IMG/VR virus record: IMGVR_UViG_3300031718_000014
Span: 1 to 56,329 of that record
DNA length: 56,329 nt
Source: a virus
Lineage: Duplodnaviria > Caudoviricetes
Strand: one strand, 5' to 3'
Shown here: positions 1 through 56,329 of the stretch, piece by piece
Position numbering within the stretch: position 1 is the first letter of the stretch
Layout of the letters: each line of letters opens with the position of its first letter
Position numbers and translations under genes: made by a program
The notes under the pieces: model-generated
Databases searched by the model: none
Told to the model about the DNA's origin: nothing
Seen by the model: the letters and a program-made list of their open reading frames with translations, nothing else

Positions 1-127
1 GTCCGTGCACGCTGGGATGCCGTTCGTTCCGCCCACGCTTCTTACATGGCTCCCTTCCACGACGAGAGCATTGAAGACGCCATGCGGTATCTGGAAGAGT
101 TACGCAAGGTCTGTGAGGAAGGCGCGC
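1..127. repeat. Terminal direct repeat (copy 1), assembly overlap of a circular contig
   Basis: 1-127 is identical to 56203-56329, and an ORF reads through the junction. Confidence 0.95.
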
Positions 128-369
128 GCATAATGAACGACCGGATCAACGACGAGAAGAATCCCAAGATGTGCTCCGGTCCCGGCTGCAAGAAAAGCTG
201 CGAGGACCGTGTGGACGGTCGCGGTCAGAAGCATCCCGGTTACGTCTCGGTCAAGTACGTCAAGGACCCCAACCAACCTGGTATCGGTCGCAATCTCTTC
301 TTCTGCTCAGAGCTTTGCGATAACAAGTTCGCTCGCCAGCACAACGGAGCCATGGGAGGCACCCAATAG
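1..369 (+). CDS. 3' part of an origin-spanning hypothetical Cys-rich (zinc-finger-like) protein; true start at 56128, 147 aa
   Basis: In frame with ATG 56128 (AAGGAG upstream); CSGPGC...FFCSELC motif. Confidence 0.75.
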   Translation, partial: VRARWDAVRSAHASYMAPFHDESIEDAMRYLEELRKVCEEGARIMNDRINDEKNPKMCSGPGCKKSCEDRVDGRGQKHPGYVSVKYVKDPNQPGIGRNLFFCSELCDNKFARQHNGAMGGTQ

Positions 370-380
370 ATTTCGATGCA

Positions 381-2105
381 GTGGAACGATTTCTTTCCCG
401 CTGCTCTATCCGGGACCGCGACAGTCACGTCCGCATTCCCTTCGTTCTCAATTACAATCAGAAGCTCATTCATCAAAAGGCCAAAGAGCAGTACGAATCC
501 GGCCAGCCCGTTCGCATTCTCGTAGACAAGGCCCGTCGCGTCGGTGTCTCCTCTTGGTCCGAAGGTCTTCTCTTCTGCCACTGTCTCTCACTCCCCGGTT
601 CCCACGCTATGATAGCCGCTCACGAGTTCAAATCATCCAAAGCTCTGTTCTCCATACCAATGGGCTTCGCAGACTCTGTCCCGTTCCTCAACATAGACGC
701 AGTCGAACGTGAAATGCGCTTCCCTCATCCCTCTTCCGAATCTTTAATGCAGATTATAACCGCCGGAAAGAAAACCAGTGGCAGGGGCTTTACTTTGTCG
801 GCGCTCCACATGTCGGAAGGCGCTCACTACGAATCACCGGAACCTTACATCTCCATGCTCCCCGCTGTTTCTAATCACCGCAACACTATCGTCATCATCG
901 AGACCACACCAAACGGCATGGAAGGCGAGGGCGAGCCCTTCTATCAAATGTGGATGGATGCCATCGGCGGTAAGAACGATTACATCGCGGTCTTCCTCTC
1001 CTGGACCGACGATCCCGCCTGCATCGCTCCAGAAGAGATGGCCAAAGACGCTCCCATAGACGAAGAGGAGAAGGATCTCATCAAGCGCGGTCTATCCCGT
1101 TCCCAACTGGCATGGCGTCGTATGAAGATCAACTCTCCCGAGTGTGGTGGCTTCGTAGACAACTTCCATCAGGAGTTCCCCGTCACTTGGGAAGAGTCTT
1201 TCATTACTTCCGGTATGCCCGCTTTCACTCCCGAAGAAAAGCGCTGGGCTCGCAAGAACATTCGCCCTCCCAAATGGCAAGGTTTCCTAGAACGCCGTCT
1301 CACCGGGGCGTGGGATTTCCGTGAGCATTACAAAGGCGATCTGCGTATCTGGGAGGACCCAAAGTCGGGGCATTATTATTACATCGGTCTGGACGCCGCT
1401 CGTGGTGAAGAAGGGCGGGACTTCTCCGCTTCCGTCTGTTTCGACGGCAACACAGGGCACCAAGCGTTCACCTACGCAGCGCACTGCGTCCCCGAACACT
1501 TCTCCGCTTACATGAACTCAGCTGGTCGCCGTTACAACAAAGCTATGCTCAATCCAGAACTAACTGGCGGCTACGGGTACAACGTCCTTTCTAATCTGCG
1601 CGACGCGTTCCGTTACCCCAACCTCTACTATTGGAAGGGCAAGGACGACAAAGTAGCGGGGAGCACAACTCGCCGCACGTTCGGTTTCGAGACCACCGGC
1701 CACATGCGGACCGTCCTTTTTGAAACCATGCGAGCCTCCATTCGTGAAGCTGCTGGCACTGACGGCGATTACGGCGTCACCATCTACGACGAACAACTGG
1801 CCAGCCAAATCGACCTCTCCACTCGCAAGGACACTCGTATCGACGTAGAGAAGGGTCACGACGACATTCTGTTCGGTGCTATGCTAGCTAACATCGCCAT
1901 GAAGCACTGGGCTCCTCCTCGCAATCCCAATCCTTCCCGTGGCAAGGACGCCGAAGAAGAACGCGCTGCTTTACAGAAAATGCGCGATGACGGTTACGTG
2001 GTGGAAGACGATCACAAGCACGCGCTACAGCGTCATCACGACAAGATCGCCCGGTCCATCAAGTCTTATCGTAGCGACCGGGAATTGGAAATGGAGGAAG
2101 TCTAA
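381..2105 (+). CDS. terL: Terminase large subunit (possible true start ATA at 366)
   Basis: LNYNQ adenine motif, KARRVGVS Walker A, LHMSE Walker B, ETTPNG, IGLDAARG and HDDILFG nuclease motifs. Confidence 0.92.
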   Translation: MERFLSRCSIRDRDSHVRIPFVLNYNQKLIHQKAKEQYESGQPVRILVDKARRVGVSSWSEGLLFCHCLSLPGSHAMIAAHEFKSSKALFSIPMGFADSVPFLNIDAVEREMRFPHPSSESLMQIITAGKKTSGRGFTLSALHMSEGAHYESPEPYISMLPAVSNHRNTIVIIETTPNGMEGEGEPFYQMWMDAIGGKNDYIAVFLSWTDDPACIAPEEMAKDAPIDEEEKDLIKRGLSRSQLAWRRMKINSPECGGFVDNFHQEFPVTWEESFITSGMPAFTPEEKRWARKNIRPPKWQGFLERRLTGAWDFREHYKGDLRIWEDPKSGHYYYIGLDAARGEEGRDFSASVCFDGNTGHQAFTYAAHCVPEHFSAYMNSAGRRYNKAMLNPELTGGYGYNVLSNLRDAFRYPNLYYWKGKDDKVAGSTTRRTFGFETTGHMRTVLFETMRASIREAAGTDGDYGVTIYDEQLASQIDLSTRKDTRIDVEKGHDDILFGAMLANIAMKHWAPPRNPNPSRGKDAEEERAALQKMRDDGYVVEDDHKHALQRHHDKIARSIKSYRSDRELEMEEV

Positions 2106-2554
2106 TGTCCGAAGCCACTAAGAAAGCCCAGCAGATAGAACTTATGTGGCGTTACTTTTATCAACAGGGCAGCCTTCCAACGGAACTTACCAACGCGGAA
2201 CTGAAGGTAGCGGTTCCACGAACAATCGACATAATGGTCATGCAGCTCATCACTCACATAGCCGGTGAACGCGTGGAAGAAATCCGCTATCCTCTGGATT
2301 GGTGGCAAGCTATCCGTGAACGCTGGCTGCCTGTATTCTGGCTGCGTCTCTATCCGGTCAAATATAAACACTGGAAGATGGACTTTCTCTATCCCAAGAT
2401 CAGGACTTCCGAAGAACCAATGATCGCTCTTTACCACAACAGGGGACCGGCAGGTTATCCTCACTGGGAAGACGAAAAGGTAATCTACAGAAAGAAACGG
2501 GACGGCGTACCTGCTTGGTTGTGGGTACTACTTTCTGTTCCAGAGGAGGATTAA
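2105..2554 (+). CDS. Hypothetical protein
   Basis: TAATG coupling to terL, GGAGG upstream. Confidence 0.7.
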   Translation: MSEATKKAQQIELMWRYFYQQGSLPTELTNAELKVAVPRTIDIMVMQLITHIAGERVEEIRYPLDWWQAIRERWLPVFWLRLYPVKYKHWKMDFLYPKIRTSEEPMIALYHNRGPAGYPHWEDEKVIYRKKRDGVPAWLWVLLSVPEED

Positions 2555-2974
2555 GTGCCCGCACACACTATCGACCTGAACGATCCCAAGACCATCGCTC
2601 GCCTTCTAACCTGCTTGGTTATTCATCGTGGCGGCGAGATTCGCATTCCCGCTGCCGCTTACGATTCCTATGAGCGGGGTAGACTTCTCTTGGTGGACTA
2701 TGATAGAGATAAGGGCGACCTTGTGCTCCGCTCCACCTCGGACTTCGGTCGGGTTGTTGTCGTGCCCCCGGAAAACTCGCAATGGTTAAGACCACAAGAG
2801 GAAATCCCCCGAGAGAGATCGCGAGTCCAAGCCGAGCAGTCGGCGGCTCGCCGGATCGTCCGCTCCGACGAAGAGTTAGCGGAGTTCGAGGAGATGAGGG
2901 AGAAGGAAGCGCAGCTAGCCCGCGAGTCCAAAGAGGGATCGCTCCCCAGAGTGCCGTTCCACACAAAGCAGTAA
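2555..2974 (+). CDS. Hypothetical protein
   Basis: GAGGAGG SD then GTG; abuts the previous gene. Confidence 0.75.
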   Translation: MPAHTIDLNDPKTIARLLTCLVIHRGGEIRIPAAAYDSYERGRLLLVDYDRDKGDLVLRSTSDFGRVVVVPPENSQWLRPQEEIPRERSRVQAEQSAARRIVRSDEELAEFEEMREKEAQLARESKEGSLPRVPFHTKQ

Positions 2975-3270
2975 AAAAGAATCCCCGTGTCGTCTGGGGT
3001 GAAATCTGGGCCGACTTCTCCATCCGTCGTGAAAAGGATCGTACTTCTGCTTATCTTAATCTTCTTCGTCATCTTTCCGACTCTGGTAGTATCCTTGTTC
3101 CTGAACTTGTTTCTCCCAAGGACTTCGCGGACCTTGTCATCCATATTGAATCGTTTGTCAAAGCGGATACTGGAGCGAGAGAAGGTTCGGCTATCGAAGC
3201 CGTCCAACGCTTTCTCAACGGAGACTCCAACGACAAGCCAAAGCAATCCGGTTCCATTAGGGTCCAGTAA
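2782..3270 (+). CDS. Hypothetical protein (start uncertain; 2975-3270 is the convincing part)
   Basis: C/T-ending codon usage matches neighbouring genes in this frame from about 2975. Confidence 0.55.
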   Translation: MVKTTRGNPPREIASPSRAVGGSPDRPLRRRVSGVRGDEGEGSAASPRVQRGIAPQSAVPHKAVKKNPRVVWGEIWADFSIRREKDRTSAYLNLLRHLSDSGSILVPELVSPKDFADLVIHIESFVKADTGAREGSAIEAVQRFLNGDSNDKPKQSGSIRVQ

Positions 3271-3430
3271 TCCCGATCTGGCACCGCCCTGTTCCCACTG
3301 CGGACAGCCGATGCAGAAGAACACCGCTGTTTCTACTCCCTACGTCACCCAATTCATCTGTGCTTGCATGGGCACCGTTCACTTCGTTAACATTCACAAG
3401 GGAGACAAGACGCGAGAGGGTAAAACCTAA
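3230..3430 (+). CDS. Small zinc-ribbon-like protein (CSHC...CAC), putative ACG start
   Basis: Typical codon usage in the 3' part; GGAG 6 nt before ACG; TAATG coupling to portal. Confidence 0.5.
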   Translation, partial: TTSQSNPVPLGSSNPDLAPPCSHCGQPMQKNTAVSTPYVTQFICACMGTVHFVNIHKGDKTREGKT

Positions 3431-4926
3431 TGGCTTTCACTGTCTTCCGCACTAGCAAGGGCGCTTCTCCCGAGCACACACCAGCCGATTCCGGTTCCGA
3501 GAAGGACCTTCGTTCCCGTCAGATAGATGAGTTGTGTCGGCTCTCTGACAACGCTCGCCGTGAGTTCTACGGTCCCAACCACGACGAAGACACTCGCCAA
3601 TTCTACAACCTTCTGGACAAGACCCGCCGCACCCCCACCTTTCGTCCGAAGATCAGCGCCCCTCAATTGCAAGTCCTTCTTCTCTCCGAGGCCGGAGACT
3701 TGACCGATAGCAGAGTCCGAGTCACTATCAACCATAAAGAGAATGGACGAGACAAAGAGCGCGAGCGAGCTTTTCAGGAGCATTGGCGACAGGAACAGTT
3801 CGATTTTGCCCTTCTCCAGTCGAAGATTTACTCTCAGTTCGCGGGCACTGCATTCATACAAGTTGGCTTCGATCCCCTGGCTAGACGTGGCGATGGCTCT
3901 GTCTGGATGGCAGCAAGGGAGCAGCGTTCCGTCTACTGCGACACAATTAGTCCTTGGCCAAACCATTGGAGCTGGCAAGTCGTAGAAGACCTGATGTACC
4001 TAGACGAGATCAAGCTGCGGTATCCAGACCGCGCCGATCAGATTAAGCCTCGCACAGCCAAAGCAGAACAACTGGCCGGGCCTCCTGCTGGCGGCATCGA
4101 GATGCCTCCCGGTCCCATGAGTGTGACCGTTCGTGGTCTGCCGGGTGGTGAGCAGTACAGCACAGACGGTGTTCTATCGGTCCGCACTCTGTTTGCCAAA
4201 GACTCTTCCATTGTCGAGCCGACCGACGCTCAAGTGGCCGCATTCGAGAAGCGCAACATGGTAGTGCCGAAGTATTTGCCGAAGTATCCTCTCGGTCGGA
4301 TGATCGTAGACTGCGAAGGCACCATTCTAGTAGACGGCCACTCCTGGGTTCCACTCGGTCTCATGTGGCCAGCCATCCCGGTCTGGTCCATGCCACCGTG
4401 GGACAACGTGTGGTGCCCGCCTCCGTCCAAATACAGCCGGTCGTTGCAAGAAGCAGGCGAACGCATGATGAGTCAGACTGAAGAGAACGCGCGACGCCTG
4501 AACAACGGCATGATCGTGATTAACGCCGCTTCCGACCTGACCGCTGATTCTGTCGGCGGTATGCCCGGTGAGATTCTGGTGATCTCCGCTAACTCTCCTC
4601 AGAACGCAGTAGAGATCAAGTACCCTGCTCCCATGCCCGCTCAGATGATCCAACTTCCTCAGACCTACTTCGCATTCCAGAAAGAATTGCAAGGTTTCAC
4701 TGCCGCACGCCAAGGGAATCCCGGTGCTGGTAACGTGGGCTCCGATCTATTTGATTCTGCCGTTAGTCAGTCTCAATCCATCACTCGCTTGCGATCCAAG
4801 CTGTTTAGTTACAGTGTCCAGAAAGCCGCCGAACTGGTCTTCTACACAATGTGCAAGTTCTACAAGAATCCTCGGCACTTCTATTCCAATTTAGCCCGTC
4901 AAGTCCCGGAGCAGAAATCCGCATGA
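3430..4926 (+). CDS. Portal protein, N-terminal/main part
   Basis: Position after terL, size, podovirus-portal-like segments (PKYPLGRMIV, NNGMIVI, GMPGEILV, KFYKNPR). Confidence 0.8.
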   Translation: MAFTVFRTSKGASPEHTPADSGSEKDLRSRQIDELCRLSDNARREFYGPNHDEDTRQFYNLLDKTRRTPTFRPKISAPQLQVLLLSEAGDLTDSRVRVTINHKENGRDKERERAFQEHWRQEQFDFALLQSKIYSQFAGTAFIQVGFDPLARRGDGSVWMAAREQRSVYCDTISPWPNHWSWQVVEDLMYLDEIKLRYPDRADQIKPRTAKAEQLAGPPAGGIEMPPGPMSVTVRGLPGGEQYSTDGVLSVRTLFAKDSSIVEPTDAQVAAFEKRNMVVPKYLPKYPLGRMIVDCEGTILVDGHSWVPLGLMWPAIPVWSMPPWDNVWCPPPSKYSRSLQEAGERMMSQTEENARRLNNGMIVINAASDLTADSVGGMPGEILVISANSPQNAVEIKYPAPMPAQMIQLPQTYFAFQKELQGFTAARQGNPGAGNVGSDLFDSAVSQSQSITRLRSKLFSYSVQKAAELVFYTMCKFYKNPRHFYSNLARQVPEQKSA

Positions 4927-5273
4927 GCGACCCATCAAATCCGTTTGCCGGTCTGTTAGAGAAAATCAACTCCAGTCCAGACGATAACCAAGACGGCAAA
5001 CAGACTGGGGGCGGTGACTCCTCTCGTCCTGACAAAGTCACATGGCAGCCTGACGAAGCCTCTGAGGACTATGATGTTCGCTTATCCGATGGTTCTATTC
5101 GCCCGCAGTCTGAGTCCGCTCTGCGTTCCATGGTCATTGAGCTTCGTAAGGCCAATTTGATCGACGCTCGTCACGCTCTGATGATGCTGGACATCCCGGA
5201 CGCGGACGAGATCGCAGATGCATTGGAGAAAGAATTACAACTCAGTGCGTTGGCAAAGTTGCAGAGAAAATGA
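4923..5273 (+). CDS. Portal protein C-terminal part, encoded as a separate ORF
   Basis: ATGA overlap; YDVRLSDGSIRPQS...LIDARHALMMLDIPDADEI resembles portal C-terminal regions. Confidence 0.65.
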   Translation: MSDPSNPFAGLLEKINSSPDDNQDGKQTGGGDSSRPDKVTWQPDEASEDYDVRLSDGSIRPQSESALRSMVIELRKANLIDARHALMMLDIPDADEIADALEKELQLSALAKLQRK

Positions 5274-5274
5274 T

Positions 5275-5688
5275 TCAGCAGAACTTTCCCCAAAAGGCTG
5301 CTCGTCCTTTGTCAATTGCGTCGCGTCTGTTCTTTTTGTTGTTTCCAAGAAAGAGATGTTCTGGATTCACGCAGAGCGGATTGTCGCAAGTGTGGAGCAC
5401 CAATTTGTTTTTGGGGATGGCTCCAAAATGAATAACCCAAGAAACGTGGTGTGCCCAGTGATTCCTTTTTCTGTTGGGGGCTCCCATGGCAATGAGTCCG
5501 TAGTGATCGTTCGTGGCTCCGATCCAAAACCAACAGCCCTCTGTTTTGTAAACGAACTTCCAGAACCTCTCAGCCACGGGAGTGGCGCGGCATTTATTGC
5601 TGCAAAAGTTGGCTTGGCCGTTTCTGACTTGATAAGGTTTACATTGGAAAGGGCGTTTACATCTTTTACATATTCTGGTTATTGGCAT
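5275..5688 (-). CDS. HNH homing endonuclease
   Basis: CKRC...FCSNKC finger, then CWFWIG...AHHVSW...VLHTCDNPLCVNPEHLFLG; AT-richer, antisense to its operon. Confidence 0.9.
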   Translation of the reverse strand: MPITRICKRCKRPFQCKPYQVRNGQANFCSNKCRATPVAERFWKFVYKTEGCWFWIGATNDHYGLIAMGAPNRKRNHWAHHVSWVIHFGAIPKNKLVLHTCDNPLCVNPEHLFLGNNKKNRRDAIDKGRAAFWGKFC

Positions 5689-5710
5689 GAGCAAGTATAC
5701 TCTCTTTAGT

Positions 5711-5755
5711 AAGGAGATGCAACTGGCTGCATTGGCCAAGCTCCAACGCAAATGA
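5711..5755 (+). pseudogene. Orphaned duplicate of the portal C-terminus (KEMQLAALAKLQRK*)
   Basis: 12/14 aa identical to KELQLSALAKLQRK* at 5229-5273. Confidence 0.85.
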
Positions 5756-5934
5756 CTAACGATTTCTTTCCTCCCGACAACACTTACCGTTCCGTCTCTT
5801 ACGCTGCTCGCTTCTTTGGCCGAGCTGAGCGCACTATTCGCTACTGGGCTCAGTTCGGAGTATTCGCCACTCTCAACATCCCTACCTTCAAAGATCGGAA
5901 GGGCCGCTTGTGGATACGCATTCCCTCTGACTAG
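5752..5934 (+). CDS. Small MerR/excisionase-like HTH protein
   Basis: SVSYAARFFGRAERTIRYWAQFG...GRLWI. Confidence 0.7.
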   Translation: MTNDFFPPDNTYRSVSYAARFFGRAERTIRYWAQFGVFATLNIPTFKDRKGRLWIRIPSD

Positions 5935-5959
5935 TATCTGTACTCCGGCAACACCTACA

Positions 5960-5990
5960 TTGACACTCCCCCTTACCCAGCCTTCATACT
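5960..5990 (+). promoter_or_regulatory. Putative sigma70-like promoter TTGACA-19-CATACT, 7 nt before GTG 5998
   Basis: Perfect -35 in an intergenic gap; long spacer. Confidence 0.4.
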
Positions 5991-5997
5991 CCCACTC

Positions 5998-6261
5998 GTG
6001 CAGCAGCAGAATCAATCTACTAGTTTCGAGTTACTCTCTATCGACCCTTTGTACGACTCTGAAGGTTGGCGCTACGTCGAAGTAGCCGTCAACGGGGTGC
6101 GTGCTCTCCCATTCGCGTTCCACAAGACCGTGGCTTCCCAGTTCCCAACCGAAGACAGTCTGATGGCGTACCTCTGTCGTCAGGCCAAGACCATGATCGA
6201 ACGCTATGGTGATGCACGCAATCCCAAAATTCCCGATGCAAGGGAAGGAAGAGTCAACTGA
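5998..6261 (+). CDS. Hypothetical protein
   Basis: ORF with typical codon usage; no SD. Confidence 0.65.
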   Translation: MQQQNQSTSFELLSIDPLYDSEGWRYVEVAVNGVRALPFAFHKTVASQFPTEDSLMAYLCRQAKTMIERYGDARNPKIPDAREGRVN

Positions 6262-6291
6262 TGGGTCAACTTCATAACAGGAGCAATACTC

Positions 6292-6369
6292 ATGGCCAAG
6301 CGTGGAGGCAGTATGCGTGGTAGGCACATGGGAAAGACTTCCACCCGTCGAGGGGGAAAGCGGTACTAA
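6292..6369 (+). CDS. 25-aa basic micro-peptide MAKRGGSMRGRHMGKTSTRRGGKRY
   Basis: AGGAG SD; not in the ORF track; C-terminus matches the 18794 peptide. Confidence 0.65.
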   Translation: MAKRGGSMRGRHMGKTSTRRGGKRY

Positions 6370-6447
6370 CGCAGTACCGCTGGCAGTACCGTCAAGGGGG
6401 ACTCTCCTCTCAGTGTGAGGATGACCTTGGCAGAAAGGAGTCCAACG

Positions 6448-6489
6448 ATGGCGCGACGCAGACATCGGCGCGGCGGAAAACGGAAGTAG
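6448..6489 (+). CDS. 13-aa basic micro-peptide MARRRHRRGGKRK
   Basis: AAAGGAG 7 nt before ATG; protamine-like composition. Confidence 0.6.
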   Translation: MARRRHRRGGKRK

Positions 6490-6596
6490 CTGCTGCCGAA
6501 CAATCGAAAGTCTCAGGTGGATTCGGATACGAAGCACGGGGATTGGGGCGGCGAAAATATCACGCTGCCCCTTCCGAGTAACAAAGGAGAACAAGG

Positions 6597-6797
6597 ATGC
6601 CTGACAAATTTAATGCCGGAAAGTACACAGAGTTGCTCACTCCCGTAGACGAAGAGGGCAATCGCACTAAGAACGATCCCCCGACCGCTAACCCTCCTCA
6701 AGAGATCGACCCCCCGGACCCGATGGGCCTGATGCACGGTCTGGATAAGGGAAACCGCTTGGCTAAGGACGGAAAGGCTCGACGCGACCGGAGTTAA
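6597..6797 (+). CDS. Small Pro-rich protein with basic tail
   Basis: AAGGAG SD. Confidence 0.7.
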   Translation: MPDKFNAGKYTELLTPVDEEGNRTKNDPPTANPPQEIDPPDPMGLMHGLDKGNRLAKDGKARRDRS

Positions 6798-6926
6798 ATG
6801 GCAGGTACTCCATCATCGAACGAAACAAGGGCACTTGCTGCGCGAGCGATGACTCGTAGAGCAAGACGCCGACAGTTGTTCGAGGATCAACGTAAGGCAG
6901 TACGTAGTTCGGGGAAGAGAAAGTAG
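6798..6926 (+). CDS. 42-aa basic peptide ending SSGKRK
   Basis: GGAG SD; exactly fills the gap between flanking ORFs. Confidence 0.65.
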   Translation: MAGTPSSNETRALAARAMTRRARRRQLFEDQRKAVRSSGKRK

Positions 6927-7346
6927 ATGGGAGCTTTCAATCCACAAGCGCTTCTGCAAATGCTCTCCGCTCGCGGTGGCGGCGCGGTCCCCGGTCAGCC
7001 CGGTCCCACCTCCACAGGCACCGGCTCTGGGGACGAAGCTGTGGGCAACGCTTCTACTCAGTTGCAGGGCGCTAATCCTGAATACGCTCTCAAGGAGATC
7101 ATGGACGTGAAGCAGCGGGTGGTGAATAACATCACTACTCTGGCGTTCCGTGTTCCCTCTGCATCCCGTGCGTTGAGTTCAATCCTTAAAGGATTGGACG
7201 CCGCGATCAAAGAGTTGCAGAACGCCCAATCCACCATGCAAGCCATCGGTGGCCCGGTCAATCTCAGTGCAATTCCGCGTCCCTCGCCACCGGGAGGATC
7301 ATCTCTCCCGTCACCGGGGGCGACCCCCAGTTCGCAAGGATTCTAG
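6927..7346 (+). CDS. Hypothetical head-region protein
   Basis: Abuts the previous stop; Gly/Pro-rich ends with a helical core. Confidence 0.75.
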   Translation: MGAFNPQALLQMLSARGGGAVPGQPGPTSTGTGSGDEAVGNASTQLQGANPEYALKEIMDVKQRVVNNITTLAFRVPSASRALSSILKGLDAAIKELQNAQSTMQAIGGPVNLSAIPRPSPPGGSSLPSPGATPSSQGF

Positions 7347-7370
7347 CTGTAAGGAGAAGGAGTCAACACA

Positions 7371-8186
7371 ATGGCATCGTTAGAAGAAATTCTGGCAAAA
7401 GCCGATCTGAACGACGACATCGCATTCGAGTTCGGTGGCAGCAAGTTCACCGTTGGGGACGTTCGTAAGTTGCGAAAAGGTTTGGACGCGGAGACCAAGA
7501 CCGCCAAGCAGAAGCGCGAAGAGGCTGAACAACTGGCCATCCAAGCGGCTACCTTACTGACACAATTACAGGAAGCCGAAGCCAAGGCCAAGGAAGCTGC
7601 TGCTGCACGCAAAGTGACCGAAGGCAATAACGGAGGCAATGCGAACGATTGGCGCAAGGACCCCTTCTACGCGCCCGTTGCCGAAGAACTGGCCCGCATC
7701 TCCGGTACTTACGACACCGCGATCAAAGAAGTCCGCGAACTGGCTGGTGCTCTCAAAAAGACCATGGACCAGTACAGTTCCGTTTACGCCTACGAACGCT
7801 TGCGTGCCCAGTACGACCGCAACGCCGACAAGTTGAAGGGCAAGGGGGAGTTCAAAGATCTGGCTAAGCAAGCAGTCGAGCGAAAGTTGCTCGATGACTA
7901 TGGTCTGCCCACTCTCGAACCTCTGATCTCCGAGCTGACTCTCCCCGAACGCATCGCCGCCGAACGCAAGGCAGCTGTGGACGAAGCCAAAGCCACTTGG
8001 GAGAAGGAACAGGCCGCGAGATCAGTGGCCAGCCAACGTCCTGGTGCTGCCGCTCGCTTCAGTGTCAAGAAGGACGAGAAGCCCCCGATTGCGAAAATCG
8101 AGGAACTCTCCAGTGAGAAAATCATGCAGGGCATCGCGGACGATCCCGAGTTCGCCAAACAGATGGCGGGAGAAACAGTTCAGTAG
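7371..8186 (+). CDS. Capsid scaffolding protein (putative)
   Basis: Charged coiled-coil protein before the capsid gene; strong SD. Confidence 0.7.
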   Translation: MASLEEILAKADLNDDIAFEFGGSKFTVGDVRKLRKGLDAETKTAKQKREEAEQLAIQAATLLTQLQEAEAKAKEAAAARKVTEGNNGGNANDWRKDPFYAPVAEELARISGTYDTAIKEVRELAGALKKTMDQYSSVYAYERLRAQYDRNADKLKGKGEFKDLAKQAVERKLLDDYGLPTLEPLISELTLPERIAAERKAAVDEAKATWEKEQAARSVASQRPGAAARFSVKKDEKPPIAKIEELSSEKIMQGIADDPEFAKQMAGETVQ

Positions 8187-8187
8187 A

Positions 8188-8703
8188 TCAACATGCCGGT
8201 TCGATTCCATATTCGGGTTCTTTGTTGTGGGGACAATAACCAAAAAACCCCAGCGAACAGTTGCAGTTGTAACAGAGAACCCGAAAGTCGTCAGGGAAAC
8301 CGTGACGGATTATCCAGAGATAAAGGTCCGTCGAATTTGTCAATTTCGCATCTCTTCGATGCTTGTTCCCACCGCCTTTTACGTGGTCGATTGACAAGAA
8401 CTCGATGCGGGTCTCTCCACAACACGCGCACAGTCTGCCGTAGTGATCGAAAATCAGTTCGCGCTGTTTTATTTTATAATTCAAAATCCTCGCACGGTTT
8501 TCTTCCGGATGCTTTGCTCGCCACTTGGCGCTGTATTCGTTCGTCTTTCCAGGATGAGCGTCTAGCCATTTGCGAGTGTTTGCTTTCTGTTGTTCCTTAT
8601 GTGTCGCATAGTATTTTTTGCAATTTGCGAGGATTTGTTCGCGCTTTGCGAGATACCTCTCTCTGGCTTTCTGTCGAGCGACTTCTGGATCTTTGTAAGG
8701 CAT
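8188..8703 (-). CDS. HNH endonuclease
   Basis: CACCGE...LSIDHV...VLCYNCN...CPH; GGAGG SD; antisense insertion. Confidence 0.88.
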   Translation of the reverse strand: MPYKDPEVARQKARERYLAKREQILANCKKYYATHKEQQKANTRKWLDAHPGKTNEYSAKWRAKHPEENRARILNYKIKQRELIFDHYGRLCACCGETRIEFLSIDHVKGGGNKHRRDAKLTNSTDLYLWIIRHGFPDDFRVLCYNCNCSLGFFGYCPHNKEPEYGIEPAC

Positions 8704-8752
8704 TTGTCCTCCCAACCGGCTTTGTAGAGTTTACCACAAAAGGAGAACTAAC

Positions 8753-9736
8753 GTGGCCTCAGTAACAGGTACCGGTATAAGTACGCCACCTGCACAGTTA
8801 GTTAATACCGTGCAAGCTATTGTGCAAAAGTTTATTGCCCCCGTTCTCGGTGATCAAATTCTGTTACCAAGTCCGACCATGTGGGCTCTTGTCCGTCGTG
8901 GCAAGAAGATGGCTGGCGGCGCTCTGGTCTACCCGGAGTTCTTCTCTGAGGAAACCACCGGTGGCGCTTACTACGGCGCTCAATTGCTCAACACTGCCCT
9001 ACAAGATGTCGTCACCCCGGCTGAGCAGCAGTGGCGGTTCTATTACGAAGCCGTGGTCATTCCGTACACCGACATCATCCTAGGCCGTGGCGGTTACGCC
9101 GGTGTCGATATCGTGCGCCAGAAGTTCCAGACGGCAGCCGGGTCCTTCATGCAGAAGCTGGCCCGCGCTCTGTGGCACACTTCCCCGCAAAACACTTCCC
9201 TGGACATCGACGACATCAACTCATGGCTGGGTCTAACCACCAACAACATCGCCGGGATCGACCGCTCACAAGCAGTCAACGCTTACTGGAAACCTCAAGC
9301 GAACGTCTCCGCTGGCAATGCCAACCTGACCATAGCCAACGCGGACGCGGCCTATTGGTCCACTGTCTTCGGTTACGACGAGCCCGACTTGATGGTCGGG
9401 GATAACACTCGTTTCGCCAACTTCAAGCAAGCCTTCGTCGGCAACATCCGTTATGAGGGTAACATCCAGGACAAGGAAGCGTTGCAAGGCGGCTTCCGTT
9501 ACCACTTCCTGTTCAACAACTGCATCGTGCTCGCAGACCGCAACGCTCCGGCGAACGCGTTCTATATTATGAACACCAAGTACATGTTCCCGGTGTTCCA
9601 CGAAGCCGATTACTTCACTATCGATCCTTGGGTCAAACCAAGTAATCAACGTGTGCTGGTGTCAAATATCTACCTCACGTGGCAATTGGCCGATATGTCG
9701 CCGCGCATGGGAGTAGAAATCACGAACGCTTCCTAA
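8753..9736 (+). CDS. Major capsid protein
   Basis: 327 aa after the scaffold, AAGGAG SD, capsid-like segments (NIAGIDRS, EPDLMV, FYIMNTKY). Confidence 0.82.
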   Translation: MASVTGTGISTPPAQLVNTVQAIVQKFIAPVLGDQILLPSPTMWALVRRGKKMAGGALVYPEFFSEETTGGAYYGAQLLNTALQDVVTPAEQQWRFYYEAVVIPYTDIILGRGGYAGVDIVRQKFQTAAGSFMQKLARALWHTSPQNTSLDIDDINSWLGLTTNNIAGIDRSQAVNAYWKPQANVSAGNANLTIANADAAYWSTVFGYDEPDLMVGDNTRFANFKQAFVGNIRYEGNIQDKEALQGGFRYHFLFNNCIVLADRNAPANAFYIMNTKYMFPVFHEADYFTIDPWVKPSNQRVLVSNIYLTWQLADMSPRMGVEITNAS

Positions 9737-9750
9737 AGGAGACGACCGCA

Positions 9751-10356
9751 ATGTACGCAACGATCATCACTTTGTTCTCTCTGTTTCTGTTTTACCCAGT
9801 CGCCTCCTTGCTAGCTGCTCTGGGCGTTCTGGGATTGTGGGGTCTGTTCAAAGGCTTCGGTCTGGCCAAGGTCCTTTTCTTGGTGGGCATGGCGATCAAC
9901 AATTCCGTGGCCAACAACTCTCCGGGCTTCGGTGCTCCCCAGTTGGTTCAGCGTCTAGGTGTTGCTCTGTCGGGTTCCTCCCAGCAGACCACTTCCATTC
10001 CGTCCAGCGGTTCCATCTCTCCTGGTGTCTATCAAGGCAAGATCCGCATTAAGGTCTACAACGGCACCGGGACCGGCGTGACTCTGACCGACATGTTGAT
10101 CCAGATCACGGACGGGACCAACACAGCGGTCTTAGCCGAGTTCCATCCCAACAGCGCAACCGCTTTGACTTCTACTCAGTGGGTGGACTACCTGAACGAC
10201 TTTACAGTGGACTTCGGTACTACCACTGGCGGTGCCACCGGCCAACTGATCGCTCCCGGTGCCGCTACCGCAGCTGCTATCGTGGTCCAAGTGCTAACCA
10301 CCTTGGGTGTCCCTGGCGGTGCAAGTATGGATGTTGAAGTCATCGGGAATCCCTGA
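9751..10356 (+). CDS. Putative capsid decoration/minor head protein with hydrophobic N-terminal extension
   Basis: AAAGGAG SD; follows the capsid gene; Thr/Gly-rich beta-type body. Confidence 0.6.
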   Translation: MYATIITLFSLFLFYPVASLLAALGVLGLWGLFKGFGLAKVLFLVGMAINNSVANNSPGFGAPQLVQRLGVALSGSSQQTTSIPSSGSISPGVYQGKIRIKVYNGTGTGVTLTDMLIQITDGTNTAVLAEFHPNSATALTSTQWVDYLNDFTVDFGTTTGGATGQLIAPGAATAAAIVVQVLTTLGVPGGASMDVEVIGNP

Positions 10357-10388
10357 GTTCCTTACGAAGAGGGTGAGGGTGGCTCCTT

Positions 10389-10438
10389 CCGGGGGTCTAG
10401 AGTTAAAGGTCGCAAGACTCAGACTCTACGACCCCCGG
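10389..10438 (+). terminator. Long hairpin after the head genes, possible terminator or processing site
   Basis: CCGGGGGTC/GACCCCCGG and TAGAGT/ACTCTA stems, GTC-GCAA-GAC tetraloop, followed by CTCCTTTT. Confidence 0.55.
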
Positions 10439-10455
10439 CTCCTTTTAGGTGAGCA

Positions 10456-11688
10456 ATGTTAGTTGGCGACATCATCTTCGGTATCCGTTCGGCAATTACC
10501 GACTTGCCGGGTACTCTTCCCGCTCCGGCCAATCCCACCGTCGCCAATAATGCCGCTGCTTCTACTCTCCCCAACGGAGTCTATTTCGGTTTCATCACTT
10601 TCCGTACTCCGTGGGGTGAGACTCTTCCTAACGCAACCGAGTTCACCGTTACGACTACAGGCGGCAGTCCGTCCATCCAGATCACCGCTCCCGCACTTCC
10701 TCCGGGCGCATCCGTCATGCGAGTGTACTTGACTCTGGCTGGCGGATTGGCTGGCACTGAGCAACAGATGCTGGAATCGGCCACTTTGCCGTTCACCATC
10801 TCTACCCCCGGCACTGCTGCCTTGGTTCCTACTCGCAACACCGCTTACATTCCAGATGCGGACGGGGACTCTTTCTCTGCTGGTCTGATCTACCAGTGGT
10901 TCAATGATGCACTGAAAATATGCTCCCAGATCTGCGGCGGTCTGCCTGATTGGGGCGGTGTGAGCACCGTCAGTGGCCAAGGTTCTTACGTCGTCCCCGG
11001 CATGTGGCGTACTATCTCTGATGTGTGGTACGACGGTTACCCTCTGGCCATGGATAAGCGCGGCAATATATTCCGGCGCAACCCGGTCACTTCCAGCGTT
11101 CTCTCTCAAGTCGTTACGTCCTTGTTCACCGAACGCATGATGATAGAAGTCTGGCCACAGGCAGCACGCACTGCCGCCAGTTCCACATTAGCAAGCGGCA
11201 TGGCTTCGACTGACACCAGCGCCACTCTTGTTTCCACTGCTGGGTTCCTCTTAACTAACGGCTTCGCTCAGATTGGTTCCGAGATCGTCCAATACGCGGG
11301 CACTGCGTCCAACATTCTGGCCGGTCTGATTCGCGGTCTGGCCGGTGGTGCTCCCTCCGCTTATGCGATTGGAACTACGGTCAGTGAGATCAACTTATTC
11401 TTCGGCGGTTGGCGCATGTATGCTCCCGCCTTCACTCCTGGCCAAGCATTGCTCACCATCCCCGTCCCGGTGGGCTGGGAAACCATGCTGCCGATCTACG
11501 GGTTAGCCAGAGTCAAACTGGCCGAACAGAACGCACAGGAATACAGTGCATTGAAGAAGGATTTTGAAGAGACTATGAAAGCGTGGTGGAAGACTAATAA
11601 GGTCACAACTGGTCCGAGGCAAGTGGGAGAAGAGTCCACGGCACTTGAGGTCGTTCCGAATTTGGGCGGCGGATGGGTAATTCCTTGA
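10456..11688 (+). CDS. Head-tail adaptor/tail tubular A-like protein with inserted beta domains
   Basis: Position; helical N- and C-terminal adaptor-like segments. Confidence 0.6.
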   Translation: MLVGDIIFGIRSAITDLPGTLPAPANPTVANNAAASTLPNGVYFGFITFRTPWGETLPNATEFTVTTTGGSPSIQITAPALPPGASVMRVYLTLAGGLAGTEQQMLESATLPFTISTPGTAALVPTRNTAYIPDADGDSFSAGLIYQWFNDALKICSQICGGLPDWGGVSTVSGQGSYVVPGMWRTISDVWYDGYPLAMDKRGNIFRRNPVTSSVLSQVVTSLFTERMMIEVWPQAARTAASSTLASGMASTDTSATLVSTAGFLLTNGFAQIGSEIVQYAGTASNILAGLIRGLAGGAPSAYAIGTTVSEINLFFGGWRMYAPAFTPGQALLTIPVPVGWETMLPIYGLARVKLAEQNAQEYSALKKDFEETMKAWWKTNKVTTGPRQVGEESTALEVVPNLGGGWVIP

Positions 11689-11705
11689 AAACAAAGGACT
11701 TATAA

Positions 11706-14700
11706 GTGGTTAGACCTTCTACAATCGGGCCATTCCTTAAGGGTACTGTCGCCAGTACAGATTCATATACGGTGCCTCGTGGCTCCGTTCCTCGTTCATC
11801 CAACTTGCTCTTGACCACTCGCGGCAGTTTGACTGAGTGTGACGGTACTCAAGTCATTAACGCCTTCAACGGCACTGTTCAATCCGGTCGCGGGCGCTTC
11901 CTGGAAGTTTTCATGTTCGCTCCCACTGGAGTCCAGCCTTACTACCTAGTCTTGTCTCAGGGTTTGGATCAACCTCTGGGCTTCCCTCGCAATCTAGCCG
12001 CTTCCGATGGCGGTGCTATCTCTTCCGGTCTAGCTGCGGGAACTTACTTCTACGTAGTGACAGCGGCAGACATATTCGGCAACGAGACCGTAATCTCGAA
12101 TGAAGTCAGTCAGACTGTCCTCGTCAATCACAAGATCAATCTGACTTGGAATGTAGTCCCCAACACTTACGGTTACAACATCTATCGAAGCACCACCACA
12201 GGCACGGAGACCTTTCTCGTCCAGGTCCAGCAACCGTCCCCTATTACAGCCAGCGTGAGTTACAGCGACACCGGCCAAATTACTCCCGGAGTCAAAGTCC
12301 CTCCTCTAGTGGACACGACCAGCCAGACCGTTCTGTTCAAGATGCCTCCTGGTTCTGTCCTCCCCATCACTTACACGAATAACAATATCGTGGCTCTCTT
12401 CCCCAACACCGTAGTCGGGTTCGGTTCCCCTCCTGCCGGTGTGGTGGGAGCGGGCAGTCCTGCCATTTGCACTCGTTGCACTCCCTCCGGTGGCATTGCT
12501 GGGATGTGTTCTCTCCTCCCCCAGATGGTCCAGTTCACCAACCGGGTCGCTATCGCTCTGGGAAACGGATTCTCTCCTCAAATTTACTTCGACGCCACAG
12601 GCACGCCGACAAATCCAGCAACCGTCTTATCCATAACCGGAGTCAGTACGGATGCCAACGGAGTGGTTACTGTAACCACTTCTATAGCAAGCGGATTCAT
12701 AGTGGGAACCAACGTAATTCTGTCCGGCATGACGGACTCTATCTACAATGGCGTGTTCGTGGTCATCACCTCTTCCGGGACCACGTTCACTCTGCAAAAC
12801 ACTTTGGCTACCGGTCACGGTTCGGCCACAGGAACAGTCACTTCCACCACCGTTCCCCTCTTCAACAATTTTATTCCCGCTTACCCTAAGTGGGTTGCCA
12901 GTTCCCAGTACTCCATCAACTCGATAGTGGAGCCCACTTCCGGCACCGGCAATTTCTTCAAAGCAGTCCAAGCCGGTGTCACCGCTGGCTCCGAACCTGT
13001 TTGGGCTAACGCTCCTGCTCTGGGCAACGAGATTGGCGACGGCACGGTGATCTGGCAGAACCAAGGTCCCATTCTGGGATCCGTTCCCGCTCCTATTGGT
13101 GCCGGTCACGTCTGGGTCTACGCTGGATCTCTGTGGTTCCTGAACACAGCTACTATTAACACTGCTTCTGGTTTGGACGGTCCAACTTCACTCCGAATGT
13201 CCGACGCTAATAATCCATTCTCTTACAACCCCGTGAACCAAGCCTTCTTGGACAAGGACGACGGGACCGAAGGCATGGGACTGGCTACGTTCACCATCAG
13301 CGCCGAAGGCATCCCTCCCGAAGGGTCTCTGATCGCCTTCAAAAACTACGCCGGTTACCAGATCGTCGGTGTTTTCGGTGCCAGTTTCTTCTCTATCCAA
13401 CGTACCCGTTCGGACATGGGCTGCATGGCCCCTCGTTCCATTCGCTTTGTCCCCGGCTTTGGCATTAGTCGCATCGCTCACTTGGGTATCGCCAACTTCG
13501 ACGGGGTCCGCGACACCGTTGCAAGTGAAGAAGTTCGCCCTTACCTCTTCCCTTTGAACGACCCCTTGGTATCCGACATCACAGTAGCGGACGCCACTTG
13601 GATCGCTGGAGCACAAGCCGATCTCACAGCGAACCCTCCTCTCTACTCCACTTTCATTCCCATCGGAAATTCTAACGGTGCTTTAACTCGCGGTTTGGTC
13701 TACGACATGGTGATGAGAACTTGGAGCGTGGTAGACCTTCCTTTCTCCATTAGTTGCATCTACCAAGCGCGTCCTGTGGCCAGCAACCCGATCACTCTGT
13801 TCGGTGGATTCCAAGACGGCTTGCTTCACCGCTGGCAAGGCGGCGACGTGCAGTGGCTACAAGGGGCTTCCCCTACTTATATCGTCGGGTCTGCTTCCGC
13901 TACAGGTACTGGTCCCGTTGTATTTAATTTGGGTTTCCCCGTAGAAGTAGGCGACTATATTACCTTTTTTTGGATAAAGAACGATTCTGCTGTTGGAACC
14001 ACATTTATCTCTGATAACTTAGGAATCTCTTATTCCAGCGGCACTATTCTGTCTGATTTCTCGACCTTTTTTGGGATTGCTGGTTTTGGCATAGCGGGTT
14101 CTTTGGGACAGACAGTCGGTACTGTCTTAGGCACCCCGACCATCACGGTTAATTTCCCTGCTGGTAAGGTGGGAGCTGTCATAGTGTTTGTAGTGCGCGG
14201 CATTACAGCAGGGCCTCCACTTGGTCCTTTCGGAGTAACTTTCGACCGGAATGTTATAGGTGGGCCATCTAGCACAACATCTCTCACGGCCACCATGTCC
14301 GGTTCCACCACCAATCCCAGCGATATACTGCTTAGTTTTGGTTTCTCCAAAGGTCTGGGTCTTGCTAATGGAGATGGGATTCTTATTGGAACAGTTACCT
14401 CCAGCTTGAATTGGATGATAGGGGCTTCTTACCGTAAAGTAGAAGCCACTGGGACTTATTCCACCACTTGGAACCAGACTGGAAGTGCTACCATGATGAC
14501 TTATCTGATAGCACAGAAACTTCCGTTCCAAGCCAACAGCGTGGGCACCGATGTGATATGGAGCGTTAATCTGCCGGATGAATACAATCGTCAGGACCCC
14601 GGTAACAAATTGTTCTGCCGACGCTTGGTTGTTCGCGGTGTCGGTGCGGGTGCCAAAACTCTGACTGTCACACCGATTGTCAACGGAGTGTCTAAACCCG

Positions 14701-14870
14701 CTCAGAGCTATCCCCTTCCCGCGTCGGGGGATTTCGAGGTGTTTGCCGGAATACAACGTGACGGGTTGCGGTTCGCGGCTAAACTCTCTGGCAGCGGTCA
14801 CATAGAGATCGACAGGGCTGTCTGGCACATCCAGCCCAAGCAGATCGGGGCTAAGAGCGTGGTGGCTTAG
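11706..14870 (+). CDS. Tail nozzle/stabilisation protein (tail tubular B-like)
   Basis: 1054 aa, beta-rich; LIAFK...MGCMAPRSI and LVYDMVMRTWS propeller-like motifs. Confidence 0.7.
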   Translation: MVRPSTIGPFLKGTVASTDSYTVPRGSVPRSSNLLLTTRGSLTECDGTQVINAFNGTVQSGRGRFLEVFMFAPTGVQPYYLVLSQGLDQPLGFPRNLAASDGGAISSGLAAGTYFYVVTAADIFGNETVISNEVSQTVLVNHKINLTWNVVPNTYGYNIYRSTTTGTETFLVQVQQPSPITASVSYSDTGQITPGVKVPPLVDTTSQTVLFKMPPGSVLPITYTNNNIVALFPNTVVGFGSPPAGVVGAGSPAICTRCTPSGGIAGMCSLLPQMVQFTNRVAIALGNGFSPQIYFDATGTPTNPATVLSITGVSTDANGVVTVTTSIASGFIVGTNVILSGMTDSIYNGVFVVITSSGTTFTLQNTLATGHGSATGTVTSTTVPLFNNFIPAYPKWVASSQYSINSIVEPTSGTGNFFKAVQAGVTAGSEPVWANAPALGNEIGDGTVIWQNQGPILGSVPAPIGAGHVWVYAGSLWFLNTATINTASGLDGPTSLRMSDANNPFSYNPVNQAFLDKDDGTEGMGLATFTISAEGIPPEGSLIAFKNYAGYQIVGVFGASFFSIQRTRSDMGCMAPRSIRFVPGFGISRIAHLGIANFDGVRDTVASEEVRPYLFPLNDPLVSDITVADATWIAGAQADLTANPPLYSTFIPIGNSNGALTRGLVYDMVMRTWSVVDLPFSISCIYQARPVASNPITLFGGFQDGLLHRWQGGDVQWLQGASPTYIVGSASATGTGPVVFNLGFPVEVGDYITFFWIKNDSAVGTTFISDNLGISYSSGTILSDFSTFFGIAGFGIAGSLGQTVGTVLGTPTITVNFPAGKVGAVIVFVVRGITAGPPLGPFGVTFDRNVIGGPSSTTSLTATMSGSTTNPSDILLSFGFSKGLGLANGDGILIGTVTSSLNWMIGASYRKVEATGTYSTTWNQTGSATMMTYLIAQKLPFQANSVGTDVIWSVNLPDEYNRQDPGNKLFCRRLVVRGVGAGAKTLTVTPIVNGVSKPAQSYPLPASGDFEVFAGIQRDGLRFAAKLSGSGHIEIDRAVWHIQPKQIGAKSVVA

Positions 14871-15272
14871 ATGCAGACCGCTACCCAAGCCCGTGTAATG
14901 CGTCGTGGCGATCTGATCCCCGATGGTCTGTACGATCTCGGTTTGGGCAAGTTGGACCCGGATTGGGTGTGGCTGTCACTGGAAAACGAGCGCGTGGTGG
15001 GATGTCTGACAGCCACCCCGTGTCACGGCATCATCATCATTCTGCGAGTAAAAATGGACAAGAACGCCCCTCGTACCGCTCTGCGTCGCTTACTGCGAAC
15101 TTGTTTCCACGACGCTAAACAAAGGGGCTTCGATGGCTATATGACTTGGTTCGCGGAGGACTCCGAGGACGAACGCATTCTGATGACCATTGCACGCAAC
15201 AGCGGCGGTCTGGTGATTCACAAGGTAGGGACTGCGGTAGCGAGTTGGTTCCCACCGGAAGGTACGGTCTGA
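14871..15272 (+). CDS. GNAT-like fold virion assembly protein (putative)
   Basis: Size and position between nozzle and ejection genes, as in podoviruses. Confidence 0.5.
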   Translation: MQTATQARVMRRGDLIPDGLYDLGLGKLDPDWVWLSLENERVVGCLTATPCHGIIIILRVKMDKNAPRTALRRLLRTCFHDAKQRGFDGYMTWFAEDSEDERILMTIARNSGGLVIHKVGTAVASWFPPEGTV

Positions 15273-15277
15273 TTCCG

Positions 15278-15577
15278 ATGCCTGCCGTCATTCCATTGCT
15301 AGGAACTATCTTCTCTATCGTGGGGGGCGGCGTGGGAGCCGGTGAAGCTATTGCCAGTGCGGTGTCCGGTCCACCGTCTGTGTCACAGCCTCCCAACGTT
15401 CCTACGAACGCTCCACCTAAAGTCGCTCCGTCCACTGTGGCGGCAGCCAATTCGTCTACGGCAGCAGACATTCAGGCTCGCGGTGGTGGCGGGCTTTCTC
15501 CTCTGTTCACTCAGTTGATAGAAGGCACACCCTCTCCAGATGGCAGCGGTGGAGGAGTCCCGTACACAGGGGCGTAA
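15278..15577 (+). CDS. Putative internal virion/ejection protein
   Basis: Gly/Ala-rich hydrophobic N-terminus; position. Confidence 0.55.
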   Translation: MPAVIPLLGTIFSIVGGGVGAGEAIASAVSGPPSVSQPPNVPTNAPPKVAPSTVAAANSSTAADIQARGGGGLSPLFTQLIEGTPSPDGSGGGVPYTGA

Positions 15578-15581
15578 ATCT

Positions 15582-16199
15582 ATGCCTGAAGTCGTGCAAG
15601 GTCTAAGCAGCATATTCAAATCTCCTGCGTTCGGTCCCGCAGTATCCGGTGGGACTCTGGCTCTGGGAGAAGTGGGCAATCTGCTCGCTGGCCGACAGCA
15701 ACAGAACGCTTACAACGCCGTCACCAAGATGACTCCCGATCAGATTGCTCGGGACGCTGCTCGCACCGCAGCGCCGCTGGACCGGGCTCTGACTCAGAGC
15801 GTGACCAACCAAGTGAGTGGCGACTTGGCTTCCCGTGGTCTATCACAAGCCCCTGGCATTCTAGCCTCCACTGAATCTCAAGCGCTGGCTCCTTACGCTT
15901 ATCAGAATTACCAAGCGGCTTTGCAGGCTGTCCTACAGAAGCTGGGGCTGAACCTGAACGCTGCCGAACTGTTGCCCAAAGGACAGAACCTCACTCCTGC
16001 AATGATGCTGTTCCTACAACAAATGGCCAAGCTCAAGCAGACCAATGCGAACGCGGGCGCGACTCCACCCACGTTCCCCAATACCAACCTACCACAAGGA
16101 CCGTCGCAATTCCCTGCTGTCCCTGAAGGGACTACGTTCGGCCCACCAGCAGTAGCACCGGAAGCCGATCTCGCCGGTCTCGGGGTGAATCCAGGATAA
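15582..16199 (+). CDS. Putative DNA ejection protein
   Basis: Ala/Gln-rich, LASRGL motif; position. Confidence 0.6.
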   Translation: MPEVVQGLSSIFKSPAFGPAVSGGTLALGEVGNLLAGRQQQNAYNAVTKMTPDQIARDAARTAAPLDRALTQSVTNQVSGDLASRGLSQAPGILASTESQALAPYAYQNYQAALQAVLQKLGLNLNAAELLPKGQNLTPAMMLFLQQMAKLKQTNANAGATPPTFPNTNLPQGPSQFPAVPEGTTFGPPAVAPEADLAGLGVNPG

Positions 16200-16201
16200 C
16201 C

Positions 16202-17062
16202 ATGGGTGGCTTCGGCAATATCGCTCGGACTATCGGTGGTGTGGGCAACGAAGTCATGGCTGCCCAGACTGGTTTGCAGGACCTTAACCAGAAGCTAGTC
16301 GAAACCAAAGTCAAGAACCTGATGGATCAGTTGAAGATCCAGCAGACTCAGCAGCAGATTAAGAAGGGTGAGACCGATCCCCTACAGCAACAACTCGCAG
16401 CTATGGAACAGATTCTCGGTCGCAAGTTAACCGACCAGGAGAAGATCACTTTTCTAAATCTGCTGCCACCACAAGCGAAGGCGCTTCCTGATACTCCATT
16501 TGCAGCATGGCGTGAGCAGAATCCCACTGCTCCTATATCTGAATGGCTGAAACTGGAGAGTAAGCCAGCAGCACAGTCCACTCCATTTGAAGTGTGGCAC
16601 GCTGCAAATCCCAACGCTTCGGTAGCGGACTGGCTGAAACTGGAACAGAGTGTTAAGCCTAAGAGGGCCGCGACTCCCTCTCCCGCCCTCGACCAGTTAG
16701 TAATCGGTCTGTCTACAGGCCAGATCAACAAATGGCCTACCGGGAAGTTGCTCGCACAGGTACTGACTAGGGCCAAAGAAATGGATATTAAGTTACCCAA
16801 GCAGCCCGGTCTGCCTGACAATTCAGCTAAAGCTATTGCTGCCGCTCAAAAGGAGTACCAGTCCGAACTGGACAAGTACAACAGGTGGAACACCGATCAC
16901 TACATGATGCGGCACTTTGAGGACAACCCTTATAAGCAATCTCTATCTGAGAAGATGGATAAGTTGAAAGCACTTAAGACCGGAGCAGTCACTACTCCCG
17001 GTGCTCTTGGTCCCGCTGGAACCGATCTTTCCGATCTAGGTGCAAAGCCGGTGTCGCCGTAA
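16202..17062 (+). CDS. Putative DNA ejection protein
   Basis: Gln-rich helical protein; position. Confidence 0.6.
   Translation: MGGFGNIARTIGGVGNEVMAAQTGLQDLNQKLVETKVKNLMDQLKIQQTQQQIKKGETDPLQQQLAAMEQILGRKLTDQEKITFLNLLPPQAKALPDTPFAAWREQNPTAPISEWLKLESKPAAQSTPFEVWHAANPNASVADWLKLEQSVKPKRAATPSPALDQLVIGLSTGQINKWPTGKLLAQVLTRAKEMDIKLPKQPGLPDNSAKAIAAAQKEYQSELDKYNRWNTDHYMMRHFEDNPYKQSLSEKMDKLKALKTGAVTTPGALGPAGTDLSDLGAKPVSP
16493..16645 (+). repeat. Internal 29-aa-period repeat (TPFxxWxxxNPxAxxxxWLKLE x2)
   Basis: Seen in translation and in DNA (ACTCCATTTG, TGGCTGAAACTGGA). Confidence 0.8.
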
Positions 17063-18780
17063 TGCCTGACGCTGCCACAGTCCGAATGCAGACTCCTGAC
17101 GGCAAAGTATGGGATGTGCCACAGGAGAACGTCCAGAAGGCGCTCTCTCGCGGAGCCAAATTGAGTGGCATCAGTGCTGGAGGGGTGCAGCCATGGGAGC
17201 GCCGCGTTGTCTCTGGGATGGGATTGGATGCGGACAAGATTGCTTCTGCTGGAGGTGTAGGTGCTCAGTGGAAGGAAACCGGCAGCGAAGTTCTCTCTGG
17301 CATTGAAGGCATCCCCAGTTGGCTGCTCTCCGTTCTCAAGGACCCTTTGCACGCCGCCGACCCGGTAGCCAACCCTCTGATGACCATGAAGAAGGCCATG
17401 GACGAGGGCGATTACGCCACTGCGGTTGGGGCTTTGTCTTCAGCGGTGATGGGCAAGAAAGCAGTGGAAGCGGAAGTCCCTTCTATTCGCTACCTGTTTA
17501 ACAAGCCGATTCGCTCTGCCGCTCAGTTCGTCAGCGGGGTAGGTAAAGACGCGGTCGCGGACGCGGAAGCCGCTCACGAAGCCAATATGAGCAACTTGCG
17601 TCAAGGCTACTTGGACGACCTTCGCAAAGCCACTGAAGAGCATGGCAAGAAACTGGACGCGGTTAAGAGCAAGAACGTGGACATTGAGTCCGCTAACGAA
17701 GCCGCTCGTGCCGCCTATCAAGACAAAGTGGCGGGGATCAAAAAGACCTATGCGCAAAAAGTGGCAGACTACCTGAAGAAGTCCAAGGAAGCGTCGGTCA
17801 AACAAACCGAAGCCGGAGTGAAGGGCAAGACCTTTGCCGGTCTCCCAGGCGGCGCAGCGGTCCAGCGTCTTTACGAACTGGCGGACACCGCGTCCGATCA
17901 CGTGAAATCGGTGTACCGGCAGACCAAGGCTGCCATGGATGCTCGATGGAACAATCTTCGCCAAATGGTCGGTCCCGATGCCACAGTAAATTGGGAGCCT
18001 ATTCAGAACGCTGTGATCGCGGCGGAAGACAATCTCCTCAAGGGTTCTCAGGACAACATCAAGTTGTTCCGGGAGATTATGGGGAAGGACGTGATCGGTC
18101 GCAGTGTTCCCTATGAGCAAGCTCGTGGTTTCTTCACCGAGTTGGGAGAGAAAATTCAGTCCCAAGTCATTCCGGGCGACGTGTGGAGAGCACTGAATTA
18201 CGTTCGTGACACCATTGACGACGAGATCGGTAAGACCAACAAGGCAGTAAGTCCTCGCGTGCAGTCATACTACGAGAACCTGAAGAAGGATTATTCTCAG
18301 TACATGCAGGACTTCAGGGATCGTGGCAGTCCTCTTCGTAACCTGATGGAAGCGACCAACCCCAAGGACCGCGTGTCCGCGATTACAGGCAAAGAGGGAG
18401 CCAACGCTATAGATTCTTTGGGTAGGTATACGGACAACGGGTCCAACCCGACTGCTTTGGGTCGCGTTCGCAGCCTATTCAGCGATCTTCGGCAACTATC
18501 TTCCAGTGCTCCTGCATCGCCAGAGAAACCAGGTGCTCCCAAGATGCCTTCGGAGCCTATTCCCAAAAAGACAGTGGCCGAACCGAAGTTCACTCCACCG
18601 GAAGAACCTAAGACCACTGCGTTCAGTCCAACGGAAGCCCGGCTTAAAATCCTTCGCAGCCGTGGCACTGGCGGCGTTACTCCTTCCCTGTTCTGGAAGT
18701 ACACACTGCTTCGGGCTCTGATGCGCAAGCTAGGCAGGAACCCTGAAATAGAGAAGTGGCTCTCGCAGAATTCGCAATAA
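17062..18780 (+). CDS. Large putative DNA ejection protein
   Basis: 572-aa helical protein, TAATG-coupled. Confidence 0.65.
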   Translation: MPDAATVRMQTPDGKVWDVPQENVQKALSRGAKLSGISAGGVQPWERRVVSGMGLDADKIASAGGVGAQWKETGSEVLSGIEGIPSWLLSVLKDPLHAADPVANPLMTMKKAMDEGDYATAVGALSSAVMGKKAVEAEVPSIRYLFNKPIRSAAQFVSGVGKDAVADAEAAHEANMSNLRQGYLDDLRKATEEHGKKLDAVKSKNVDIESANEAARAAYQDKVAGIKKTYAQKVADYLKKSKEASVKQTEAGVKGKTFAGLPGGAAVQRLYELADTASDHVKSVYRQTKAAMDARWNNLRQMVGPDATVNWEPIQNAVIAAEDNLLKGSQDNIKLFREIMGKDVIGRSVPYEQARGFFTELGEKIQSQVIPGDVWRALNYVRDTIDDEIGKTNKAVSPRVQSYYENLKKDYSQYMQDFRDRGSPLRNLMEATNPKDRVSAITGKEGANAIDSLGRYTDNGSNPTALGRVRSLFSDLRQLSSSAPASPEKPGAPKMPSEPIPKKTVAEPKFTPPEEPKTTAFSPTEARLKILRSRGTGGVTPSLFWKYTLLRALMRKLGRNPEIEKWLSQNSQ

Positions 18781-18793
18781 GGAGGTACTAGCA

Positions 18794-18955
18794 ATGGCAC
18801 GAATACGATTCGGCGGTGACGGCGTTCACGACGGCGAACCTTCCGCGCAATCTCACGGTGAAGAGATGATGGCACCGGGAGTACGGCCTCACAAGCGTAA
18901 GGGCAAGAGGGGCGGTGGCCGGAAACACTCGCGCAAGGGTGGCAAGCGGTACTAA
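18794..18955 (+). CDS. 53-aa peptide with basic tail ending RKGGKRY
   Basis: TAAGGAGGT SD; not in the ORF track. Confidence 0.7.
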   Translation: MARIRFGGDGVHDGEPSAQSHGEEMMAPGVRPHKRKGKRGGGRKHSRKGGKRY

Positions 18956-18956
18956 G

Positions 18957-19139
18957 ATGGCCAGGAGAAGGAAACGCAGTCTGGTCTCTCAGAAGATCAG
19001 CCGTTTGGTGCGCGAGGAACACGTTCCGCAACGCCAAGCTATAGCTATGAGCCTGTCCATGAACCGTGCTCATCGCTTGCGTCCGGGAGGGGTTTACAAA
19101 CACGTTAGAAAGTCACGAAGAAAAGGGAGGAGGATGTGA
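18957..19139 (+). CDS. 60-aa basic protein (MARRRKR...QAIAMSLS...RRKGRRM)
   Basis: Starts 1 nt after the previous stop. Confidence 0.7.
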   Translation: MARRRKRSLVSQKISRLVREEHVPQRQAIAMSLSMNRAHRLRPGGVYKHVRKSRRKGRRM

Positions 19140-19140
19140 G

Positions 19141-19371
19141 ATGGGAAGAATGACATCTACCAAGGAAGATAAGTTCACCGACCGGCTACGCACTACTTGG
19201 GACTCGGAACTGGAACCAGAGATGGTTACTCCCAACACAGCCGGTTGTGAGGAACAGGAAGGCCGGGAGATCTTCCCTTTGGTTAACAAATTCAATCAGA
19301 CTAACATGCGTGATCGTCCACATCACGGTCGCCGTCGCAGCACATCCGGTCGCGGTGAGGATCAAGACTAG
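19141..19371 (+). CDS. Small hypothetical protein
   Basis: GGAGGAGG SD. Confidence 0.65.
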   Translation: MGRMTSTKEDKFTDRLRTTWDSELEPEMVTPNTAGCEEQEGREIFPLVNKFNQTNMRDRPHHGRRRSTSGRGEDQD

Positions 19372-19393
19372 ACCCGAAGAAAGGAGGTTCCAT

Positions 19394-22300
19394 TTGAAGA
19401 AAACTCTACTCACTGTCCTGTTGTCACTGGCTTTCCTGTTCACATTCTCAGGCAAGTCTCGTGCTCAGGATTTCGTGACATTCGGTCTGACCGCACAAGC
19501 AGCAGCGTGCCCGACTAACCCTGGAAACATATCCACATCCACTTCCGCTGTCACACTAGCTACTGTTAACGCGGGTGGAGCTACATTCACCATCGGGTCC
19601 ACCGCTTTCTCCGGCACTGTGTCGTTCTTCGGGTCCGGTGACGGTGGAACCACTTGGCAGGCTCTCAACGTCACGCCGTCCAATAGCACTACCGCTGTGA
19701 CCACCGCGACAGTGACTGGGCTTTGGCAGGCTAATGTAGCAGCTTACACACATGTTTGCATGGTCGTAACAGCGTTCAGCTCAGGCACTGTGACTGCCAC
19801 TATTCGCAAGTCCACTGTCTCCGCGCGTGCTGGGGGTGGTGGTGGCGGTGGTGGCAGCGGCACAGTTACCAGCGTGGCCACGACAGGCCCGATTACAGGA
19901 GGAACTTTCACCACATCGGGAACCATAGCCTGTGCCACTTGTGTCACGTCGGCAGCTGCACTAACTTCCACCGCTATCGTGACCGGGGCGGGCTTGCAAG
20001 CGGAACAGACCCCCTCTGCCACTTCCACCCTAAGCGCAGCAGGAAACTTAGCCATTGCCGGGTCGGTTTCTACAGGAGGTGCCACAGCGACGTTCGGTAC
20101 TGGTGGCGGGATCTCCATGAATGAAGGGACAGCTGCCACCGGAGCTGCCGGGACCGACATCTGCTATGCGGATTCCACCACTCATTCAGAGAAATGCTCT
20201 TACAACAACGGGACGTTCGGAGTTGTCCCTAATGCAGTCACTGCCCCGGTCACTTTGAGCAATGCCGGGAATATAGGATGTGCCACCTGTGCGACCACGA
20301 CCAACGGGGGAGCGATCAGCGGTACTGCGCCGGTCACCGTCTCCGCAGCCGGAGTGATCGCTTGTGCCATCTGCGCTACCACTACGAACGGCGGCGCAAT
20401 CAGCTTCGACAAGAGCGCCACTGGCCTCATCAACCCGACCGCCGATGCCACGTTCACTTACATCAACACGTCGGTCAGCGGTCTTACTTTGGCAGGCACA
20501 GCTCCGGCATCGTCAGCAGGTGCAGGCACAGCAGCGTCAACTCTGTTCAACGTCAATGCCATCATCGGCGGTGCCAGTACGGGAAGTGCGACCACAGCGG
20601 GAGCGGGATCGGCACCGTCCATAGTGGCAGGAGCAGGCGGGTCGGGTGCAGGTGGGACCAATGCCATCGGTGGTGCAGGCGGGTCTATTGCTCTGACAGC
20701 CGGAGCAGGCGGAGCATCAGGTGGCACAGCCATCAACAGCAACGGCGGTTCCATCAACATGACTGTAGGTTCGGCTGGTACTGGGGGCTCTGGCACTGCG
20801 GGTAAAGCCGGTGTGGTAAGCGTCACTGGACCTACCGCTGGATTCGTTTATCTGACGCAAGGCTCCGCGCCGACCACAGCTAATACCAATATCCCAGCGA
20901 ACACCATCATAGATAACGCTCCTGTATCTGTAACTGCATACTCCATCACCAGGGCAGGAGCGGCTGCTACGGGTCTACCTCACTACGCCAACGCCTCGAA
21001 CGTCATCACCGAGACCATCAGCGCAGTCAACTTGGCTTCTGCGGACGTGACCGGCTTGCTTCCCATTAATGACGTGGGCAGCGCCACCGGAGCTATAGCC
21101 ACCATAGCGGACGGTAACAATCCTCTCACCATCAACTGCGCTTTGACCAGTGGCACCACGTGTCTGACTACCGGAGAGACCACGGCGGCTACTACTGCCG
21201 GGGCAGTGGAGTATCAGATTACCACCCTTACGACTTCGACAGCCATCCCGTTGCAGTTAACTCAAGGTGCTAACGGTCCAGCCAGCGCAAACGCCCCTGC
21301 TTTGTTGAACGTCTCAGCAGCTGCTGCGGGAGGATTGGCCACTGCATCACAAAGCGGTTTCGTAGGCGCACCAATTACTTTTCTAACGGGTGCAGGTTCA
21401 GCAGGCGGAGCGACTACAGGCACAGGCGGCACTGGTGGAGCTTACAACCTGACTACGGGCAACGGCGGCGCAGCAGGCGGGAACACCGCTAACCCTGGCG
21501 GGCAGGGCGGCGCTATCAACGAGACCACCGGCAACGGCATTGTGGGTGCAGCTACAGGAGGAGGAGGAGCGGCAGGAGTCTATCAGTATACTGGTGGGAC
21601 AGGGGGTGCTGGAGGTGCTACGTCCGGGACCGGAGGGGCTGGGGGCGACTTCTTAGTCTCCACTGGAACAGGGGGAGCGGCTACTGCCGGGAGCACTACC
21701 GGGCGAGGTGGAAACGCAACATTCACCCTTGGTTCGGCGGGTGGTACTGGTACAGCAGGTGCTCCTGGTCAAATGAGAATAGCGGCTGGTACTACGGCAG
21801 GAGCCAATACAACACCGTTCATCAATCTGACCGGGACTTGGAATACCACTGGGGTTGTGGATGCAGGGATATTCGAGAACGTCACTAATACTGCGTCGGG
21901 AACAGGTTCACTACTATTGGACCTTCAACTGGCTGGGGCTTCGGAACTCAAATTAGAGAAGACCGGACTCTTAACCGCTGCCAATATCATTCAATCCACC
22001 GTAGGTACACAGGTAGTCTCAGGAGCCGACTATACTAACAGCACCACCACGCCATCCACGGTATTTAGTTGGACTCTCCCTGCCACTGCTGCTGCTAAGA
22101 ATTATCGTTACACCTGCGATATCATGTGGGAGAGCACTAACACCACTCTGACGGGTCCACAGTTCGGAGTGAGTATCTCTGCGGCACCTACGCAACTAAC
22201 TTCCTCTAATTCCGTTCAGAACACCTTGGCTGGAGCCGACATCAACGGGTATATATCAAATACTACAACAGGGCACCAGAATGTGGGTGTCGGCACTGCT

Positions 22301-22456
22301 GCGGGTGTAACTAACACTAATTACTGGGCTAAGATTTGGGGCACTATAGAAGGAGCGCCTGTGGCAGGCAGCACATTCATCATCGACGCCGCTGCTCTCA
22401 GCAACACGACATCGACCTTAAATATAAGACGTGGCAGTGGTTGTACCCTAAATTAG
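19394..22456 (+). CDS. Gly/Thr/Ala-rich tail-fibre-like protein with Sec signal peptide
   Basis: AAGGAGG then TTG; MKKTLLTVLLSLAFLFTFSGKSRA-QD; GTVTSV and Gly-rich repeats. Confidence 0.7.
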   Translation: MKKTLLTVLLSLAFLFTFSGKSRAQDFVTFGLTAQAAACPTNPGNISTSTSAVTLATVNAGGATFTIGSTAFSGTVSFFGSGDGGTTWQALNVTPSNSTTAVTTATVTGLWQANVAAYTHVCMVVTAFSSGTVTATIRKSTVSARAGGGGGGGGSGTVTSVATTGPITGGTFTTSGTIACATCVTSAAALTSTAIVTGAGLQAEQTPSATSTLSAAGNLAIAGSVSTGGATATFGTGGGISMNEGTAATGAAGTDICYADSTTHSEKCSYNNGTFGVVPNAVTAPVTLSNAGNIGCATCATTTNGGAISGTAPVTVSAAGVIACAICATTTNGGAISFDKSATGLINPTADATFTYINTSVSGLTLAGTAPASSAGAGTAASTLFNVNAIIGGASTGSATTAGAGSAPSIVAGAGGSGAGGTNAIGGAGGSIALTAGAGGASGGTAINSNGGSINMTVGSAGTGGSGTAGKAGVVSVTGPTAGFVYLTQGSAPTTANTNIPANTIIDNAPVSVTAYSITRAGAAATGLPHYANASNVITETISAVNLASADVTGLLPINDVGSATGAIATIADGNNPLTINCALTSGTTCLTTGETTAATTAGAVEYQITTLTTSTAIPLQLTQGANGPASANAPALLNVSAAAAGGLATASQSGFVGAPITFLTGAGSAGGATTGTGGTGGAYNLTTGNGGAAGGNTANPGGQGGAINETTGNGIVGAATGGGGAAGVYQYTGGTGGAGGATSGTGGAGGDFLVSTGTGGAATAGSTTGRGGNATFTLGSAGGTGTAGAPGQMRIAAGTTAGANTTPFINLTGTWNTTGVVDAGIFENVTNTASGTGSLLLDLQLAGASELKLEKTGLLTAANIIQSTVGTQVVSGADYTNSTTTPSTVFSWTLPATAAAKNYRYTCDIMWESTNTTLTGPQFGVSISAAPTQLTSSNSVQNTLAGADINGYISNTTTGHQNVGVGTAAGVTNTNYWAKIWGTIEGAPVAGSTFIIDAAALSNTTSTLNIRRGSGCTLN
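20240..20404 (+). repeat. 84-nt-period tandem repeat encoding TAPVTxSxAGxIxCAxCATTTNGGAIS x2
   Basis: Seen in DNA and translation. Confidence 0.85.
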
Positions 22457-22469
22457 TAATAACAACCTA

Positions 22470-24230
22470 ATGAGATATATAAATCTCTCTTTCAAAATAG
22501 CGGTGCAGGCTTTCCTCGTCGCCATCCTGGCAATAGGTGTGATCGCTCAATTTGGAGGGAACTCCGGCTTCGGGGGAAAGGCAGGGATCAGCGGAGTATC
22601 TGCATTGGTAGGGAACTCCGATTGCGTCAACGTGCTTTCCACGGGAGCGCTGGGCAACAATTCCAACGACGATACTGCCGGATTCGCGGCGGCTATAGCC
22701 AAAGCAGACAACAGCCAGACAGGGCCGCTATGTGTTTCAGTTCCATCCACCGGAAGTTTTTACTTAATTAAGACCTCCACGGGACTGGCCTTACCACGTT
22801 ATGTCCGAATCGTCTGTGATCCCGGTACTGTGATTAAATTCCCCAACGCAAGTGGAACCTTGTTCCAGTATGGAACAGCTACCGGAGTGGACACCACTTA
22901 TCTTCCCGGAGGCATAGAGAACTGCGGTTTGTTAGGCAATAATGGCGGATCGGATACCAGTCGCGGCCTTCAGCTATGCTCCAATTCCACGGGACAGCGT
23001 TGTGATAACGGAGTATTCCGCAACGTCGATATCTGCTGTTTTGGAGAGGACATCGTCTTCTCCGGCACCAGTGGAACCACTACTCCTTATATGGATGTTT
23101 TTGAGGATGTGCGTACTCACGGTGCCATCACAGATGGCCTTCTTTCAGAAGCCAGCGGCATAGGCGAGCCCAGCACTTTTAACGACTCTGTATTTTTCCA
23201 GAACGGTATCGGCTCGGCAACCGGGTGCGCGATTAGGGTAGCGGCGTCCTCGACCATAATCCTCAATATTACGAACGGTCACATAGACAACAATAGCCCT
23301 ACCAGCGGACAGATATGCACACCGGCGACAGGCAGTATAGAACTTCACATGACGCGGGATCACGTCGAGAAGTCTAACGGAGCAGCGTCCACCGATCTTT
23401 CTCTCTTGGGTACAGTAGCTAATTCAGCCATCAGTCAGGTCTTCTTGAACGACGTGGATTTCGTGGAGAATCAGGCAGCAGCCACTACTATTCTGCCATC
23501 CATTACCATCGTCAATGGATCGTTGCGCATAGACAACGGGACCTGGACTTACGCAGCCGGAGCATCCCAAACTCCCCTCATCAATGCCGGAAATAGCGTG
23601 ACTGGCCAAAGTCTGTTCGTCACTCTCAGCAATTCCAAGGCAACTTGTTCCAATACTTCGGCTAACTGCCAGTTCATATCCTTCACAGGCACCACCGCCA
23701 ACGATACGTACAACATAGTAGGGACCACCCTTTTAACTTTTACTTCCGCCACCAACATAGGCAGCTTCGGAAGCGCCAGTGGTATATCGGACTTAACGCT
23801 GAACGGCGGGGGAACCAGCCCCAGCGGGTCTTCCACTGCCACGGGAACGCTCGCGGCTAACGGCATGACCTGTTTTATTGCCTGTCAAGTGGCCGAAGTA
23901 AATCTCGGCAGCGGCCATGTTCTTATTTCAGGCACGGCTCCTACAATCACCACTCATTTTAACACCAGCGGCGACTCTATAGTAAGTAACGGCACGGCTT
24001 CTATAACGGTCACCGTGGGCACTGGTACAGGTACAAGTACCGGGGTTATTGGGTTGCCTACGGCAACGGCGGGGTGGAACTGTCACCTGGAAAATCAGAA
24101 TCGCGCCGATCAGATACAGCAGACAGGAAGCTCAACTGCTTCTGCTACTTTCACCAATTTCGGAACCACTTTTGCAGCGACAAATTGGACTAATGGAGAT
24201 ACCCTAAGAGGCTGGTGCTCAGCTAACTAG
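22470..24230 (+). CDS. Pectate-lyase-3-like beta-helix (tailspike-like) protein with signal peptide
   Basis: VNVLSTGALGNNSNDDTAGFAAAI motif; hydrophobic leader ending VIA-Q. Confidence 0.72.
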   Translation: MRYINLSFKIAVQAFLVAILAIGVIAQFGGNSGFGGKAGISGVSALVGNSDCVNVLSTGALGNNSNDDTAGFAAAIAKADNSQTGPLCVSVPSTGSFYLIKTSTGLALPRYVRIVCDPGTVIKFPNASGTLFQYGTATGVDTTYLPGGIENCGLLGNNGGSDTSRGLQLCSNSTGQRCDNGVFRNVDICCFGEDIVFSGTSGTTTPYMDVFEDVRTHGAITDGLLSEASGIGEPSTFNDSVFFQNGIGSATGCAIRVAASSTIILNITNGHIDNNSPTSGQICTPATGSIELHMTRDHVEKSNGAASTDLSLLGTVANSAISQVFLNDVDFVENQAAATTILPSITIVNGSLRIDNGTWTYAAGASQTPLINAGNSVTGQSLFVTLSNSKATCSNTSANCQFISFTGTTANDTYNIVGTTLLTFTSATNIGSFGSASGISDLTLNGGGTSPSGSSTATGTLAANGMTCFIACQVAEVNLGSGHVLISGTAPTITTHFNTSGDSIVSNGTASITVTVGTGTGTSTGVIGLPTATAGWNCHLENQNRADQIQQTGSSTASATFTNFGTTFAATNWTNGDTLRGWCSAN

Positions 24231-24245
24231 TATCTGGATAAGACT

Positions 24246-25052
24246 ATGTGCATCGGAACTACAAAGCGATTACTTCTCGCTCTCGTATTACTGTTCATCG
24301 CGGTTCAGGGGGCTCAGGCCCAATCCTTAGTCAGTCACACAGAAGGATCGAACAAGACTGCCAGCACTCAGAGCACTATAGCGACTAGTTCTACGATGAA
24401 CGTGGCAAGCGGCAACGCTCTGGTGGCCTGTGTGCGGCAAGGCACCAATAATACAGCGCCAAGTTCGGTTGGCGACGGCGGTTCTAACGCTTTTACGCAC
24501 ATAACGGCATCGGACGCTACATTCAATAGCACCAATCTTTTATCCCTTTGGGTTAACCAGAACTCTGTGGCCAATGCCACGGCAACCTTTACGGCGACAT
24601 GGGGCACCGCACAAGCGTTCAATTCAATCCTAGTGCGGCAGTATTCGGGAGTTGCGACCTCGGGCGCAGTCGATGCATCAGGAACGGGAACTGCTGCCGG
24701 TCCGGTTTCAAGCGTAACGTCATCGGCGTTTACAACCACGCAGGCTACTGAATTGATCTCCGTGTGTGCCACTGGCAGTGGCACGACTCTGACATTTAGC
24801 GCAGGCAGCATAGGGGGCACCACAGCGACCAATCTGCTCGCCGATGGAGCGGGCGGCGCTGAAATGACAGGAGAAGAGGACTTGACCGTTTCCAGTATTC
24901 AGACAGCGATCACCGCCGCAATGAGCAATGGCACCAGCGTAACTGGTTGGGAAATATCCGTCGTGACCTTGAAAGCGCACAGCGGCAGTGCTGGCGGTGC
25001 GGGAGCGGGAGGGACAGCTGGCTTTGGAGGGACAGGGGGAGTTGGTGATTAA
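24246..25052 (+). CDS. Ser/Thr-rich beta protein with signal peptide
   Basis: KRLLLALVLLFIAVQGAQA-QS. Confidence 0.7.
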   Translation: MCIGTTKRLLLALVLLFIAVQGAQAQSLVSHTEGSNKTASTQSTIATSSTMNVASGNALVACVRQGTNNTAPSSVGDGGSNAFTHITASDATFNSTNLLSLWVNQNSVANATATFTATWGTAQAFNSILVRQYSGVATSGAVDASGTGTAAGPVSSVTSSAFTTTQATELISVCATGSGTTLTFSAGSIGGTTATNLLADGAGGAEMTGEEDLTVSSIQTAITAAMSNGTSVTGWEISVVTLKAHSGSAGGAGAGGTAGFGGTGGVGD

Positions 25053-26925
25053 ATACTTTCTCTTTATCACCGTCCTCTTTATCGCCGTCATCTTTCTATT
25101 TGCACAACCGATTCAGGCGACCACTTGGTATGTTCGCACCGATGGCGGCACGGCTACGCAATGCACCGGCACGACCAATGCAGCTTATCCAGGCAGTGGG
25201 TCGGCTCAGCCTTGTGCGGTGAATCATCCATTCTGGCTGCTTAATCAATCTACATTCGCTTGGCTGATCTCTGGTGGCGACACGGTTCAGTTTGAAGATG
25301 TCGGGCCGTACTACATGGGTCAAAAGAACTCCACCTCAGGTATCGGCACTGGATGGTCTCCGTTCTGCGGCAGTTTAAGTGGCAGCGGCAATACTTCTTC
25401 CTGTATTTGGGGCAGTTTACCATCGGGCTCAATGGGAGCACCTACTCGTATTCTTGGGTTAGGGGCCGGTAACTGCCATCAAACCGATCCCAATATGCTA
25501 GGACCATCTGCTCTGACAGGAGCATGGTCGGGACACGGTATGCTAAAGAATGCTACACAGCTACTAGGTATCAATGGTGCTTTCGGGGTTATGAACCTAG
25601 AGGGTGCCGCGTGGATTGATGTGGAATGCTTCGATATCTCGCAACCTACGACCTGCACGGCATTTGGAGTTGATTATACACACTGCACGTCTAGCGCAAG
25701 CAACGATTGGGCCAAGTATGGCGTGGACCTTGCCGATGTGACGCATCAAGGACCGATTAACGCAGTTTTGAAGGACATCGCGGTACACGGAATGGAAAAT
25801 GAATGCTTCCACGGCGGTCATCTCAATTCGGCGGGAACCGATACTTTCACGGCGTCCGATATTTATTTATTCGGATGTGGCGGGGCCGGATGGAATTTCG
25901 ACGGAGGCAGTTGCGGAAATTCGTGCGAGAACCTCGGCACAATGAATATAAGCTGGCTGAGAATTGAGTGGGCTGGCTGTGTAGAAGTAAAGCCTAATGG
26001 CGGCTCTATCGGTGGAGCGGGATACACATTGTGTGCCGACGATAATCACGGCGGATATGGAGATGGCTGGGCGCTGATAGCCACCCAAGGAACATTTAAC
26101 GTCAACCATGCAATTTTTCGTTGGAACACGCAAGACGGATTCGATAGCTTGCATACGGGCGACGACCAAGCGCATCTGCCGACAGCGCTGAACATAAGCA
26201 ACTCATGGAGCGAGGGTAACGAAGGGCAAACATTTAAGATGGGCGTGGCAACTGCTGCTTTGGCCTACAACAATGTGTCTATCTCTAATTGCCGTAGGCT
26301 AGGCTCGGCATTCTCGCCTAATCCCACGGGGTACAACACCGATCTAAGCGATTTTTGCCGCGCCTCCGGTGATGAATGGGCGATAGAGCTTCTGAATGGA
26401 AATTCGGTAACTTTAGAGCACAATACTAGTACCGGCTACGGTGCGACGATGTTTGACATTTTTTGTGTTGGTGGTGGAACTTGCACAACTACGACGCAAA
26501 TGACCTTCAAAGACAATCTCTCGATGGGATTTGTGGACCCGAACACCAGCACACTGGCCGCAGGAATCAATTTCGGTACAACTAACCCGTTTGGTAACGC
26601 CGGATCGTCTATAGATCACAACCTGTGGTTCTCTATGAAGAACGGCACTTGTCCGCAGGACGCCACCAATGAAACCAATGCCGTCTGTGCCGATCCGCAC
26701 CTTACATCCGAATCGAACATCGATGCCATCGTTCCCACGCTGCTTTCCACAAGCAATGCGAAATACGCGGGAGTGACCATCGGCGGTCAAACAACGGATT
26801 TCCTGAGTAACTCGTGGAACGCGACTACTCCCAGTATCGGTGCGTATGAATTTGGTTCGCAGATATCCGGGGCTAGCGATGTGATCTCCAATGCAATCTT
26901 CGGCCCGACTATAGTCGTTCACTAA
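25045..26925 (+). CDS. Cys-rich right-handed beta-helix protein with signal peptide
   Basis: GGGGAG then GTG; leader ending IQA-TTWYVRTDG; GGDTV and C-terminal SIGAYEF motifs of secreted beta-helix proteins. Confidence 0.72.
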   Translation: MIKYFLFITVLFIAVIFLFAQPIQATTWYVRTDGGTATQCTGTTNAAYPGSGSAQPCAVNHPFWLLNQSTFAWLISGGDTVQFEDVGPYYMGQKNSTSGIGTGWSPFCGSLSGSGNTSSCIWGSLPSGSMGAPTRILGLGAGNCHQTDPNMLGPSALTGAWSGHGMLKNATQLLGINGAFGVMNLEGAAWIDVECFDISQPTTCTAFGVDYTHCTSSASNDWAKYGVDLADVTHQGPINAVLKDIAVHGMENECFHGGHLNSAGTDTFTASDIYLFGCGGAGWNFDGGSCGNSCENLGTMNISWLRIEWAGCVEVKPNGGSIGGAGYTLCADDNHGGYGDGWALIATQGTFNVNHAIFRWNTQDGFDSLHTGDDQAHLPTALNISNSWSEGNEGQTFKMGVATAALAYNNVSISNCRRLGSAFSPNPTGYNTDLSDFCRASGDEWAIELLNGNSVTLEHNTSTGYGATMFDIFCVGGGTCTTTTQMTFKDNLSMGFVDPNTSTLAAGINFGTTNPFGNAGSSIDHNLWFSMKNGTCPQDATNETNAVCADPHLTSESNIDAIVPTLLSTSNAKYAGVTIGGQTTDFLSNSWNATTPSIGAYEFGSQISGASDVISNAIFGPTIVVH

Positions 26926-26943
26926 GGCAAAAGGAGGAACGGC

Positions 26944-27135
26944 ATGACTGTAAGGGTACACGCAATTTTGCAAGTCCTCGGGGTTCTTATTTCAGCAGGG
27001 ACGCTTCTGCAAAACGGCAGTTACATTCCGGTCAAATACGAACCAATCATTGTGCTGGTTGTGAGCACCTTGCAGGGAATCGTGGGGCTCATAAATCACT
27101 ATTACGCTCCCAGTGGTGTTAAGATCTCTTCGTGA
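26944..27135 (+). CDS. Holin-like small membrane protein
   Basis: 63 aa, two hydrophobic segments, AAGGAGG SD. Confidence 0.55.
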   Translation: MTVRVHAILQVLGVLISAGTLLQNGSYIPVKYEPIIVLVVSTLQGIVGLINHYYAPSGVKISS

Positions 27136-27140
27136 AATGA

Positions 27141-27464
27141 ATGTTCCAAACTGGGCCAGATGCTATCACTTTAACCGGGTTGGGGTCCACAGGGCTACTG
27201 ATCTACCTAGTGGTCAAGGAAGCGCTGACCGTTGGCGGTAAGAAACGGAACGGCAAGAGCAGCGGGGAACTGAGCGCAGAATGGTGGGAGCTTAAGTTCA
27301 CCGAGATTGTAGAAAAACAGATGGAACCGTTGTGCAGGTTACTAGAATCGAACAACGAGAAGTTGGATCGAGTTCTAAAGAATCAGATCGACACCCAATA
27401 TGCTATTGCTCAGTTGGTGATGCAGAAGGGTATAATGCCTAAGCGAATTTCAGAGGAGGAATAG
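27141..27464 (+). CDS. Membrane-anchored helical protein (lysis region)
   Basis: N-terminal hydrophobic helix followed by coiled coil. Confidence 0.6.
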   Translation: MFQTGPDAITLTGLGSTGLLIYLVVKEALTVGGKKRNGKSSGELSAEWWELKFTEIVEKQMEPLCRLLESNNEKLDRVLKNQIDTQYAIAQLVMQKGIMPKRISEEE

Positions 27465-27468
27465 CCAA

Positions 27469-28071
27469 ATGGAAGCAATCAATCGCAGGACCTTCGGGAA
27501 GTGGTGGGGCGTAGCAATGGCATCGCTCACGCTGGGCGGTGAGATGTTTATGATCGGATGTGCATCGTTCGCGCAGATACTGGCTTGGGTGCAGACCGGG
27601 CTAGATGCCTTTCAGTCCGTGGTCGATCTGCTGGCAGGGAACGGCGTTATCACCATCGTCATCGGATCGGCTATAGACCTTATCATCAAGGCGATCAAAG
27701 CGGCTATCGCAGACATCGGGACGGCAGTGGATAATTACAATAACGCTCCCGCTGCTTCCAAGGCCACTCTGTTAGGGAAGATCACGGAAGCTCTGATCGC
27801 AGCTCAGAACGAGATCGGCCAGTTCTGGAATGACCTAGCGATACCAGACCCCAAAGTGGCGTCTACTACTGCGGGACTGCTTGGACTGATCGTGAGCCAA
27901 CTGTCTGCGTTCCAAGCCACTATGCCGGTGACCGCTGCGGTAAGGACGCAGATACAGTCCTTCCCTAAGAAGCTCAATGCTGCATCGAAGATGCGATCTA
28001 TCGGGGCATTCAAACAGGAGTTCAACACGATACTGGAGTCTAATGGCTATGCGCAGTACAAACACTTCTAA
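27469..28071 (+). CDS. Putative Tat-exported lipoprotein
   Basis: NRRTF twin-arginine motif, h-region, MIG-C lipobox-like site. Confidence 0.6.
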   Translation: MEAINRRTFGKWWGVAMASLTLGGEMFMIGCASFAQILAWVQTGLDAFQSVVDLLAGNGVITIVIGSAIDLIIKAIKAAIADIGTAVDNYNNAPAASKATLLGKITEALIAAQNEIGQFWNDLAIPDPKVASTTAGLLGLIVSQLSAFQATMPVTAAVRTQIQSFPKKLNAASKMRSIGAFKQEFNTILESNGYAQYKHF

Positions 28072-28531
28072 GCACGTCCTGTTCTTCTTATTACTACTGT
28101 TACTTTCTGGACTGAGCTTCCCGACGCACGCGCAGAATGTTCAGGAGGCTCAGGGGGCTCAGGGAATTCAGTTCCAGCTCAAGGTCACTGCGACCACTCC
28201 ACACAGTGTTACCCTATTCTGGGTAGCTTCTACCGATGCAGCACTTAACCCGACCTTGGGCTATCAGATCTATCGGTTGAACGGAGTGTGTCCGGCCATA
28301 CCACCGACAACGGTTGCAGCAGCTACAGGGTTCCAACTCATCAGTGGCGCAGTTGCTTTAACTGTGCTAACTTATACTGACCTAGGCTTCCCGACGACGC
28401 CACTACCACCAGGGAACTATTGTTACTTTGCCACTAGTATCTTAAACGGGGCGCAGTCTGTCCCGTCTAATCTTGCACCAGCGGTGGTACTTCCGGCACC
28501 GCCGGTCTTGGGTGTGCCAACCACCACTTAG
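28049..28531 (+). CDS. Fibronectin-III-like protein with signal peptide
   Basis: Leader ending THA-QN; SVTLFW...GYQIYR...YTD...YCYFATS...SVPSN. Confidence 0.7.
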   Translation: MRSTNTSKHVLFFLLLLLLSGLSFPTHAQNVQEAQGAQGIQFQLKVTATTPHSVTLFWVASTDAALNPTLGYQIYRLNGVCPAIPPTTVAAATGFQLISGAVALTVLTYTDLGFPTTPLPPGNYCYFATSILNGAQSVPSNLAPAVVLPAPPVLGVPTTT

Positions 28532-28582
28532 CTGGGTAGTGTGGTTTCTTACCGGTGAGTGCTATTGATCCTATTGATCCTG

Positions 28583-28786
28583 ATGATCCTGACCAATGCA
28601 CTGTCGGTCAACAACGACAGGATTGACATAGACTCAAGCGCCATCGAGGTGGTGTACGAGAACAGCAGTGTGGTAGGTGGATGCGTGGTCGTACTGAAGA
28701 GTGGGGAGACTTACTTGGTGAGGGAAGACTTTGAGACCATAAGGAGATTAAGAGATGACGCTGCCACTCAGTCCACTGGGACGTAG
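28583..28786 (+). CDS. Small FlbD-like protein
   Basis: IDIDSSAIEVV...VVLKSGETYLVREDFETI pattern; start uncertain. Confidence 0.5.
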   Translation: MILTNALSVNNDRIDIDSSAIEVVYENSSVVGGCVVVLKSGETYLVREDFETIRRLRDDAATQSTGT

Positions 28787-29525
28787 ATACGGGTACAGAC
28801 CTAATCCACCGGATCACAGGGATTACGGACTAAGCAGGATAGAGCTGGTCAGAACACTTCCTACGGCGTTCTCGCTGAAAGACTCTCTAGGTCCGGTCAA
28901 GGACCAGGGCGACGAAGGGAGCTGCACTGCTCATGCTGGGACAGAGAATCTGGAGTTCTTGTACCGCAAGTACAAACACTCGGAACCCATATTTAGTCCC
29001 GCCTTCCTCTATTATCAGGAGAGAGTAATAGACGGAGATCCGAACTACGACGGCGGTTCTACTGGCCGGTCGTCTTGTCAGGCCATGCACAACTACGGGG
29101 TCTGCCTGGAAAGCCAAGACCCCTATGTGGCAGGACAGTATGCGATCCCACCCACAGCAGAACAGGTCCAAGATGCTTTGCAATACAAGTCAGGAGCGTA
29201 CCACTTCCTGACTACGGTCGGGGACATCAAAGCGTGCATTGCTAGTGGATACTGTGTGATGGTTGGGTTCACTGTCTATCAGAGTTTCGAGAGCATTGGC
29301 AGCGATGGCTTGATGCCTACTCCAGACAAGAATGCCGAACAGGTGCTAGGTGGCCATGAAACCTTGATTTACGGATACGATGACGCTACCGGACTACTCA
29401 GCATTCTCAATTCGTGGGGTCCGTCGTGGGGCGATGCCGGATCGTTCAAGATGAAATACAGTGACGCCGCTGATTCTGATATTGTGATGGACTTGGTGAT
29501 TCAACACTTAGGGCTGCCATGGTAA
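28755..29525 (+). CDS. Papain-like (C1A) cysteine peptidase
   Basis: VKDQGDEGSCTAHA, GGHETL and NSWG catalytic motifs. Confidence 0.9.
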   Translation: MTLPLSPLGRRYGYRPNPPDHRDYGLSRIELVRTLPTAFSLKDSLGPVKDQGDEGSCTAHAGTENLEFLYRKYKHSEPIFSPAFLYYQERVIDGDPNYDGGSTGRSSCQAMHNYGVCLESQDPYVAGQYAIPPTAEQVQDALQYKSGAYHFLTTVGDIKACIASGYCVMVGFTVYQSFESIGSDGLMPTPDKNAEQVLGGHETLIYGYDDATGLLSILNSWGPSWGDAGSFKMKYSDAADSDIVMDLVIQHLGLPW

Positions 29526-29728
29526 TCATTCTCCCTGGCACCCCAATCGACCGCGCTCTATGGGGAGTGTGGGTCATCATGTTCGCAGTTCTTGAAGGTG
29601 TGGGAATCGCTCGCAAGTGGGGCTCAACCAGCTTGACCCGACTGACACTGGCAATAGTTCCGCGTTGGGCGCTTGCAATGGGACTTGGATGGACTGTTTA
29701 CCATTTTCTCATCCAGTACAGTCATTGA
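29519..29728 (+). CDS. Small membrane protein
   Basis: Two hydrophobic segments. Confidence 0.6.
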   Translation: MVIILPGTPIDRALWGVWVIMFAVLEGVGIARKWGSTSLTRLTLAIVPRWALAMGLGWTVYHFLIQYSH

Positions 29729-30240
29729 AAATTTAGATGGGCAAATTCACCAAACATACTCTTGGCAGCTTCATCATAGACTCTCGCTGCAATCTCCTTG
29801 CTTCGATAAAATCCAAGGGCCTTAGTTTTCCCGTGAATTCTGATAGACGCATACCATTTGTTTTTTACCTTGTCCCACGAAACTCCTTTGAAGCCACTGC
29901 GATTGTTGCTACGTATCTTCTGATTTCTATGATTCTGACTACCTACGGCACGTCTCAAATTGCTACGTCGATTGTCAAGGGTATCGTGGTTGCGATGGTC
30001 AGCTTGCTCCCACTTATTACAGTCAAGGATAAGGCGGTGCATGTATATTCCAGACGACCTTCGTTTAGCGTAAAAGCCGCCCATGGAATTTGGCAGAGCG
30101 GTCCAATTCCACTGGTTAAGCCATTCAAAATCGGCAGTGTCTACAAGGGCATTTTGTCTTTTGGTAAGTGGAATAATCTTGTAAGATGGGTCTCGCGGCT
30201 GGGTGACTGCGTGACGCTTCACGCGGTATTTTCTAGGCAT
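29722..30240 (-). CDS. HNH-AP2 homing endonuclease
   Basis: YMHRLI...DHRNHDTLDNRRSNLR plus AP2 domain SGFKGVSW...AARVYDEAA. Confidence 0.92.
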   Translation of the reverse strand: MPRKYRVKRHAVTQPRDPSYKIIPLTKRQNALVDTADFEWLNQWNWTALPNSMGGFYAKRRSSGIYMHRLILDCNKWEQADHRNHDTLDNRRSNLRRAVGSQNHRNQKIRSNNRSGFKGVSWDKVKNKWYASIRIHGKTKALGFYRSKEIAARVYDEAAKSMFGEFAHLNFQ

Positions 30241-30288
30241 CGGTCCTCCTTGAAAGGATCGCTGTTACCAGCCGCATTCTAACATACA

Positions 30289-30762
30289 ATGTCACTCGAT
30301 AACATCTCGCTTGCCAGACTAGCTGAAGTCCACCCGGTCTTGTCGGCTCGTGTTCAGAGTTTGGCATCGCAGCTGGATTTCCCTATCAGGGTCACGCAGG
30401 GCATTCGGACAGTTGCTCAACAGAACGCTCTGTGGCAGGAAGGCCGGGATAACGATGGGAATGTGATTGGTAGGACCGTGACGAATGCTAAGGGTACTGA
30501 GAGCAATCACGTCATGGGAGTAGCGGTAGACGTAGTGCCAATGGATCTGCCGGACGATCACCCGGACTGGGACGAAAACTCAGCGTCATGGCAGAGGATA
30601 GTAGCATTGGCTTCGTCATGCGGATTGAGGGATGGCAAGAGCTTCCATGACGAGCCTCATCTGGAACTGATGGAAGTACCGGAAGTTCCTACTGAGGAAA
30701 TTCAGAGTATCTATCTTCAGGCCGGAGCGATGGCAGTGTGGCAGGAGTTGAATATCGCTTAG
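30289..30762 (+). CDS. Endolysin, M15 family peptidase
   Basis: GIRTVAQQNALW..GR, SNHVMGVAVD, DEPHLE. Confidence 0.88.
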   Translation: MSLDNISLARLAEVHPVLSARVQSLASQLDFPIRVTQGIRTVAQQNALWQEGRDNDGNVIGRTVTNAKGTESNHVMGVAVDVVPMDLPDDHPDWDENSASWQRIVALASSCGLRDGKSFHDEPHLELMEVPEVPTEEIQSIYLQAGAMAVWQELNIA

Positions 30763-30777
30763 CGCTCGCTCACTTCG

Positions 30778-31143
30778 CTAACTCCTTTCCCGGCAGGCGG
30801 CGATGGCTGCTCGTAGCTTTGGGATGTCGCATCGCGGGCCGTGCCAGTCTTTTTCGCTAGACGAATGGCAACTGCAGCGCCGCTCAGAAGCATATGTAGC
30901 CGCAGCCAGCAACTCCCTTGCCTTCTCAAGCTCCCCGCGGCCTTGTACGACAACTTCGAGCACCTCCGCTTTGCCTACGAAGCCATCCCAGTCAAGAATC
31001 TTTTGCAGCGCTGGGAAGCTCTTAGGTTCAGCCATCTTTGACCTATCAAGAGAACATCCTTGAGCATGGTCGTATTCGTTTTCTTTGTGCCGTCCTGGCT
31101 TAACCGGCTGGCCACACTCTTTGCACAACTTAGGCTCAGCCAT
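30778..31143 (-). CDS. Hypothetical protein (two fused modules, each beginning MAEPK)
   Basis: AAAGGAG SD; internal MAEPK repeat. Confidence 0.65.
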   Translation of the reverse strand: MAEPKLCKECGQPVKPGRHKENEYDHAQGCSLDRSKMAEPKSFPALQKILDWDGFVGKAEVLEVVVQGRGELEKARELLAAATYASERRCSCHSSSEKDWHGPRCDIPKLRAAIAACRERS

Positions 31144-31342
31144 TCGCTAACTCCTTTCGGTATCCCCGCTTGAACTCCCCTATGCGCATAACTTTCTGGC
31201 ATCTACGACAAGTTGGTTTGAGGGCGCACTCAATTCGTGTGTTCACGGCAGTATCAAATTCATTGGCAACTTCCGTTCTATAAGCCAAGATTCCACAGGC
31301 TGTTTTATTGGAATACCCAAGATGCCAATGTGTGCGATTCAC
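31136..31342 (-). CDS. Hypothetical Cys/His protein
   Basis: AAAGGAG SD then GTG. Confidence 0.65.
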   Translation of the reverse strand: MNRTHWHLGYSNKTACGILAYRTEVANEFDTAVNTRIECALKPTCRRCQKVMRIGEFKRGYRKELANG

Positions 31343-31366
31343 GCTCTACTCCTTTTTACTCCAGAA

Positions 31367-31531
31367 TTATTGGGGTCCCTTGGGCTTGGGCGCGGCCCCG
31401 GCGATGCGTAACGCTACTCTCAGTGCCTCGGCCCACGTCTTATAGCAGCGCGAAAAGAAGCGCCATTCGTCGAAGGTTTCGACGCACCAATGATTGCCGC
31501 AACGTTCCAGTCTTGGCTTGGCCCAACTCAC
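31367..31531 (-). CDS. 54-aa hypothetical protein ending AAPKPKGPQ
   Basis: GTGA-coupled; not in the ORF track. Confidence 0.55.
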   Translation of the reverse strand: MSWAKPRLERCGNHWCVETFDEWRFFSRCYKTWAEALRVALRIAGAAPKPKGPQ

Positions 31532-31710
31532 TTATCCCCCTCGGGCTTGGGCGCGGCCCTCACATGTCTCACTATTGCAGCAATCTTGTTGCCCACTTTC
31601 TTCTCGACTTGCACCAATGGCGGGGCGCACTTGCTCTTGTGTTCGTGACAGCTACGGTCGAATTGAGCCATCAATAGTGCTGCTGCACCTATCCCAGCTA
31701 AGAGCCACAC
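31528..31710 (-). CDS. Hypothetical protein ending AAPKPEGDK
   Basis: Coupled ORF. Confidence 0.55.
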   Translation of the reverse strand: MWLLAGIGAAALLMAQFDRSCHEHKSKCAPPLVQVEKKVGNKIAAIVRHVRAAPKPEGDK

Positions 31711-31991
31711 TTTTCCCCTCCGTTTGCGTTGCCCTTATATTCTGCGCTCATCACTGCTGCCGTGGCCTGATAGACCTGTAACGCGGCGATGAAATCCATT
31801 ACAGCGCCATGGCCGTGAGAGTCTATTACTTCAAGATTATCAACCCACTTCACAGCATCTTTTTCCGCGATGCCACAAGCTGCGACAGCGCGAATCAGCT
31901 TCTCAAATGCCGACAGTAGAGCGCTGCCTTCTGTTTGTATCTCTGGGTGCTCCTTCATAACCTGCGACCACTTTTCATTCACTACGGTCAT
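31698..31991 (-). CDS. Hypothetical protein
   Basis: GGAGG SD before ATG 31991. Confidence 0.6.
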   Translation of the reverse strand: MTVVNEKWSQVMKEHPEIQTEGSALLSAFEKLIRAVAACGIAEKDAVKWVDNLEVIDSHGHGAVMDFIAALQVYQATAAVMSAEYKGNANGGEKCGS

Positions 31992-32637
31992 TCTTGCCTC
32001 CGTCTGCCTTACCCCCGCTAGGGGGTTCGTTGGCCAGTTTGCTGATTGCATCGTAGATTTGCTCTGGCTTGTAGCCTTGAATCGCCAGCGTTTGCGCTAC
32101 AGACGCGCATCGCAGATACGCTTCCCGCCTGATCTTGGCGTCGTGCTCTTTAGCTAGCGCTTTCTGGATCACCTTGTAGGCATCTAAGGCTTCCTGTGCG
32201 AACTTCTCGCGGTCGTCGGTGCAATACGCTTGCTTAGCGGCATCGTAACTCTCTTGCCACGCGGCTGTCTCAAGCTGCTCCTCCCGCTCTTTAGCCTTGG
32301 CAGCGATGTCGGCGGGGATGAGGGCCACAACTTGCTGCCTTAAATCGTAAAGGTATCGCTGCACGACGTTTCGAGAATATTCGATCATTTTGTCGTCTAC
32401 GTCAGCGCCATGTTTCTCGTTAACCATTGCCAATGCTGCTGCATCGTGAATGAGTTGCTTGACCGCTTCCAGTGCATCGGCGGTCGCTTGCGCTAGTTCT
32501 TGTTCGGTGTAGGTGCGAGGCGCTGGATCATCCCATGCAAGTGTGCTGATAGTCGCTCGGTCGTGGTGCCTCCCGATGTGGCCCGCAGGAAGAATGCACC
32601 GCAAATCCTGATAGGTAGATTTACATTGGCCGCTCAA
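31975..32637 (-). CDS. Hypothetical protein
   Basis: TTGA-coupled 220-aa ORF. Confidence 0.65.
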   Translation of the reverse strand: MSGQCKSTYQDLRCILPAGHIGRHHDRATISTLAWDDPAPRTYTEQELAQATADALEAVKQLIHDAAALAMVNEKHGADVDDKMIEYSRNVVQRYLYDLRQQVVALIPADIAAKAKEREEQLETAAWQESYDAAKQAYCTDDREKFAQEALDAYKVIQKALAKEHDAKIRREAYLRCASVAQTLAIQGYKPEQIYDAISKLANEPPSGGKADGGKNDRSE

Positions 32638-32906
32638 GCCTTGCCCCCTCTAGCGCGAATTTCGGCGGACCAATCGCGGAATATACTCTTGCCTGCTGGA
32701 ATGTCACCATCGCCATACAATTCGTGATAAGCCGCGCACCGCTCATACGCTTGCACTATCAGGTCGCAGATAGCTGGCTCGAATACGGCTGCGATGGTTT
32801 CTGTCATCTCTTGCTCATACTTAGGCCACGGGCTTCCTTTGCCCATAATGGATCGCGCAGCCTTCTCCGTCAGCCCCTTCACGGTGTCAGCCAAGTCTCG
32901 CGTCAT
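32634..32906 (-). CDS. Hypothetical protein
   Basis: ATGA-coupled. Confidence 0.65.
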   Translation of the reverse strand: MTRDLADTVKGLTEKAARSIMGKGSPWPKYEQEMTETIAAVFEPAICDLIVQAYERCAAYHELYGDGDIPAGKSIFRDWSAEIRARGGKA

Positions 32907-33091
32907 GGCTTGCCTCGCTCGCGCTTGGTGAGGGGACGCAGATCGCTTTCATCGCATTCTCTAAATATGCCATCTCTATAGAATCCAACCTTCGTCTCAA
33001 GGCCAGCTTGGTAGTAGGAATGTATGAGGACAAAAATCAACTTGCTGCCCCTGAAGCTAACCACCTGCCCTACTCGAAACTTCCTCTTCAT
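32903..33091 (-). CDS. Hypothetical protein (KFRVGQVV motif)
   Basis: GGAGG SD. Confidence 0.6.
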   Translation of the reverse strand: MKRKFRVGQVVSFRGSKLIFVLIHSYYQAGLETKVGFYRDGIFRECDESDLRPLTKRERGKP

Positions 33092-33216
33092 TTCGCCTCC
33101 AGTCGCCTCCAGATACCATCTCACCGGCACCGCGTTCTCGGCTAACTGTGCCGCCGTTACAACTGAGGCCCACGTTCAGGCGGACTTTCCATTCCTGTGT
33201 ATGTGAGCAGATGGCA

Positions 33217-33423
33217 TCACCTCGCTTTCGTCGCAGGTTGCGCTAAATACCATCGTACGAGTAAGGCAATCGAGTTCACCTTCAGCTTCATATACAAATG
33301 CCGCCTGTGCGCATCCACAGTCCACGGCGAGATGCCCAGCAGCCCCGCGATCTCCCGCGTAGTCTTGCCATCGCAGATCAGATGGACTACTTCTATTTCC
33401 CTGTCGGACAAGTTAGATGGCAT
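33217..33423 (-). CDS. LuxR/GerE-type HTH regulator
   Basis: LSDREIEVVHLICDGKTTREIAGLLGISPWTVDAHRRHLYMKL. Confidence 0.9.
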   Translation of the reverse strand: MPSNLSDREIEVVHLICDGKTTREIAGLLGISPWTVDAHRRHLYMKLKVNSIALLVRWYLAQPATKAR

Positions 33424-33701
33424 TCCCTCCACTCGTAGCCACCACTCATTGGCCTTCGGCCAATTTCGTGCTGCCTACTTCCTCCCTGCTCTCAAAATCC
33501 TCACGCACGGTGGCATCCAGCACCTTACGGAACCGCCAGAGTGCTTGCACTCCCACCAGACCCCACCTTGTCCAGATTAAGCCCCCAGTGATGGCGAAGG
33601 TAGTCAAGACCATGTACCCAATGTAACTCAAGAGGTCGAGCGTGGTTGATGTAGATTGCGGGTTAACCTGTGTGGCTCCCACTACCCCGCCCTCATGGGC
33701 C

Positions 33702-33917
33702 TCACTGGTCTGAGCCTGGATGTTGAGAGACACAGTGACCGTTAGGAGTAGTAAACATACTGCCCCCGCCACCAGTTTTTTCGTCAGAAACGAAGTCCCA
33801 ACCGGGCGGGCATTTGGCAACCATGATGTAATTAAAGTCGCCGGGGAATTGGTAGCCTTCATACGGTTCACCTTGTGCTCTCCACTTCGGCTCAGGTGCT
33901 TTGGTGTCATTGGGCAT
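33702..33917 (-). CDS. Hypothetical protein
   Basis: AAGGAGG SD. Confidence 0.55.
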   Translation of the reverse strand: MPNDTKAPEPKWRAQGEPYEGYQFPGDFNYIMVAKCPPGWDFVSDEKTGGGGSMFTTPNGHCVSQHPGSDQ

Positions 33918-34012
33918 CACCTCCTTTTTAGGTGGGATAGCTCCGGTCACCCAGAGGCCGTTCGTGCCTCACTAGATGCCCGCGTCGTCAGGCGACCGGA
34001 GCACAAAACTAT

Positions 34013-34318
34013 TTAGGCTTCCACCTCTATCCCGTCTTCCTGTTGCCTAGGTCTCACCCTGACTCCTATCGGCTTCCTTGTTGCCGGTCTGGACTTGGAC
34101 TGGGTGGATCCTTCCTGTCTCTTCCTGTGAGCGTGAGCCAATCGCAACTTCTGCTTGGTCTCCTCGCTCATGGGGCCACGGGGCTTCGATCTCCCTTGAC
34201 CCTTGGCACCCTTGCCGTGGACGAGACGGATCGCATTGTCAATAGTCTCGATGGCCTGCTCCAACTCCCGACGCTTTGCTGTTAGACCGGAATACAGACT
34301 TCCTCCTGCTCTGGGCAT
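34013..34318 (-). CDS. Basic protein with NUMOD3-like segment (MSEETKQKLRLAH)
   Basis: AAAGGAGGT SD. Confidence 0.65.
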   Translation of the reverse strand: MPRAGGSLYSGLTAKRRELEQAIETIDNAIRLVHGKGAKGQGRSKPRGPMSEETKQKLRLAHAHRKRQEGSTQSKSRPATRKPIGVRVRPRQQEDGIEVEA

Positions 34319-34754
34319 TGCTGTTACCTCCTTTCTCGATAGATTTTACTCCTGATCGTTTCTCCTGACCGCGAGTGCGACCTTTGGCTGTGTCGTACAC
34401 CCGAAGGTATGAAGAATGAGATACCACCGTAGCGGCTTCGATTGTAGTGGCCGGTACTCCAAGCTCCAACAACTTCTCAGCTGATATGGAGCGGCGGTCC
34501 TGATCCACCACAGTCGGTCTGAAGTCGTCCACCTGAACTGCCTTGAGCCCGGTCCCGGCCAGATCCTCAAATATCTGGTCGCTGAGACCTTTCTTCTTCT
34601 CTTCCAACTCGTCAATCTGATCGGAGATGGCTTGGCGCTCCAACACGGTCTTGGCGAACTTGGGAGTGAGTCCGACATCGCGGTAGCTGGGTATCTGGCC
34701 CATGCCTTCCATTGCCGTTGCCTCACGGAGTTGTTCGGCCTGTTTAGCTGTCAT
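34239..34754 (-). CDS. Hypothetical coiled-coil protein
   Basis: AAAGGAG SD, ATGA coupling. Confidence 0.7.
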   Translation of the reverse strand: MTAKQAEQLREATAMEGMGQIPSYRDVGLTPKFAKTVLERQAISDQIDELEEKKKGLSDQIFEDLAGTGLKAVQVDDFRPTVVDQDRRSISAEKLLELGVPATTIEAATVVSHSSYLRVYDTAKGRTRGQEKRSGVKSIEKGGNSNAQSRRKSVFRSNSKASGVGAGHRDY

Positions 34755-34909
34755 TTTCGGTGCTCCTTTCCAAGTTCAAGAACTAAAGCTCTTATCAGCA
34801 TGATCCGTAACTGACCGGCCAGGGTCCGTCCCTCTTCTTCGGCCAGCTTGCGACACTTCACCAGAATGTGATTGTCTATCTTGACAGACGTGGCTTGTTT
34901 CTTCTTCAT
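34751..34909 (-). CDS. Ribbon-helix-helix (Arc-like) regulator, 52 aa
   Basis: ATSVKIDNHILVKCRKLAEEEGRTLAGQLRIML; not in the ORF track. Confidence 0.75.
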   Translation of the reverse strand: MKKKQATSVKIDNHILVKCRKLAEEEGRTLAGQLRIMLIRALVLELGKEHRK

Positions 34910-34918
34910 GGCGTGGTC

Positions 34919-34946
34919 ACGATACCACTTTTAACAACTTTGTCAA
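34919..34946 (-). promoter_or_regulatory. Sigma70-like promoter TTGACA-16-(TGn)TATCGT
   Basis: Fills the gap between the polymerase and RHH genes. Confidence 0.6.
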
Positions 34947-34947
34947 G

Positions 34948-36486
34948 CTATTTTTCAAGGGAAGCCCAATTATTTGCAAACGCCACATGGACTCCGATAG
35001 GAACGACCAGAGGGTAAGCCGTTTCCATGATCTCTTTGACCTCGTTCCCGGCATAGGTCTTCAGGAAGTCGTGGTCAGTCAGCTCGAACAGCAATTCGTC
35101 GTGGACTTCCAGTATGGGCTCCAACCGGAACTCACTGAAGTCCCGCCAGAACTCCAATAGCCACTGCCAGATACGAGCTTCCATGATCTTCTTCAGACAG
35201 TGAGCACTCGACTGCACTACGTGAGTAAAGCTCTGACGTTCGGCCTCCGTTTTCAGCGACTCAATGGCCGAATGGATGTTAGGCAGGTATCTGATCCGGC
35301 CAAACATGTCTTTCACGTAACCGTGACGGCGGCAGAACTCCATCTCCTTCTTCTGCCACGCACGGACACCGGAATAGATGTCCAGCCACGATTCTATCAG
35401 CCAGTCACACTCTTCGACGGTACGCGGGTCGCCACCCAGCTCCTGGTACTTGTCGAACTGAGCGGACAGACCCACCCCAGTGATGCCGTTGCAGATTCCA
35501 AACCCGGTACGTTTGGCTGGACCACGGTGCTTGTTCTTGTCTACCTTGCTGACTGGGATCTTGAATATCTCCGCTGCGGTCTCAGTATGAATATCCTTGC
35601 CCGAATGGAACATGTCGATTAACTTAGCGTCACCTGACAGGTGTGCCGTCACCCGGAGAAACCACTGATCCAAGTCGAACGTCCCTAGAACACAACCCTC
35701 CGGTGCAATGAACCCTCTGCGAATCTCCTTCCCGATCTCACTAGCCACAGGGATAGCCAACAGGTTAGGATCGTAAGCAGCGGTCTGACCGTTAGGTGAC
35801 GAAGTGAGAGAGAAGCGGGAATAGATGCGACTGTCATCGTGGACCCACGGTAGCATTCCGTCCACGTAAGTTCCTTTGAGTTTCTGCAATTCCCGATAGT
35901 CTAGGATCATGGGAACGATGGGGTGCTTCTTGCGATTGCCTTGCAGAGCTTTCTCGTCCGTGGACTCTCTCTTCCGGCTCTTTGTCATTCTGGTAGTGGT
36001 CAGGCCCAGCTTCTTGTAAAGTAGATCTGCCACCTGATCCCCGGAGTTGGGATTAATGTGCCCCATTTCAACGTGTTCCCCGACTAGGGAGTCGATCTCA
36101 CCACCCTTGATCTCCAGTAGCGCATCCAGGTACTCACCAAATTGATGGAAGTGTTGGGGATCGACCATGGTCCCATTGCGGTGCATCCGTTCGTAGTAGG
36201 GGATTACAGCGAGGTCTATCTCTTCCACTCTTCCCAGATCCAGACCACTATGTGCGCGACTAAGTTCAGGATAAATGCGACAAGTACAATCCGCATCGCG
36301 AGCAGCATAACGAACCGCCTTGTTTAACGGGATGTCGTCTAAAGTTGCGGACGGGATCGTGCCCCAAGCGGCTTCAATGTCCTTGCAACGGTCTGGGAAG
36401 TCCGCTCTAATCTTCTCCCAGATCCCTTTCGGATTTTCTGAGACAATGGCGTTTTGGATTCTTCTGGCCAGTGATTGCTTACCCAA
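34948..36486 (-). CDS. Family A DNA polymerase (ExoIII motif plus polymerase domain), divergent active site
   Basis: YAARDAD, INPNSGDQV, YRELQKLKGTY, GKEIRRGF, GYVKDMFGRIR, VHDELLFE; GAGGT then TTG. Confidence 0.9.
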   Translation of the reverse strand: MGKQSLARRIQNAIVSENPKGIWEKIRADFPDRCKDIEAAWGTIPSATLDDIPLNKAVRYAARDADCTCRIYPELSRAHSGLDLGRVEEIDLAVIPYYERMHRNGTMVDPQHFHQFGEYLDALLEIKGGEIDSLVGEHVEMGHINPNSGDQVADLLYKKLGLTTTRMTKSRKRESTDEKALQGNRKKHPIVPMILDYRELQKLKGTYVDGMLPWVHDDSRIYSRFSLTSSPNGQTAAYDPNLLAIPVASEIGKEIRRGFIAPEGCVLGTFDLDQWFLRVTAHLSGDAKLIDMFHSGKDIHTETAAEIFKIPVSKVDKNKHRGPAKRTGFGICNGITGVGLSAQFDKYQELGGDPRTVEECDWLIESWLDIYSGVRAWQKKEMEFCRRHGYVKDMFGRIRYLPNIHSAIESLKTEAERQSFTHVVQSSAHCLKKIMEARIWQWLLEFWRDFSEFRLEPILEVHDELLFELTDHDFLKTYAGNEVKEIMETAYPLVVPIGVHVAFANNWASLEK

Positions 36487-37481
36487 TTATGCACCTCAAT
36501 TAGCCACTGAATCTTCTTCTCTTTGTCCGCTTCCCCGATCACGTCTTCGTAATCGTCCTGAACCATCCCGCATAGCCTGCGACTGAGTGGCTTGAGTCCC
36601 TGTGGAAACAAACACAGGTGGTATGCTTTAACCATGGTGTCGGTGAACCGGAACCCCTCTATTCCCATGGAACGCAGAACGGCAATGTCGTGGAAAGCGT
36701 TGTGTAATACGACTGTGACTCCATTCCATTTTACATAGTCAGCAATAGCACTAAGCCATTCCTTGTCGCTTGCCAGAACCACGTATCCTTCTCCGATACC
36801 AAAAGTAAAACTCAATCCCCATGGTTTCTCTGCCGATCCCTCGGTGTCCATGTAGATTAGAGTAGGGTTCTTCCTGCCATGGAAGATCAAACTGAACAGT
36901 TCTCTAGAGTAATCCGTGAGTAACATGTACTGAGGATCAGGGCAAGTGTCGATCAAGTGGTCTGCACTACCAGACGCTCCCCGAACCATCCGGCAGAACG
37001 CTTGGAAGTCCGACCAGACTAGCGGAGTCATGCTAGCCGAATGGAGTCCGAACGCGGGATGGTACAGGGGCATCATGCGGAAACGGCCCTGTGACGAGAC
37101 GAACGGCAGACCGTGACTCCAGTCCATCTCCAGATCGCCCCCAAGGAAGTAACGCGCTGCGAAACGGCCTACTAGACCAATGTACTTGGGTCGGACGGTC
37201 TTCAACTCTTCGATCAGGAAGTGTTCATCCCGTCTGATCTCGTCCGGTGTGGGGTCTGGATTCCCCTTCAGGAAGTCTTTGCACAGATTAGTGCAATACA
37301 CATCGTCCCGATGGATGCCGCCTTCCAAGAGGTAACGGTCCAGTTCCTTGCCCGACTTCCCGCAGAAGGGGTAACCGCGACGGGACTCCTCTTCTCCCGC
37401 ACGTTCTCCCAAAATAAGTACATCACATGGCACGGGGCCACGTCCCCAGACGTACTTTAGTTGACTTGGTTTCGTTTCCAT
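36339..37481 (-). CDS. Uracil-DNA-glycosylase-like domain fused to 3'-5' exonuclease (ExoI/II); N-terminal half of the split polymerase
   Basis: GERAGEEE..GYPFCGKSG, YCTN, YHPA; MDTE, HNAFHD, DTMV. Confidence 0.85.
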   Translation of the reverse strand: METKPSQLKYVWGRGPVPCDVLILGERAGEEESRRGYPFCGKSGKELDRYLLEGGIHRDDVYCTNLCKDFLKGNPDPTPDEIRRDEHFLIEELKTVRPKYIGLVGRFAARYFLGGDLEMDWSHGLPFVSSQGRFRMMPLYHPAFGLHSASMTPLVWSDFQAFCRMVRGASGSADHLIDTCPDPQYMLLTDYSRELFSLIFHGRKNPTLIYMDTEGSAEKPWGLSFTFGIGEGYVVLASDKEWLSAIADYVKWNGVTVVLHNAFHDIAVLRSMGIEGFRFTDTMVKAYHLCLFPQGLKPLSRRLCGMVQDDYEDVIGEADKEKKIQWLIEVHNWVSNHWPEESKTPLSQKIRKGSGRRLERTSQTVARTLKPLGARSRPQL

Positions 37482-37945
37482 GTTCGTATCGCGTGACAGT
37501 TGGCACAGACAATCTCACACTTCTCCAGCTCTCTTTCGATGGTTCTCCAGCCAGTTCCCAAGAGTCTGCCGATATTGTCTCGTTTATCTCTTATGTGATC
37601 GAAGTGCATTACGTAGTGAGGAAAGTTACCGCCACAATCGGAGCAAGGGGTCACTTCCTTGAGAGCCTTGAGGTATTCCCTTATCTTTGCAGACCTTCTG
37701 TTGGCCTTCTCCCGCATGTTCTTGCGACCGCGAGGAGTTTTTCTCCACATCCTCTGGTAAGCTAGCTGATTCTCTTTTCTCTGTTCTGGAGAGAGTGTGC
37801 TTTTTGGTCTAAGTCCCATTAATCTAGCGTTAGCTCTATGCCCGGCAGAACGTCCGAAACATTGACTGGAACAGAATCTTCGGTTAGGTGCTCTACTAGT
37901 GAACTCACACCCACACTGTTCACACTTATAATTGAACGATCTCAT
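37457..37945 (-). CDS. HNH endonuclease
   Basis: CEQC..FCSSQC; CSDC...HFDH...CEIVCANCH. Confidence 0.88.
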   Translation of the reverse strand: MRSFNYKCEQCGCEFTSRAPNRRFCSSQCFGRSAGHRANARLMGLRPKSTLSPEQRKENQLAYQRMWRKTPRGRKNMREKANRRSAKIREYLKALKEVTPCSDCGGNFPHYVMHFDHIRDKRDNIGRLLGTGWRTIERELEKCEIVCANCHAIRTWKRNQVN

Positions 37946-38679
37946 TTGCCATCCATCAGCGCTTTGGTCACCTTGGCCGCAATCCCCTTGCCTATCCCTT
38001 CGATCTGTTCCCACTCATCCTGATTGGCCAGTACCATCTCCACCACGCTGCCAAAATGCGCTGCCACTGCCTTGCTCTTAGTCCACCCGATATTCGGCAG
38101 TTCCGCTGCGATCCGGCGAGTCAGGTTGGGCTTAATCAGGATCTCGCTATCAACCTGAGCTTCGTCAAATGCCAGATGGGAGCGGTGCTCTTCCCACTCT
38201 TTTCCGGTCCACCACGAATGAAGATCAGCAATGTAGCGGGCAGTTTCAAGGCGTGATAATGTTCGTCGGACTCGAACGCCACCTCGCGTCTCCATAGTAG
38301 TAAGCCAGTGGTCCAGATCGCGGTAGAGGAATCTCCTGCTGCCCAGAGACAAAGGCTCCATCCGCTTCCCTTTGCGATACATGAGTAGTCCTGTTTCGTA
38401 ATCACACGAGAACTGGCCTTCCAAGACAAGCCACACGCGACCATAGTTCTTAATGAGTCCGGGCAACTGACGACCAGCAAATCGTCCATCGCAAATAGAA
38501 TTGAGGCAGTCCCTGATCTTCTTGATCTCAATTCCCACCTCCATGGTGCTGCCGTTGGGACCGTTGCCCTTTATAGCCGCGTCACCGTAATCCAATCGGC
38601 AGAGAGTGAACGGGACTCTCCACTTCTCGAAAAACACAGAGAGATCACCTGAACCTATTCTGTTATCAAGGCGAATCAC
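37942..38679 (-). CDS. ERCC4/XPF-like nuclease with HhH motif (possible resolvase)
   Basis: LDNR, LDYGD, IEIKKIRDCLNSICDGRF, LVLEG, IEGIGKG. Confidence 0.85.
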   Translation of the reverse strand: MIRLDNRIGSGDLSVFFEKWRVPFTLCRLDYGDAAIKGNGPNGSTMEVGIEIKKIRDCLNSICDGRFAGRQLPGLIKNYGRVWLVLEGQFSCDYETGLLMYRKGKRMEPLSLGSRRFLYRDLDHWLTTMETRGGVRVRRTLSRLETARYIADLHSWWTGKEWEEHRSHLAFDEAQVDSEILIKPNLTRRIAAELPNIGWTKSKAVAAHFGSVVEMVLANQDEWEQIEGIGKGIAAKVTKALMDGK

Positions 38680-38843
38680 TTCGATACCTCGTGAGGACAA
38701 AACCCGAAGAAGCCTCTTGCTAAATTGCAGTACCTGAGCACGTAACTTACGAGCACGCGCTCTGCTCCAATTCCTGAAGTAAGCTTTGGACTTCTCTGGG
38801 TTTTCCCTTCGCCATTACGTCGTCTTTGTTCTAGTGTTGACAC
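38676..38843 (-). pseudogene. Decayed, internally deleted HNH endonuclease
   Basis: WRRENPEKSKAYFRNWSRARARKLRAQVL and CNLARGFFGFCPHE in different frames match the N- and C-termini of the HNH at 8188-8703. Confidence 0.7.
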
Positions 38844-38857
38844 TAACTTTCTCCCAG

Positions 38858-39052
38858 TCACCAGTGATTCCACCAGAGCATATAGAACCAGTTACAGATC
38901 GCTCCCAGTAGCGTCTTGTGCCCGTGACAGCACTGGTACTCGGGAGTGAACGCACTAACCGGCAGACCATCCCAGTCAAAGCACCAGTGGCATCCCGGAC
39001 CGCGTAGCACCTTGCCGCGCCAATGCAAACAATCCTTCTCCCAATCGGTCAC
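38858..39052 (-). CDS. Small Trp/Cys-rich hypothetical protein
   Basis: GGGAG SD then GTG. Confidence 0.6.
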   Translation of the reverse strand: MTDWEKDCLHWRGKVLRGPGCHWCFDWDGLPVSAFTPEYQCCHGHKTLLGAICNWFYMLWWNHW

Positions 39053-39094
39053 TGTCTGGCTCTCCCTACACGTAGTCCAGTGCTTCGCACTGCC

Positions 39095-39358
39095 CTACTC
39101 ACTCTCTGCTCCCACTACTTCACGCACTCTGGCTTTGTCGTAGATTTCTCCAACTCTCTCTACCAGACTGGCAATGAACTCCCGGTCCATAGTATCTATG
39201 TGTTCGTGTTCCACGTCGTAAACCACGCAGACTAGATTCGCACACTCAGGACACTTCTCTACGGCTTCCTTCTCCAGAACGTCGGCTTTGGTAGGGATAG
39301 TGGCCAGCAGTTCGGCAATATCGTTCAGTTCGTATTCGGTCAGTTGGAAGTCCCTCAT
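39095..39358 (-). CDS. Hypothetical protein
   Basis: ATGA-coupled. Confidence 0.6.
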   Translation of the reverse strand: MRDFQLTEYELNDIAELLATIPTKADVLEKEAVEKCPECANLVCVVYDVEHEHIDTMDREFIASLVERVGEIYDKARVREVVGAESE

Positions 39359-40137
39359 CGCCATTGATCCTCCGTCGTGTCAGGAAACACTAACTGGCCT
39401 ATAGTGGCGAAGTTATTCAATTCCCCCTGGTAGTCCTCTCCATCTAGTTCCGGGTTCATCCCGCATGAAATCACAGTGCTATGATAACGGTCCGGTATAG
39501 GTTCCTTGTCATCTACCCAGTGTTGCACCACTAAATCACATTCATAGACCATCTTGCCCCAACCCTCCAGCACCATCTCTCCGGTAGGCTCGCTCTTCTT
39601 AGTCTCTTTGATGTACTGGTATTCCCGCTTCATCCTGTGTGTGAACACGACATTAGCATTGCTGTTACGAGCTAGATCGACCCACATCTTCATCTCCCGG
39701 TTGACCGGACCGTATTCGCGTTCCAGCACTTTCTCAGTCCGTCCGAAGCTGGCTAGGCGAGCAATCTCGTACAGTTCCGCTGCTCCGTCTACTGCTACGG
39801 TGCGAGCCTCGCCAAGAGCTTGAATGTAGTCAGTCCGCATCTGTTGCAATTGAGCGTCTGCAGCTTCTGATACTTCCTTGGCGGAGTTCCCGTTCGACCG
39901 GATGCCTGTGAACGCTTTGCGGTAGCGTGCCACGTAGATTTCCTTTTCCTTCTGGAAGCCCTTAATGGCCCGGTGAATCCCGTCGTCAATGTCGATCACA
40001 GCAATGGGCGGCGGCCCGGTCAAGTACCAGTGGGTCTTGCCACACTTCTGCATGGCTTGGGTGCAAACGATTAGGCGGGCCGGAATGTCAATGCCAGCCC
40101 GGATAAAACCGCTCTCACTACGTTTCTGTGACGCCAC
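39355..40137 (-). CDS. AAA/RecA-like ATPase (Sak4/AAA_24-like)
   Basis: AMQKCGKT Walker A, VIDID, VAVDG Walker B, NVVFTH. Confidence 0.75.
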   Translation of the reverse strand: MASQKRSESGFIRAGIDIPARLIVCTQAMQKCGKTHWYLTGPPPIAVIDIDDGIHRAIKGFQKEKEIYVARYRKAFTGIRSNGNSAKEVSEAADAQLQQMRTDYIQALGEARTVAVDGAAELYEIARLASFGRTEKVLEREYGPVNREMKMWVDLARNSNANVVFTHRMKREYQYIKETKKSEPTGEMVLEGWGKMVYECDLVVQHWVDDKEPIPDRYHSTVISCGMNPELDGEDYQGELNNFATIGQLVFPDTTEDQWR

Positions 40138-40279
40138 GTCGTATCTCCCGTCTGGACATCCACCGTTGCCCACAGCCGCAATAACACAGGTGTTTTCCCC
40201 TGTGTCCGTGATTCAGACAGCATCTGTATTCTAGTGTGCCGCGATCTCTCACGGCCTTGCATTTACGTTTTGGTGCCAC
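40118..40279 (-). CDS. Small Cys/His protein
   Basis: C..C.L..GH.G.H motif, AAGGAG upstream. Confidence 0.5.
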   Translation of the reverse strand: MAPKRKCKAVRDRGTLEYRCCLNHGHRGKHLCYCGCGQRWMSRREIRRGVTET

Positions 40280-40871
40280 TACGTTTCTCCTTCTCCATCG
40301 CTCGGGCATTGGCAGTGATTAACCGCCAGTTGTCTTCTAGTTCCCTGTCAGTGAACTCCACATCGAACTGCTTTACCTGAGGTCCGCTGTCCGCGTAGTT
40401 CCCGTTCACGAAGAACACTCGCAGACTCACCCGGTTGAGTTTCATCATCCAGCAGTACGCTTTGACCTGGACAAACCACGACCAGAAGTCCGTCTCTATG
40501 CTACGGCGGCTGGACCTCCAAGTGGCTTTGGTCTCGTCTATCGCCATCCCGGTTAGCTCCAGTCCATCCGGTGTCCCCACTATCCCATCCAACTCAATCT
40601 CCCCGGTACGAACGTATTCCCCACCGAAGATAGGGGTAAGAGACTGGGCGAGTAAGTCTTCCCATGCGTACCCAACGCTCACGTAGTTCCCCATGCGCTT
40701 CTTCTCGTTAGGGGAAAGGTCCTCGTAAGGCTTCCTCTGACCACGATGTATCACTCGATTGTCCACCCAACGCAAAATCTCACTTATGTGAACTTTGTCA
40801 GTTGAACGATCCCCTCTTCGTCCAGAAAGAACAAGGGGGTCTAGTTCAATTAGTCGTTCGACTATTTTCAT
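40263..40871 (-). CDS. PD-(D/E)XK (Cas4-like) exonuclease
   Basis: HISE, GTPDGL, DETKAT, QVKAY. Confidence 0.82.
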   Translation of the reverse strand: MKIVERLIELDPLVLSGRRGDRSTDKVHISEILRWVDNRVIHRGQRKPYEDLSPNEKKRMGNYVSVGYAWEDLLAQSLTPIFGGEYVRTGEIELDGIVGTPDGLELTGMAIDETKATWRSSRRSIETDFWSWFVQVKAYCWMMKLNRVSLRVFFVNGNYADSGPQVKQFDVEFTDRELEDNWRLITANARAMEKEKRSGTKT

Positions 40872-41388
40872 GCGGACAAACTCCACCGTTATATTCCATT
40901 CCACAGTTACAGTTGTAACAACGAGGCTCGAAACCATCAGGGAATCCGTTGTTTTTCAACCATTGGTATATGTCCTTCTTTATCTGTCTGCGGTGTTCAG
41001 CTCCATCATTGTTGATGTGATGAATCGTTAAGAAACCAAACTCAGTTTCTCCACAACAAGCACAGACCCCACCATAGTGTTCAATTACTAGTTTGCGGAG
41101 TCTCTTTCTATAGTTTCTAGAAAGACGATTGACAATCTCGCGGTGTGTTACCTGATACTCCTTACGATGCACCTGCTGCCACGCTAAGTAATACTCCTTG
41201 TGTTTCGCTCTCCATTGCCGCGCTAATTCGGCATGTCTTCCAGGATGTTCCTTTCTCCACTTTCTTGAGCGCTCCCTTTCTTTTTCTCTCGCTGCCTCAC
41301 TTACATGCAGCTTGTCTGTAGAGCGGTCCACACGACTGCGAGACATGACTAACGGGTCTAAATCGATGGACCGCTCTACGAGACGCAT
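40846..41388 (-). CDS. HNH endonuclease fused to a 31-aa duplicate of the exonuclease N-terminus
   Basis: CACCGE...LTIHHI...CYNCN..CPH; N-terminus MRLVERSIDLDPLVMSRSRVDRSTDKLHVSE. Confidence 0.88.
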   Translation of the reverse strand: MRLVERSIDLDPLVMSRSRVDRSTDKLHVSEAAREKERERSRKWRKEHPGRHAELARQWRAKHKEYYLAWQQVHRKEYQVTHREIVNRLSRNYRKRLRKLVIEHYGGVCACCGETEFGFLTIHHINNDGAEHRRQIKKDIYQWLKNNGFPDGFEPRCYNCNCGMEYNGGVCPHENSRTTN

Positions 41389-41393
41389 TGCGA

Positions 41394-42257
41394 TCACTCT
41401 GCCGCTGTAATGAACTCGCCGTCGATCACCCACGGCGCATCAGCCTGTTCCAGAAAATCGTTCTGAACCACGTACTTGATTAGTTCCTTCCTGTGCGTGG
41501 CCTTGGGAGCGGCTTGGAACGCAGCCATTCCCAGCCGCTTGACTTCGATGGGACCATCTGCCTTGGCCAGTGCAGCGACCACGGCTTCAATGGCTTCAGT
41601 ATTCAACTCGTCCGTATCTCCGTTGCTAGAAGGGGATGCAGCGGTCGCAGTAGTCGTTCTCGCACCAGCCGAACTCGCCGCACGAGACGCACCAACGGAT
41701 GACGCTTTTCCCTTTCCCCTTGCTTCCCATGGGAGTGAATGGATCTTGGTGAACACTCCAATGGGCTTGTTCCCTCCCTCCAGTCCTTCCCTCTTCTTCT
41801 TCGGTGCAATCGCGTTCATGTGACCCCGGAGTCCCACCGCAGTCTGAAACCCTTCATCCCGCAGCTTGTCTTCTGGGAACCCTTGATCGACCAGGGCTCC
41901 GAGAAATAGGTAGGCATTGCAGCTATTATTCAGCCCAGTCGCGCTGCTTCCCTCTGCCGGGTAGAAGCACGCTCCGTCGTCAGACGGAACGATCTTACTC
42001 AGATCGCCAGCGGAGTAGTATTGCTCGTGTTCAGTCCCATCGTCGTCCTTCAATTTAACCAGAAGGAACGCGCTGGGTTCCTGACTGCCGTTATAGTCCC
42101 ACGTGGTCGCGGTCATCTCCATGATGGTGGTGTCCACGTTGTCCGGTGCGCCGCCGCCTGAGACTGCGTCTGACGGTGCAACACTGATCGGTTTGCGGTC
42201 CTTACTGCCTGAGCCCGACTTCCCTTTCACAACGCTTGGCTTGCCAAGTGGCGACAT
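41394..42257 (-). CDS. Putative ssDNA-binding/replication protein
   Basis: Position between helicase and exonuclease; beta-rich domain plus Ala/Ser linker. Confidence 0.5.
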   Translation of the reverse strand: MSPLGKPSVVKGKSGSGSKDRKPISVAPSDAVSGGGAPDNVDTTIMEMTATTWDYNGSQEPSAFLLVKLKDDDGTEHEQYYSAGDLSKIVPSDDGACFYPAEGSSATGLNNSCNAYLFLGALVDQGFPEDKLRDEGFQTAVGLRGHMNAIAPKKKREGLEGGNKPIGVFTKIHSLPWEARGKGKASSVGASRAASSAGARTTTATAASPSSNGDTDELNTEAIEAVVAALAKADGPIEVKRLGMAAFQAAPKATHRKELIKYVVQNDFLEQADAPWVIDGEFITAAE

Positions 42258-42287
42258 ATTGGTGGTTCCTCTCTTTTGTTTTGAATT

Positions 42288-44750
42288 TTACTTCTCTAAG
42301 GGTTTGGGTATTACTTTACAAATCTCGACTGCTTCAGCAAACCACTTCGGAGCGAACTTCTTGAACTTAGGCCAGAACCACTCAAAGTGGTCGTCAACCA
42401 CTAAGACCTCCGACCAGTCGTCCTCGCTCCTAGTACTTCTCCCTGCCATCTGAACGATCTCCTGCATCGCTTGGTACATAGGATAGTCTCTGTCCCGGTC
42501 GCTGCGAGCCTTGGTGACTAAGTCTCTAGTGTCTGGGAACGGGACTTTGCACAATATCTGCCAGCGACACTCGGAGTCTGGAAAATCAAACCCGGTACTA
42601 ACGCTCGGGCTCACGAGTATGGCCGGGGCTTTGGTCCCTTTAAATCTTCGTATGGTGTCTTGGGAGGACTCTCGTGTGTGGACGAGCATATGCTCTGCGA
42701 ACTCGCTGTTTCTAGCGATCCACTGCGCTCTTTGATAGGAAACAGCGTGGATAATTCCCTTCCCTTGTAGTCTGGGCCTGACGATAGCGTCGATCTTCGA
42801 TATCCAGGCTCGTAAGTGCCCCGGTGTGGCTCGCTTGTCCATGCGTACACTAGGGACAAAATAGACAGGACGCCTACCCACTGGAAAGCTGGAAGGGTAC
42901 TCCCGAAAGTCCACATCGCCATGACCAATACCCAGAAGTTCAAGAGTCTTCGGACGAATCGTGGCGGAGGTAAGAACGACTCTCTTAATCCCACAGAACA
43001 GCCTCCTTTCGGCATAGTCGGCAGGCCACACCGGATCGAAGCGGGCTACTAGGCTCCCGCTGGGTCCTCGCCGCGTCACTTGAAAGACCCAGTCTCCCTG
43101 AGCGGACGATAACTGCGCCAGTTTCCGCTCAAGTTTCTTGAGATGCTTCGCTTGATGCACGGCCCACCGACTGTCGCCGTTATTAGCCAAACCGCCCTTT
43201 ACAGCCGCCTCAAGGTCTTCTCGCTGCGACCGGGCACGGTCCAGCCAAACTCTTGCCGTCAACTTCCATGGTTCAAAGTTAATTAGTTCGGGGAAACGGT
43301 CCTCGTCTACTAACTCCAAGTCGCTAGGGAATAGTTCTACTGCCAGATAGTTACTAAGTTGGTCCAGCGCATCGTGAGCCTCGTCTAGTACCAGCATCCC
43401 GAACGCACCGAGACCGCCGCCGTGTTCCATTTGGTGCATCCAATAGGAGTAGTTGGTAGAGACTAGAGTAACTTGTCTGGCCAACTTCACACGGTCGAAG
43501 TAGACGCAGCCGCTTTCCTTCAACTCGCAGCGAACTCCACCGTGGCACGGTCCTTCGTCGCACTTGATCTCGTCCGCAAAGTCTGTTTGAACATCACGCA
43601 GAGTGATAGTCCGACCGTTCGCTTTGTACAGGCAGGGGTAATTGTTCTGACCACGAACGTCCAATAGACCGCTATCCCCAAAGTCCTTCTCCAACTGATT
43701 CTGCAACCCTCTGGTACTGGTCAGGAATGCGGTACGTTCCCCAGACAATTGCGCCGCTGCCAGATAAGCCAGTGATTTGCCGGAGTTATGCACCACCATT
43801 CCGTTTGCGACAAAGTTTTCGTGCGGTTCACAAGCTATTAGGTCGTATACCTCTTCACTTATTTGCGCTCTCTTGACCCACGATACACGAACCTCTTTAG
43901 GTATCCCTTGATGGAAACTGGTGTGATCTCCATGTAATTTCTGGTGAGCCTCGTGCGTAAGAACCTGCAAGTTATCCAAGTCGTTGTGCGAGCTATCTTC
44001 ATCTCGATGGTGGACGGCAAAAATCTCTGGATCAAGGAATGTTAGTCCTTTTGTATTTCCCCTTCGGCAAACTTCTATGAACTCGTCTATGAATAAGCCG
44101 TTAAGGTTTGCTTCGACAACGATGCAGTGATAAGGAACGCGGTACAACCTGCCTTCCACATGGTTTCCTCTGTGTCTATAAGAACCGGAGTTTCCAGCGT
44201 AGGGATGGTTTTTTAATCCTTGAATTTGTCGATACTGTGCTTTGTGGTGCTTCTTTCCGTTTGATCGCGGTCTTGGTGTATCGCAGATCACTTCATCTGT
44301 GGAGACCAAATCCTCAATGCAAACAAAGCCTCGTGACGTGAGAACCTGATGATCGGGAGTTGCTCGCAATGACTTACCATCACGCAGGGTTAAAAGGACA
44401 GTTTCGCGCCGTCCTGAATAACCTACAGATGAAAATTCGTGAAGTCTTATCTCTTTGCCGTCGAAGCTTCGCGTAAAGGGAAGAATGCCTCTAGCTCTGC
44501 GATTGATATGGTTCTGTTGACAATAAAATTCCTGTTCAATTGTTCGCTGAATACTATTCTTCGCCCGATTCACTTGGACGATAGTGTCCCCAACCACACA
44601 GCCGGTTGGGAGTGCCAGCACCACAAACCGCTTGGTACTCTCAACCGCCCGTAGCGCAGCGTCCTCTTGCCCTGGTCGCCATGACTCAAAGCGTTCTGGC
44701 AGTCCCAACCCACTGGGCTCTGGGAGTATTCCGATGGAACTAACTGGCAA
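42288..44750 (-). CDS. DinG/Rad3-like SF2 helicase containing an intein
   Basis: RPGQ, PTG[intein]SGKS, DEAH, LTSAT, GFDFP, KVPFP, QMAGRSTRSEDD; AGGAG then TTG. Confidence 0.9.
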   Translation of the reverse strand: MPVSSIGILPEPSGLGLPERFESWRPGQEDAALRAVESTKRFVVLALPTGCVVGDTIVQVNRAKNSIQRTIEQEFYCQQNHINRRARGILPFTRSFDGKEIRLHEFSSVGYSGRRETVLLTLRDGKSLRATPDHQVLTSRGFVCIEDLVSTDEVICDTPRPRSNGKKHHKAQYRQIQGLKNHPYAGNSGSYRHRGNHVEGRLYRVPYHCIVVEANLNGLFIDEFIEVCRRGNTKGLTFLDPEIFAVHHRDEDSSHNDLDNLQVLTHEAHQKLHGDHTSFHQGIPKEVRVSWVKRAQISEEVYDLIACEPHENFVANGMVVHNSGKSLAYLAAAQLSGERTAFLTSTRGLQNQLEKDFGDSGLLDVRGQNNYPCLYKANGRTITLRDVQTDFADEIKCDEGPCHGGVRCELKESGCVYFDRVKLARQVTLVSTNYSYWMHQMEHGGGLGAFGMLVLDEAHDALDQLSNYLAVELFPSDLELVDEDRFPELINFEPWKLTARVWLDRARSQREDLEAAVKGGLANNGDSRWAVHQAKHLKKLERKLAQLSSAQGDWVFQVTRRGPSGSLVARFDPVWPADYAERRLFCGIKRVVLTSATIRPKTLELLGIGHGDVDFREYPSSFPVGRRPVYFVPSVRMDKRATPGHLRAWISKIDAIVRPRLQGKGIIHAVSYQRAQWIARNSEFAEHMLVHTRESSQDTIRRFKGTKAPAILVSPSVSTGFDFPDSECRWQILCKVPFPDTRDLVTKARSDRDRDYPMYQAMQEIVQMAGRSTRSEDDWSEVLVVDDHFEWFWPKFKKFAPKWFAEAVEICKVIPKPLEK
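43785..44600 (-). mobile_element. Intein (272 aa) with HNH endonuclease domain
   Basis: N-terminal CVVGDT, block B ATPDH, VYDL...NFVANGMVVHN followed by Ser; VHHRDEDSSHNDLDNL. Confidence 0.93.
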
Positions 44751-44904
44751 CTTGTGTTTGCTCCTGTGGCTTTGGTGTTCCACTGCCTTTGCATCGGTGG
44801 TGCGTTCGCTTGTTCCTGTGATCCACAATGGTTCCGTCCGACCACAGACGTACCAGTCTGCCGCACACGTCGCAGGGTATTCGGATCTCACTTTGAGTTT
44901 TCAT
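44740..44904 (-). CDS. 54-aa zinc-finger-like protein (CDVC...H...CKGSG)
   Basis: TAATG-coupled, GGAG SD; not in the ORF track. Confidence 0.6.
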   Translation of the reverse strand: MKTQSEIRIPCDVCGRLVRLWSDGTIVDHRNKRTHHRCKGSGTPKPQEQTQVAS

Positions 44905-45467
44905 TAGTCTCCGTCTCCTTCGTCCTTCTGAGCATCTCTAGGTGCCACACTGATTCTCTTAGGCAGCTTGATCTTCATCTCTCTGAAGTACCGTTTGAAC
45001 CTGTTATCGAACTCCGTCAGCCATCTGTTTCTCCAGTAGTCGTCATCCATTCCCTTGACCACTTCGATTTGTTCCCGGAGAAGAGATTCGATCTCGCTCT
45101 GAGCATCCCGTTTAGCTAACCTCTCGACACACTGTTCTATCTCCCCGATGTCGTCGTAGAACCTCATGTCGTCTTCTTTGTTCTTGACTAGTTTGAGCAT
45201 GGCGCGTTCCTTAGCCATGCGATTGCTAAACCCCTTGTTTTTGAGAACAGGTTCCAAGTCGTTCATTAACCGCCAGCACGCTACACGGATAAACTCACTG
45301 TGATTAGCGATGGCTCCTTTGATCTGCTGCCTGCATTCGTACACTACTTCCTCAAGTCTCGCTGCCATCCACTTAGGGAACTTGCCGCTAATAGTGATCT
45401 CGTTGCCTTCCCCTTGTCTCACAGGAACCCGGAACGGTTCTGGCGACGGTCGTATGGGTTGGCTCAA
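44904..45467 (-). CDS. Hypothetical protein with RHH-like N-terminal domain
   Basis: ISGKFPKWMAARL...NHSEFIRVAC. Confidence 0.6.
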   Translation of the reverse strand: MSQPIRPSPEPFRVPVRQGEGNEITISGKFPKWMAARLEEVVYECRQQIKGAIANHSEFIRVACWRLMNDLEPVLKNKGFSNRMAKERAMLKLVKNKEDDMRFYDDIGEIEQCVERLAKRDAQSEIESLLREQIEVVKGMDDDYWRNRWLTEFDNRFKRYFREMKIKLPKRISVAPRDAQKDEGDGD

Positions 45468-45655
45468 CTTACCTTCTCTTTGGCTAACATCCCAGCTACT
45501 TGAGAGCGGGACACTAACACCTTACCCCAATAGGTCGTAGAGCCAAGTTTCTTCTCTTTAATCATCTGGTAGATGCGTGCTGGGGTGAGTCCCAATATCC
45601 GTGCTGCTTCCGGCACGCTGATCCAATCGTCGTAATACATACGAGGCATGGGCAC
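45464..45655 (-). CDS. Excisionase-like HTH DNA-binding protein
   Basis: WISVPEAARILGLTPARIYQMIKEKKL. Confidence 0.85.
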   Translation of the reverse strand: MPMPRMYYDDWISVPEAARILGLTPARIYQMIKEKKLGSTTYWGKVLVSRSQVAGMLAKEKVS

Positions 45656-45657
45656 GG

Positions 45658-45686
45658 TTTTTAATCCCGTTCTAAGTTCTTGTCAA
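45658..45686 (-). promoter_or_regulatory. Putative promoter TTGACA-17-TAAAAA
   Basis: Shares the GCTTGACA context with the sites at 34946 and 48929; weak -10. Confidence 0.45.
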
Positions 45687-45746
45687 GCGAAAAGTGAGAT
45701 CAAAGTTCCTTTGGTTTTCCGTCCTGTGGGAATCCCGTGGAAAACC

Positions 45747-45855
45747 GTCTACGGTCTATGGGTCTACGGTCCATGGTATACAGTCTATAGGTAAACGGGG
45801 CCTATATCTACGGTATACAGTCTACGGGTTTACGACCGTTTTGGCCGTTTACCTA
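45747..45855. repeat. Degenerate heptamer array (GTCTACG-like, about 12 units) plus 11-bp inverted repeat; candidate origin
   Basis: GTCTACG/GTATACA/GTTTACG units; GGTATACAGTCTA twice; TAGGTAAACGG/CCGTTTACCTA. Confidence 0.65.
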
Positions 45856-45997
45856 ACTACTAAGATCTTTATAAGAGAACCTGCCTAAAGGGGTAGGTGG
45901 GGTGTTTCTAAGCCTATTTACCAGACATCGGCTTGAAAATCGCTTCTACCCCCCTAGGAATCGCAGGAAACAGGGTCGTACGCAGCGGTCTGACCCA

Positions 45998-46225
45998 TCA
46001 AAACGGTCCTTTGTCCTCCGTTTCGTCCGGCTTGCCGTTCTTAGTGTCCTTCACAGGTGCCAGCAGTATCGTGGTGGGAATGGGTACAGTCTGCAATTCG
46101 ATGTCGAGCGAGATCGTTCCTTTCTCTTCGTCGCGCCATGCCACGCCAACGCGATACCACCGTGTTCTACTGCTGCTTAGCGAGTTTACGGGAACCAACA
46201 CGTTGTAGTCCGGTCGCCTTCCCAT
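45998..46225 (-). CDS. Small DUF736-like/ssDNA-binding-like protein with acidic ..PF tail
   Basis: WYRVGVAW...ISLDI; C-terminal DETEDKGPF. Confidence 0.55.
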   Translation of the reverse strand: MGRRPDYNVLVPVNSLSSSRTRWYRVGVAWRDEEKGTISLDIELQTVPIPTTILLAPVKDTKNGKPDETEDKGPF

Positions 46226-46389
46226 TAGGCAACCGCCCAACAGATTGCGAACACCACCAGCAACGCGACCGCTCCGGCAATCCAGATGGCCCACTTGGTC
46301 TCGGCAGGCTGGCACTGCCACGCTCGGATCATGTAGCTGCGGCTTAGACTGGCTTTGTGCTGTAACGCTCTGGTCTCTTCGTGAGTCAT
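46225..46389 (-). CDS. Small membrane protein
   Basis: GGAGG SD; C-terminal hydrophobic helix. Confidence 0.55.
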   Translation of the reverse strand: MTHEETRALQHKASLSRSYMIRAWQCQPAETKWAIWIAGAVALLVVFAICWAVA

Positions 46390-46586
46390 TCGCGTTTCCT
46401 CCACACTTCGTTCCGCACTTGGAAATGCTCGCAGATGATTTTGGCCTCGGTCGCACTCTGACAGATGGCAATTATCTTTCCCTGGCCCCATGGTACTTTG
46501 TCCCACTGGAACACGTACACGCTGTCCTCTTCTTCGTTTTGCACGTGAAAGACGCACTGCGTTAGCTTGCTCACTAACATTGACAA
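46386..46586 (-). CDS. Hypothetical protein
   Basis: GGAGG SD. Confidence 0.55.
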   Translation of the reverse strand: MSMLVSKLTQCVFHVQNEEEDSVYVFQWDKVPWGQGKIIAICQSATEAKIICEHFQVRNEVWRKRE

Positions 46587-46687
46587 TTCCCTCCGTTTGG
46601 TGGTAAGCTCAGCTTACCACTGGCAATGCGATTGGCTATCCCCTTCACACAGTAACTCAGCGCTTTTTTCCTTCGCTTCGCGCTTCG

Positions 46688-46963
46688 TTACTTCCTCCCT
46701 GCTAATCTCGTTCCTTTGGCTCGTTCGATGGCTCGGCCCATTCTTCCAAGTAAAGTACCGTTCTCGAAATTGGCGGCTACTTTGCAGTTGATGTACTTGT
46801 ATGCGTCCTCCAAGGCTTCCAGCAACTCATCACGTTCTTGCAGTAGTCGAGTGATCTTGGCGTCAATCCGTTCGAGTGTTCCCATAATCTGTGCATGGGT
46901 GTCCAGTTTCAGATCCGCTGCGGTCACATTCCGGGTGGGCTTTCTGTCGGTGCTCATTCTCAT
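46688..46963 (-). CDS. Hypothetical protein
   Basis: AAGGAG SD; ELLEALE...AIERA motif common in small phage proteins. Confidence 0.65.
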   Translation of the reverse strand: MRMSTDRKPTRNVTAADLKLDTHAQIMGTLERIDAKITRLLQERDELLEALEDAYKYINCKVAANFENGTLLGRMGRAIERAKGTRLAGRK

Positions 46964-47080
46964 TCTCCTTGTCCCGATGGTTAGGCCGGTCTCGGGACGC
47001 TCACCGGCCAGAGCGAAAGCCTTCGTGTCCCTATCCTTGTGTCGCCTGATCGGGAGAACAGGACGTCAAGGAATTTCGTT

Positions 47081-48013
47081 CTAGCTCTGTATCGCTTCCA
47101 GTTCCGGTGCCAGTCTCTCGATCTCCTCCCACGGGATCACATGACACCCGGCGTACACGGTCCCATTCGCCTCAACCTTGTCCAGACTATACGGTCCGAT
47201 GTGGAACGTATGACCGTTACTCTTCCACTCTTCGCCCGATTGCATGACTTCCCGCACGAATACCAGTGTTCGCTTGGCATGAGCTACCGGCACTCGTGCC
47301 CCTCTCGATGTAACTACCTCTTCCCCTTCCAATCGGAGCATGGTTGGCACGTCATAGTTCCCGCCGTACCCGTAGAACTGTCCCCCATTGCGGAAGCGTT
47401 CGATAAACTCCTGTCTCTGTCTCTGGCGTCCCTCTTCCCTCAGTCTCTCGCGTTCCTTCTCGGCCTTGTTCGCTGCCGCACGTCTCTTGTCATCTTCGGC
47501 CTTGAGTTTGCGAACCAGGTTGCCATCTAGTGCCGGAACAGTAGGCGGCTTGAATCTGAGTCCAAAAAACTTGGCATACAGATTAGCTTCTGCCGCGAGT
47601 GCCAGAGCTTCTTTGTGATTCCATTCCTTATTGAAAGCGGTCCTGGCTCTGACGCTCTTCAGGGCAAACTCATTGATCCGGCGTCTGTAGCTTTCGAGAT
47701 TGGCTTTGTGTTTGTCCTTCGCGGCGTAGTTATGAGCGAATATCTCCGGCACATTGAACACTTGAATCCCTGCCGGTATCGCTCCGTGTACGTGCGAGAG
47801 ATGCTTTGACGTAGTGACACTGTAGGTTCGCGTGGTGAACATCACTGCGCGTTCCCCTTTGCGCGTCACTATGTCGGCAATGGGGAAGTGACTTCCGTAG
47901 CTGTAGATGGTTGTCCCATGGAAGTACAGATTGCCACTGCTATTCTTGGCGCTGTCTTGCGATTGGTGAATCCAGAGATGCGGTATCTCACTGCTAGGAT
48001 GTACGTGTCTCAT
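47081..48013 (-). CDS. Hypothetical early protein
   Basis: 310 aa, GGGAGG SD; IYSYGSHFPIA, YSVTTSKH. Confidence 0.8.
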   Translation of the reverse strand: MRHVHPSSEIPHLWIHQSQDSAKNSSGNLYFHGTTIYSYGSHFPIADIVTRKGERAVMFTTRTYSVTTSKHLSHVHGAIPAGIQVFNVPEIFAHNYAAKDKHKANLESYRRRINEFALKSVRARTAFNKEWNHKEALALAAEANLYAKFFGLRFKPPTVPALDGNLVRKLKAEDDKRRAAANKAEKERERLREEGRQRQRQEFIERFRNGGQFYGYGGNYDVPTMLRLEGEEVVTSRGARVPVAHAKRTLVFVREVMQSGEEWKSNGHTFHIGPYSLDKVEANGTVYAGCHVIPWEEIERLAPELEAIQS

Positions 48014-48099
48014 CTCACTTTCCTCCCGATTTTAATTTAGAGGGAATGCTCCCTCATCGCACGGTCTAGCAGTAGACCGGGCGACGCGAGTCACTCCAG

Positions 48100-48474
48100 T
48101 TACTGTCTCTTCGCTTTGCGGAGTCTCACGTATTCCCCGCTAGACTCGGGCCAGATTCCCACGTACCGCACACCATGGATAATCGCTCTGACCGATCTGC
48201 GGTAAGTATGGAAACCAAACCCGACTTGCTGTCTGTCGCCAACTTCGCAGGTGTCACTGACTGGCGTTCCCAACCACGTAATCACCACGTACATTCCGGG
48301 GGCAGTGTGCTGCTTGATGTAGAGGTAAAGATTCTGCGGCGCTGTCTTGATGTACTCCAGCTCTTTCGATTCCAATTCCCTATTGTGTTGGTCAACGTCT
48401 TGCGGCGCTATATCCGATCTGCCGCTAGGCGTAAACGTCCCGTGCGCGTTCCCTACATTGAATACGTATTCCAT
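48100..48474 (-). CDS. Hypothetical early protein
   Basis: GAGGGAG SD. Confidence 0.65.
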   Translation of the reverse strand: MEYVFNVGNAHGTFTPSGRSDIAPQDVDQHNRELESKELEYIKTAPQNLYLYIKQHTAPGMYVVITWLGTPVSDTCEVGDRQQVGFGFHTYRRSVRAIIHGVRYVGIWPESSGEYVRLRKAKRQ

Positions 48475-48676
48475 CGCTCCCTCTCCCGATTGCTTCACCG
48501 ATTGTGCGTTCGGTGCTACGCTCCCCGCGTGGCCCTAGTCTAGATTTTAGCTTCTCTTGCAATGCTTCGATCACAAACTCTCGAATGGTCTGTCCCTTGA
48601 GTGCGGCTGCACTCTTGACCTTGCGAGCCAATTCTCCCGGTACGCTGCGGATATTGAGATTGGTGTCTTTGGTCAT
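48425..48676 (-). CDS. Ribbon-helix-helix regulator
   Basis: NLNIRSVPGELARKVKSAAALKGQTIREFVIEAL. Confidence 0.75.
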   Translation of the reverse strand: MTKDTNLNIRSVPGELARKVKSAAALKGQTIREFVIEALQEKLKSRLGPRGERSTERTIGEAIGRGSDGIRIQCRERARDVYA

Positions 48677-48870
48677 ATAATGATAAATGGATTGGCTTCC
48701 TGCGCCAACCCTCGATTAGATATCTCTGTTAGTTCTGCCACTAAGTCTCTAGGGTCGAACAAACCACGGTGCCCTGAAGGAGTAGTAGCCCAAACGTTGT
48801 ACCGACCCGCGTTTGTTATGTCGATGCATCCCAGCTCCTTCAGCTTCTTAATCGCCTGCGCTTTAGTCAT
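48673..48870 (-). CDS. Hypothetical early protein
   Basis: AAAGGAG SD. Confidence 0.65.
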   Translation of the reverse strand: MTKAQAIKKLKELGCIDITNAGRYNVWATTPSGHRGLFDPRDLVAELTEISNRGLAQEANPFIII

Positions 48871-48900
48871 TTTCTAATCTCCTTTGTATCTTGCAGTACG

Positions 48901-48929
48901 TTTGTACCAAACGATACAAATGCTGTCAA
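48901..48929 (-). promoter_or_regulatory. Putative early promoter TTGACA-17-TACAAA with overlapping repeats
   Basis: TTTGTATC/GATACAAA inverted repeat and CAGTACGTTT direct repeat nearby. Confidence 0.5.
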
Positions 48930-49622
48930 GCGAATTATGCGTACCAGTACGTTTTCTGTACGAAGGGAAGGCGAATACGATACTGGAGTAATAGTACGCT
49001 CACTGATTCTGTTGCACTTACATCGGAGCAAATATATTGTGACTGGCGTTTATATTATTCTACGTTTCGATAAACGGGGCTTATAATTAGCGCACACTTA
49101 CATAATCGTTTGCTTACACATCGAAATAGTCGTGCCACGATAGATTAGACATTTAGACAAGTATCTAAATACTCGTGAGACGATACATTGGCCGATGCAA
49201 TGACATTGCGTCCGTTCCTATATAGTAACCTGTTCGCTTCGCGAAAGGTTACTAAAGTGTTAATACACTGGCCGAGGCAACGATAGATCGGGACGCGATA
49301 TAATGCGTTGGCGATTGCTCTGGCGATTTGCCGGACGTTTGGTCTTATGTTCGGGGGACCCTTTGGCCGATTGGCGAGCCCTGGCCGGAACCAAGGCGAG
49401 GGAAGCAGCGAGGGAGCGCGACACCCACCGGGTATGTGGGTGTGTGCTAGTACCAACCCGCTTGGTTATGGCACGGTCGGTGGTCCGGTCGGTGTCTATA
49501 TATTGGATCTATTCCCGCCCGCCACCCCTGAGTCTACCATGCCGTGTCAAGTCATTTGGAGAGCGGGAGGGAGGTAGTTACGCCGAAGGCGTAAGTACCG
49601 TGTGGAGGGACTGTGTTCTATT

Positions 49623-49832
49623 CTACTGAAGCACTGGCTTGTGGGTTGCTAACTGTTCCAGATACTCATTGGCTTCGGCCAGTTGAGCAGCGATCTCCCA
49701 AGCAGCTTGCAGTTGGTACATCTGGATAGTGGTGTGCAACATTCTGGGATCGGCTTTCGTTGGGTCTGGGCAGGTCTCGGCTAGCTTGGTCATCATAGTG
49801 TTGAACACTGTCCTGCACTCTTTGGCGGTCAC
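49623..49832 (-). CDS. Hypothetical protein
   Basis: GTGA-coupled. Confidence 0.6.
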   Translation of the reverse strand: MTAKECRTVFNTMMTKLAETCPDPTKADPRMLHTTIQMYQLQAAWEIAAQLAEANEYLEQLATHKPVLQ

Positions 49833-50269
49833 TCTATCCTCGCGGCACGTCTCGCTTTGCCCATGTCACTCATCTCGCGTTCCACTTCTTCTTCGTGCCT
49901 TCTGACAAACTCCTTGATAACGTACTCGCTCCCAGGGTGCCTCTCCAACCACGTAATCTCGTGATCCAACGCCATGATGTCCTCATCCAGTTGGTTGGCC
50001 ATCTGGATCTTGTCTTGGCGTCGCTTCCGCAGTTGTTCGGCCATAGTAGGCACGTGGGGCTTGATGTCTTGTGCCGGTGTCTGTGCTTGCCAGTTGATTG
50101 GTTCGGGTTTCGGTTCCTTCTTCTTTCGGTTGAACATTGGGTCGTTAGTCCTTTCCAAGTGTTCTTGGTATAGTCGCAGCGCTTTCTGCGCTCTCGTTAT
50201 TGAGTCTATAGCCCAGTCGTCCAATGGGTCTGCCGCAACGGGAGCAAAACCGCTGAGGTCTGCCGTCAT
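49829..50269 (-). CDS. Hypothetical protein (start uncertain, up to 50314)
   Basis: GAGGG SD before ATG 50269. Confidence 0.6.
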   Translation of the reverse strand: MTADLSGFAPVAADPLDDWAIDSITRAQKALRLYQEHLERTNDPMFNRKKKEPKPEPINWQAQTPAQDIKPHVPTMAEQLRKRRQDKIQMANQLDEDIMALDHEITWLERHPGSEYVIKEFVRRHEEEVEREMSDMGKARRAARIE

Positions 50270-50332
50270 ACTTTCCCTCTTGGTCCCGGTGATCCTGTGG
50301 GAATCTATCTCCATCTACTTTGCACTGGTTCA

Positions 50333-50587
50333 CTAGAACTTCGGCTTATCCAAGGTTATTTGAACTGGTTGCAGCGGCTGGTTAAACGTGGCCACGGTCA
50401 GGTACAGTCTACCTGCCAGTGCTAATTGCAACCGCTCTTTCCAGCTAAACTTCCACAGAGTGACCACTATCCCCTTGTCTTCCGCCACAGTTTTGTCTCT
50501 CATGCTTTCCACGCGATCCAGCTTAACAGAATGAGTTCGATGGCCATAGCACCGAGCATCAGGAATCGGTACTTGGCATCCAGCCAC
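50333..50587 (-). CDS. Hypothetical protein (WKFSWKERL...PLQP)
   Basis: C-terminal part looks coding; start uncertain. Confidence 0.45.
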   Translation of the reverse strand: MAGCQVPIPDARCYGHRTHSVKLDRVESMRDKTVAEDKGIVVTLWKFSWKERLQLALAGRLYLTVATFNQPLQPVQITLDKPKF

Positions 50588-50633
50588 TCAGTGATCGGTT
50601 TCCAGTCCATCCGAACCTTCCTCACACCGTACC

Positions 50634-50888
50634 TCATATCGTTACTCTGGACATCCAGTGATGTTCTTGCAATGGGTACGGTGGGTTCTCCTTAATCTTA
50701 TTGTTCGCGAAGACGATCTCTCCATCCAGTAGGGTCTGATCTACGATCACAGTGGCATTATTGAACTTGGAATTAGCCTGAACGTGCATCTTGCTGGCAG
50801 TCTGTCCGTTCAATCTCATCTCGTCCGGCTCCGAGTACCCGTAGCAAATCTTCTGGTAAGCCTCTTCGATTGCGATTAGGTCGATCAT
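50634..50888 (-). CDS. Hypothetical protein
   Basis: ATGA-coupled. Confidence 0.6.
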   Translation of the reverse strand: MIDLIAIEEAYQKICYGYSEPDEMRLNGQTASKMHVQANSKFNNATVIVDQTLLDGEIVFANNKIKENPPYPLQEHHWMSRVTI

Positions 50889-52018
50889 TGCGGCAACCGA
50901 TATGGCGTGAAAAAGGTTCCCTTGTACTTCCCTTGGTACTTACTTCTAATCTCCTCTTCGTAGTTCCACGCGAATATGCAGGTCCACTCGGGTTGTTCTC
51001 GTAACCAGTCGTCCGGGCTCACGATCCTCTGTCCGGTCCCCGGTATGAATTTGCCGATCTTGGCCGGAGTGGAGTCTGCGATCATGGGGATGAGATCGTC
51101 ACCTATATTGCAGAAGTTCAGCATCATGGTTGCCTTGGCAGCCGCTCCGAATCCCCACACTTTCTTCTCTCTTACGAAGTTGAATAGTGCATTAGTTTGC
51201 TGAACGATCCTTTCTCTCATCAGGTCGAAGTCGAACTTCTCGTCTGCCACCGCCACGCCTTCGTACCATGGGACTTTTAGGAAGAACAATCTTAAGCTCC
51301 CTCCGTGTGCCGGTATTCTCTCCAGCTTGGTAACACGCATTCCATTGCGGAGAAAAAGATTCAACACTGCATTTATCGAGAAGTAGTAGTTGTGTTCGTG
51401 GTAGATGGTATCAAACGCGGATTGTTCCACCAGACATCCCAAGTACGGGACTTCCACCACTACTACTCCATCCGGTTTCAATATCTCCCCAATTCCAGCT
51501 ACAAAGTCGTTTAAGTCCTGCACGTGAGCCAGCACGTTATGAGCATGAATCACATCGGCCTTGGGCAGCGTCTTAGCCAGTTTCAGCGTGAAGTAATCCT
51601 GCACCGTTGGTATTCCCTTGAGTGCCGCTACATTGGCTGGTCCTCTGGCAGGATCTACTCCCAATATAGGTACTCCCAATTCTCTGTATCTAGTGAGCAA
51701 GTAACCGTCGTTGCTGCCAATCTCTATAGCTAATTCCACGTTCCTTTCGTCTGGGTTAAATACCATCTGATCTACTATCTTTCTGGCGCTATCAATAGTA
51801 GGTTCGTTCACGCTGGAATAATAGACATATTCCTCGAACATCAGGGCGGGATCGACCTGTTCTTTCAACTGTCCCAGCTTGCAACCAGGGCAGAACATCA
51901 GATCCAGCGGGTACTTCTTATAGCTCTCGCTGGGATAGTCGAGCAGATGGTTCGCCAGCGGCATCTCCCCTAGTGATAGTACGCGTTCAGTCGGGCTCCC
52001 GCAGCTTCGGCAGTTCAC
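50885..52018 (-). CDS. NDP-sugar C-methyltransferase-like class I SAM methyltransferase
   Basis: CRSC..LGEMPLAN..CPGC zinc domain, EIGSNDG, FDTIYHEH, HGGSLR, GFGAAAKA. Confidence 0.88.
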   Translation of the reverse strand: MNCRSCGSPTERVLSLGEMPLANHLLDYPSESYKKYPLDLMFCPGCKLGQLKEQVDPALMFEEYVYYSSVNEPTIDSARKIVDQMVFNPDERNVELAIEIGSNDGYLLTRYRELGVPILGVDPARGPANVAALKGIPTVQDYFTLKLAKTLPKADVIHAHNVLAHVQDLNDFVAGIGEILKPDGVVVVEVPYLGCLVEQSAFDTIYHEHNYYFSINAVLNLFLRNGMRVTKLERIPAHGGSLRLFFLKVPWYEGVAVADEKFDFDLMRERIVQQTNALFNFVREKKVWGFGAAAKATMMLNFCNIGDDLIPMIADSTPAKIGKFIPGTGQRIVSPDDWLREQPEWTCIFAWNYEEEIRSKYQGKYKGTFFTPYRLPQ

Positions 52019-54048
52019 AGTTTCCTCGCCACTACGACCGTAGAGTAGTCGGCCCACACGTCGCTAATTTCCGGCATACATCCGACATCCCGCACAAATT
52101 GTGATAACTCGTCCGGCGTGAACCCCGGCCACACGTGCTCTTTGTTATACCCTGTGAACAGTTTAGGGTGCGGTGTCGCTACGATCAACTTGCCGCCTCT
52201 CTTCAGTATCCTCGCCCATTCTTTGAGCACTGCTTCGGTATCGTCCAAGTCCTCGATGCAGTGGCTGGAATAGACCCACTCGTAAATTCCATCGGCCACA
52301 GGTATTTTCCTAGCGTCTCCCCGCATGGTAACTTCAGGCCATGGATCGTCATCTAGGGCTGCACATCTGTCGGTCAGCGGGTCTCTGCCGCATCCAATGT
52401 CGATTCCCTGAGTCTCTTGGGTAATATAAGCGAGCACTCTCTCCCTGATCTTACTAGTCTCCTGGTACAACGCTTTCGCCCCCAGCACTTCCTCAATCGC
52501 TTTGACCGCGTCTTCCTCCCTCAGTCTGTCCATACACACGTCGCCCTGCTCTCTCACACATCTGCCGGGGCTCCCCTTGGGTCTCTCCGCATAGACAGTG
52601 TGGCATCCCAGACATCCGCATCCCATGAGTGGCGCTGTCAACGCTTTCACGAACGGGAACGGCAACAGTATATTCTTATGGTTCATTGCTCCGAATATCC
52701 CTACAGTCGGGATCAAACTAGCCTGTGCGAAGTTCATCAGGGCGCTGTCCACACCGAAAAATAATCCCGCTCCTTCCACCAACGAAGCCGCTTGGCGCAG
52801 GGTAGTCTTCCCCTGCAAATTGAGATCGCACGGTATTCCCGGTGTGAACTGAGTCCCCACTAGCACCGTTTTCCATCCCTTATGGTTTAGCCAATTAGAC
52901 ATCTGTACCATGAACGGTATTCTAGGATTCCGTCCCATCCACGGTTGGCCAATGTGCGGGTGAATTACCGCGTAAGGTTCGTTCCAAACGGCTTCCTTTG
53001 CCCATTTTCTGGCTTCCTCGCCGGGATACAGATGTAATCTCCAATCGTCCGTCGAGACTCCGCTTACCTCCTGGTAGGCTTCAATGATGTGCATGTCTGG
53101 TCTGCACTCGTAGGCACAATCGAGATTGATGTACTTGTCGCTTGGAGCGAAATGGTTTTCGGACTCGTTGTTAAAAACAGAAGTCACATCGGGGTTTCCC
53201 GCCAGAACATCCGGGCAACTGGTGTAAACAGTGATCTCTGCTTCGGCGTTCTGCTTTTTGATCTCTCGTAGTATGGGAGTCAGGAACAATACGTCTCCAT
53301 TGGCCCCGGTTCTTCGGATACCCCACTGCACCCGGAAGTTTCTGTTCTTGATGTAACTGCTCCACCGTTTCTTATAAGTCTCTTCATTGATCCGGTGGAA
53401 CCCATCCACATCTACTCCTTGTTGTATGACCGTTCCCATGGTCCCGCATCGCTTGTGCCGGACACTGGCCGGTACTCTTCCAATGTGATACCCCAATTTC
53501 CTGACTCTCAGGCTCAGGTCGTTGTCCTCAAAGTAGGCGAACCTGTACTCGGGATCGAACAGTCCTCCCTCAATCCTTCTGAGCAGGCTAGTCCTCCCCA
53601 TCATCACCGCCCCTTCCACGTACTCAAACGAAGCCCCTTGGAATCCATGCCCGTTCGGGTCTATGCTTCCGCAAACATCAGCAGCCTGTATTCCCACCAA
53701 GGCCATCTTAGGATCGTTCACAAATTGGTCCCGCATCATCTCCAGCCAGTCGGGACACAGGATCTCCACATCGTTGTTCAGTGTGACGAAGTATGGTGCG
53801 TGCGAGAATTCCAGTGCTTTATCCAGACATCTTCCCAGACCGGAGTTCCGTTCCATGACGATGACGCCGATCCTTCCAGCTTCCGCTTCTGTTCTCAGAT
53901 ACTCTGGGGTTTCATCTGTCGAATGGTCATCCACTACGATTACTTCTGCTCTACTAATCCCTTTGCTGATCTTCAAACTCTCCAGGCACTTCTTGGTCAG
54001 GTGCAGGTGATTAAACACAGGAATGGCGATAGTATAAAGTGGCCGCAT
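52015..54048 (-). CDS. Tri-domain GT2 + GT9-like glycosyltransferase + SAM methyltransferase
   Basis: IPVFN, VVDDHSTD, LNND, FEDND; GANGDV, FGVDSALMN; DIGCG, SSHCIED. Confidence 0.85.
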   Translation of the reverse strand: MRPLYTIAIPVFNHLHLTKKCLESLKISKGISRAEVIVVDDHSTDETPEYLRTEAEAGRIGVIVMERNSGLGRCLDKALEFSHAPYFVTLNNDVEILCPDWLEMMRDQFVNDPKMALVGIQAADVCGSIDPNGHGFQGASFEYVEGAVMMGRTSLLRRIEGGLFDPEYRFAYFEDNDLSLRVRKLGYHIGRVPASVRHKRCGTMGTVIQQGVDVDGFHRINEETYKKRWSSYIKNRNFRVQWGIRRTGANGDVLFLTPILREIKKQNAEAEITVYTSCPDVLAGNPDVTSVFNNESENHFAPSDKYINLDCAYECRPDMHIIEAYQEVSGVSTDDWRLHLYPGEEARKWAKEAVWNEPYAVIHPHIGQPWMGRNPRIPFMVQMSNWLNHKGWKTVLVGTQFTPGIPCDLNLQGKTTLRQAASLVEGAGLFFGVDSALMNFAQASLIPTVGIFGAMNHKNILLPFPFVKALTAPLMGCGCLGCHTVYAERPKGSPGRCVREQGDVCMDRLREEDAVKAIEEVLGAKALYQETSKIRERVLAYITQETQGIDIGCGRDPLTDRCAALDDDPWPEVTMRGDARKIPVADGIYEWVYSSHCIEDLDDTEAVLKEWARILKRGGKLIVATPHPKLFTGYNKEHVWPGFTPDELSQFVRDVGCMPEISDVWADYSTVVVARKL

Positions 54049-54701
54049 TAGAACCTTCCGTACAATGCAGGCTGGACTTGCGAGAACGATAGGCCAAAAT
54101 GCGAGTAGTATAAGTTCATACAAAGGGCTTGCTTCTTATTATTCTTGTTTGCCCAATCTGCGACGATAGGGTCTTGCTTGTCAGCCGGTCCTTTGAACTC
54201 CCCATAGGGCACTGCTCCACGGTAGCTCATGTAGGGGCATCCCCACCAGTAGGGCATCTCTTCCACTTCCAGCTTGGAGTTTCGTAGTCTCTCGTGGTGT
54301 CTCACTGAGTCTTCCACCGTGAGCATGGGCCTGCCGACCATCATCACGTACTTTCTATCTACGTTGTATAAGTGCCACAGATTGACCGCGTGTTCTACCC
54401 AATTCGCTCCCAGCGGCATTTCGTCGTCGTCTACCATCAGGTAGGGTTCGGTCTCAGCGTTTTCATCGGCATACTGTCTGCTGGCGAAGTGGAAGTTCTC
54501 CGCTGGAAAGCACTTCTCCCAGCTCAGCTCCAGATAGTCTCTGTAGGTGAAAGGTTCCGCCAATTTAGTCCCGCCCAAAGCTATGGGTCTGAGCCTGACC
54601 AGGGGATCGCTTTTCCATCGGGCTACGCAGGCCATTGCTATTCCCAATCTGATCCGGTCCTTGGGACCGATGCGAATGAAAAGGTCAATCTTCTCTGTCA
54701 C
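54048..54701 (-). CDS. Putative GT-A-fold glycosyltransferase
   Basis: YLMVDDDEMP DxD motif; coupled to the GT2 gene. Confidence 0.55.
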   Translation of the reverse strand: MTEKIDLFIRIGPKDRIRLGIAMACVARWKSDPLVRLRPIALGGTKLAEPFTYRDYLELSWEKCFPAENFHFASRQYADENAETEPYLMVDDDEMPLGANWVEHAVNLWHLYNVDRKYVMMVGRPMLTVEDSVRHHERLRNSKLEVEEMPYWWGCPYMSYRGAVPYGEFKGPADKQDPIVADWANKNNKKQALCMNLYYSHFGLSFSQVQPALYGRF

Positions 54702-54874
54702 TTGATCTTCCTTCTCTTGGCAATCCGTCCTGTATACTTCCTTCCGGGCCACCGGGACTCTAAAGCCTTTTCAATGTTCCTTCTGGCAGCATCCTTCTTC
54801 TCTTCACTCTTGCTCTTGCCGCCCTTCTTTCCCAATTTGCTCAGGTGTTCGCTCAGAATGTTTTTGACTTTCAT
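54698..54874 (-). CDS. Small basic protein (LGKKGGKSKS..AARRN)
   Basis: KGG-like motif; GTGA overlap. Confidence 0.6.
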   Translation of the reverse strand: MKVKNILSEHLSKLGKKGGKSKSEEKKDAARRNIEKALESRWPGRKYTGRIAKRRKIK

Positions 54875-54921
54875 GGTGGGCGACCCTAGCATAACCAATC
54901 GGCTTGAGTCAATAGTACCCA

Positions 54922-54951
54922 TTGACATTTATATCCGGCTTGTTTTACATT
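54922..54951 (+). promoter_or_regulatory. Promoter TTGACA-18-TACATT at the strand divergence
   Basis: Near-consensus; 6 nt before GTG 54958. Confidence 0.6.
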
Positions 54952-54957
54952 CTCCCA

Positions 54958-55539
54958 GTGATCCGTCCAGGCAGACGCAACACTCCTCTCTCCGATCCTA
55001 ACCGCTTGCCTTGCGGTCATTTGAAGTCCCGCCGTCACTGGAATCCCTGGTGCCGCTTCTGCATCCAGGGTCCCAAGTACAACCGTCGCAAGTGGCTGGC
55101 CGAGCATCCTAACGATACTCACCCTACTCCTCACCACTGGCGTCGGCATCACAAGTCTAAGCATCGTAAGAGCAGTAAGTTAGGCGGTGCTGCTCTGGCC
55201 GCTCACGATCTCAAAGTGCGCCGTGAACGCCCACCCCGCATCTCTCCTAATAGCATTCGCCAGCGCAAGCTCCGTCACAAGGAAGAGATGGCCAGAATCA
55301 GTTACATTCTGTTCCATCTAGGTCAAGGCAGAATCGGCAAGCTCCCTTCCCGTGAGGCGCGGTTGGTCAGTGCTCACCGGGACAAACTGTATTCGGAGTA
55401 TCTAACCCGCCAGAAGTTCGCAGACCGCAAAACCATGACCAAGCACAACTGGGCCAGGAAAATATGGTACTGTAACCTTCGCTTGGTATATTCTCGTGGT
55501 GCTGCCAAGGCTACTGAGATGGAAATGTCCAATGGCTGA
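54958..55539 (+). CDS. Highly basic Arg/His/Lys-rich protein
   Basis: Long ORF with typical codon usage; first gene of the + strand block. Confidence 0.65.
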   Translation: MIRPGRRNTPLSDPNRLPCGHLKSRRHWNPWCRFCIQGPKYNRRKWLAEHPNDTHPTPHHWRRHHKSKHRKSSKLGGAALAAHDLKVRRERPPRISPNSIRQRKLRHKEEMARISYILFHLGQGRIGKLPSREARLVSAHRDKLYSEYLTRQKFADRKTMTKHNWARKIWYCNLRLVYSRGAAKATEMEMSNG

Positions 55540-55774
55540 CTTCCCGATCTGCCGGAACTTCCGCGAGAAGCGGGGATGCGCTCGTTCCCAAGTGGTCATG
55601 TTGGGTGAGGGTGACGATCACTTTACCTTCCGCTGTGAGACCTGTCAGTTGGAATTTGTCTGTTCCAAGACCAGCGCCATCGCCGCTTCCTCTCTTCGTG
55701 TTCAGCAGGAGAAACTACGCCGCCGCATTGAATCCCGCCGACAGCACGACAGTAGAAAGAAGATATTCGTATGA
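55532..55774 (+). CDS. Small zinc-ribbon-like protein
   Basis: C..C...CETC; overlaps its neighbours. Confidence 0.6.
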   Translation: MADFPICRNFREKRGCARSQVVMLGEGDDHFTFRCETCQLEFVCSKTSAIAASSLRVQQEKLRRRIESRRQHDSRKKIFV

Positions 55775-56127
55775 GTCCGGTCGAACAATCCCGTCGCGGT
55801 CGCCCAGCCCTCTCTCCCCGTCAGGATCAGCAGAACTTTGATCCTGTGACCGGCGAGATCGAACGTCCCCGTGAACTCATTCGCGTTGATTCCATCCCGA
55901 CTCCTCCATCCATTGAAGTCCGTGGTGACCGTTCCGGCACCCAGTCTATCAATCTGGAAGAGAAAGTCCTGTCCATTCTCAAAGAGGAGATGGACGACCT
56001 AGCAACCCGTTTGGATCGCTACGGAGTCAAGCTAGACACCCGTCTCCAGCAGGAACTAGTCGATCTGGCCATGGCTATGTTGGGCGGCGGATTCCAAACA
56101 GGCGGTGGCGCGATAAGGAGCAGATAG
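55771..56127 (+). CDS. Hypothetical protein
   Basis: ATGA-coupled. Confidence 0.7.
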   Translation: MSPVEQSRRGRPALSPRQDQQNFDPVTGEIERPRELIRVDSIPTPPSIEVRGDRSGTQSINLEEKVLSILKEEMDDLATRLDRYGVKLDTRLQQELVDLAMAMLGGGFQTGGGAIRSR

Positions 56128-56329
56128 ATGCCCAAAACAAAGCCGATTGCTACGGTGGTTGAACCTGAACGCGAATCTGAATCTTCCCACATGCGTAGAG
56201 TGGTCCGTGCACGCTGGGATGCCGTTCGTTCCGCCCACGCTTCTTACATGGCTCCCTTCCACGACGAGAGCATTGAAGACGCCATGCGGTATCTGGAAGA
56301 GTTACGCAAGGTCTGTGAGGAAGGCGCGC
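56128..56329 (+). CDS. 5' part of the origin-spanning protein ending at 369
   Basis: TAAGGAG SD; in frame across the junction. Confidence 0.75.
   Translation, partial: MPKTKPIATVVEPERESESSHMRRVVRARWDAVRSAHASYMAPFHDESIEDAMRYLEELRKVCEEGA
56203..56329. repeat. Terminal direct repeat (copy 2)
   Basis: Identical to 1-127; 127 is a common assembler k-mer length. Confidence 0.95.

Follow-up and report, generated by a model that had tools for sequence, protein, structure and literature searches.

We found that the 3′ end of a phage portal gene is occupied by an antisense HNH endonuclease gene, which lies between two versions of the same coding end. The window, that is, the whole stretch of DNA that we analyzed, is a complete virus record of 56,329 bp with direct terminal repeats. 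Very probably, a free-standing HNH_3 gene entered the 3′-terminal coding part of the portal gene in the form of a cassette, consisting of a diverged but protein-conserving tail and the HNH gene, which is arranged tail-to-tail and antisense to it. By such an invasion, the portal ORF would have come to end in the tail of the cassette, and the old tail would have been pushed 482 nt downstream, outside the portal, where it would keep the stop–start overlap with the next gene.

The portal 3′ end and the HNH gene

The packaging and head module, including the terminase, portal, several small genes, and the major head protein, is located at the left end of the window (Table 1). The portal is split into two cistrons joined by an ATGA overlap, and the tail is part of the small one. 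This split was missing from the initial annotation of the sequence. The 18 best homologs of the large cistron are 497–512 aa long, and more distant homologs are fused forms of 557–574 aa; the small cistron aligns with the C-terminus of fused 567-aa portals.

The GC content is 0.43–0.49 across most of the 482-nt block, compared with 0.50–0.62 in its flanks. A single base separates the TGA of the replacement tail (copy 1) from the antisense stop of the HNH gene. At the other end of the block, the TGA of the displaced tail (copy 2; 5753–5755) overlaps the ATG of the next gene (5752–5754), and this tail is read in an open frame that extends back to 5636 and contains an ATG at 5687. The initial annotation had described two tail copies at an offset of 482, with an antisense HNH gene between them, which proved exact to the base, and the ATGA overlap that it had noted for the downstream copy is read in the sequence at 5752–5755. 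A search of 4800–6300 for sigma-70-like promoters and for terminators gave none around the HNH gene.

Table 1. Features of the portal 3′ end, the surrounding module, and the second cassette in the window (L numbers denote loci of relatives)
Feature	Position	Strand	Evidence or remark
Terminase large subunit	381–2102		phrog_2
Portal, large N-terminal cistron, 498 aa	3430–4926	+	phrog_156, E = 1.7e-9, profile positions 103–468 of 681
Portal, small C-terminal cistron, 116 aa	4923–5273	+	phrog_156, E = 2.5e-4, profile positions 480–571
Inserted block, 482 nt, made up of the replacement tail, a 1-nt spacer, and the antisense HNH gene with a 22-nt leader	5229–5710		Absent in 17 direct-junction relatives
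Replacement (working) tail, copy 1: last 14 portal codons, KELQLSALAKLQRK, and stop	5229–5273	+	Ends the 116-aa portal ORF
HNH_3 endonuclease gene, 137 aa and stop	5275–5688	−	PF13392, phrog_1872
HNH gene leader, AAAGAGAG purine run upstream of ATG	5689–5710	−	Read from sequence
Displaced tail, copy 2: KEMQLAALAKLQRK and stop, outside the portal ORF	5711–5755	+	Host-typical codons; 44 of 45 nt identical to the working tail of L024
Next gene, 60 aa	5752–5934	+	No family; homologs come after the portal in relatives
Major head protein	8753–9733		phrog_9953
Second cassette, 195-aa ORF	41433–40846	−	HNH family phrog_2255, E = 1.4e-7; ATG read at 41388
Second cassette, next gene	From 40871 downward	−	

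The two tail copies are identical at 31 of 45 nt, and 9 of the 14 differences fall at third codon positions. Five of the 15 codons, among them the stop, are identical, eight carry synonymous and two non-synonymous differences, and 12 of the 14 residues are shared. The earlier statement that the protein is conserved while the DNA has diverged is thus borne out, given that 14 of 45 nt but only 2 of 14 residues differ. When all six frames of the 56-kb window were compared with the first copy, every other 14-mer agreed at fewer than 7 of 14 positions, and the tail pair was among the few matches not of low complexity in a window-wide screen for same-strand peptide repeats at most 2.5 kb apart. When neutral decay was simulated by placing 14 random substitutions in the second copy, 8.6 amino acid changes resulted on average, and 2 or fewer changes occurred in 0 of 100,000 simulations. 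It follows that both copies evolved as working portal tails and were brought together later; judging from their sequences, the tail copies are two once-functional alleles and not the product of an in-situ duplication.

The copies also differ in composition. Copy 1 has a GC content of 0.38 and a GC3 of 0.43, and its mean ln RSCU is in the lowest 3.7% of portal 14-codon windows, whereas copy 2 has a GC content of 0.52 and a GC3 of 0.64 and is at the 56th percentile (mean ln RSCU was computed against the long ORFs of the window and ranked among portal 14-codon windows). The upstream copy is therefore A/T-rich and the downstream copy genome-typical, as initially described. For comparison, the GC content is 0.47 in the HNH gene and 0.54–0.55 in the portal.

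The HNH ORF matched PF13392 (HNH_3) with an E-value of 1.1e-10 and 41.4 bits (curated cut-off: 24.8), where residues 77–122 covered profile positions 1–46 of 46, and it also matched phrog_1872 ("endonuclease") with an E-value of 2e-26. Beyond a sub-threshold match to zf-His_Me_endon, no other Pfam family was found in this ORF. An AlphaFold2 model based on a 37-sequence alignment had a mean pLDDT of 92.1 and a pTM of 0.77. When the model was searched against PDB folds, I-HmuI (1u3e) was the best match (E = 4.1e-3, probability 1.00, 78 columns), followed by I-PpoI as the second-best protein (E = 7.4e-3); both are His-Me finger homing endonucleases, and the fold match is weak, as no match reached an E-value of 0.001. 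A phmmer search of PDB sequences with the HNH protein gave no match. The ORF is intact, and H99, C101, D102, C106, H111, N120, and D123 are invariant in 37 of 37 aligned homologs, the protein of the window included, which indicates that the gene has not decayed. By its family, fold, core residues, and sporadic presence among relatives, the 137-aa protein is identified as an HNH_3 (I-HmuI-like, His-Me finger) homing endonuclease. Pfam detected no intein domain in the ORF, and an Rfam scan of 4600–6200 at E ≤ 1 detected no group I or II intron, returning one chance-level sRNA match (E = 0.74). Along with the location of the tail and the HNH gene on opposite strands, this is in line with the proposal in the initial annotation that the element entered without an intron or intein.

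Relatives of the portal locus and a second cassette

We retrieved relatives using an alignment of portal homologs, which yielded 21 loci when run against viral contigs and 62 against metagenome contigs, with many contigs present in both collections. The alignment query was needed, as neither the single portal protein searched against viral contigs nor tblastn against a phage collection gave matches. The loci represent 43 distinct portal 3′ ends, including that of the window. A direct junction without an HNH gene, in which the portal stop is at most 40 nt from the projected start of the homolog of the 60-aa gene, was present in 16 of the 43; one further locus (L012) has a direct junction and an HNH gene only beyond the next gene. 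Homologous antisense HNH genes were found in three (the window, L008, and L020), and L015 carries a plus-strand HNH gene with 42% identity directly after the portal. Another eight have other inserts of 76–587 nt, and the remaining 14, which are distant relatives or short contigs, have no recognizable homolog of the 60-aa gene. In empty relatives, the 60-aa gene begins at the stop–start overlap with the portal. No HNH-minus relative among the 43 distinct portal 3′ ends has two tails. The initial annotation had predicted that the portal of HNH-minus relatives runs directly into a tail of the downstream type and had named the retention of both copies in such relatives as evidence to the contrary; HNH-minus relatives indeed join the portal directly to a single tail, and that of L024 is of the downstream type.

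The closest relative, L023, is HNH-minus, with 98.8% amino acid and 88.9% nucleotide identity over the large portal cistron, and its portal stop and the start of the next gene overlap as ATGA. L024, the other of the two closest relatives and also HNH-minus, has 88.6% amino acid identity in the large cistron. The tail of L024 matches copy 2 at 44 of 45 nt and 14 of 14 residues, compared with 30 of 45 nt for copy 1. The tail of L023 is about equidistant from the two (33 of 45 nt for copy 1 and 32 of 45 nt for copy 2), with its last 30 nt closer to copy 1 (25 of 30, by our own count).

The HNH homologs in L008 and L020 (59% and 54% amino acid identity, respectively) are antisense and located at the same site, and the convergent stops of portal and HNH genes are separated by 1 nt in both the window and L020 and by 2 nt in L008. 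The working tails of L008 and L020 read KELAMAALAKGVKK, and those of close HNH-minus relatives read REMALAALAKGVKK (L009) and KEMALAALAKGVKK (L019). The DNA identity is 83% between L009 and L008 and 91% between L019 and L020, yet 10 and 12 of the 14 tail codons, respectively, are different. Putative remnants downstream, KEISLAAIA with a stop in L008 and REMPIADIT in L020, were considered as displaced tails and dismissed: they are too degenerate to be significant alone, were unaligned by BLAST, and were unranked in the flank screen described below. Likewise, a Met-to-Leu exchange in all three occupied tails was rejected as a general mark of target-site immunity, as Leu also occurs in several empty relatives.

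A second peptide-repeat pair was found on the minus strand of the same genome (Table 1), in a cassette that spans 41388–40776. Its HNH is unrelated to the portal HNH, and its first 32 codons, counted from the ATG at 41388, are a copy of the start of the next gene; the two copies share 21 of 32 residues and 57 of 96 nt. Two HNH-minus relatives of this gene, L165 and L166, have 89% protein identity. The start fused to the second HNH (GC 0.53) is identical to those of L165 and L166 at 85 and 84 of 96 nt and at 30 and 29 of 32 residues, respectively, whereas the working start (GC 0.41) is identical at only 63 and 57 of 96 nt and at 21 of 32 residues in both comparisons. As judged by sequence, it is beyond doubt that the HNH-fused, host-typical start is the native one and that the AT-richer start is the replacement. 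The second cassette is a mirror image of the portal case in which the AT-rich copy is foreign, which supports the same reading at the portal. In addition, the 56-kb genome holds an intein and a plain intergenic HNH-AP2 gene.

We screened the flanks of 106 HNH_3 places in the fetched loci, of which 105 had enough flank to be scored. Ten scored at least 50, and the tail pair of the window scored 58. In L141, L137, and L145, an HNH_3 ORF of 254–257 aa opens with a copy of the first 15–19 residues of the downstream helicase gene, where the case of L137 consists solely of an identical peptide pair in the flank screen. In L140, both copies lie within one 669-aa frame, which was taken for a methylase by eye. 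L111, with a score of only 41, has an HNH_3 ORF whose opening 11 residues duplicate the beginning of the next gene. The matches of L139, L114, L085, and L160 were set aside as low-complexity frames by eye, and similar C-terminal stretches on both sides of the HNH match in L131 were judged to be domains of endonuclease-like ORFs and not the end of a host gene.

Origin of the tails and rival explanations

The replacement tail (copy 1) most likely belongs to the mobile cassette and travels with the HNH gene, as suggested by its atypical composition, the conserved stop-to-stop junction, and the second cassette as a replicate. The same three observations support the initial proposal that the element restored the host gene with a copy of its own. 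The assignment of copy 1 as foreign and copy 2 as native draws on composition, L024, and the replicate cassette, and the nearest relative, L023, gives no decision. The HNH gene also coincides with a mosaic boundary. To its left, the window is 88.8–88.9% identical to L023 and 73.5–78.8% identical to L024, whereas to its right (5711–5934), the window is closer to L024 (88.1%) than to L023 (81.4%). This boundary fits recombination at the endonuclease gene, of a kind reported for other phages in the work described in PMC10448857. The displaced tail may be the recipient's own or may have been brought along from a previous L024-like host, and the mosaic boundary allows either.

Sequence identity between the window and L023 decreases towards the insertion (89, 89, 89, 84, 78, 73, and 73% in 45-nt bins; Fisher P = 2e-5), as does that between L020 and L019 (93, 96, 93, 89, 87, 82, 87, and 69%; Fisher P = 7e-6). 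However, a similar fall in the last 45 nt was seen in two of four empty–empty pairs (from 0.93 to 0.80 in L002–L003 and from 0.87 to 0.71 in L019–L046), and we therefore do not take the fall as specific evidence of a co-conversion tract. Instead, it indicates rapid divergence of the portal end in this group, irrespective of the present occupancy by an HNH gene, and is compatible with past rounds of invasion and loss.

The mosaic boundary could also reflect a different history, in which copy 1 is the lineage's own tail and the HNH gene, copy 2, and the 5′ part of the next gene were recombined in from an L024-like phage, copy 2 being kept only for the start region of the next gene. Such a history would account for the shift in similarity from L023 to L024 across the HNH gene and for the resemblance between the last 30 nt of copy 1 and the L023 tail, and in empty relatives the ribosome-binding stretch and the overlapping start that belong to the next gene do lie in the tail. 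We nevertheless regard it as unlikely: copy 1 deviates most in composition within the region and sits 1 nt from the HNH stop, with close spacing also in L008 and L020, and the AT-rich copy is the foreign one in the replicate cassette. As a model of the type proposed for yeast WHO elements (see below) moves both copies in later transfers, this history would differ from the invasion by a cassette in its course and not in kind. Far less probable is an in-situ tandem duplication of the portal end by replication slippage, followed by divergence and by an HNH gene landing between the copies by chance. Although the insert is flanked by direct repeats, the 14 nucleotide and 2 amino acid changes were out of reach of non-coding decay in the simulations, copy 2 is nearly identical to the working tail of another phage (L024), and two copies occur in no HNH-minus relative.

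Packaging-associated HNH proteins (HK97 gp74-like) are of the PF01844 type, co-oriented with the terminase and portal genes, and conserved in relatives. Kala et al. are said to have described, in 2014, HNH proteins encoded beside the terminase and portal genes of HK97-like phages as packaging helpers. Given that the HNH gene of the window is within the packaging module and adjoins the portal, with the terminase large subunit encoded nearby, it might be such a domesticated helper and not mobile. We dismissed this candidate as highly improbable, because no PF01844 match was found anywhere in the genome, and the gene is antisense to the module, belongs to the HNH_3 family, has a foreign composition, and is present at the site in only 3 of 43 distinct relatives, with the nearest relatives lacking it. 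The tandem arrangement might also be an assembly artefact joining two strain variants of the portal end, as the record is a metagenome assembly, related strains co-occur, and run X2 holds variant contigs around the tail. In the likely source run (X1), however, a second assembler (Logan) gave the same arrangement, with an independent contig containing 4700–6200 in one 31-kb piece with 0 differences. A second soil run, from another study, contained 4728–5652 (portal end, working tail, and most of the HNH gene), again with 0 differences. The same run contained a 281-nt contig in which the portal end of a relative leads straight into a tail of the copy 2 type, and its loose end before 5717 reads as the codons preceding the tail. 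No joint skipping the HNH gene was found in the contigs of the two soil runs, where contigs speak for presence only and are silent on polymorphism within one strain. The same architecture in L008 and L020, which come from other samples, and the intact HNH ORF between the copies also count against an artefact, which we consider extremely improbable.

The mechanism that we propose for the invasion by a cassette is modelled on yeast WHO elements and fungal mitochondrial mORFs. In this model, the enzyme would nick or cut the HNH-minus allele in or near the tail, and repair would copy the cassette, i.e., the tail and the HNH gene, from an occupied genome. The portal body would serve as the left homology arm, and the displaced tail and the next gene as the right arm. 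As one base in three differs between the new tail and the sensitive allele, the occupied allele would no longer be a target. We infer the cleavage, the position of its site, the immunity of the occupied allele, and the role of the remnant as a homology arm from these known systems.

Known systems and implications

The initial annotation had pointed to similar end-replacement in fungal mitochondrial homing endonucleases, and the same layout is indeed described in PMC3630166 and PMC6279837. Fungal mitochondrial mORF "gene hybrids" are described for atp6 of Allomyces macrogynus and for atp6, atp9, cox2, and nad3 of Glomus (PMC3630166), and C-terminal duplications for cob and atp6 of Endoconidiophora resinifera (PMC6279837). 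As in the phage, neither an intron nor an intein is involved in the cases described in these reports, and an inserted C-terminus, DNA-divergent but protein-conserving, is separated from the native one downstream by an endonuclease ORF; the native copy is near the version of relatives, whereas the inserted copy is not (PMC3630166). Unlike the phage enzyme, which is an antisense HNH_3 protein, the mORF enzymes described there are of the LAGLIDADG or GIY-YIG type and often in phase with the host gene. The phage replacement is also limited to 14 codons, and its displaced copy, unlike those described for mORFs, keeps a stop–start overlap with the next gene.

The yeast WHO elements at FBA1 provide another parallel, in that a duplicated 3′ fragment downstream of the endonuclease gene is the second homology region (Coughlan et al. 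2020, PMC7282813). The alleles are reported to diverge sharply downstream of the cut site (PMC7282813). In contrast to the phage cassette, the WHO proteins described in that study are intein-derived and carry a zinc finger, the fragments are approximately 400 bp, and the elements occur in clusters; moreover, cleavage and resistance were demonstrated there by experiment (PMC7282813), whereas they are proposed for the phage cassette. Judging from its layout, the phage cassette would work like the mORF and WHO end-replacement elements and is not a member of either by descent, its enzyme being HNH_3.

Among phages, the "intronless homing" of the T4 seg and mob genes is similar in that free-standing phage genes, including those for the HNH-type Mob proteins, are present in some relatives and absent in others (Edgell et al. 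2010, PMC2988022). As summarized in that review, these endonucleases are propagated by break repair, in which the flanks are co-converted; they are located between genes and cleave at sites that are hundreds or thousands of bp distant (PMC2988022). The portal HNH gene differs in being inside a coding end and accompanied by a replacement. The word stem "duplicat" does not occur in this review of T4-like homing endonucleases. T4 mobA with the gene 60 bypass element (bioRxiv 10.1101/2022.08.31.505936) is likewise a phage HNH gene that reportedly travels with an accessory. Neither RNA nor protein splicing is needed in that case for the invaded essential gene to stay functional, although the accessory of mobA is a translational bypass with a gene split and not a duplicated gene end. 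An HNH insertion of ShiLan in mycobacteriophage methylase genes is also within a coding region without an intron or intein, and its authors remarked on a likeness between the opening 11 residues of the insert and the 11 that follow the insertion site (PMC11855218). Unlike the portal insertion, however, the ShiLan insert is read through in frame, with the HNH in another frame of the same strand, and the likeness is discussed in that report as a possible intron signature.

In the literature searched, we found no paper describing gene-end replacement by homing endonucleases in phages. The layout is known from fungal mitochondria and yeast, and the phage case is a real and well-supported example of it that introduces no new principle. 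The second cassette and the other loci suggest that this layout is common in phages, though we found no printed description of it for them.

The occupied and empty alleles together show how a selfish endonuclease can occupy the end of an essential structural gene, within its coding sequence, without a cost to the gene that it invades, with the junction before the last 14 portal codons as the candidate target. For annotators, short orphan gene ends beside HNH genes may be read as homing footprints. Such insertions would also help account for local peaks in synonymous divergence and for mosaic boundaries at phage gene ends. This one 56-kb soil phage holds both the 3′ and the 5′ forms with unrelated HNH enzymes, and end replacement may be a general route by which phage HNH genes enter essential coding regions without an intron or intein, with the displaced end possibly serving both as a homology arm and in coupling to the next gene; we would give this broader reading an even chance. 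If it is true, the junction between the portal and the next gene would be a recurrent landing pad behind the mosaicism in this phage group.

The portal junction

The portal's junction with the homologue of the downstream 60-aa gene is a hot spot for insertions. Eight distinct relatives (L004, L006, L011, L014, L018, L021, L047 and L060) had other inserts here, 76-587 nt in length, some of which contained ORFs of 142-278 aa. In a further locus, L015, the portal stop was followed at once by a plus-strand HNH gene (42% identity), and a second HNH gene lay 3′ of the gene that follows the portal and HNH. In a comparison of window positions 4624-5934 with the HNH-minus relatives L023 and L024, the portal HNH gene marks a mosaic boundary: 5′ of it the window was nearer L023 than L024, and 3′ of it nearer L024 than L023.

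The frame of the displaced tail (the former last portal codons) was open from 5636 on (5636-5755), with an ATG at 5687 sharing its central bases with the start codon of the HNH gene on the opposite strand. A 22-codon mini-ORF starting there would end at the old portal stop and could keep the 60-aa gene in stop-start coupling. The putative remnant frame of L008, which has a homologous antisense HNH gene at the same portal site, likewise terminated in an ATGA overlap.

A portal in two cistrons

The division of the portal into two cistrons is natural. The closest homologues of the large cistron (n = 18) were of similar size (497-512 aa), and fused portals of 557-574 aa occurred among more distant homologues. 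What lay between the two pieces varied: an 86-aa ORF with an ATGA overlap at either end in L023 (1545-1803), a 10-nt spacer with GGAGG in L024 (1400-1412), and an 83-aa ORF in L005 (6482-6733). For a portal to come in two pieces that enclose a landing site looks unusual.

Separately, short peptide repeats, Gly/Ala/Thr-rich and others, were present in tandem or dispersed within large structural ORFs of the window (16520-16642, 19916-21693 and 22554-25042).

Portal cistrons and further endonuclease elements in the window
Feature	Position	Strand	Description
Portal, large cistron	3430-4926	+	498 aa
Portal, small cistron	4923-5273	+	116 aa; ATGA overlap with large cistron
Mirror-type HNH cassette	41388-40776	-	HNH ORF matching phrog_2255
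Helicase with intein	42288-44891	-	867 aa; Helicase_C_2, DEAD
HNH-AP2-type ORF	29722-30240	-	172 aa; sub-threshold AP2 match (E 8.2e-6) and HNH_3 match (E 0.002)

Gene-end copies and other endonuclease elements

Copies of a host gene end were also found beside other HNH_3 genes, in L141, L145, L137, L111 and L140. In L141 (2168-2990) and L145 (2150-2960) the HNH was fused to a helicase N-terminus, with the second copy at the helicase start, and in L111 (416-1010) it was fused to 11 codons from the start of the gene that follows; L140 (1877-3886) had a single 669-aa frame in which two similar 26-residue stretches flanked the HNH.

The window itself contained a second cassette, of mirror type, with this layout at a gene 5′ end. 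Its HNH ORF was joined to the native version of codons 1-32 of the downstream 224-aa gene, and that gene was restored by a replacement start that is diverged and richer in AT; L165 and L166, relatives without the HNH, had the native start version. The helicase intein (PF14890, E 3.2e-10) contained an HNH_3-like domain, and its insertion point, judged by eye, was the P-loop. The HNH-AP2-type ORF, antisense to the plus-strand genes on both its sides, would be the fourth endonuclease element of one 56-kb genome.

Follow-up and report, generated by a model that had tools for sequence, protein, structure and literature searches.

Protein J of the Microviridae, a few dozen residues long, extremely basic and made late, neutralises the genome inside the capsid. 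The particles of the T-even phages and lambda contain putrescine and spermidine, which neutralise part of the packaged charge, and in T4 small head-interior components are encoded between the portal and scaffold genes. Elsewhere, adenovirus protein pVII has been described as "protamine-like" (PMC10548178), and baculovirus P6.9 is a viral core protein (PMC5899202). How does a tailed-phage locus with extremely basic micro-genes between its portal and major capsid genes compare with these systems? The literature covered here, in which older phage biochemistry is perhaps underrepresented, yielded no account of tailed-phage heads with gene-encoded polycationic micro-peptides, and in one review (PMC11323111) the terms "arginine," "basic," "positively charged," "packag" and "condens" have 0 occurrences. 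As judged from sequence comparison, the locus carries conserved polycationic micro-genes of a new family, restricted to one lineage, together with an associated RNA control element. This article describes these genes and the element, and weighs what the peptides may do in the light of the known systems.

The locus, its neighbours and its lineage

The window, meaning the whole stretch of DNA that was analysed, is a 56.3-kb phage record (56,329 nt) with a G+C content of 53% (Table 1). Peptides A, B and C are encoded between the portal and major capsid genes, on the same strand as both, and peptides D and E lie in a same-strand block of large, mostly unnamed genes 3′ of the capsid gene; the replication genes are on the minus strand, opposite the head module. 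The first-pass annotation had listed A, B and C as micro-ORFs between portal and scaffold, together with a distant peptide ending in GGKRY. The coordinates and translations of the three are correct, and each is led by a Shine-Dalgarno (SD) sequence: AGGAG 8 nt before the ATG of A, AGGAG (6436-6440) 7 nt before that of B, and GGAG 4 nt before that of C. The distant peptide is also confirmed, as D, with its full span now given. The placement near the portal stands as well, with the major capsid gene as the other boundary, the "scaffold" being a name given by position to an ORF that has no family match in PHROG and Pfam scans.

Table 1. Features of the window, in order of position
Feature	Position	Strand	Description
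Large terminase	381-2105	+	Family scan
Portal	3430-4926	+	phrog_156
o5998	5998-6261	+	87 aa, conserved gene
Peptide A	6292-6369	+	MAKRGGSMRGRHMGKTSTRRGGKRY, 25 aa, net charge +9
Structured RNA element	6391-6447	+	Outer stem P1, 5′ internal loop, inner hairpin P2, SD of B
Peptide B	6448-6489	+	MARRRHRRGGKRK, 13 aa, net charge +8
G/C-rich hairpin after B	6545-6571	+	Immediately 5′ of the next gene's SD, no U tract
o6597	6597-6797	+	66 aa, proline-rich, slightly acidic, basic C-terminal tail; adjoins the peptides
Peptide C	6798-6926	+	42 aa, net charge +10, ends SSGKRK; fills a window-specific 129-nt insertion exactly
"Scaffold"	7371-8186		Name from position only
Major capsid protein	8753-9736	+	phrog_9953 (PHROG major-head-protein match)
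Peptide D	18794-18955	+	53 aa, SD AAGGAGG, ends GGKRY
Peptide E	18957-19139	+	60 aa, starts MARRRKRS, ends RKSRRKGRRM; 1 nt after the stop of D
Papain-family C1 peptidase	28755-29525		
Endolysin region	28755-30762		

Several neighbours of the peptides bear on their interpretation. An ORF separate from the portal carries an acidic portal C-terminal domain (pI 4.48, net charge -10). Two frames match the portal profile, but a programmed frameshift was rejected as the explanation, since the first ORF stops at a TGA that overlaps the start codon (ATG, 4923) of the next, separate ORF. The gene o5998 has tblastn matches in 14 of the 21 loci found with the capsid protein (see below), and its AlphaFold model is a confident small alpha/beta fold (pLDDT 85.1), which has no match in the PDB at E ≤ 0.001. 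Matches to o6597 occur in 11 of these 21 loci, and the o6597-family proteins of the relatives likewise carry basic tails.

The relatives were gathered by scanning viral contigs with the capsid protein, which gave 21 loci at 47-85% identity with the portal-to-capsid gene order kept; 20 of them, all but L012, extend into the A/B interval. A metagenome scan with the protein of o6927, the gene that follows C, added L051, at about 90% DNA identity to the window. Counts for B therefore refer to 21 relatives (20 capsid-found loci plus L051; stated capsid identity 47-90%), all found independently of the motif, and two further loci found through the B motif (L043, L047) are left out of the count for B and included in that for A (23 loci). 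The nearest cultured phages, Myxococcus Mx8 and Mx9 and Stenotrophomonas BUCT555, share only 26-29% capsid identity with the window, and the structural regions of Mx8 and BUCT555 (26-27%) have no basic micro-ORF between the portal and capsid genes. No prophage relative was found on comparing the capsid protein with 185,579 genomes, and a 572-aa neighbour protein gave no useful match in the viral contigs. The carriers appear to be uncultured, podovirus-like soil phages, and in the collections searched the family appears confined to this one uncultured lineage.

Conservation and turnover of the micro-genes

Peptide B counts 8 Lys or Arg among its 13 residues and no Asp or Glu, has a computed pI of 12, and ends in Lys. 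All 21 relatives have an ORF of this type, with its SD, in the corresponding position, and their loci hold 12 distinct B sequences (in L016-L020 both the A and B peptides and their coordinates are identical). Eight phages share an identical 15-aa B in which 11 of the 45 coding bases vary, all at third codon positions; this amounts to at least 15 substitutions, all synonymous against a random expectation of 27%, among sequences that are related, so that the events are not fully independent. Of 12 close relatives, 11 retain the HRRGGKRK end, a single His-for-Arg change being seen, and across these 12 the last eight codons show two to four spellings per position at seven of the eight positions. 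The exact HRRGGKRK-stop DNA pattern was found in 11 viral contigs, nine of them capsid-gene relatives and two new (L043, L047), both with the same A/B locus. This pattern of change indicates that B is under strong purifying selection on its amino-acid sequence. When B is considered as a leader peptide or upstream ORF, it is the whole peptide, including Gly, His and Lys, that is kept, and not regulatory codons alone; the downstream hairpin does not overlap its ORF.

Peptide A, with 9 Lys or Arg in 25 residues, no Asp or Glu, and again a computed pI of 12, has a counterpart in the corresponding position in all but two of the 23 relatives (21 of 23), the exceptions being L011 and L013. These share the core RGRxMGK...TSTRRG, and their C-termini vary among GGKRY, GGRY, GGR and TRR. 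Among four long-form sequences, 23 substitutions lie in codons whose amino acid is unchanged versus 21 in changed ones (including Lys/Arg exchanges), and A is less tightly kept than B. A profile built from 17 A peptides was compared with 1.84 billion representative proteins and gave 3 matches, all from the A family; such a search is blind to the short forms, peptides below about 30 aa being rarely called as genes. Since A and B are in the same frame in the window, with one stop between them, a stop-codon readthrough fusion was considered and set aside, the frames differing in L001 and L005.

Could such short basic ORFs arise by chance? Stop-to-stop frames ending in G[KR][KR][KRY] number 6 in the window, against a shuffle mean of 0.78 ± 0.90 (maximum 4), and none of 200 shuffles reached 6 or more. 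SD-led ATG ORFs of 12-60 aa with a net charge of at least +7, counted on both strands, number 4 (A, B, C and D), against a mean of 1.09 ± 0.94 in 100 shuffles; the shuffle maximum equals the observed 4, and the count of basic ORFs is therefore weak when taken alone. It is conservation across the relatives that is decisive for A, B and D, and the codons for RRGGKR differ among paralogues 12 kb apart. A and B are thereby real genes, which gene finders have overlooked; three A-family members, as well as D, are present in protein databases as unnamed or hypothetical proteins. More broadly, A, B, D and probably E would be genuine translated micro-genes of the late structural operon, encoding unstructured polycations of 13-60 residues. 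Eleven A-, B- and D-type peptides have no Pfam family even at E ≤ 10 and no PHROG match, and a structural search of the ESM Atlas gave a best score of 0.77, below chance level.

Peptide C stands apart. It has no tblastn match in the 21 loci and no homologue among 5.8 billion proteins, a second copy was found neither in the window nor in the loci, and it is absent from the 90%-identical L051, where about 5 nt separate the stop of o6597 from the start of o6927. With no match in relatives or protein collections and none in L051, C would therefore be a recent 129-nt insertion. It may be coding, the one argument for this being the exact fit of the ORF to the insertion.

The N-terminal half of peptide D is acidic or neutral and its C-terminal half polybasic. 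Five database homologues were found, at 69-98% identity, three annotated "hypothetical protein" and two without a name. In G001 and G002 a positional counterpart comes immediately 3′ of the o17062 homologue, and in G003 and G004 one precedes the o19247 homologue; in these counterparts, too, an acidic patch of the (H/Y)GEE type leads into a polybasic tail. The C-terminal end of D varies among KRY, KRE, RRK and KRA. Peptide E, which is absent from the list of the first-pass annotation, has a homologue in G005 (60% identity, E = 7e-14) and two more in databases, and no Pfam family. A tblastn search with D and E against 50,697 phage records found nothing useful. Basic micro-ORFs also turn up at other sites: unrelated ORFs of 46 and 36 aa occupy the slot before o6927 in L011 and L013, others follow the capsid gene in L013 and L018/L020, and G002 has an extra ORF after D, so that both the slots and the number of basic micro-ORFs differ between sub-lineages. 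Beyond B no member is universal, since A is absent in L011 and L013 and C from the closest relative.

The idea of one basic peptide family, advanced in the first-pass annotation, thus holds for A, B and D, which are conserved, very basic and placed in the structural module, but not for C, an orphan insertion in this genome only; the proposed comparison of SD, ORF and synteny by tblastn in relatives divides them in the same way. The shared C-terminal motif, for its part, does recur as GG[KR]R[KY] in A, B and D, but it is strictly kept in B alone. The suggestion that it serves as a processing signal is not supported, as it lacks a partner: no prohead protease was detected in the window by PHROG and Pfam scans, and the C1 peptidase, considered as a dedicated maturation protease, was rejected, having no tblastn match in five of five complete peptide-bearing relatives.

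The RNA element between A and B

The spacer between A and B folds better than its shuffled versions (z = -3.0), and the region upstream of the SD of B, folded alone, adopts the same architecture in 19 of 19 sequences. The sequence of the outer stem P1 differs between relatives, and the SD comes directly after the inner hairpin. The internal loop, which reads GGGGACUCU in the window and UUUGCGAUCU in most relatives, is complementary to the SD of B and to the bases after it. In a 12-sequence alignment, the three helices have 89.3% of their cells paired, versus 37-49% in slid controls; 11 of 19 pairs are changed on both sides (7 of 8 in P1, 3 of 4 in P2), and 0 of 500 shuffles reach any of these measures. 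The helix between loop and SD is itself 92.9% paired; in the window, L003 and L043 a C-G pair of this helix is clearly swapped to G-C, and other loop and SD sequences match one another too, for example AGUCUCC with GGAGACU in L014. The advantage of cognate over other loop/SD duplexes is modest (-8.85 vs. -7.48 kcal/mol) and is reached by 14 of 10,000 permutations.

Sequestration of the SD by nested folding was rejected, the probability that the SD is paired not being above that of shuffles in most of 17 sequences. Among the models of SD sequestration, only the pseudoknot, backed by covariation, appears to hold. In Rfam 15 the sole match, RF01074 (E = 0.66), scores 20.3 bits where its gathering score is 40, and the covarying hairpin with its loop-to-SD pseudoknot is newly described here. 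No such element lies upstream of D or E.

What does the element do? P1 starts 8-13 nt after the stop of A in 13 of 17 sequences (21 nt in the window), and at the other end of A a TGATG stop/start overlap joins it to o5998 in at least six relatives (L001, L002, L006, L007, L015, L047). Because of this overlap, and of the start of P1 just past the stop of A, a chain of translational coupling would run from o5998 to A and from A to B, and the hairpin and pseudoknot probably couple or limit the translation of B. Autoregulation by the peptides is an alternative to coupling. A second, G/C-rich hairpin (GGGG...CCCC) follows B in 17 of 17 aligned sequences; a consensus fold recovers only 3 of its pairs, and a consensus terminator scan returned 0 sites. 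It is possibly a terminator, an attenuator or a hairpin that stabilises the mRNA.

A soil RNA library (X1) contains four contigs matching the window at 99% identity or more: one covers 6017-6169, another (6327-6550) runs from the end of A across the hairpin and includes B in full, and two fall in the capsid gene. Of the sampled words only 13% are present in the library, besides these 4 contigs, and the parts left uncovered are uninformative. The contigs are compatible with transcription; they could also come from DNA carry-over, and they give no levels.

Possible roles and comparison with known systems

The reading we favour, tentatively and at somewhat less than an even chance, is that the peptides are late-made polycations which enter the DNA-filled heads and act there as counter-ions, as suggested by their composition, the position of their genes, their paralogues and turnover, and the coupling. 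The peptides would be made together with the head proteins, o5998 leading to A through the overlapping stop and start, and ribosomes finishing A would then reach the outer stem that keeps the SD of B shut. Being tiny and highly cationic, the peptides would bind nucleic acid without sequence preference and accumulate in filled heads as gene-encoded counter-ions in the manner of polyamines, entering with the DNA or through capsid pores and lowering DNA-DNA repulsion. Neither a targeting signal nor a protease would be required, and the GG[KR]R[KY] end would be part of a DNA-binding surface rather than a tag. The net charges of A, B and C are +8 to +10, with few acidic residues or none. Position in a late operon, extreme charge, paralogues with slot turnover and controlled translation of B together point to non-specific nucleic-acid binding, and because the slots of basic micro-ORFs turn over between sub-lineages, a bulk-charge role fits better than a lock-and-key one. 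DNA condensation and encapsidation in particular are suggested by composition and gene position. The proposal is strained in two respects. By simple arithmetic, neutralising 10% of the 112,658 phosphates takes about 1,400 copies of B in each head, a number several times that of the capsid subunits, whereas the SD-occluding pseudoknot suggests restrained translation; and the strict conservation of B (His, Gly-Gly) exceeds what pure charge needs.

Alternatively, A and/or B may be arginine-rich RNA-binding regulators of structured late mRNA, which would target their own operator or the G/C hairpin and set translation or termination in the manner of small arginine-rich-motif peptides. A conserved hairpin with a pyrimidine-rich internal loop does lie beside the genes and involves the SD of B, a second hairpin follows B in every relative, the sequence of B is strictly kept beyond its charge, and autoregulation would account for the occlusion of the SD on a potentially toxic polycation. 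Yet the stems and part of the loop vary while B stays identical, which would be surprising if peptide and RNA formed a specific pair; D and E lack an upstream element, and several paralogues with lineage-specific extras would be unexpected. We regard this role as unlikely. Slightly more so, in our estimate, is that of low-copy head-assembly cofactors, structural or chaperone-like, which, instead of condensing DNA, would attach during procapsid assembly to acidic surfaces on the scaffold, the inside of the capsid or the C-terminal domain of the portal. The genes do sit between portal and scaffold and are coupled to o5998, itself conserved; the ORF for the portal C-terminal domain, a separate one, is strongly acidic, the o6597-family neighbours share basic tails, and restrained translation of B suits a low copy number. 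However, 13 residues with about 60% Lys/Arg and no hydrophobics offer little for specific docking, and slots and numbers vary between sub-lineages.

Polycationic peptides bind DNA, RNA and anionic lipids alike, and with so broad a reach the targets could instead lie in the host, through compaction of the nucleoid, blocking of defence nucleases, action on ribosomes or disruption of the outer membrane at lysis. This we consider improbable: the genes are in the head/virion module, away from the endolysin region and outside the early/replication module on the opposite strand, and the peptides have no hydrophobic or amphipathic character. Short coupled ORFs can also act purely to deliver ribosomes, and the peptides might have no function at all, as translated spacers that pass ribosomes on or chance ORFs over a conserved nucleic-acid element; the count of 4 basic SD-led ORFs is indeed matched in at least 1 of 100 shuffles. 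Against this stand the third-position changes of B (11 of 11 variable columns, amino acids unchanged), the same motif written in different codons in paralogues 12 kb apart, the excess of motif-ending frames (6 against 0.78 expected) and the HRRGGKRK-stop pattern in 11 viral contigs, nine capsid-gene relatives and two others with the A/B locus. Absence of function is the least credible reading, and we give it hardly any weight.

The counter-ion proposal can be joined to the RNA element in a single, more doubtful picture, in which the peptides are phage-encoded "protamines" produced in fixed proportion by coupled translation of o5998, A and B through the SD pseudoknot, and replace polyamines as head counter-ions. 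The pseudoknot may then also sense free peptide, the counter-ion peptides would tune packing and ejection pressure, and D, with its acidic and basic halves, would be a self-neutralised form. If true, this would be the first protein-mediated neutralisation of genome charge in the Caudoviricetes.

Whatever their role, genes of 12-25 codons apparently under strong purifying selection, in the best-studied type of phage operon and unseen by standard callers, offer a clean and testable case of functional micro-proteins, and the peptides are short enough for direct synthesis and testing. The 57-nt hairpin and pseudoknot, for their part, would be a compact, covariation-supported device controlling a downstream cistron. 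As in operators of coupled genes that occlude an SD, the SD is part of a conserved structure that shows compensatory changes, and the stop of the upstream cistron is near the stem. As in arginine-rich-motif systems, the gene of an Arg-rich peptide adjoins a bulged hairpin, the peptide being here a putative ligand of that RNA.

Among head components, the internal proteins of T4 carry an N-terminal capsid-targeting sequence that the prohead protease removes, and none of them is a polycationic micro-peptide; in the peptides described here, unlike these, the conserved parts are central or C-terminal, and a prohead protease was not found. Polyamines come closer in mechanism, being small diffusible polycations without a targeting signal, as is proposed here, but they are host metabolites, whereas the peptides would be encoded and controlled by the phage and are larger, each molecule carrying +8 to +10. 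Adenovirus pVII and mu (pX), baculovirus P6.9 and the sperm protamines are Arg-rich, disordered proteins that condense genomes of double-stranded DNA, and A and B share their high Lys/Arg content. pVII and mu, however, are cut from precursors by a viral protease, whereas each of the present peptides has a micro-gene of its own and no protease is conserved with them; phosphorylation regulates P6.9, and these protamine-type proteins belong to eukaryotic viruses or to cells and have no homology to the peptides. The closest analogue in size and charge is the J protein of the Microviridae, A- and B-type peptides having 12-40 aa and charges of +8 to +9. There is no sequence relation between J and A, B or D (no Pfam match, E ≤ 10), and J comes from small single-stranded DNA phages of another capsid lineage, whereas the present genome has genes for a large terminase, a portal and a major head protein of the tailed-phage type; J also has a hydrophobic C-terminus that docks to the capsid, where A and D often have a single terminal Tyr and B a terminal Lys. 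If the peptides are indeed packaged, tailed phages would have to be counted, with adenoviruses, baculoviruses and microviruses, among the users of dedicated polycations, with a bearing on the physics of DNA packing and ejection.

Split and possibly interrupted head genes

The portal of the window is encoded by two ORFs, the second of which corresponds to the C-terminal domain and aligns to positions 480-570 of the portal profile. In the window and in two related loci (L001 and L009), the ATG of this C-terminal ORF lies over the portal TGA in an ATGA overlap, and both portal parts share one frame in L002, L004 and L005. The two-ORF portal is a gene fission. A frameshift was considered as the source of the split and rejected, since the C-terminal ORF has its own ATG overlapping the portal TGA.

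Downstream, an HNH endonuclease gene is flanked by two copies of an ALAKLQRK-stop ending (window 5250-5273 and 5732-5755, both on the plus strand), the first terminating the portal C-terminal ORF and the second a 22-aa ORF. This looks like a homing-endonuclease insertion in which the 3′ end of the target was duplicated. Another endonuclease-like gene lies between the presumed scaffold gene, named by its position, and the capsid gene, on the strand opposite to both. In three relatives (L009, L010 and L015), the match to the capsid gene exceeds that in the remaining relatives by about 200-240 nt, with a gap between residues 1-20 and residue 21 onward, which suggests that an intron, a mobile element or some other insertion lies near codon 20.

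Features of the window and its relatives
Feature	Location	Strand	Remarks
Portal	window 3430-4926		C-terminal domain as own ORF, 4923-5273
HNH endonuclease gene	window 5275-5661	-	PF13392
Second endonuclease-like gene	window 8188-8715	-	Weak PHROG endonuclease VII matches
Papain-family cysteine peptidase	window 28755-29525	+	PF00112, E 5.5e-14, above curated cut-off
Helicase	window 42288-44891	-	867 aa
Longer capsid-gene match	L009 7001-8172
Longer capsid-gene match	L010 7001-8201
Longer capsid-gene match	L015 6980-8195
Basic ORF, C-terminal RRSGRRY	G002 23612-23442	-	56 aa; immediately 3′ of peptide D
Basic small ORF	L013 8551-8655		3′ of capsid gene
Basic small ORF	L018 and L020, 10359-10445		3′ of capsid gene

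Basic small ORFs

The structural modules of relatives carry further basic small ORFs, which are lineage-specific. In the window, the stop codon of the basic peptide A lies in the loop of a 7-bp hairpin (GCGGUAC/GUACCGC, 6360-6380), also found in the 90%-identical L051.

Peptidase and replication genes

The cysteine peptidase gene is close to the endolysin; no obvious signal peptide was seen in its product, which is without match in five complete relatives. The helicase has HNH endonuclease matches in its N-terminal third (residues about 291-354), with the helicase domain C-terminal to them at 371-855. The family-A DNA polymerase is represented by two overlapping ORFs (36339-37481 and 34948-36486, both on the minus strand), which cover consecutive stretches of a single PHROG profile (positions 482-793 and 798-1234), and appears to be a split gene.

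Follow-up and report, generated by a model that had tools for sequence, protein, structure and literature searches.

The window (the whole stretch of 56,329 nucleotides that was analysed) is a complete 56.3-kb soil phage genome with terminal repeats. It encodes a terminase, a portal and an HK97-type capsid, from which it seems that the phage builds its particles in the cytoplasm and then lyses the cell. In the late structural block, downstream of the tail and ejection-like genes, five genes for leader-bearing proteins (F1 to F5) lie within ~9 kb between the virion and lysis genes, which amounts to ~16% of this lytic-type genome. All five are on the plus strand: F1 (19394..22456, 1020 aa, TTG start at 19394 with GGAGG 7 nt upstream), F2 (22470..24230, 586 aa, ATG start), F3 (24246..25052, 268 aa, ATG start), F4 (25045..26925, 626 aa, GTG start) and F5 (28049..28531, 160 aa, ATG start). 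The first-pass annotation had described the entire module as exported, which fits F1 to F4, since these are consecutive, but three small membrane or lipoprotein genes (26944..28071, +), with functions read from sequence features only, separate F4 from F5. These are a putative holin-like gene at 26944 (s1, 63 aa with two hydrophobic stretches), a gene at 27141 (s2, 107 aa with an N-terminal TM segment and a coiled coil) and a gene at 27469 (s3, 200 aa with an RRxF Tat-like motif and a lipobox). At its downstream end (28755..30762) the late block encodes three leaderless proteins, namely a papain-like C1 peptidase (28755-29525, +), a 69-aa membrane protein (29519-29728, +) and an M15/VanY endolysin (30289-30762, +). 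An AP2/HNH-like gene is also located there, on the minus strand (29722-30240).

Leaders in the window, its relatives and the homologues were called by our own heuristic, based on n/h/c anatomy and the residues at -3 and -1, which asks for a positive n-region, an uncharged hydrophobic h-region of 7-17 residues and small residues at -3 and -1. By this heuristic all five proteins carry a predicted Sec/signal peptidase I leader, with n/h/c anatomy and the small-x-small site that had been proposed for each of them: 24 aa in F1 (19394-19465, +; MKKTLLTVLLSLAFLFTFSGKSRA/QD, the slash marking the predicted cleavage), 26 aa in F2 (22470-22547, +; ending ...AILAIGVIA/QF), 25 aa in F3 (24246-24320, +; ...FIAVQGAQA/QS), 25 aa in F4 (25045-25119, +; ...FLFAQPIQA/TT) and 28 aa in F5 (28049-28132, +; ...SGLSFPTHA/QN). 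None of the five has a Cys at +1 (i.e. a lipobox) or a twin-arginine motif. Seven of the 79 greedy ORFs of the window score at least 5, namely F1 to F5, a small gene at 33820 (-) and a doubtful ORF at 15245, and given seven among 79 the probability of four leader genes in a row (F1 to F4) by chance is ~0.002. The leaders are conserved in the relatives, where they recur at the same locus on non-homologous proteins: together, the window and six related records hold 27 leader-bearing proteins at the fibre locus, most of them unrelated in sequence, and in 23 of these an [AGS]-Q junction falls within residues 15 to 36. In G001-G004, every locus protein of at least 200 aa bears a leader. Leaders were also scored in 54 of 58 homologues of the F1 N-terminal domain (with Gln at +1 in 37 of the 54), in 85 of 119 F4 homologues and in 67 of 107 F2 homologues of at least 300 aa, where those scored negative include fragments as well as true leaderless proteins; the 34 F4 homologues without a scored leader are probably fragments or have wrong starts.

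The mature parts of F1 to F5 contain 14, 16, 2, 20 and 2 cysteines, respectively (a third Cys of F3 lies inside its leader), and this recount equals the earlier one. Across the window and the six relatives the mature count is even in 26 of the 27 leader-bearing locus proteins (p = 4e-7), the parity being unaffected by the choice of cleavage site in 25 of them, whereas leaderless ORFs with at least one Cys in six of these genomes are divided into 93 even and 113 odd. Leader-bearing homologues follow the same pattern, both for the F1 N-terminal domain (48 even, 6 odd; n = 54) and for F4 (78 even, 7 odd; n = 85). A bias towards even cysteine counts, which Dutton et al. are said to have used in 2008 as a criterion for disulfide-bonded exported proteins, is thus present in the leader-bearing set and absent from the leaderless ORFs of the same genomes. 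In the C-terminal domain of F2 the conserved cysteine pair is not tied to the leader (58 of 65 leader-bearing versus 28 of 34 leaderless proteins, Fisher p = 0.36), and the pairs 116/152 and 393/400 of the F2 core are also retained in the leaderless homologues P0186 and P0188, which suggests that export is not needed for that fold. Leaders and paired cysteines on proteins of the fibre locus nevertheless indicate that these are probably folded outside the cytoplasm, and that F1 to F5 would be exported and oxidatively folded is well supported by their sequences.

F1 starts, behind its leader, with a domain modelled as an XepA-C/YomS-like beta-sandwich (residues ~26-140; 19469-19813, +), and continues through a poly-Gly linker and a shaft rich in Gly, Ala and Thr, which contains three CxxC motifs, to a C-terminal domain. 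The pLDDT of the model exceeds 93 over residues 30-140. Residues ~21-141 superimpose on the C-domain of XepA (Z 14.3; 106 residues at an rmsd of 2.4 A) and on YomS (Z 13.7), while the next structural match has a Z of 7.8. Foldseek gives the same assignment (E 7.6e-6, probability 1.00) at a sequence identity of 12-16%. Pfam scans, in a profile set that did not contain PF27453 (XepA/YomS), returned no match for F1, and viral clusters annotated with Pfam XepA came up in an Atlas feature search, as no more than a lead (score 0.86). A search with the domain gave 59 matches, on C-termini of 561-1501 aa, and contigs of at most 67 kb (i.e. phage-sized) account for 57 of the 59; in the family of G007, a Tunturiibacter holding F4 paralogues, a single genome among 301 gave a weak match (E 2.7e-4). 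Positions Q25 and C39 show no variation in the alignment. In the window, G001, G003 and G004, the F1-type gene immediately follows the ejection-like genes, and in G004 a leader-bearing protein with a second anchor type is encoded between the capsid and tail genes. F1 therefore has what is expected of a fibre or spike, namely a lineage-conserved N-terminal domain with exchangeable distal parts.

F2 has a Gly-rich N-terminus, a core (residues ~50-470) that it has in common with a few beta-helix-like phage proteins, and a C-terminal domain of ~105 aa (23907-24227, +) that occupies the C-terminus of hundreds of proteins; 12 of the 877 matches to F2 extend across the core at E<1e-30. P0186, which is 35% identical to the F2 core over 384 aa, is encoded on another phage contig, directly upstream of a gene similar to the window's tail protein, and from their sequences these leaderless members of the F2 family look like ordinary tailspikes. 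Residues 70-243 of F3, which has a Gly-rich C-terminal tail, recur as an internal domain in a leader-bearing protein of 1423 aa in G002. F5 is labelled FN3-like from its sequence pattern, with no database match behind the label, and resembles a leader-bearing FN3-like protein of 224 aa in G005.

F4 is modelled as a right-handed parallel beta-helix (pLDDT 90), and across 50 homologues 15 of its 20 mature cysteines show little or no variation. Its top structural matches are 7v6i, 5gqc, 1ru4, 5olr and 8bwk, with GH136, PL9, PL6 and RG-lyase ranking above phage tailspikes, at an identity of 9-14% and with no carbohydrate-active family profile matched. F4 belongs to a large family of secreted Acidobacteriaceae proteins (named 'Ig domain-containing' or 'choice-of-anchor Q' at NCBI) and is 45-48% identical over ~590 residues, leader included, to chromosomal copies in Tunturiibacter and Edaphobacter. 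The closest relatives are two to three secreted paralogues in an Acidobacteriaceae polysaccharide-synthesis cluster. Because the alignment to the host proteins starts at about residue 10, F4 has no phage-specific attachment domain, and a conserved N-terminal anchor with swapped tips was not seen in it. The phage also carries a GT2-GT9-methyltransferase gene, the GT2 part of which matches the GT2 encoded beside the host F4 paralogues; judged by sequence similarity, this lends some support to the alternative that the phage may remodel the surface of its host. Leader-bearing proteins of the relatives include GH18+Ig and CBM5/12 proteins, and GH30-like matches also occur in the relatives.

Receptor binding could instead be carried by leaderless tail proteins, namely g10456 and g11706. 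The latter (11706-14870, +; 1054 aa) is conserved in close relatives at 58-63%, apart from an insertion of ~225 aa (residues ~723-947; 13872-14546, +) that occurs in none of them and through which it could be a leaderless receptor-binding part; an Atlas match to the P22 gp10-type 'Phage_stabilise' (score 0.83) is a weak lead only. The earlier statement that no signal-less fibre gene is evident is therefore only partly correct, given g11706. Large leaderless proteins are also present inside the module in G005 (741 aa) and L002 (835 aa).

Following these results, our main reading, to which we give a probability of roughly 0.42, is that cleavable Sec (signal peptidase I) leaders direct F1 to F5 to the periplasm, in a diderm host of the Acidobacteriaceae type, where their paired cysteines would be oxidised, and that the F1-type proteins are the fibres of the particle. 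F1 to F5 would then bind or cleave glycans, the presumed target being the surface polysaccharide of the host. An F1-type protein would consist of a leader, a phage-only disc domain of the XepA-C/YomS type and, behind a Gly hinge, a variable fibre, and a fibre-less particle built in the cytoplasm would meet it only when the holin-endolysin step merges the compartments. That such late attachment is feasible is suggested by P22, whose heads can be completed in vitro by the addition of tailspikes. F4, being a copy of a secreted host enzyme and having no anchor domain, is more likely a free enzyme, while F2, F3 and F5 could each be either a virion part or a free protein. The first-pass annotation had proposed exported, disulfide-bonded receptor-binding proteins that attach at or after lysis; conserved leaders and even cysteine counts back the export and the disulfide bonding, whereas attachment of F1 to F5 to the virion is more tentative, and we put it somewhat below an even chance. 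The wider proposal, that a soil podophage-like lineage of Acidobacteriaceae routes its fibres or spikes through Sec, folds them with disulfides, finishes the particle at lysis and can use host enzymes as spikes, is more tentative still. Literature searches found no tailed phage that exports its fibres.

A close rival, in our estimate also rather short of even odds, is that the proteins are exported but never reach the particle, forming a late periplasmic or secreted accessory set, with receptor binding left to leaderless tail proteins. XepA-like multimers of F1, with F2, F4 and the relatives' GH18 and CBM proteins as polysaccharide-active partners, would then act on the host's exopolysaccharide and envelope, loosening or stripping them and thereby letting progeny get away without re-adsorbing to debris. 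The unique insertion in g11706 suits such a division of labour, as do the leader-bearing GH18+Ig and CBM5/12 proteins and the host F4 paralogues in a polysaccharide-synthesis cluster, and the module adjoins lysis genes, as xepA does in PBSX. To our knowledge, all Sec-leader proteins known from tailed phages are non-virion proteins. Against the fibre reading, XepA ranks far above all other structural matches to the F1 N-terminal domain, and XepA is described in its structure paper as exported and absent from mature PBSX particles. On the other hand, it would be odd for a free protein to be built as a 1020-aa fibre with a swappable tip, the F1 N-terminal domain is phage-only and keeps its place directly after the ejection-like genes, and G001-G004 would be left without a spike or fibre, save two conserved tail proteins. 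The tailspike-like appearance of leaderless F2-family members also speaks for the particle.

Two other explanations appear far weaker. The leaders could be unused, the proteins staying in the cytoplasm (or being exported as a minor fraction) and assembling onto the tail in the usual way, with the N-terminus serving as a membrane tether or being buried in the tail. This would explain why leaderless F2 homologues keep the same conserved cysteines, but it is improbable, because the n/h/c anatomy and the small residues at -3 and -1 recur across unrelated proteins, the Gln at +1 is kept in the F1 family, a strong even-cysteine bias is confined to leader-bearing proteins, and host homologues of F4 bear the same kind of leader. 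Least likely of all, the genes could be host-derived 'auxiliary' carbohydrate-active genes, which would feed the infected cell by breaking down soil polymers and take no part in adsorption or release. Glycoside hydrolases of soil viruses have been interpreted as auxiliary genes, and the kinship of F4 with secreted host proteins and the GH18, CBM5/12 and GH30-like matches in relatives are in line with this. However, such a role sits poorly with so large a share of a lytic-type genome, placed between virion and lysis genes, with the phage-typical F1 N-terminal and F2 C-terminal domains, and with host F4 copies that belong to a polysaccharide-synthesis rather than a polymer-utilisation cluster.

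If the fibres are indeed exported, a tailed phage would build its virion in two separate cell compartments, which is outside the current picture of Caudoviricetes morphogenesis. It would provide phages of harsh, acidic soils with a route to disulfide-stabilised adsorption proteins, and periplasmic polysaccharide enzymes of the host, leader included, could be recruited as ready-made spikes. If the proteins stay off the particle, a large and fast-evolving share of a lytic genome would be devoted to glycan-active proteins that are exported and have relatives in XepA and in exopolysaccharide enzymes of the host, with consequences for the interpretation of soil viral 'glycoside hydrolase' genes. 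Either way, a leader combined with an even cysteine count is a simple marker for use across metagenomes, and is present here in hundreds of proteins.

Among the closest known systems, XepA is not known to have a classical leader. In F1, the fold of its C-domain is N-terminal, behind a classical Sec leader and carrying a fibre of ~850 aa, whereas XepA has a C2-like N-domain, and XepA (PBSX) and YomS (SPbeta), PDB 6i56 and 6i5o, come from Bacillus subtilis prophages rather than from phages of a presumably diderm host. What XepA and F1 have in common, besides the beta-sandwich, is that XepA is an exported phage protein, as stated in its structure paper. Podophage tailspikes and fibres of the P22/T7 type resemble F1 to F5 in their locus after ejection-type genes, in glycan-active domains, in the beta-helix (F4 and the F2 family) and in a conserved N-domain with swapped C-termini (F1), but the known spikes lack a signal peptide and are folded in the cytoplasm, and F4 differs further in that cellular GH136, PL9 and PL6 rank higher structurally. 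The secreted beta-helix proteins of Acidobacteriaceae often add He_PIG Ig, ricin or CHB_HEX_C domains, whereas F4 is the bare core, and it is encoded in a phage late operon instead of the synthesis cluster of its host copies. Sec-exported/SAR endolysins and T5 Llp-type lipoproteins belong to the late phage proteins that rely on the Sec system of the host before lysis; these are small lysis or exclusion factors, compared to ~9 kb of fibre/spike-like genes here. In filamentous phages, pIII and pVIII are virion proteins with Sec-type leaders, and pIII has periplasmic disulfides, but inoviruses assemble at the membrane and are extruded, whereas the phage of the window would assemble in the cytoplasm and leave by lysis.

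The five leader-bearing ORFs at the fibre locus (F1 to F5; 19394-28531, plus strand, with starts at 19394, 22470, 24246, 25045 and 28049) very likely send their products out of the cytoplasm, with a probability of about 0.9. Their starts and Sec-type signal peptides, as described in the first-pass annotation, were confirmed in the sequence, and the numbers of mature cysteines (i.e. those after the cleavage site) equal the 14, 16, 2, 20 and 2 that it had counted. F1 starts with TTG, with GGAGG 7 nt upstream, and all five leaders combine a short, basic n-region with an uncharged hydrophobic run of 13-17 residues and end in a small-x-small site (SRA-Q, VIA-Q, AQA-Q, IQA-T and THA-Q, respectively); a lipobox Cys and a twin arginine are absent from each. 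Gln at +1 is a rule of Bacteroidota, and an even number of Cys is a criterion for exported proteins. By our own scoring, 7 of the 79 ORFs of the genome (gene calls being greedy ORFs) are leader-positive, five of which are F1 to F5, and the chance of four consecutive leader-bearing genes is ~0.002; leader calls are based on this scoring heuristic and on conservation. Pfam scans revealed no T9SS-type C-terminal sorting domain, and searches of F1 to F5 against Pfam, PHROGs, NCBIfam and PDB sequences were empty, save for one sub-threshold match of F5. The mature proteins contain only 1.5-3% Lys+Arg and 18-31% Ser+Thr, Lys+Arg being 12-14% in terminase, portal and the ejection-like g17062, 7% in the capsid protein and ~5% in the tail proteins. 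A small protein without Cys in the early/replication region (33446-33910, minus strand) carries a clear leader as well (...VSLNIQA-QT).

A capsid-protein search yielded 21 related viral loci, and five whole-genome relatives (G001-G005) were compared with the window. Common to all of these genomes is only the terminase-to-ejection core (terL to g15540), in which the relatives are 46-85% identical to the window in the capsid and 40-63% in the tail proteins, and variability can therefore not single out the F1-F5 module; g17062 was not found in five relatives. All five encode large proteins between the ejection-like genes and the small membrane proteins, in the same position as F1 to F5, which are mostly unrelated to these in sequence, yet have textbook leaders; the leader-bearing products of the relatives comprise, among others, one with GH18+Ig and one with CBM5/12. 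The window, the five relatives and the related locus L002 together contributed 28 proteins of this locus. A leader is present in 27, with an [AGS]-Q junction at its end in 23 of them, and the number of mature Cys is even in 26 of the 27 (p = 4e-7), independently of the chosen cleavage site for 25. The sole leaderless one of the 28 is a 741-aa protein of G005 with 11 Cys, and a leaderless ORF of 835 aa lies upstream of the leader-bearing genes in L002. The control, leaderless ORFs of at least 120 aa with at least one Cys in the six genomes, comprised 93 even versus 113 odd, compared to 30 even versus 5 odd for leader-bearing ORFs (some doubtful small ones included), and the latter also differ from all 257 leaderless ORFs (144 even, 113 odd; Fisher p = 7.5e-4). 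Far from its fibre locus, G004 encodes a leader-bearing 375-aa protein of 'QGNLYG'-type repeats with an odd number of Cys (7; 15563-16690, minus strand).

With residues 24-190 of F1 as query, 59 proteins of 561-1501 aa were obtained, 57 of which are on contigs of at most 67 kb and none of which bears an organism name. A leader is present in 54 of the 58 non-self matches; leaders are conserved within this family as well as on the mostly unrelated locus proteins of G001-G005. Of these 54 homologues, 48 have an even number of mature Cys and 37 have Gln at +1, and the alignment shows no variation at the first mature residue (Q25) or at C39. A poly-Gly run closes the conserved domain, and the sequences beyond it diverge. 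Within the family of G007 (a Tunturiibacter genome with F4 paralogues), only 1 of 301 genomes matched the domain, and weakly (E 2.7e-4). F1 also contains three CxxC motifs, at residues 180, 296 and 324.

Judged from sequence, export and oxidative folding of F1 to F5 are supported by four lines, counted as independent: the anatomy of the leaders, their being conserved across unrelated proteins, the invariance of Gln at +1 among F1 homologues and the Cys parity relative to the leaderless control. The earlier reasoning from Cys pairs to export is contradicted for the F2 fold. A word-based search with F2 gave almost nothing, and an exhaustive HMMER search gave 877 proteins, of which a dozen match the core (residues ~50-470) and most align just with the final ~105 residues of F2, in every case through their own C-terminal end. 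Among the matches listed, 67 of the 107 with at least 300 aa have a leader (58 even, 9 odd). The idea that Cys pairs occur only with leaders failed here, as the core pairs 116/152 and 393/400 and the C-domain pair 538/583 are all kept in leaderless homologues, so that this fold does not depend on export. One true leaderless member, P0186 (752 aa, 7 Cys; on a phage contig of 45.6% GC), begins exactly where the gene before it stops and lies directly upstream of a gene similar to the 1054-aa tail protein of the window, a setting that looks like that of an ordinary tailspike. Pairwise comparison revealed no similarity between the N-terminus of P0186 and the second anchor type (the other conserved N-terminal type in the relatives), nor between the small ORF upstream of P0186 and the C-terminus of F1. 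The central part of F3 recurs within a 1423-aa leader-bearing protein of G002, and F5, by its sequence, looks like a lone FN3 domain.

F4 has more than 1000 homologues (1073 at E <= 0.001), some of them encoded on chromosomes of Tunturiibacter, Edaphobacter and other Terriglobales (45-48% identity over ~590 residues). Across 50 homologues, 15 of its Cys vary little or not at all. Its model is a right-handed beta-helix (pLDDT 90), for which the best solved matches are GH136 lacto-N-biosidases, a PL9 pectate lyase, a rhamnogalacturonan lyase and PL6 alginate lyases, with phage tailspikes ranking below these enzymes. F4 appears to have no phage-specific attachment part, since its alignment with the host proteins begins almost at the leader. 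Host chromosomes carry two or three F4 paralogues within 20 kb, and the only window-like gene nearby is a GT2 resembling part of the phage glycosyltransferase; one Tunturiibacter locus is a surface-polysaccharide cluster, judging by neighbouring genes for a flippase, GT2, two GT4 enzymes, GT87, a methyltransferase and a polysaccharide deacetylase. In the phage, a 702-aa GT2, GT9 and methyltransferase fusion, the GT2 part of which matches the GT2 beside the host paralogues in the polysaccharide cluster, adjoins a 390-aa C-methyltransferase (50885-54123, minus strand), and the phage may alter the surface polysaccharide of its host. A search of five Acidobacteriaceae genomes with F4 paralogues turned up neither a capsid-protein relative nor a prophage relative, so that the host, which we infer to be a member of the Acidobacteriaceae, is assigned from F4 kinship only.

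The window (56,329 bases) represents an entire virus record, bounded by direct terminal repeats (exact, 127 bp; 1-127 and 56203-56329). On the plus strand, the large terminase, portal and HK97-type capsid protein are followed by a ~155-aa gene, a 410-aa 'tail protein' and a 1054-aa virion protein, and several small or coiled-coil proteins without database match (14871-19139) precede F1; small membrane proteins, a papain-like peptidase and an M15 endolysin end the late block. The minus strand carries the GT2-GT9-methyltransferase fusion and the replication genes (family A DNA polymerase, UDG, intein-containing helicase and ERCC4 nuclease). As there is no match in the window to an integrase, tRNA, tail tube, sheath or tape measure, the phage is read as lytic and podovirus-like; a search of the window for Dsb-like, secretion or integrase genes found none, and a promoter/terminator scan of the F1-F5 module was at chance level. 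The ORF at 9679-10356 (plus strand) is matched by relatives only from residue ~71, and the true gene is therefore probably the ~155-aa one, starting near 9889; it comes after the capsid gene, has two tandem copies in the related locus L011 and may encode a capsid decoration protein. An intein with an HNH endonuclease domain splits the helicase gene (42288-44891, minus strand), and two AP2-domain/HNH endonuclease-like genes that look like homing endonucleases lie antisense within late gene blocks (5275-6015 and 29722-30240, minus strand), and G002 has a copy of the latter at 44% identity. A leaderless papain-family (C1) peptidase (28755-29525, plus strand) is encoded between F5 and the endolysin. 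The 200-aa product of 27469-28071 (plus strand), with a Tat-like RRxF motif and, behind it, a lipobox (...FMIGC), is a predicted Tat-exported lipoprotein within the lysis-gene group, far bigger than a usual o-spanin, and has homologues of ~28% identity in G002 and G003 (NRRTFL...LTGC in the latter).

The 1054-aa tail protein (g11706; 11706-14870, plus strand) has 7 Cys and lacks a leader; its sequence is conserved among the relatives everywhere but at residues ~723-947 (13872-14546, plus strand). This ~225-aa insertion was found only in the window, being absent from the five whole relatives and skipped by alignments in the other loci, and could be a built-in receptor-binding domain. No family was detected for it, Pfam scans included, it shows no pairwise similarity to F3, and neither of the two tail proteins had a significant match when its profile was searched against PDB sequences. 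In G001-G004, which have no such insertion, every protein of at least 200 aa at the fibre locus is leader-bearing, and G004 has a leader-bearing protein with the second anchor type between its capsid and tail genes.

What becomes of the proteins after export is a more delicate matter. Tentatively, and at somewhat less than even odds, we favour a mixed model, in which lysis would merge the compartments and F1-type proteins would then attach to the particle, with F4-type proteins acting as free enzymes rather than particle parts. That none of F1 to F5 joins the particle is a close rival, possible though placed second: F4 being a copy of a host protein and the insertion in the leaderless tail protein both count against attachment, as does the lack of any report, in the literature searched, of Sec leaders on tailed-phage fibres. 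Attachment is favoured, on the other side, by the fibre architecture of F1 with its phage-only N-domain, by the fixed position of its gene, by the tailspike-like leaderless kin of F2 and by G001-G004 being without any other spike. P22-type heads are easily completed in vitro by added spikes, which likewise favours attachment.

The known proteins closest to F1 bear on the same choice. In the model of its residues 1-209, the N-domain is a beta-sandwich (pLDDT above 93 over 30-140), for which the top match in a structural search against representatives is the XepA C-domain (6i56; Z 14.3, rmsd 2.4 Å over 106 residues), followed by YomS (6i5o; Z 13.7), the next entry being at 7.8. Foldseek agrees, with many uncharacterised phage proteins matching in BFVD, and an Atlas feature search led independently to viral clusters with Pfam XepA (score 0.86, a lead only, as all leads for F1 to F5 and the tail proteins were below 0.9). 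XepA, according to the published structure study (PMC6834076), is exported and is absent from mature particles, a precedent that counts against attachment of F1; the same study describes pentameric discs of XepA, and its authors speculate that the XepA C-domain and YomS might bind capsid vertices.

Follow-up and report, generated by a model that had tools for sequence, protein, structure and literature searches.

A split phage family A DNA polymerase with an aromatic residue in place of the steric-gate glutamate

Phage UDG-PolA enzymes and the enzyme of the window

In family A DNA polymerases (PolA), Glu710 and Tyr766 (Klenow numbering) are described as universally conserved (PMC3715850), and in the 2023 reclassification (Czernecki 2023, PMC10201439) the steric gate and the TGR motif are presented as conserved marks of every subfamily. 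No natural PolA with a gate other than Glu was found in the literature covered, outside which lay the motif logos of Fig. 3 and the supplement of PMC10201439. [quoted passage not shown] A PolA encoded by two genes is reported for S-SBP1-like T7-like cyanophages, where the exonuclease is separated from the polymerase and the products are predicted to reassemble (PMC10201439).

The window, i.e. the whole stretch of 56,329 nucleotides analysed here, is the complete 56-kb genome of a soil phage (127-bp terminal overlap), assembled from ordinary metagenome reads, and a single DNA polymerase was recognised in it. What had been taken for one PolA gene in the original prediction turned out to be two overlapping ORFs on the minus strand, at 36339-37481 (ORF 1) and 34948-36486 (ORF 2). 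ORF 2 (512 aa, TTG start) carries Exo III and the polymerase domain; its match to PF00476 (E = 1.5e-82, 278 bits, cut-off 34.3) identifies it as a family A DNA polymerase, phmmer aligns it to KlenTaq with an E-value of 6e-69, and its AF2 model (pLDDT 94.8) has the fold of Pol I, with Foldseek TM-scores of 0.7-0.8 to KlenTaq and Bst. KlenTaq, Klenow and Bst are the closest solved relatives (~34% identity over the polymerase domain). The catalytic Asp/Asp/Glu, R754, K758, F762, Q849, H881 and the three exonuclease motifs are common to Klenow and the window enzyme; compared to bacterial Pol I, however, the latter has no 5'-nuclease domain, does have a UDG domain, and consists of two polypeptides.

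The domain order PF03167, PF01612, PF00476 along the two ORFs is that of the UDG-PolA fusions, but the single polypeptide that characterises these is here replaced by two ORFs in different frames. The N4 polymerase (gp39) is 22% identical (E = 2e-12) and keeps the Glu gate; the N4-like UDG lacks its catalytic residues, whereas those of the window (E26, N65, H141) are conserved, as in the SPO1-like and SP15-like groups (PMC10201439, PMC13697223), which sets the window enzyme apart from cluster 17. SPO1 exon 2 is ~30% identical, and SPO1 keeps the Glu gate, Y766 and N845. SP15-like enzymes are described as 1142-1306 aa long, with two large insertions and an extension of the C-terminal domain (PMC13697223), while the window enzyme comprises 892 aa (380 + 512) without insertions; ORF 1 matches the SP15-type 1142-aa chain 9qhs_A with an E-value of 4e-07 only, in the UDG part, so that it does not fall in that group either.

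A polymerase divided over two ORFs

ORF 1 (36339..37481, minus strand; 380 aa) consists of the UDG and the N-terminal two thirds of the 3'-5' exonuclease, and ends in a K/R-rich, out-of-frame tail. Pfam assigns residues 14-150 to PF03167 (6.3e-22) and residues 209-320 to PF01612 (2.2e-06, profile positions 23-143 of 173). The family 4 UDG domain (37032..37442, minus strand) retains GE(26), TN(65) and H(141)PA, its catalytic residues align with those of the T. thermophilus UDG 1ui0 (phmmer, E = 3e-21), and E26, N65 and H141 are invariant in 22 aligned rows; at the 'KC' position the window has Asp instead of Cys. The exonuclease part (36522..36857, minus strand) contains Exo I (MDTEG, 36837-36851) and Exo II (HNAFHD, 36687-36704), of which D212, T213, E214 and D265 are likewise invariant in the 22 rows. 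Exo III (YAARD, 36295..36309, minus strand) is found on the polymerase ORF, where positions 142-170 of the Pfam exonuclease profile align to residues 42-77. The exonuclease domain itself is thus cut, with Exo II on one piece and Exo III on the other, whereas in the S-SBP1-like enzymes the cut is described as separating exonuclease from polymerase (PMC10201439); the window enzyme furthermore belongs to an unrelated PolA lineage, its ORFs overlap in the -1 frame, and the UDG is located on the first piece. The split inside the exonuclease adds a second two-gene PolA, independent of the first.

The two ORFs overlap by 148 nt (36339..36486, minus strand), with ORF 2 in the -1 frame of ORF 1 according to the three-frame translation, and the same arrangement exists in two related loci (L005 and L002), the overlaps in the three ranging over ~140-175 nt. 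Such a geometry, as well as a single X XXY YYZ heptamer in the overlap of the window, could point to a programmed -1 ribosomal frameshift that joins the ORFs into one UDG-exonuclease-polymerase chain. This is very improbable, however, and was rejected as an explanation. The heptamer is not conserved (one in the window, none in L005 or L002), ORF 2 has a start of its own, the tail of ORF 1 is anywhere between 0 and ~45 aa long in the 22 rows, and in L003 the two genes are ~2 kb apart. Immediately before the conserved N-terminus of ORF 2 (x-K-Q-S-L-A-R-R-I-Q) the window has a TAA, and a GAGGTG Shine-Dalgarno sequence sits 5 nt upstream of the TTG; the start codon of relatives, whether ATG, GTG or TTG, is in the corresponding place and follows a Shine-Dalgarno sequence (ATG in P0002, P0003 and P0005).

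The split is old and common to the relatives, with a separate start for each half. ORF 1 has 33 stand-alone homologues (303-533 aa), and a split-like architecture is present in 60 of the 153 rows of the wide phage UDG-PolA clade. A model of the two-ORF complex reached an ipSAE of 0.86, compared to 0.00 for the best of three controls, with at least 96% of contacts shared between runs and a partner pLDDT of at least 87. Among 80 solved complexes, 58 attain the ipSAE mark that it passed, as do 2 of 110 mismatched pairs. The model supports binding of the two products, although they are halves of one domain that has a solved single-chain form, so that the pass may only reflect this likeness.

Pocket residues and their conservation in one clade

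Residues were assigned from a phmmer alignment to KlenTaq chains and a 121-row alignment, and the motif coordinates (all on the minus strand) were checked by translation. The TGR motif reads NGQ (35785..35793), by which Klenow R668 (Taq R573) has become Gln. Downstream of it, PNLLAIPVA (35743..35769) includes PNLLA (35755..35769) where Taq has PNLQN, i.e. Leu-Ala at Q677-N678, and the codon at 35743..35745 has lost the Arg of R682 (Taq R587) in favour of Ala. Motif A (35653..35676) reads DLDQWFLR, compared to DYSQIELR in Taq, so that I709 (I614) is Trp and E710 (E615) is Phe, with the catalytic Asp intact. In motif B (RGPAKRTGFGICNG, 35485..35526) R754, K758 and F762 are retained and Y766 (Y671) is Asn, while motif 6 (RQSFTHVVQ, 35212..35238) retains R841 and Q849 and has Thr at N845 (N750). 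Motif C (LEVHDE, 35095..35112) retains H881, D882 and E883; the Glu at Q879 is confined to the window's own subclade. The polymerase therefore differs from KlenTaq, Klenow and Bst at R668, R682, I709-E710, Y766, N845 and Q677-N678, and lacks three marks of the family (the Glu gate, the Arg of TGR and the Tyr at B4, i.e. Y766), whereas the catalytic carboxylates D705, D882 and E883 and the motif B residues R754 and K758 are all present. Every residue call of the original prediction (NGQ, PNLLA, DLDQWFLR, Y766N, N845T, and an intact motif A Asp and HDE) was borne out.

The substitutions are not private to the window, as the same changes recur in 12 relatives, down to 47% identity, which together with the window form one clade of 13 rows. 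The alignment comprises 261 rows, and the 13 that have R668Q are exactly the rows with Phe or His (both planar rings) at 710 and Trp or Phe at 709, the 709/710 pair being Trp-Phe in five and Phe-His in eight. The other 248 homologues all have Arg at R668, and either Glu (243) or Asp (5) at 710; Arg at R682 is found in 217 of them, versus one of the 13 clade rows. A scan of every position of ORF 2 for residues conserved in at least 75% of the 248 identified only four that were lost in the clade, namely R668, R682, I709 and E710, while D705 and K758 are invariant in all 261 rows. In a tree of 61 of the 261 rows, from which the trait columns had been removed, the 13 rows were monophyletic (SH-aLRT 96), with a sister, P0014, that carries R, V and E (SH-aLRT 98). 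The complete coupling (13/13) represents a single evolutionary event and not 13 independent ones. The branch leading into the clade is short (0.13), which means that no general acceleration took place, and the substitutions have been retained over path lengths of ~1.1 changes per site. Between the window and L004 (359 codons), 349 residues (97%) are identical, with a dN of 0.020, a dS of 0.588 and a ratio of 0.034, and none of the 10 differing residues falls in a motif.

The original prediction had proposed an alignment with PolA families as a check on whether the changes are concerted, clade-wide and under purifying selection, and on all three points the outcome is positive (13/13 versus 0/248, SH-aLRT 96, dN/dS 0.034); with these values decay is rejected. 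The set of rewired residues, on the other hand, has to be divided. Only the changes at R668 and E710 (with R682 and I709) are specific to the clade, whereas those at Y766, N845 and QN are common across a much wider group of phages, in whose 153 rows position 766 is Thr (56), Tyr (48), Asn (34), Met (14) or Phe (1). The changes are nested: to the variation at Y766, N845 and QN that the wide UDG-PolA clade already had, the inner clade added the loss of R668, R682, I709 and E710.

As to where these enzymes occur, a search for cultured relatives by tblastn with the two ORFs, in 50,697 phage records, gave no match above 37% identity, and no clade members were found in GTDB genomes. IMG/VR contained two related loci, both with a canonical gate, and JGI metagenomes contained eight, including L004 and L005 of the Trp-Phe subclade and L006, which matches at 48% identity.

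Possible functions of the altered pocket

On the whole it seems probable, if not by a wide measure, that the enzyme is a working, proofreading replicative polymerase, split in two, from the phage UDG-exonuclease-PolA radiation, in which an aromatic gate selects dNTPs and the check on the primer terminus is weaker. A small clade would have rebuilt its pocket at the incoming nucleotide's sugar and at the primer terminus, replacing the charged pair Arg668/Glu710, plus Ile709 and Arg682, by Gln and a planar aromatic pair (probably Phe-His originally, and later Trp-Phe in the window's lineage), while keeping the metal ligands (D705/D882/E883), the triphosphate binders (R754/K758), the sugar-stacking Phe762 and the three exonuclease motifs. 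Other polymerase families as a rule have an aromatic steric gate, and a ring at 710, under C2' of the incoming sugar, may still exclude ribonucleotides as the Tyr/Phe gates of B-family and Y-family polymerases and reverse transcriptases do. From this analogy, and from the size of the side chains, we infer that dNTP selectivity is retained; the use of rNTPs, as had been suggested, is not what would be expected, because Phe and His take up more space than Glu. Without the Arg668 'fork' and Asn845, the minor-groove check of the primer terminus would be weaker and is presumably relaxed, and for this the proofreading of a reconstituted exonuclease could compensate, the enzyme being an assembly of ORF 1 (UDG, Exo I and Exo II) and ORF 2 (Exo III and polymerase).

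R668 and E710 may be regarded as a compensating charge pair. Klenow variants changed singly at E710 or Y766 are described as mutators that close poorly on correct dNTPs (PMC3715850), so that normal function in this clade would depend on compensation, and the tolerance of only Asp at Taq E615 in random mutagenesis (review citing Patel and Loeb 2000, PMC4215692) fits such a need for accompanying changes. A clade under purifying selection with Phe or His at 710 and Gln at 668 implies that the Pol I pocket has a second viable solution, one that is beyond the reach of single-mutant studies. It offers a natural test of the role of the Glu-Tyr-Arg network, of an aromatic gate in a Pol I fold, and of the extent to which a replicase with proofreading depends on minor-groove checking; for polymerase engineers it provides a pre-compensated scaffold, altered at the very positions that are mutated to accept unnatural nucleotides.

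The opposite view, that the protein is a decaying or non-catalytic relic and that replication depends on a host polymerase, can appeal to the interruption of the gene and to the absence of residues described as universally conserved (PMC3715850). It is the least credible of the explanations, given the dN/dS of 0.034, the retention of all catalytic residues, the conservation of the substitutions themselves over ~1.1 changes per site, and a split that is old and shared, with own starts and with unlinked halves in L003. Hardly more likely is a primer-independent (self-priming) polymerase that substitutes for a missing primase. The primer terminus is normally held by the two arginines that were lost, and a primase was indeed not found: six-frame searches with PF00303, PF09250 and PF13155 gave no match for thymidylate synthase, Prim-Pol or Toprim_2, and neither a primase nor a nucleotide-modification gene appeared in scans with Pfam (E up to 0.5, 33 further ORFs) and PHROGs (31 ORFs), which covered all but ~20 small ORFs, most of them from the structural half (none of which is proof of absence). 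This absence is, however, not tied to the rewiring, since two related genomes whose polymerases have R668 and E710 (G001, 60% complete, and G002, 95% complete) also lack a Toprim_2 or Prim-Pol match, and G001 has the same helicase as the window. Moreover, replication-module ORFs without a known family could include a primase, and we know of no family A DNA polymerase that starts de novo.

A lesion-tolerant replicase is a somewhat more serious, though still doubtful, alternative to the proofreading replicase with an aromatic gate. Here the enzyme's own UDG would make abasic sites in the template, the lost checks (Arg668/Asn845, Arg682 and Tyr766) would allow insertion and extension, and the aromatic pair would stack on the unpaired nascent nucleotide and thereby stabilise it. 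R668 and N845 read the primer-terminal pair and KlenTaq Y766 occupies the template position at abasic sites, which makes their loss suggestive, as are the invariant UDG catalytic residues and the replacement of Y766 throughout much of the wide UDG clade. SP15-like UDG-PolAs, in addition, are reported to excise dU ahead of the fork and to bypass the abasic site with dA (PMC13697223). Coupling to a UDG does not require the inner-clade changes, however, because most UDG-PolAs of the wide clade keep R668 and E710 (as do, respectively, all 248 and 243 of the other homologues), the SPO1 polymerase retains all canonical residues, and the window showed neither an X-family polymerase nor a ligase.

A changed substrate specificity, as put forward in the original prediction, is perhaps a shade less plausible again and in any case unlikely. 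According to this explanation, the lineage dropped the Glu gate, the Arg668 fork and Arg682 to copy or build DNA that ordinary Pol I-type pockets reject, with a non-standard nucleotide (a modified sugar, a minor-groove substituent, a bulky base adduct or a ribonucleotide), possibly made via the phage's own glycosyl- and methyltransferases, in a chemically unusual genome. All four clade-specific losses line the pocket of the sugar and primer terminus, Taq R587 is described as bordering the exit cavity used by C5 substituents (PMC10487964), and loss of two primer-terminus arginines bordering this cavity would suit a non-standard substrate too. A glycosyltransferase-methyltransferase fusion and an NDP-hexose-type C-methyltransferase are encoded at 50885-54123. 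Against this, Phe and His are larger than Glu and open no room for a 2'-substituent, the sugar cluster that had been cited as context is absent from G001 and G002, the genome was assembled completely from ordinary reads, unlike the hypermodified genomes that are reported to be refractory to commercial polymerases (PMC13697223), and in SPO1, a phage with hydroxymethyl-uracil DNA, motif A, Y766 and N845 are canonical. Nor did modified bases gain support from gene content, as the six-frame search gave no thymidylate synthase match, and none of the scanned ORFs was assigned to a dUTPase, PurZ-like, queuosine-type or kinase family. For approximately half of the ORFs in the early region no family could be recognised (for two of these the ESM Atlas returned only unnamed viral clusters), and modification enzymes could hide among them. 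Of the original interpretation, therefore, the concerted nature of the changes stands, while its specific functional part is not supported by anything found. If it were true, the DNA of this phage group would have a chemistry not described before, and its polymerase could serve directly as a scaffold for unnatural nucleic acids.

In the DpoZ polymerases of 2-aminoadenine phages B4 (Y766) is also substituted, but by Phe and with the steric gate kept (PMC10201439), whereas B4 of the window is Asn, and the scanned ORFs contained no adenylosuccinate-synthetase-like or other nucleotide-metabolism family comparable to the PurZ/DatZ/MazZ-type set. The first PDB matches included engineered Taq variants (E615G and I614E/E615G SFM4-3) that are changed at the same two motif A positions and take 2'-modified nucleotides, a coincidence of ranking rather than evidence for such a substrate; position 615 was made small in these enzymes to admit 2'-substituents (PMC4215692), whereas in the window it is a large aromatic, accompanied by changes at R573 and R587.

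Active-site residues of the window polymerase

The polymerase feature consists of two overlapping minus-strand ORFs rather than a single gene. ORF 1 (36339-37481, minus strand, 380 aa) carries the UDG domain (PF03167, 6.3e-22) and the leading part of the 3'-5' exonuclease (positions 23-143 of the 173 in the PF01612 profile), and ORF 2 (34948-36486, minus strand, 512 aa) the exonuclease remainder (PF01612 positions 142-170) and the family A polymerase domain (PF00476, 1.5e-82, 278 bits). All residues named in the original prediction of a rewired active site were borne out by a HMMER alignment to KlenTaq chains (E 6e-69) and a 121-row alignment, the motif coordinates being confirmed by translation. 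In the window polymerase TGR reads NGQ, PNLQN reads PNLLA, motif A (DYSQIELR) reads DLDQWFLR, motif B (KTINFGVLYG) reads KRTGFGICNG and motif 6 (NMPVQ) reads THVVQ, while VHDE is unchanged. In Klenow numbering (used unless Taq is stated) the changes are R668Q, Q677L, N678A, I709W, E710F, Y766N and N845T, whereas D705, R754, K758, F762, R841, Q849, H881, D882 and E883 are kept; both the catalytic core and the proofreading site are intact in sequence. Fold, domain score and catalytic residues all place the enzyme in polymerase family A, its confident AlphaFold2 model (pLDDT 94.8) having KlenTaq and Bst as nearest solved folds (TM 0.7-0.8), and it fails three conserved-residue marks of that family.

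A rare clade with coupled substitutions

A word-indexed search of 5.8 billion proteins yielded 12 relatives (47-95% identical in the alignment). In these, R668 is replaced by Gln and Y766 by Asn, N845 reads Thr or Ser, and positions 709/710 form an aromatic pair; counting the window, 5 rows have Trp-Phe there and 8 have Phe-His. When 1.84 billion cluster representatives were searched exhaustively with a profile, the group comprised three representatives only (809, 752 and 701 bits), after which the score falls to 546 bits; the group is real but rare. When the window protein was aligned with all 260 collected homologues and 22 key columns were tabulated, the R668 column held Arg in all 248 rows outside the group and Gln in all 13 within it. 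At position 710 the outside rows have Glu (243) or Asp (5) and the inside rows Phe (5) or His (8), and position 709, aliphatic in nearly all outside rows, is Trp (5) or Phe (8) inside. When all ORF 2 positions were scanned for residues at least 75% conserved beyond the group but lost within it, four came up: R668, R682 (Taq R587), I709 and E710.

For a maximum-likelihood tree, 61 of the 261 rows were selected (13 from the group, 44 from the wide clade of phage UDG-PolA-type homologues and 4 bacterial Pol I as outgroup) and 20 trait columns were taken out beforehand. The 13 rows form a single clade (SH-aLRT 96) on a short stem (0.13), with a sister, the protein relative P0014, that has Arg, Val and Glu in the 668, 709 and 710 columns (SH-aLRT 98). 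The coupling reflects a single historical event with one later step, rather than 13 independent events. Within the clade, three subclades (Phe-His, Trp-Phe and Phe-His) form an unresolved trichotomy, and therefore Phe-His is probably the older state and Trp-Phe derived. Private to the Trp-Phe subclade are Asn for Thr in TGR, L669T, Cys for the Ile that precedes Asn333, Val for Pro in motif 6 and the motif C change Q879E, while the changes at Y766, N845 and Q677/N678 are older and widespread beyond the group. Among 153 PNLxA rows, the Y766 position (B4) is T in 56, Y in 48, N in 34, M in 14 and F in 1. Of 153 phage UDG-PolA-type rows, 104 have Thr, Asn or Met in place of Tyr766, a residue that has been called universally conserved, and most of these rows retain Glu710. 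At N845, Ser or Ala occurs in 99 of the full 261 rows. Such a broad divergence from the Pol I consensus may in its own right not have been described before.

As an explanation of the altered pocket, decay of the enzyme is hardly credible. Compared with the metagenome contig L004 over 359 codons (89% nucleotide and 97% protein identity, 349/359), the window gives a dN of 0.020, a dS of 0.588 and a dN/dS of 0.034, and none of the ten replacements falls inside the motifs. Purifying selection is strong and the polymerase is not decaying; this ratio and the clade-wide coupling uphold the earlier view that the changes are concerted and conserved.

Possible function of the altered pocket

R668 forms hydrogen bonds with O4' of the incoming sugar and with the minor-groove side of the base at the primer terminus, the minor groove is also read by N845 and Q849, and the steric gate of B-family and Y-family polymerases and reverse transcriptases is Tyr or Phe. 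[quoted passage not shown] Two further papers describe Taq E615 as tolerating only Asp (PMC4215692) and Taq R587 as bordering, and contacting substituents in, the exit cavity of C5 substituents (PMC10487964).

Four pocket residues are replaced together throughout the clade, which would swap the charged Arg/Glu arrangement for a neutral Gln and a planar ring. It seems somewhat probable that this aromatic ring keeps filling the space under C2' of the sugar, so that deoxy selectivity would be kept, and that fewer contacts are made with the primer terminus, the exonuclease making up for the lost checking. Alternatively, the pocket could serve tolerance of abasic sites, tied to the enzyme's own UDG, which we consider unlikely. 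The UDG domain is real, as predicted, and at the positions matched to the Thermus thermophilus enzyme (E 3e-21) it retains Glu, Asn and His, all invariant in 22 rows. A non-standard substrate is a slightly weaker candidate still, and primer independence is very improbable. The original prediction had connected altered substrate use, rNTP use or self-priming to the missing primase and the sugar-enzyme genes. Indeed, no primase family was found by window ORF scans and six-frame searches, and the sugar-type cluster exists (50885-54752, minus strand), comprising an NDP-hexose-type C-methyltransferase (Methyltransf_13/14, 50885-52057), a 702-aa GT2-GT9-methyltransferase fusion (52015-54123) and a 234-aa ORF, with virion, host surface or DNA as candidate targets. 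However, the genome context lends these proposals no support, since the polymerases of two related IMG/VR records, G001 (60% complete) and G002 (95% complete), have a canonical gate and these records likewise give no Toprim_2 or Prim-Pol match, and no thymidylate-synthase-type gene was found in the window. Other nucleotide-metabolism families were not seen in the window ORF scans either, and no C-methyltransferase match was found in G001 and G002. The SPO1 polymerase, a UDG-PolA that copies hydroxymethyl-uracil DNA, has DYSQLELR, Tyr at B4 and Asn845, whereas the window has DLDQWFLR, Asn and Thr.

UDG-PolA fusions are known from N4-like, SPO1-like and SP15-like phages, as stated in PMC10201439 and PMC13697223. 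The window enzyme differs from those described in its gate, fork and R682 substitutions; the N4 polymerase is only 22% identical to it and keeps the Glu gate. A full-text literature search, with the motif logos of PMC10201439 outside its scope, found no prior report of these substitutions in the text it covered. The split also differs from the one described for T7-like cyanophages (S-SBP1-like; PMC10201439), which parts the exo from the pol domain; here the cut falls inside the exonuclease domain, in a different lineage.

Two subunits and their genomic surroundings

ORF 2 lies in the -1 frame relative to ORF 1, with an overlap of 148 nt. The same arrangement occurs in the metagenome loci L005 (62% identity) and L002 (46% identity), and because L002 is the sister with the canonical gate, the split is older than the rewiring. 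In a third locus (L003, 6778-11482) the UDG-exoN and exoC-pol genes are ~2 kb apart with other ORFs between (one resembling the HNH type), so that the two halves can be unlinked. The ORF 2 N-terminus (x-K-Q-S-L-A-R-R-I-Q) is conserved and starts with ATG in L002 and the protein relatives P0002, P0003 and P0005, with GTG in L005 and with TTG, after GAGGTG, in the window. The K/R-rich tail of ORF 1 lies out of frame and has a length of 0 to ~45 aa in 22 aligned rows (the window and 21 of 33 hits). Fusion of the ORFs by -1 frameshifting, which concerns the architecture only, is very improbable; the window overlap holds one canonical slippery heptamer and those of L005 and L002 none. We conclude that the enzyme is a true two-subunit form, which probably arose when a frameshift mutation divided a fused ancestor and the second ORF then came to be initiated independently. 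Subunit 1 bears Exo I and Exo II (D212, E214, D265) and subunit 2 bears Exo III (YAARD); every one of these is conserved. The predicted complex of both subunits (ipSAE 0.86 versus 0.00 for the best of 3 controls; contact agreement of at least 96% between runs, partner pLDDT at least 87) supports their assembly; among solved complexes 58 of 80 attained this ipSAE mark, and among mismatched pairs 2 of 110. The pass may only mirror likeness, because the domain of which these are halves has been solved many times as one chain. A fused 810-aa form (P0020) is nested in the tree among split forms (P0013-P0026), and the 153 wide-clade rows divide into 60 split-like, 87 fused and 6 intermediate, which suggests repeated splitting or re-fusion, or gene-calling differences.

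At 37284-37295 (minus strand), in the UDG domain of the window, Asp stands where the T. thermophilus family 4 UDG has the Cys of its 'KC', and the N-terminal part of the latter has no counterpart. Both presumably supply ligands of the family 4 iron-sulfur cluster, which may thus be missing here.

At 56,329 bp, the window is a complete IMG/VR virus record; it has a 127-bp exact terminal repeat, and no tRNA genes were found in it. Plus-strand structural genes extend to ~31 kb, with minus-strand early and replication genes beyond. Where the structural block ends, two peptidases, a cysteine peptidase of the papain family (28755-29525, plus strand) and one of VanY/M15 type (30289-30762, plus strand), lie near each other and probably form the lysis module. 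On the minus strand, an ERCC4/XPF-type nuclease with a helix-hairpin-helix tail (37942-38700) and an AAA_24 ATPase (39355-40173), from the family of the N4 gene annotated Sak4-like, complete the replication/recombination module; a nuclease of this type is likewise upstream of the polymerase in the loci L002 and L008. Three free-standing HNH endonuclease genes (37457-38014, 40846-41433 and 5275-6015, all minus strand) are present, one directly upstream of the UDG-exo ORF. The DinG/Rad3-type helicase (Helicase_C_2, phrog_2488; 42288-44891, minus strand), common to G001 at 46% identity, contains an intein with an HNH endonuclease at about residues 160-370; the G001 homologue aligns contiguously with residues 48-97 and 370-866, and therefore has no intein.
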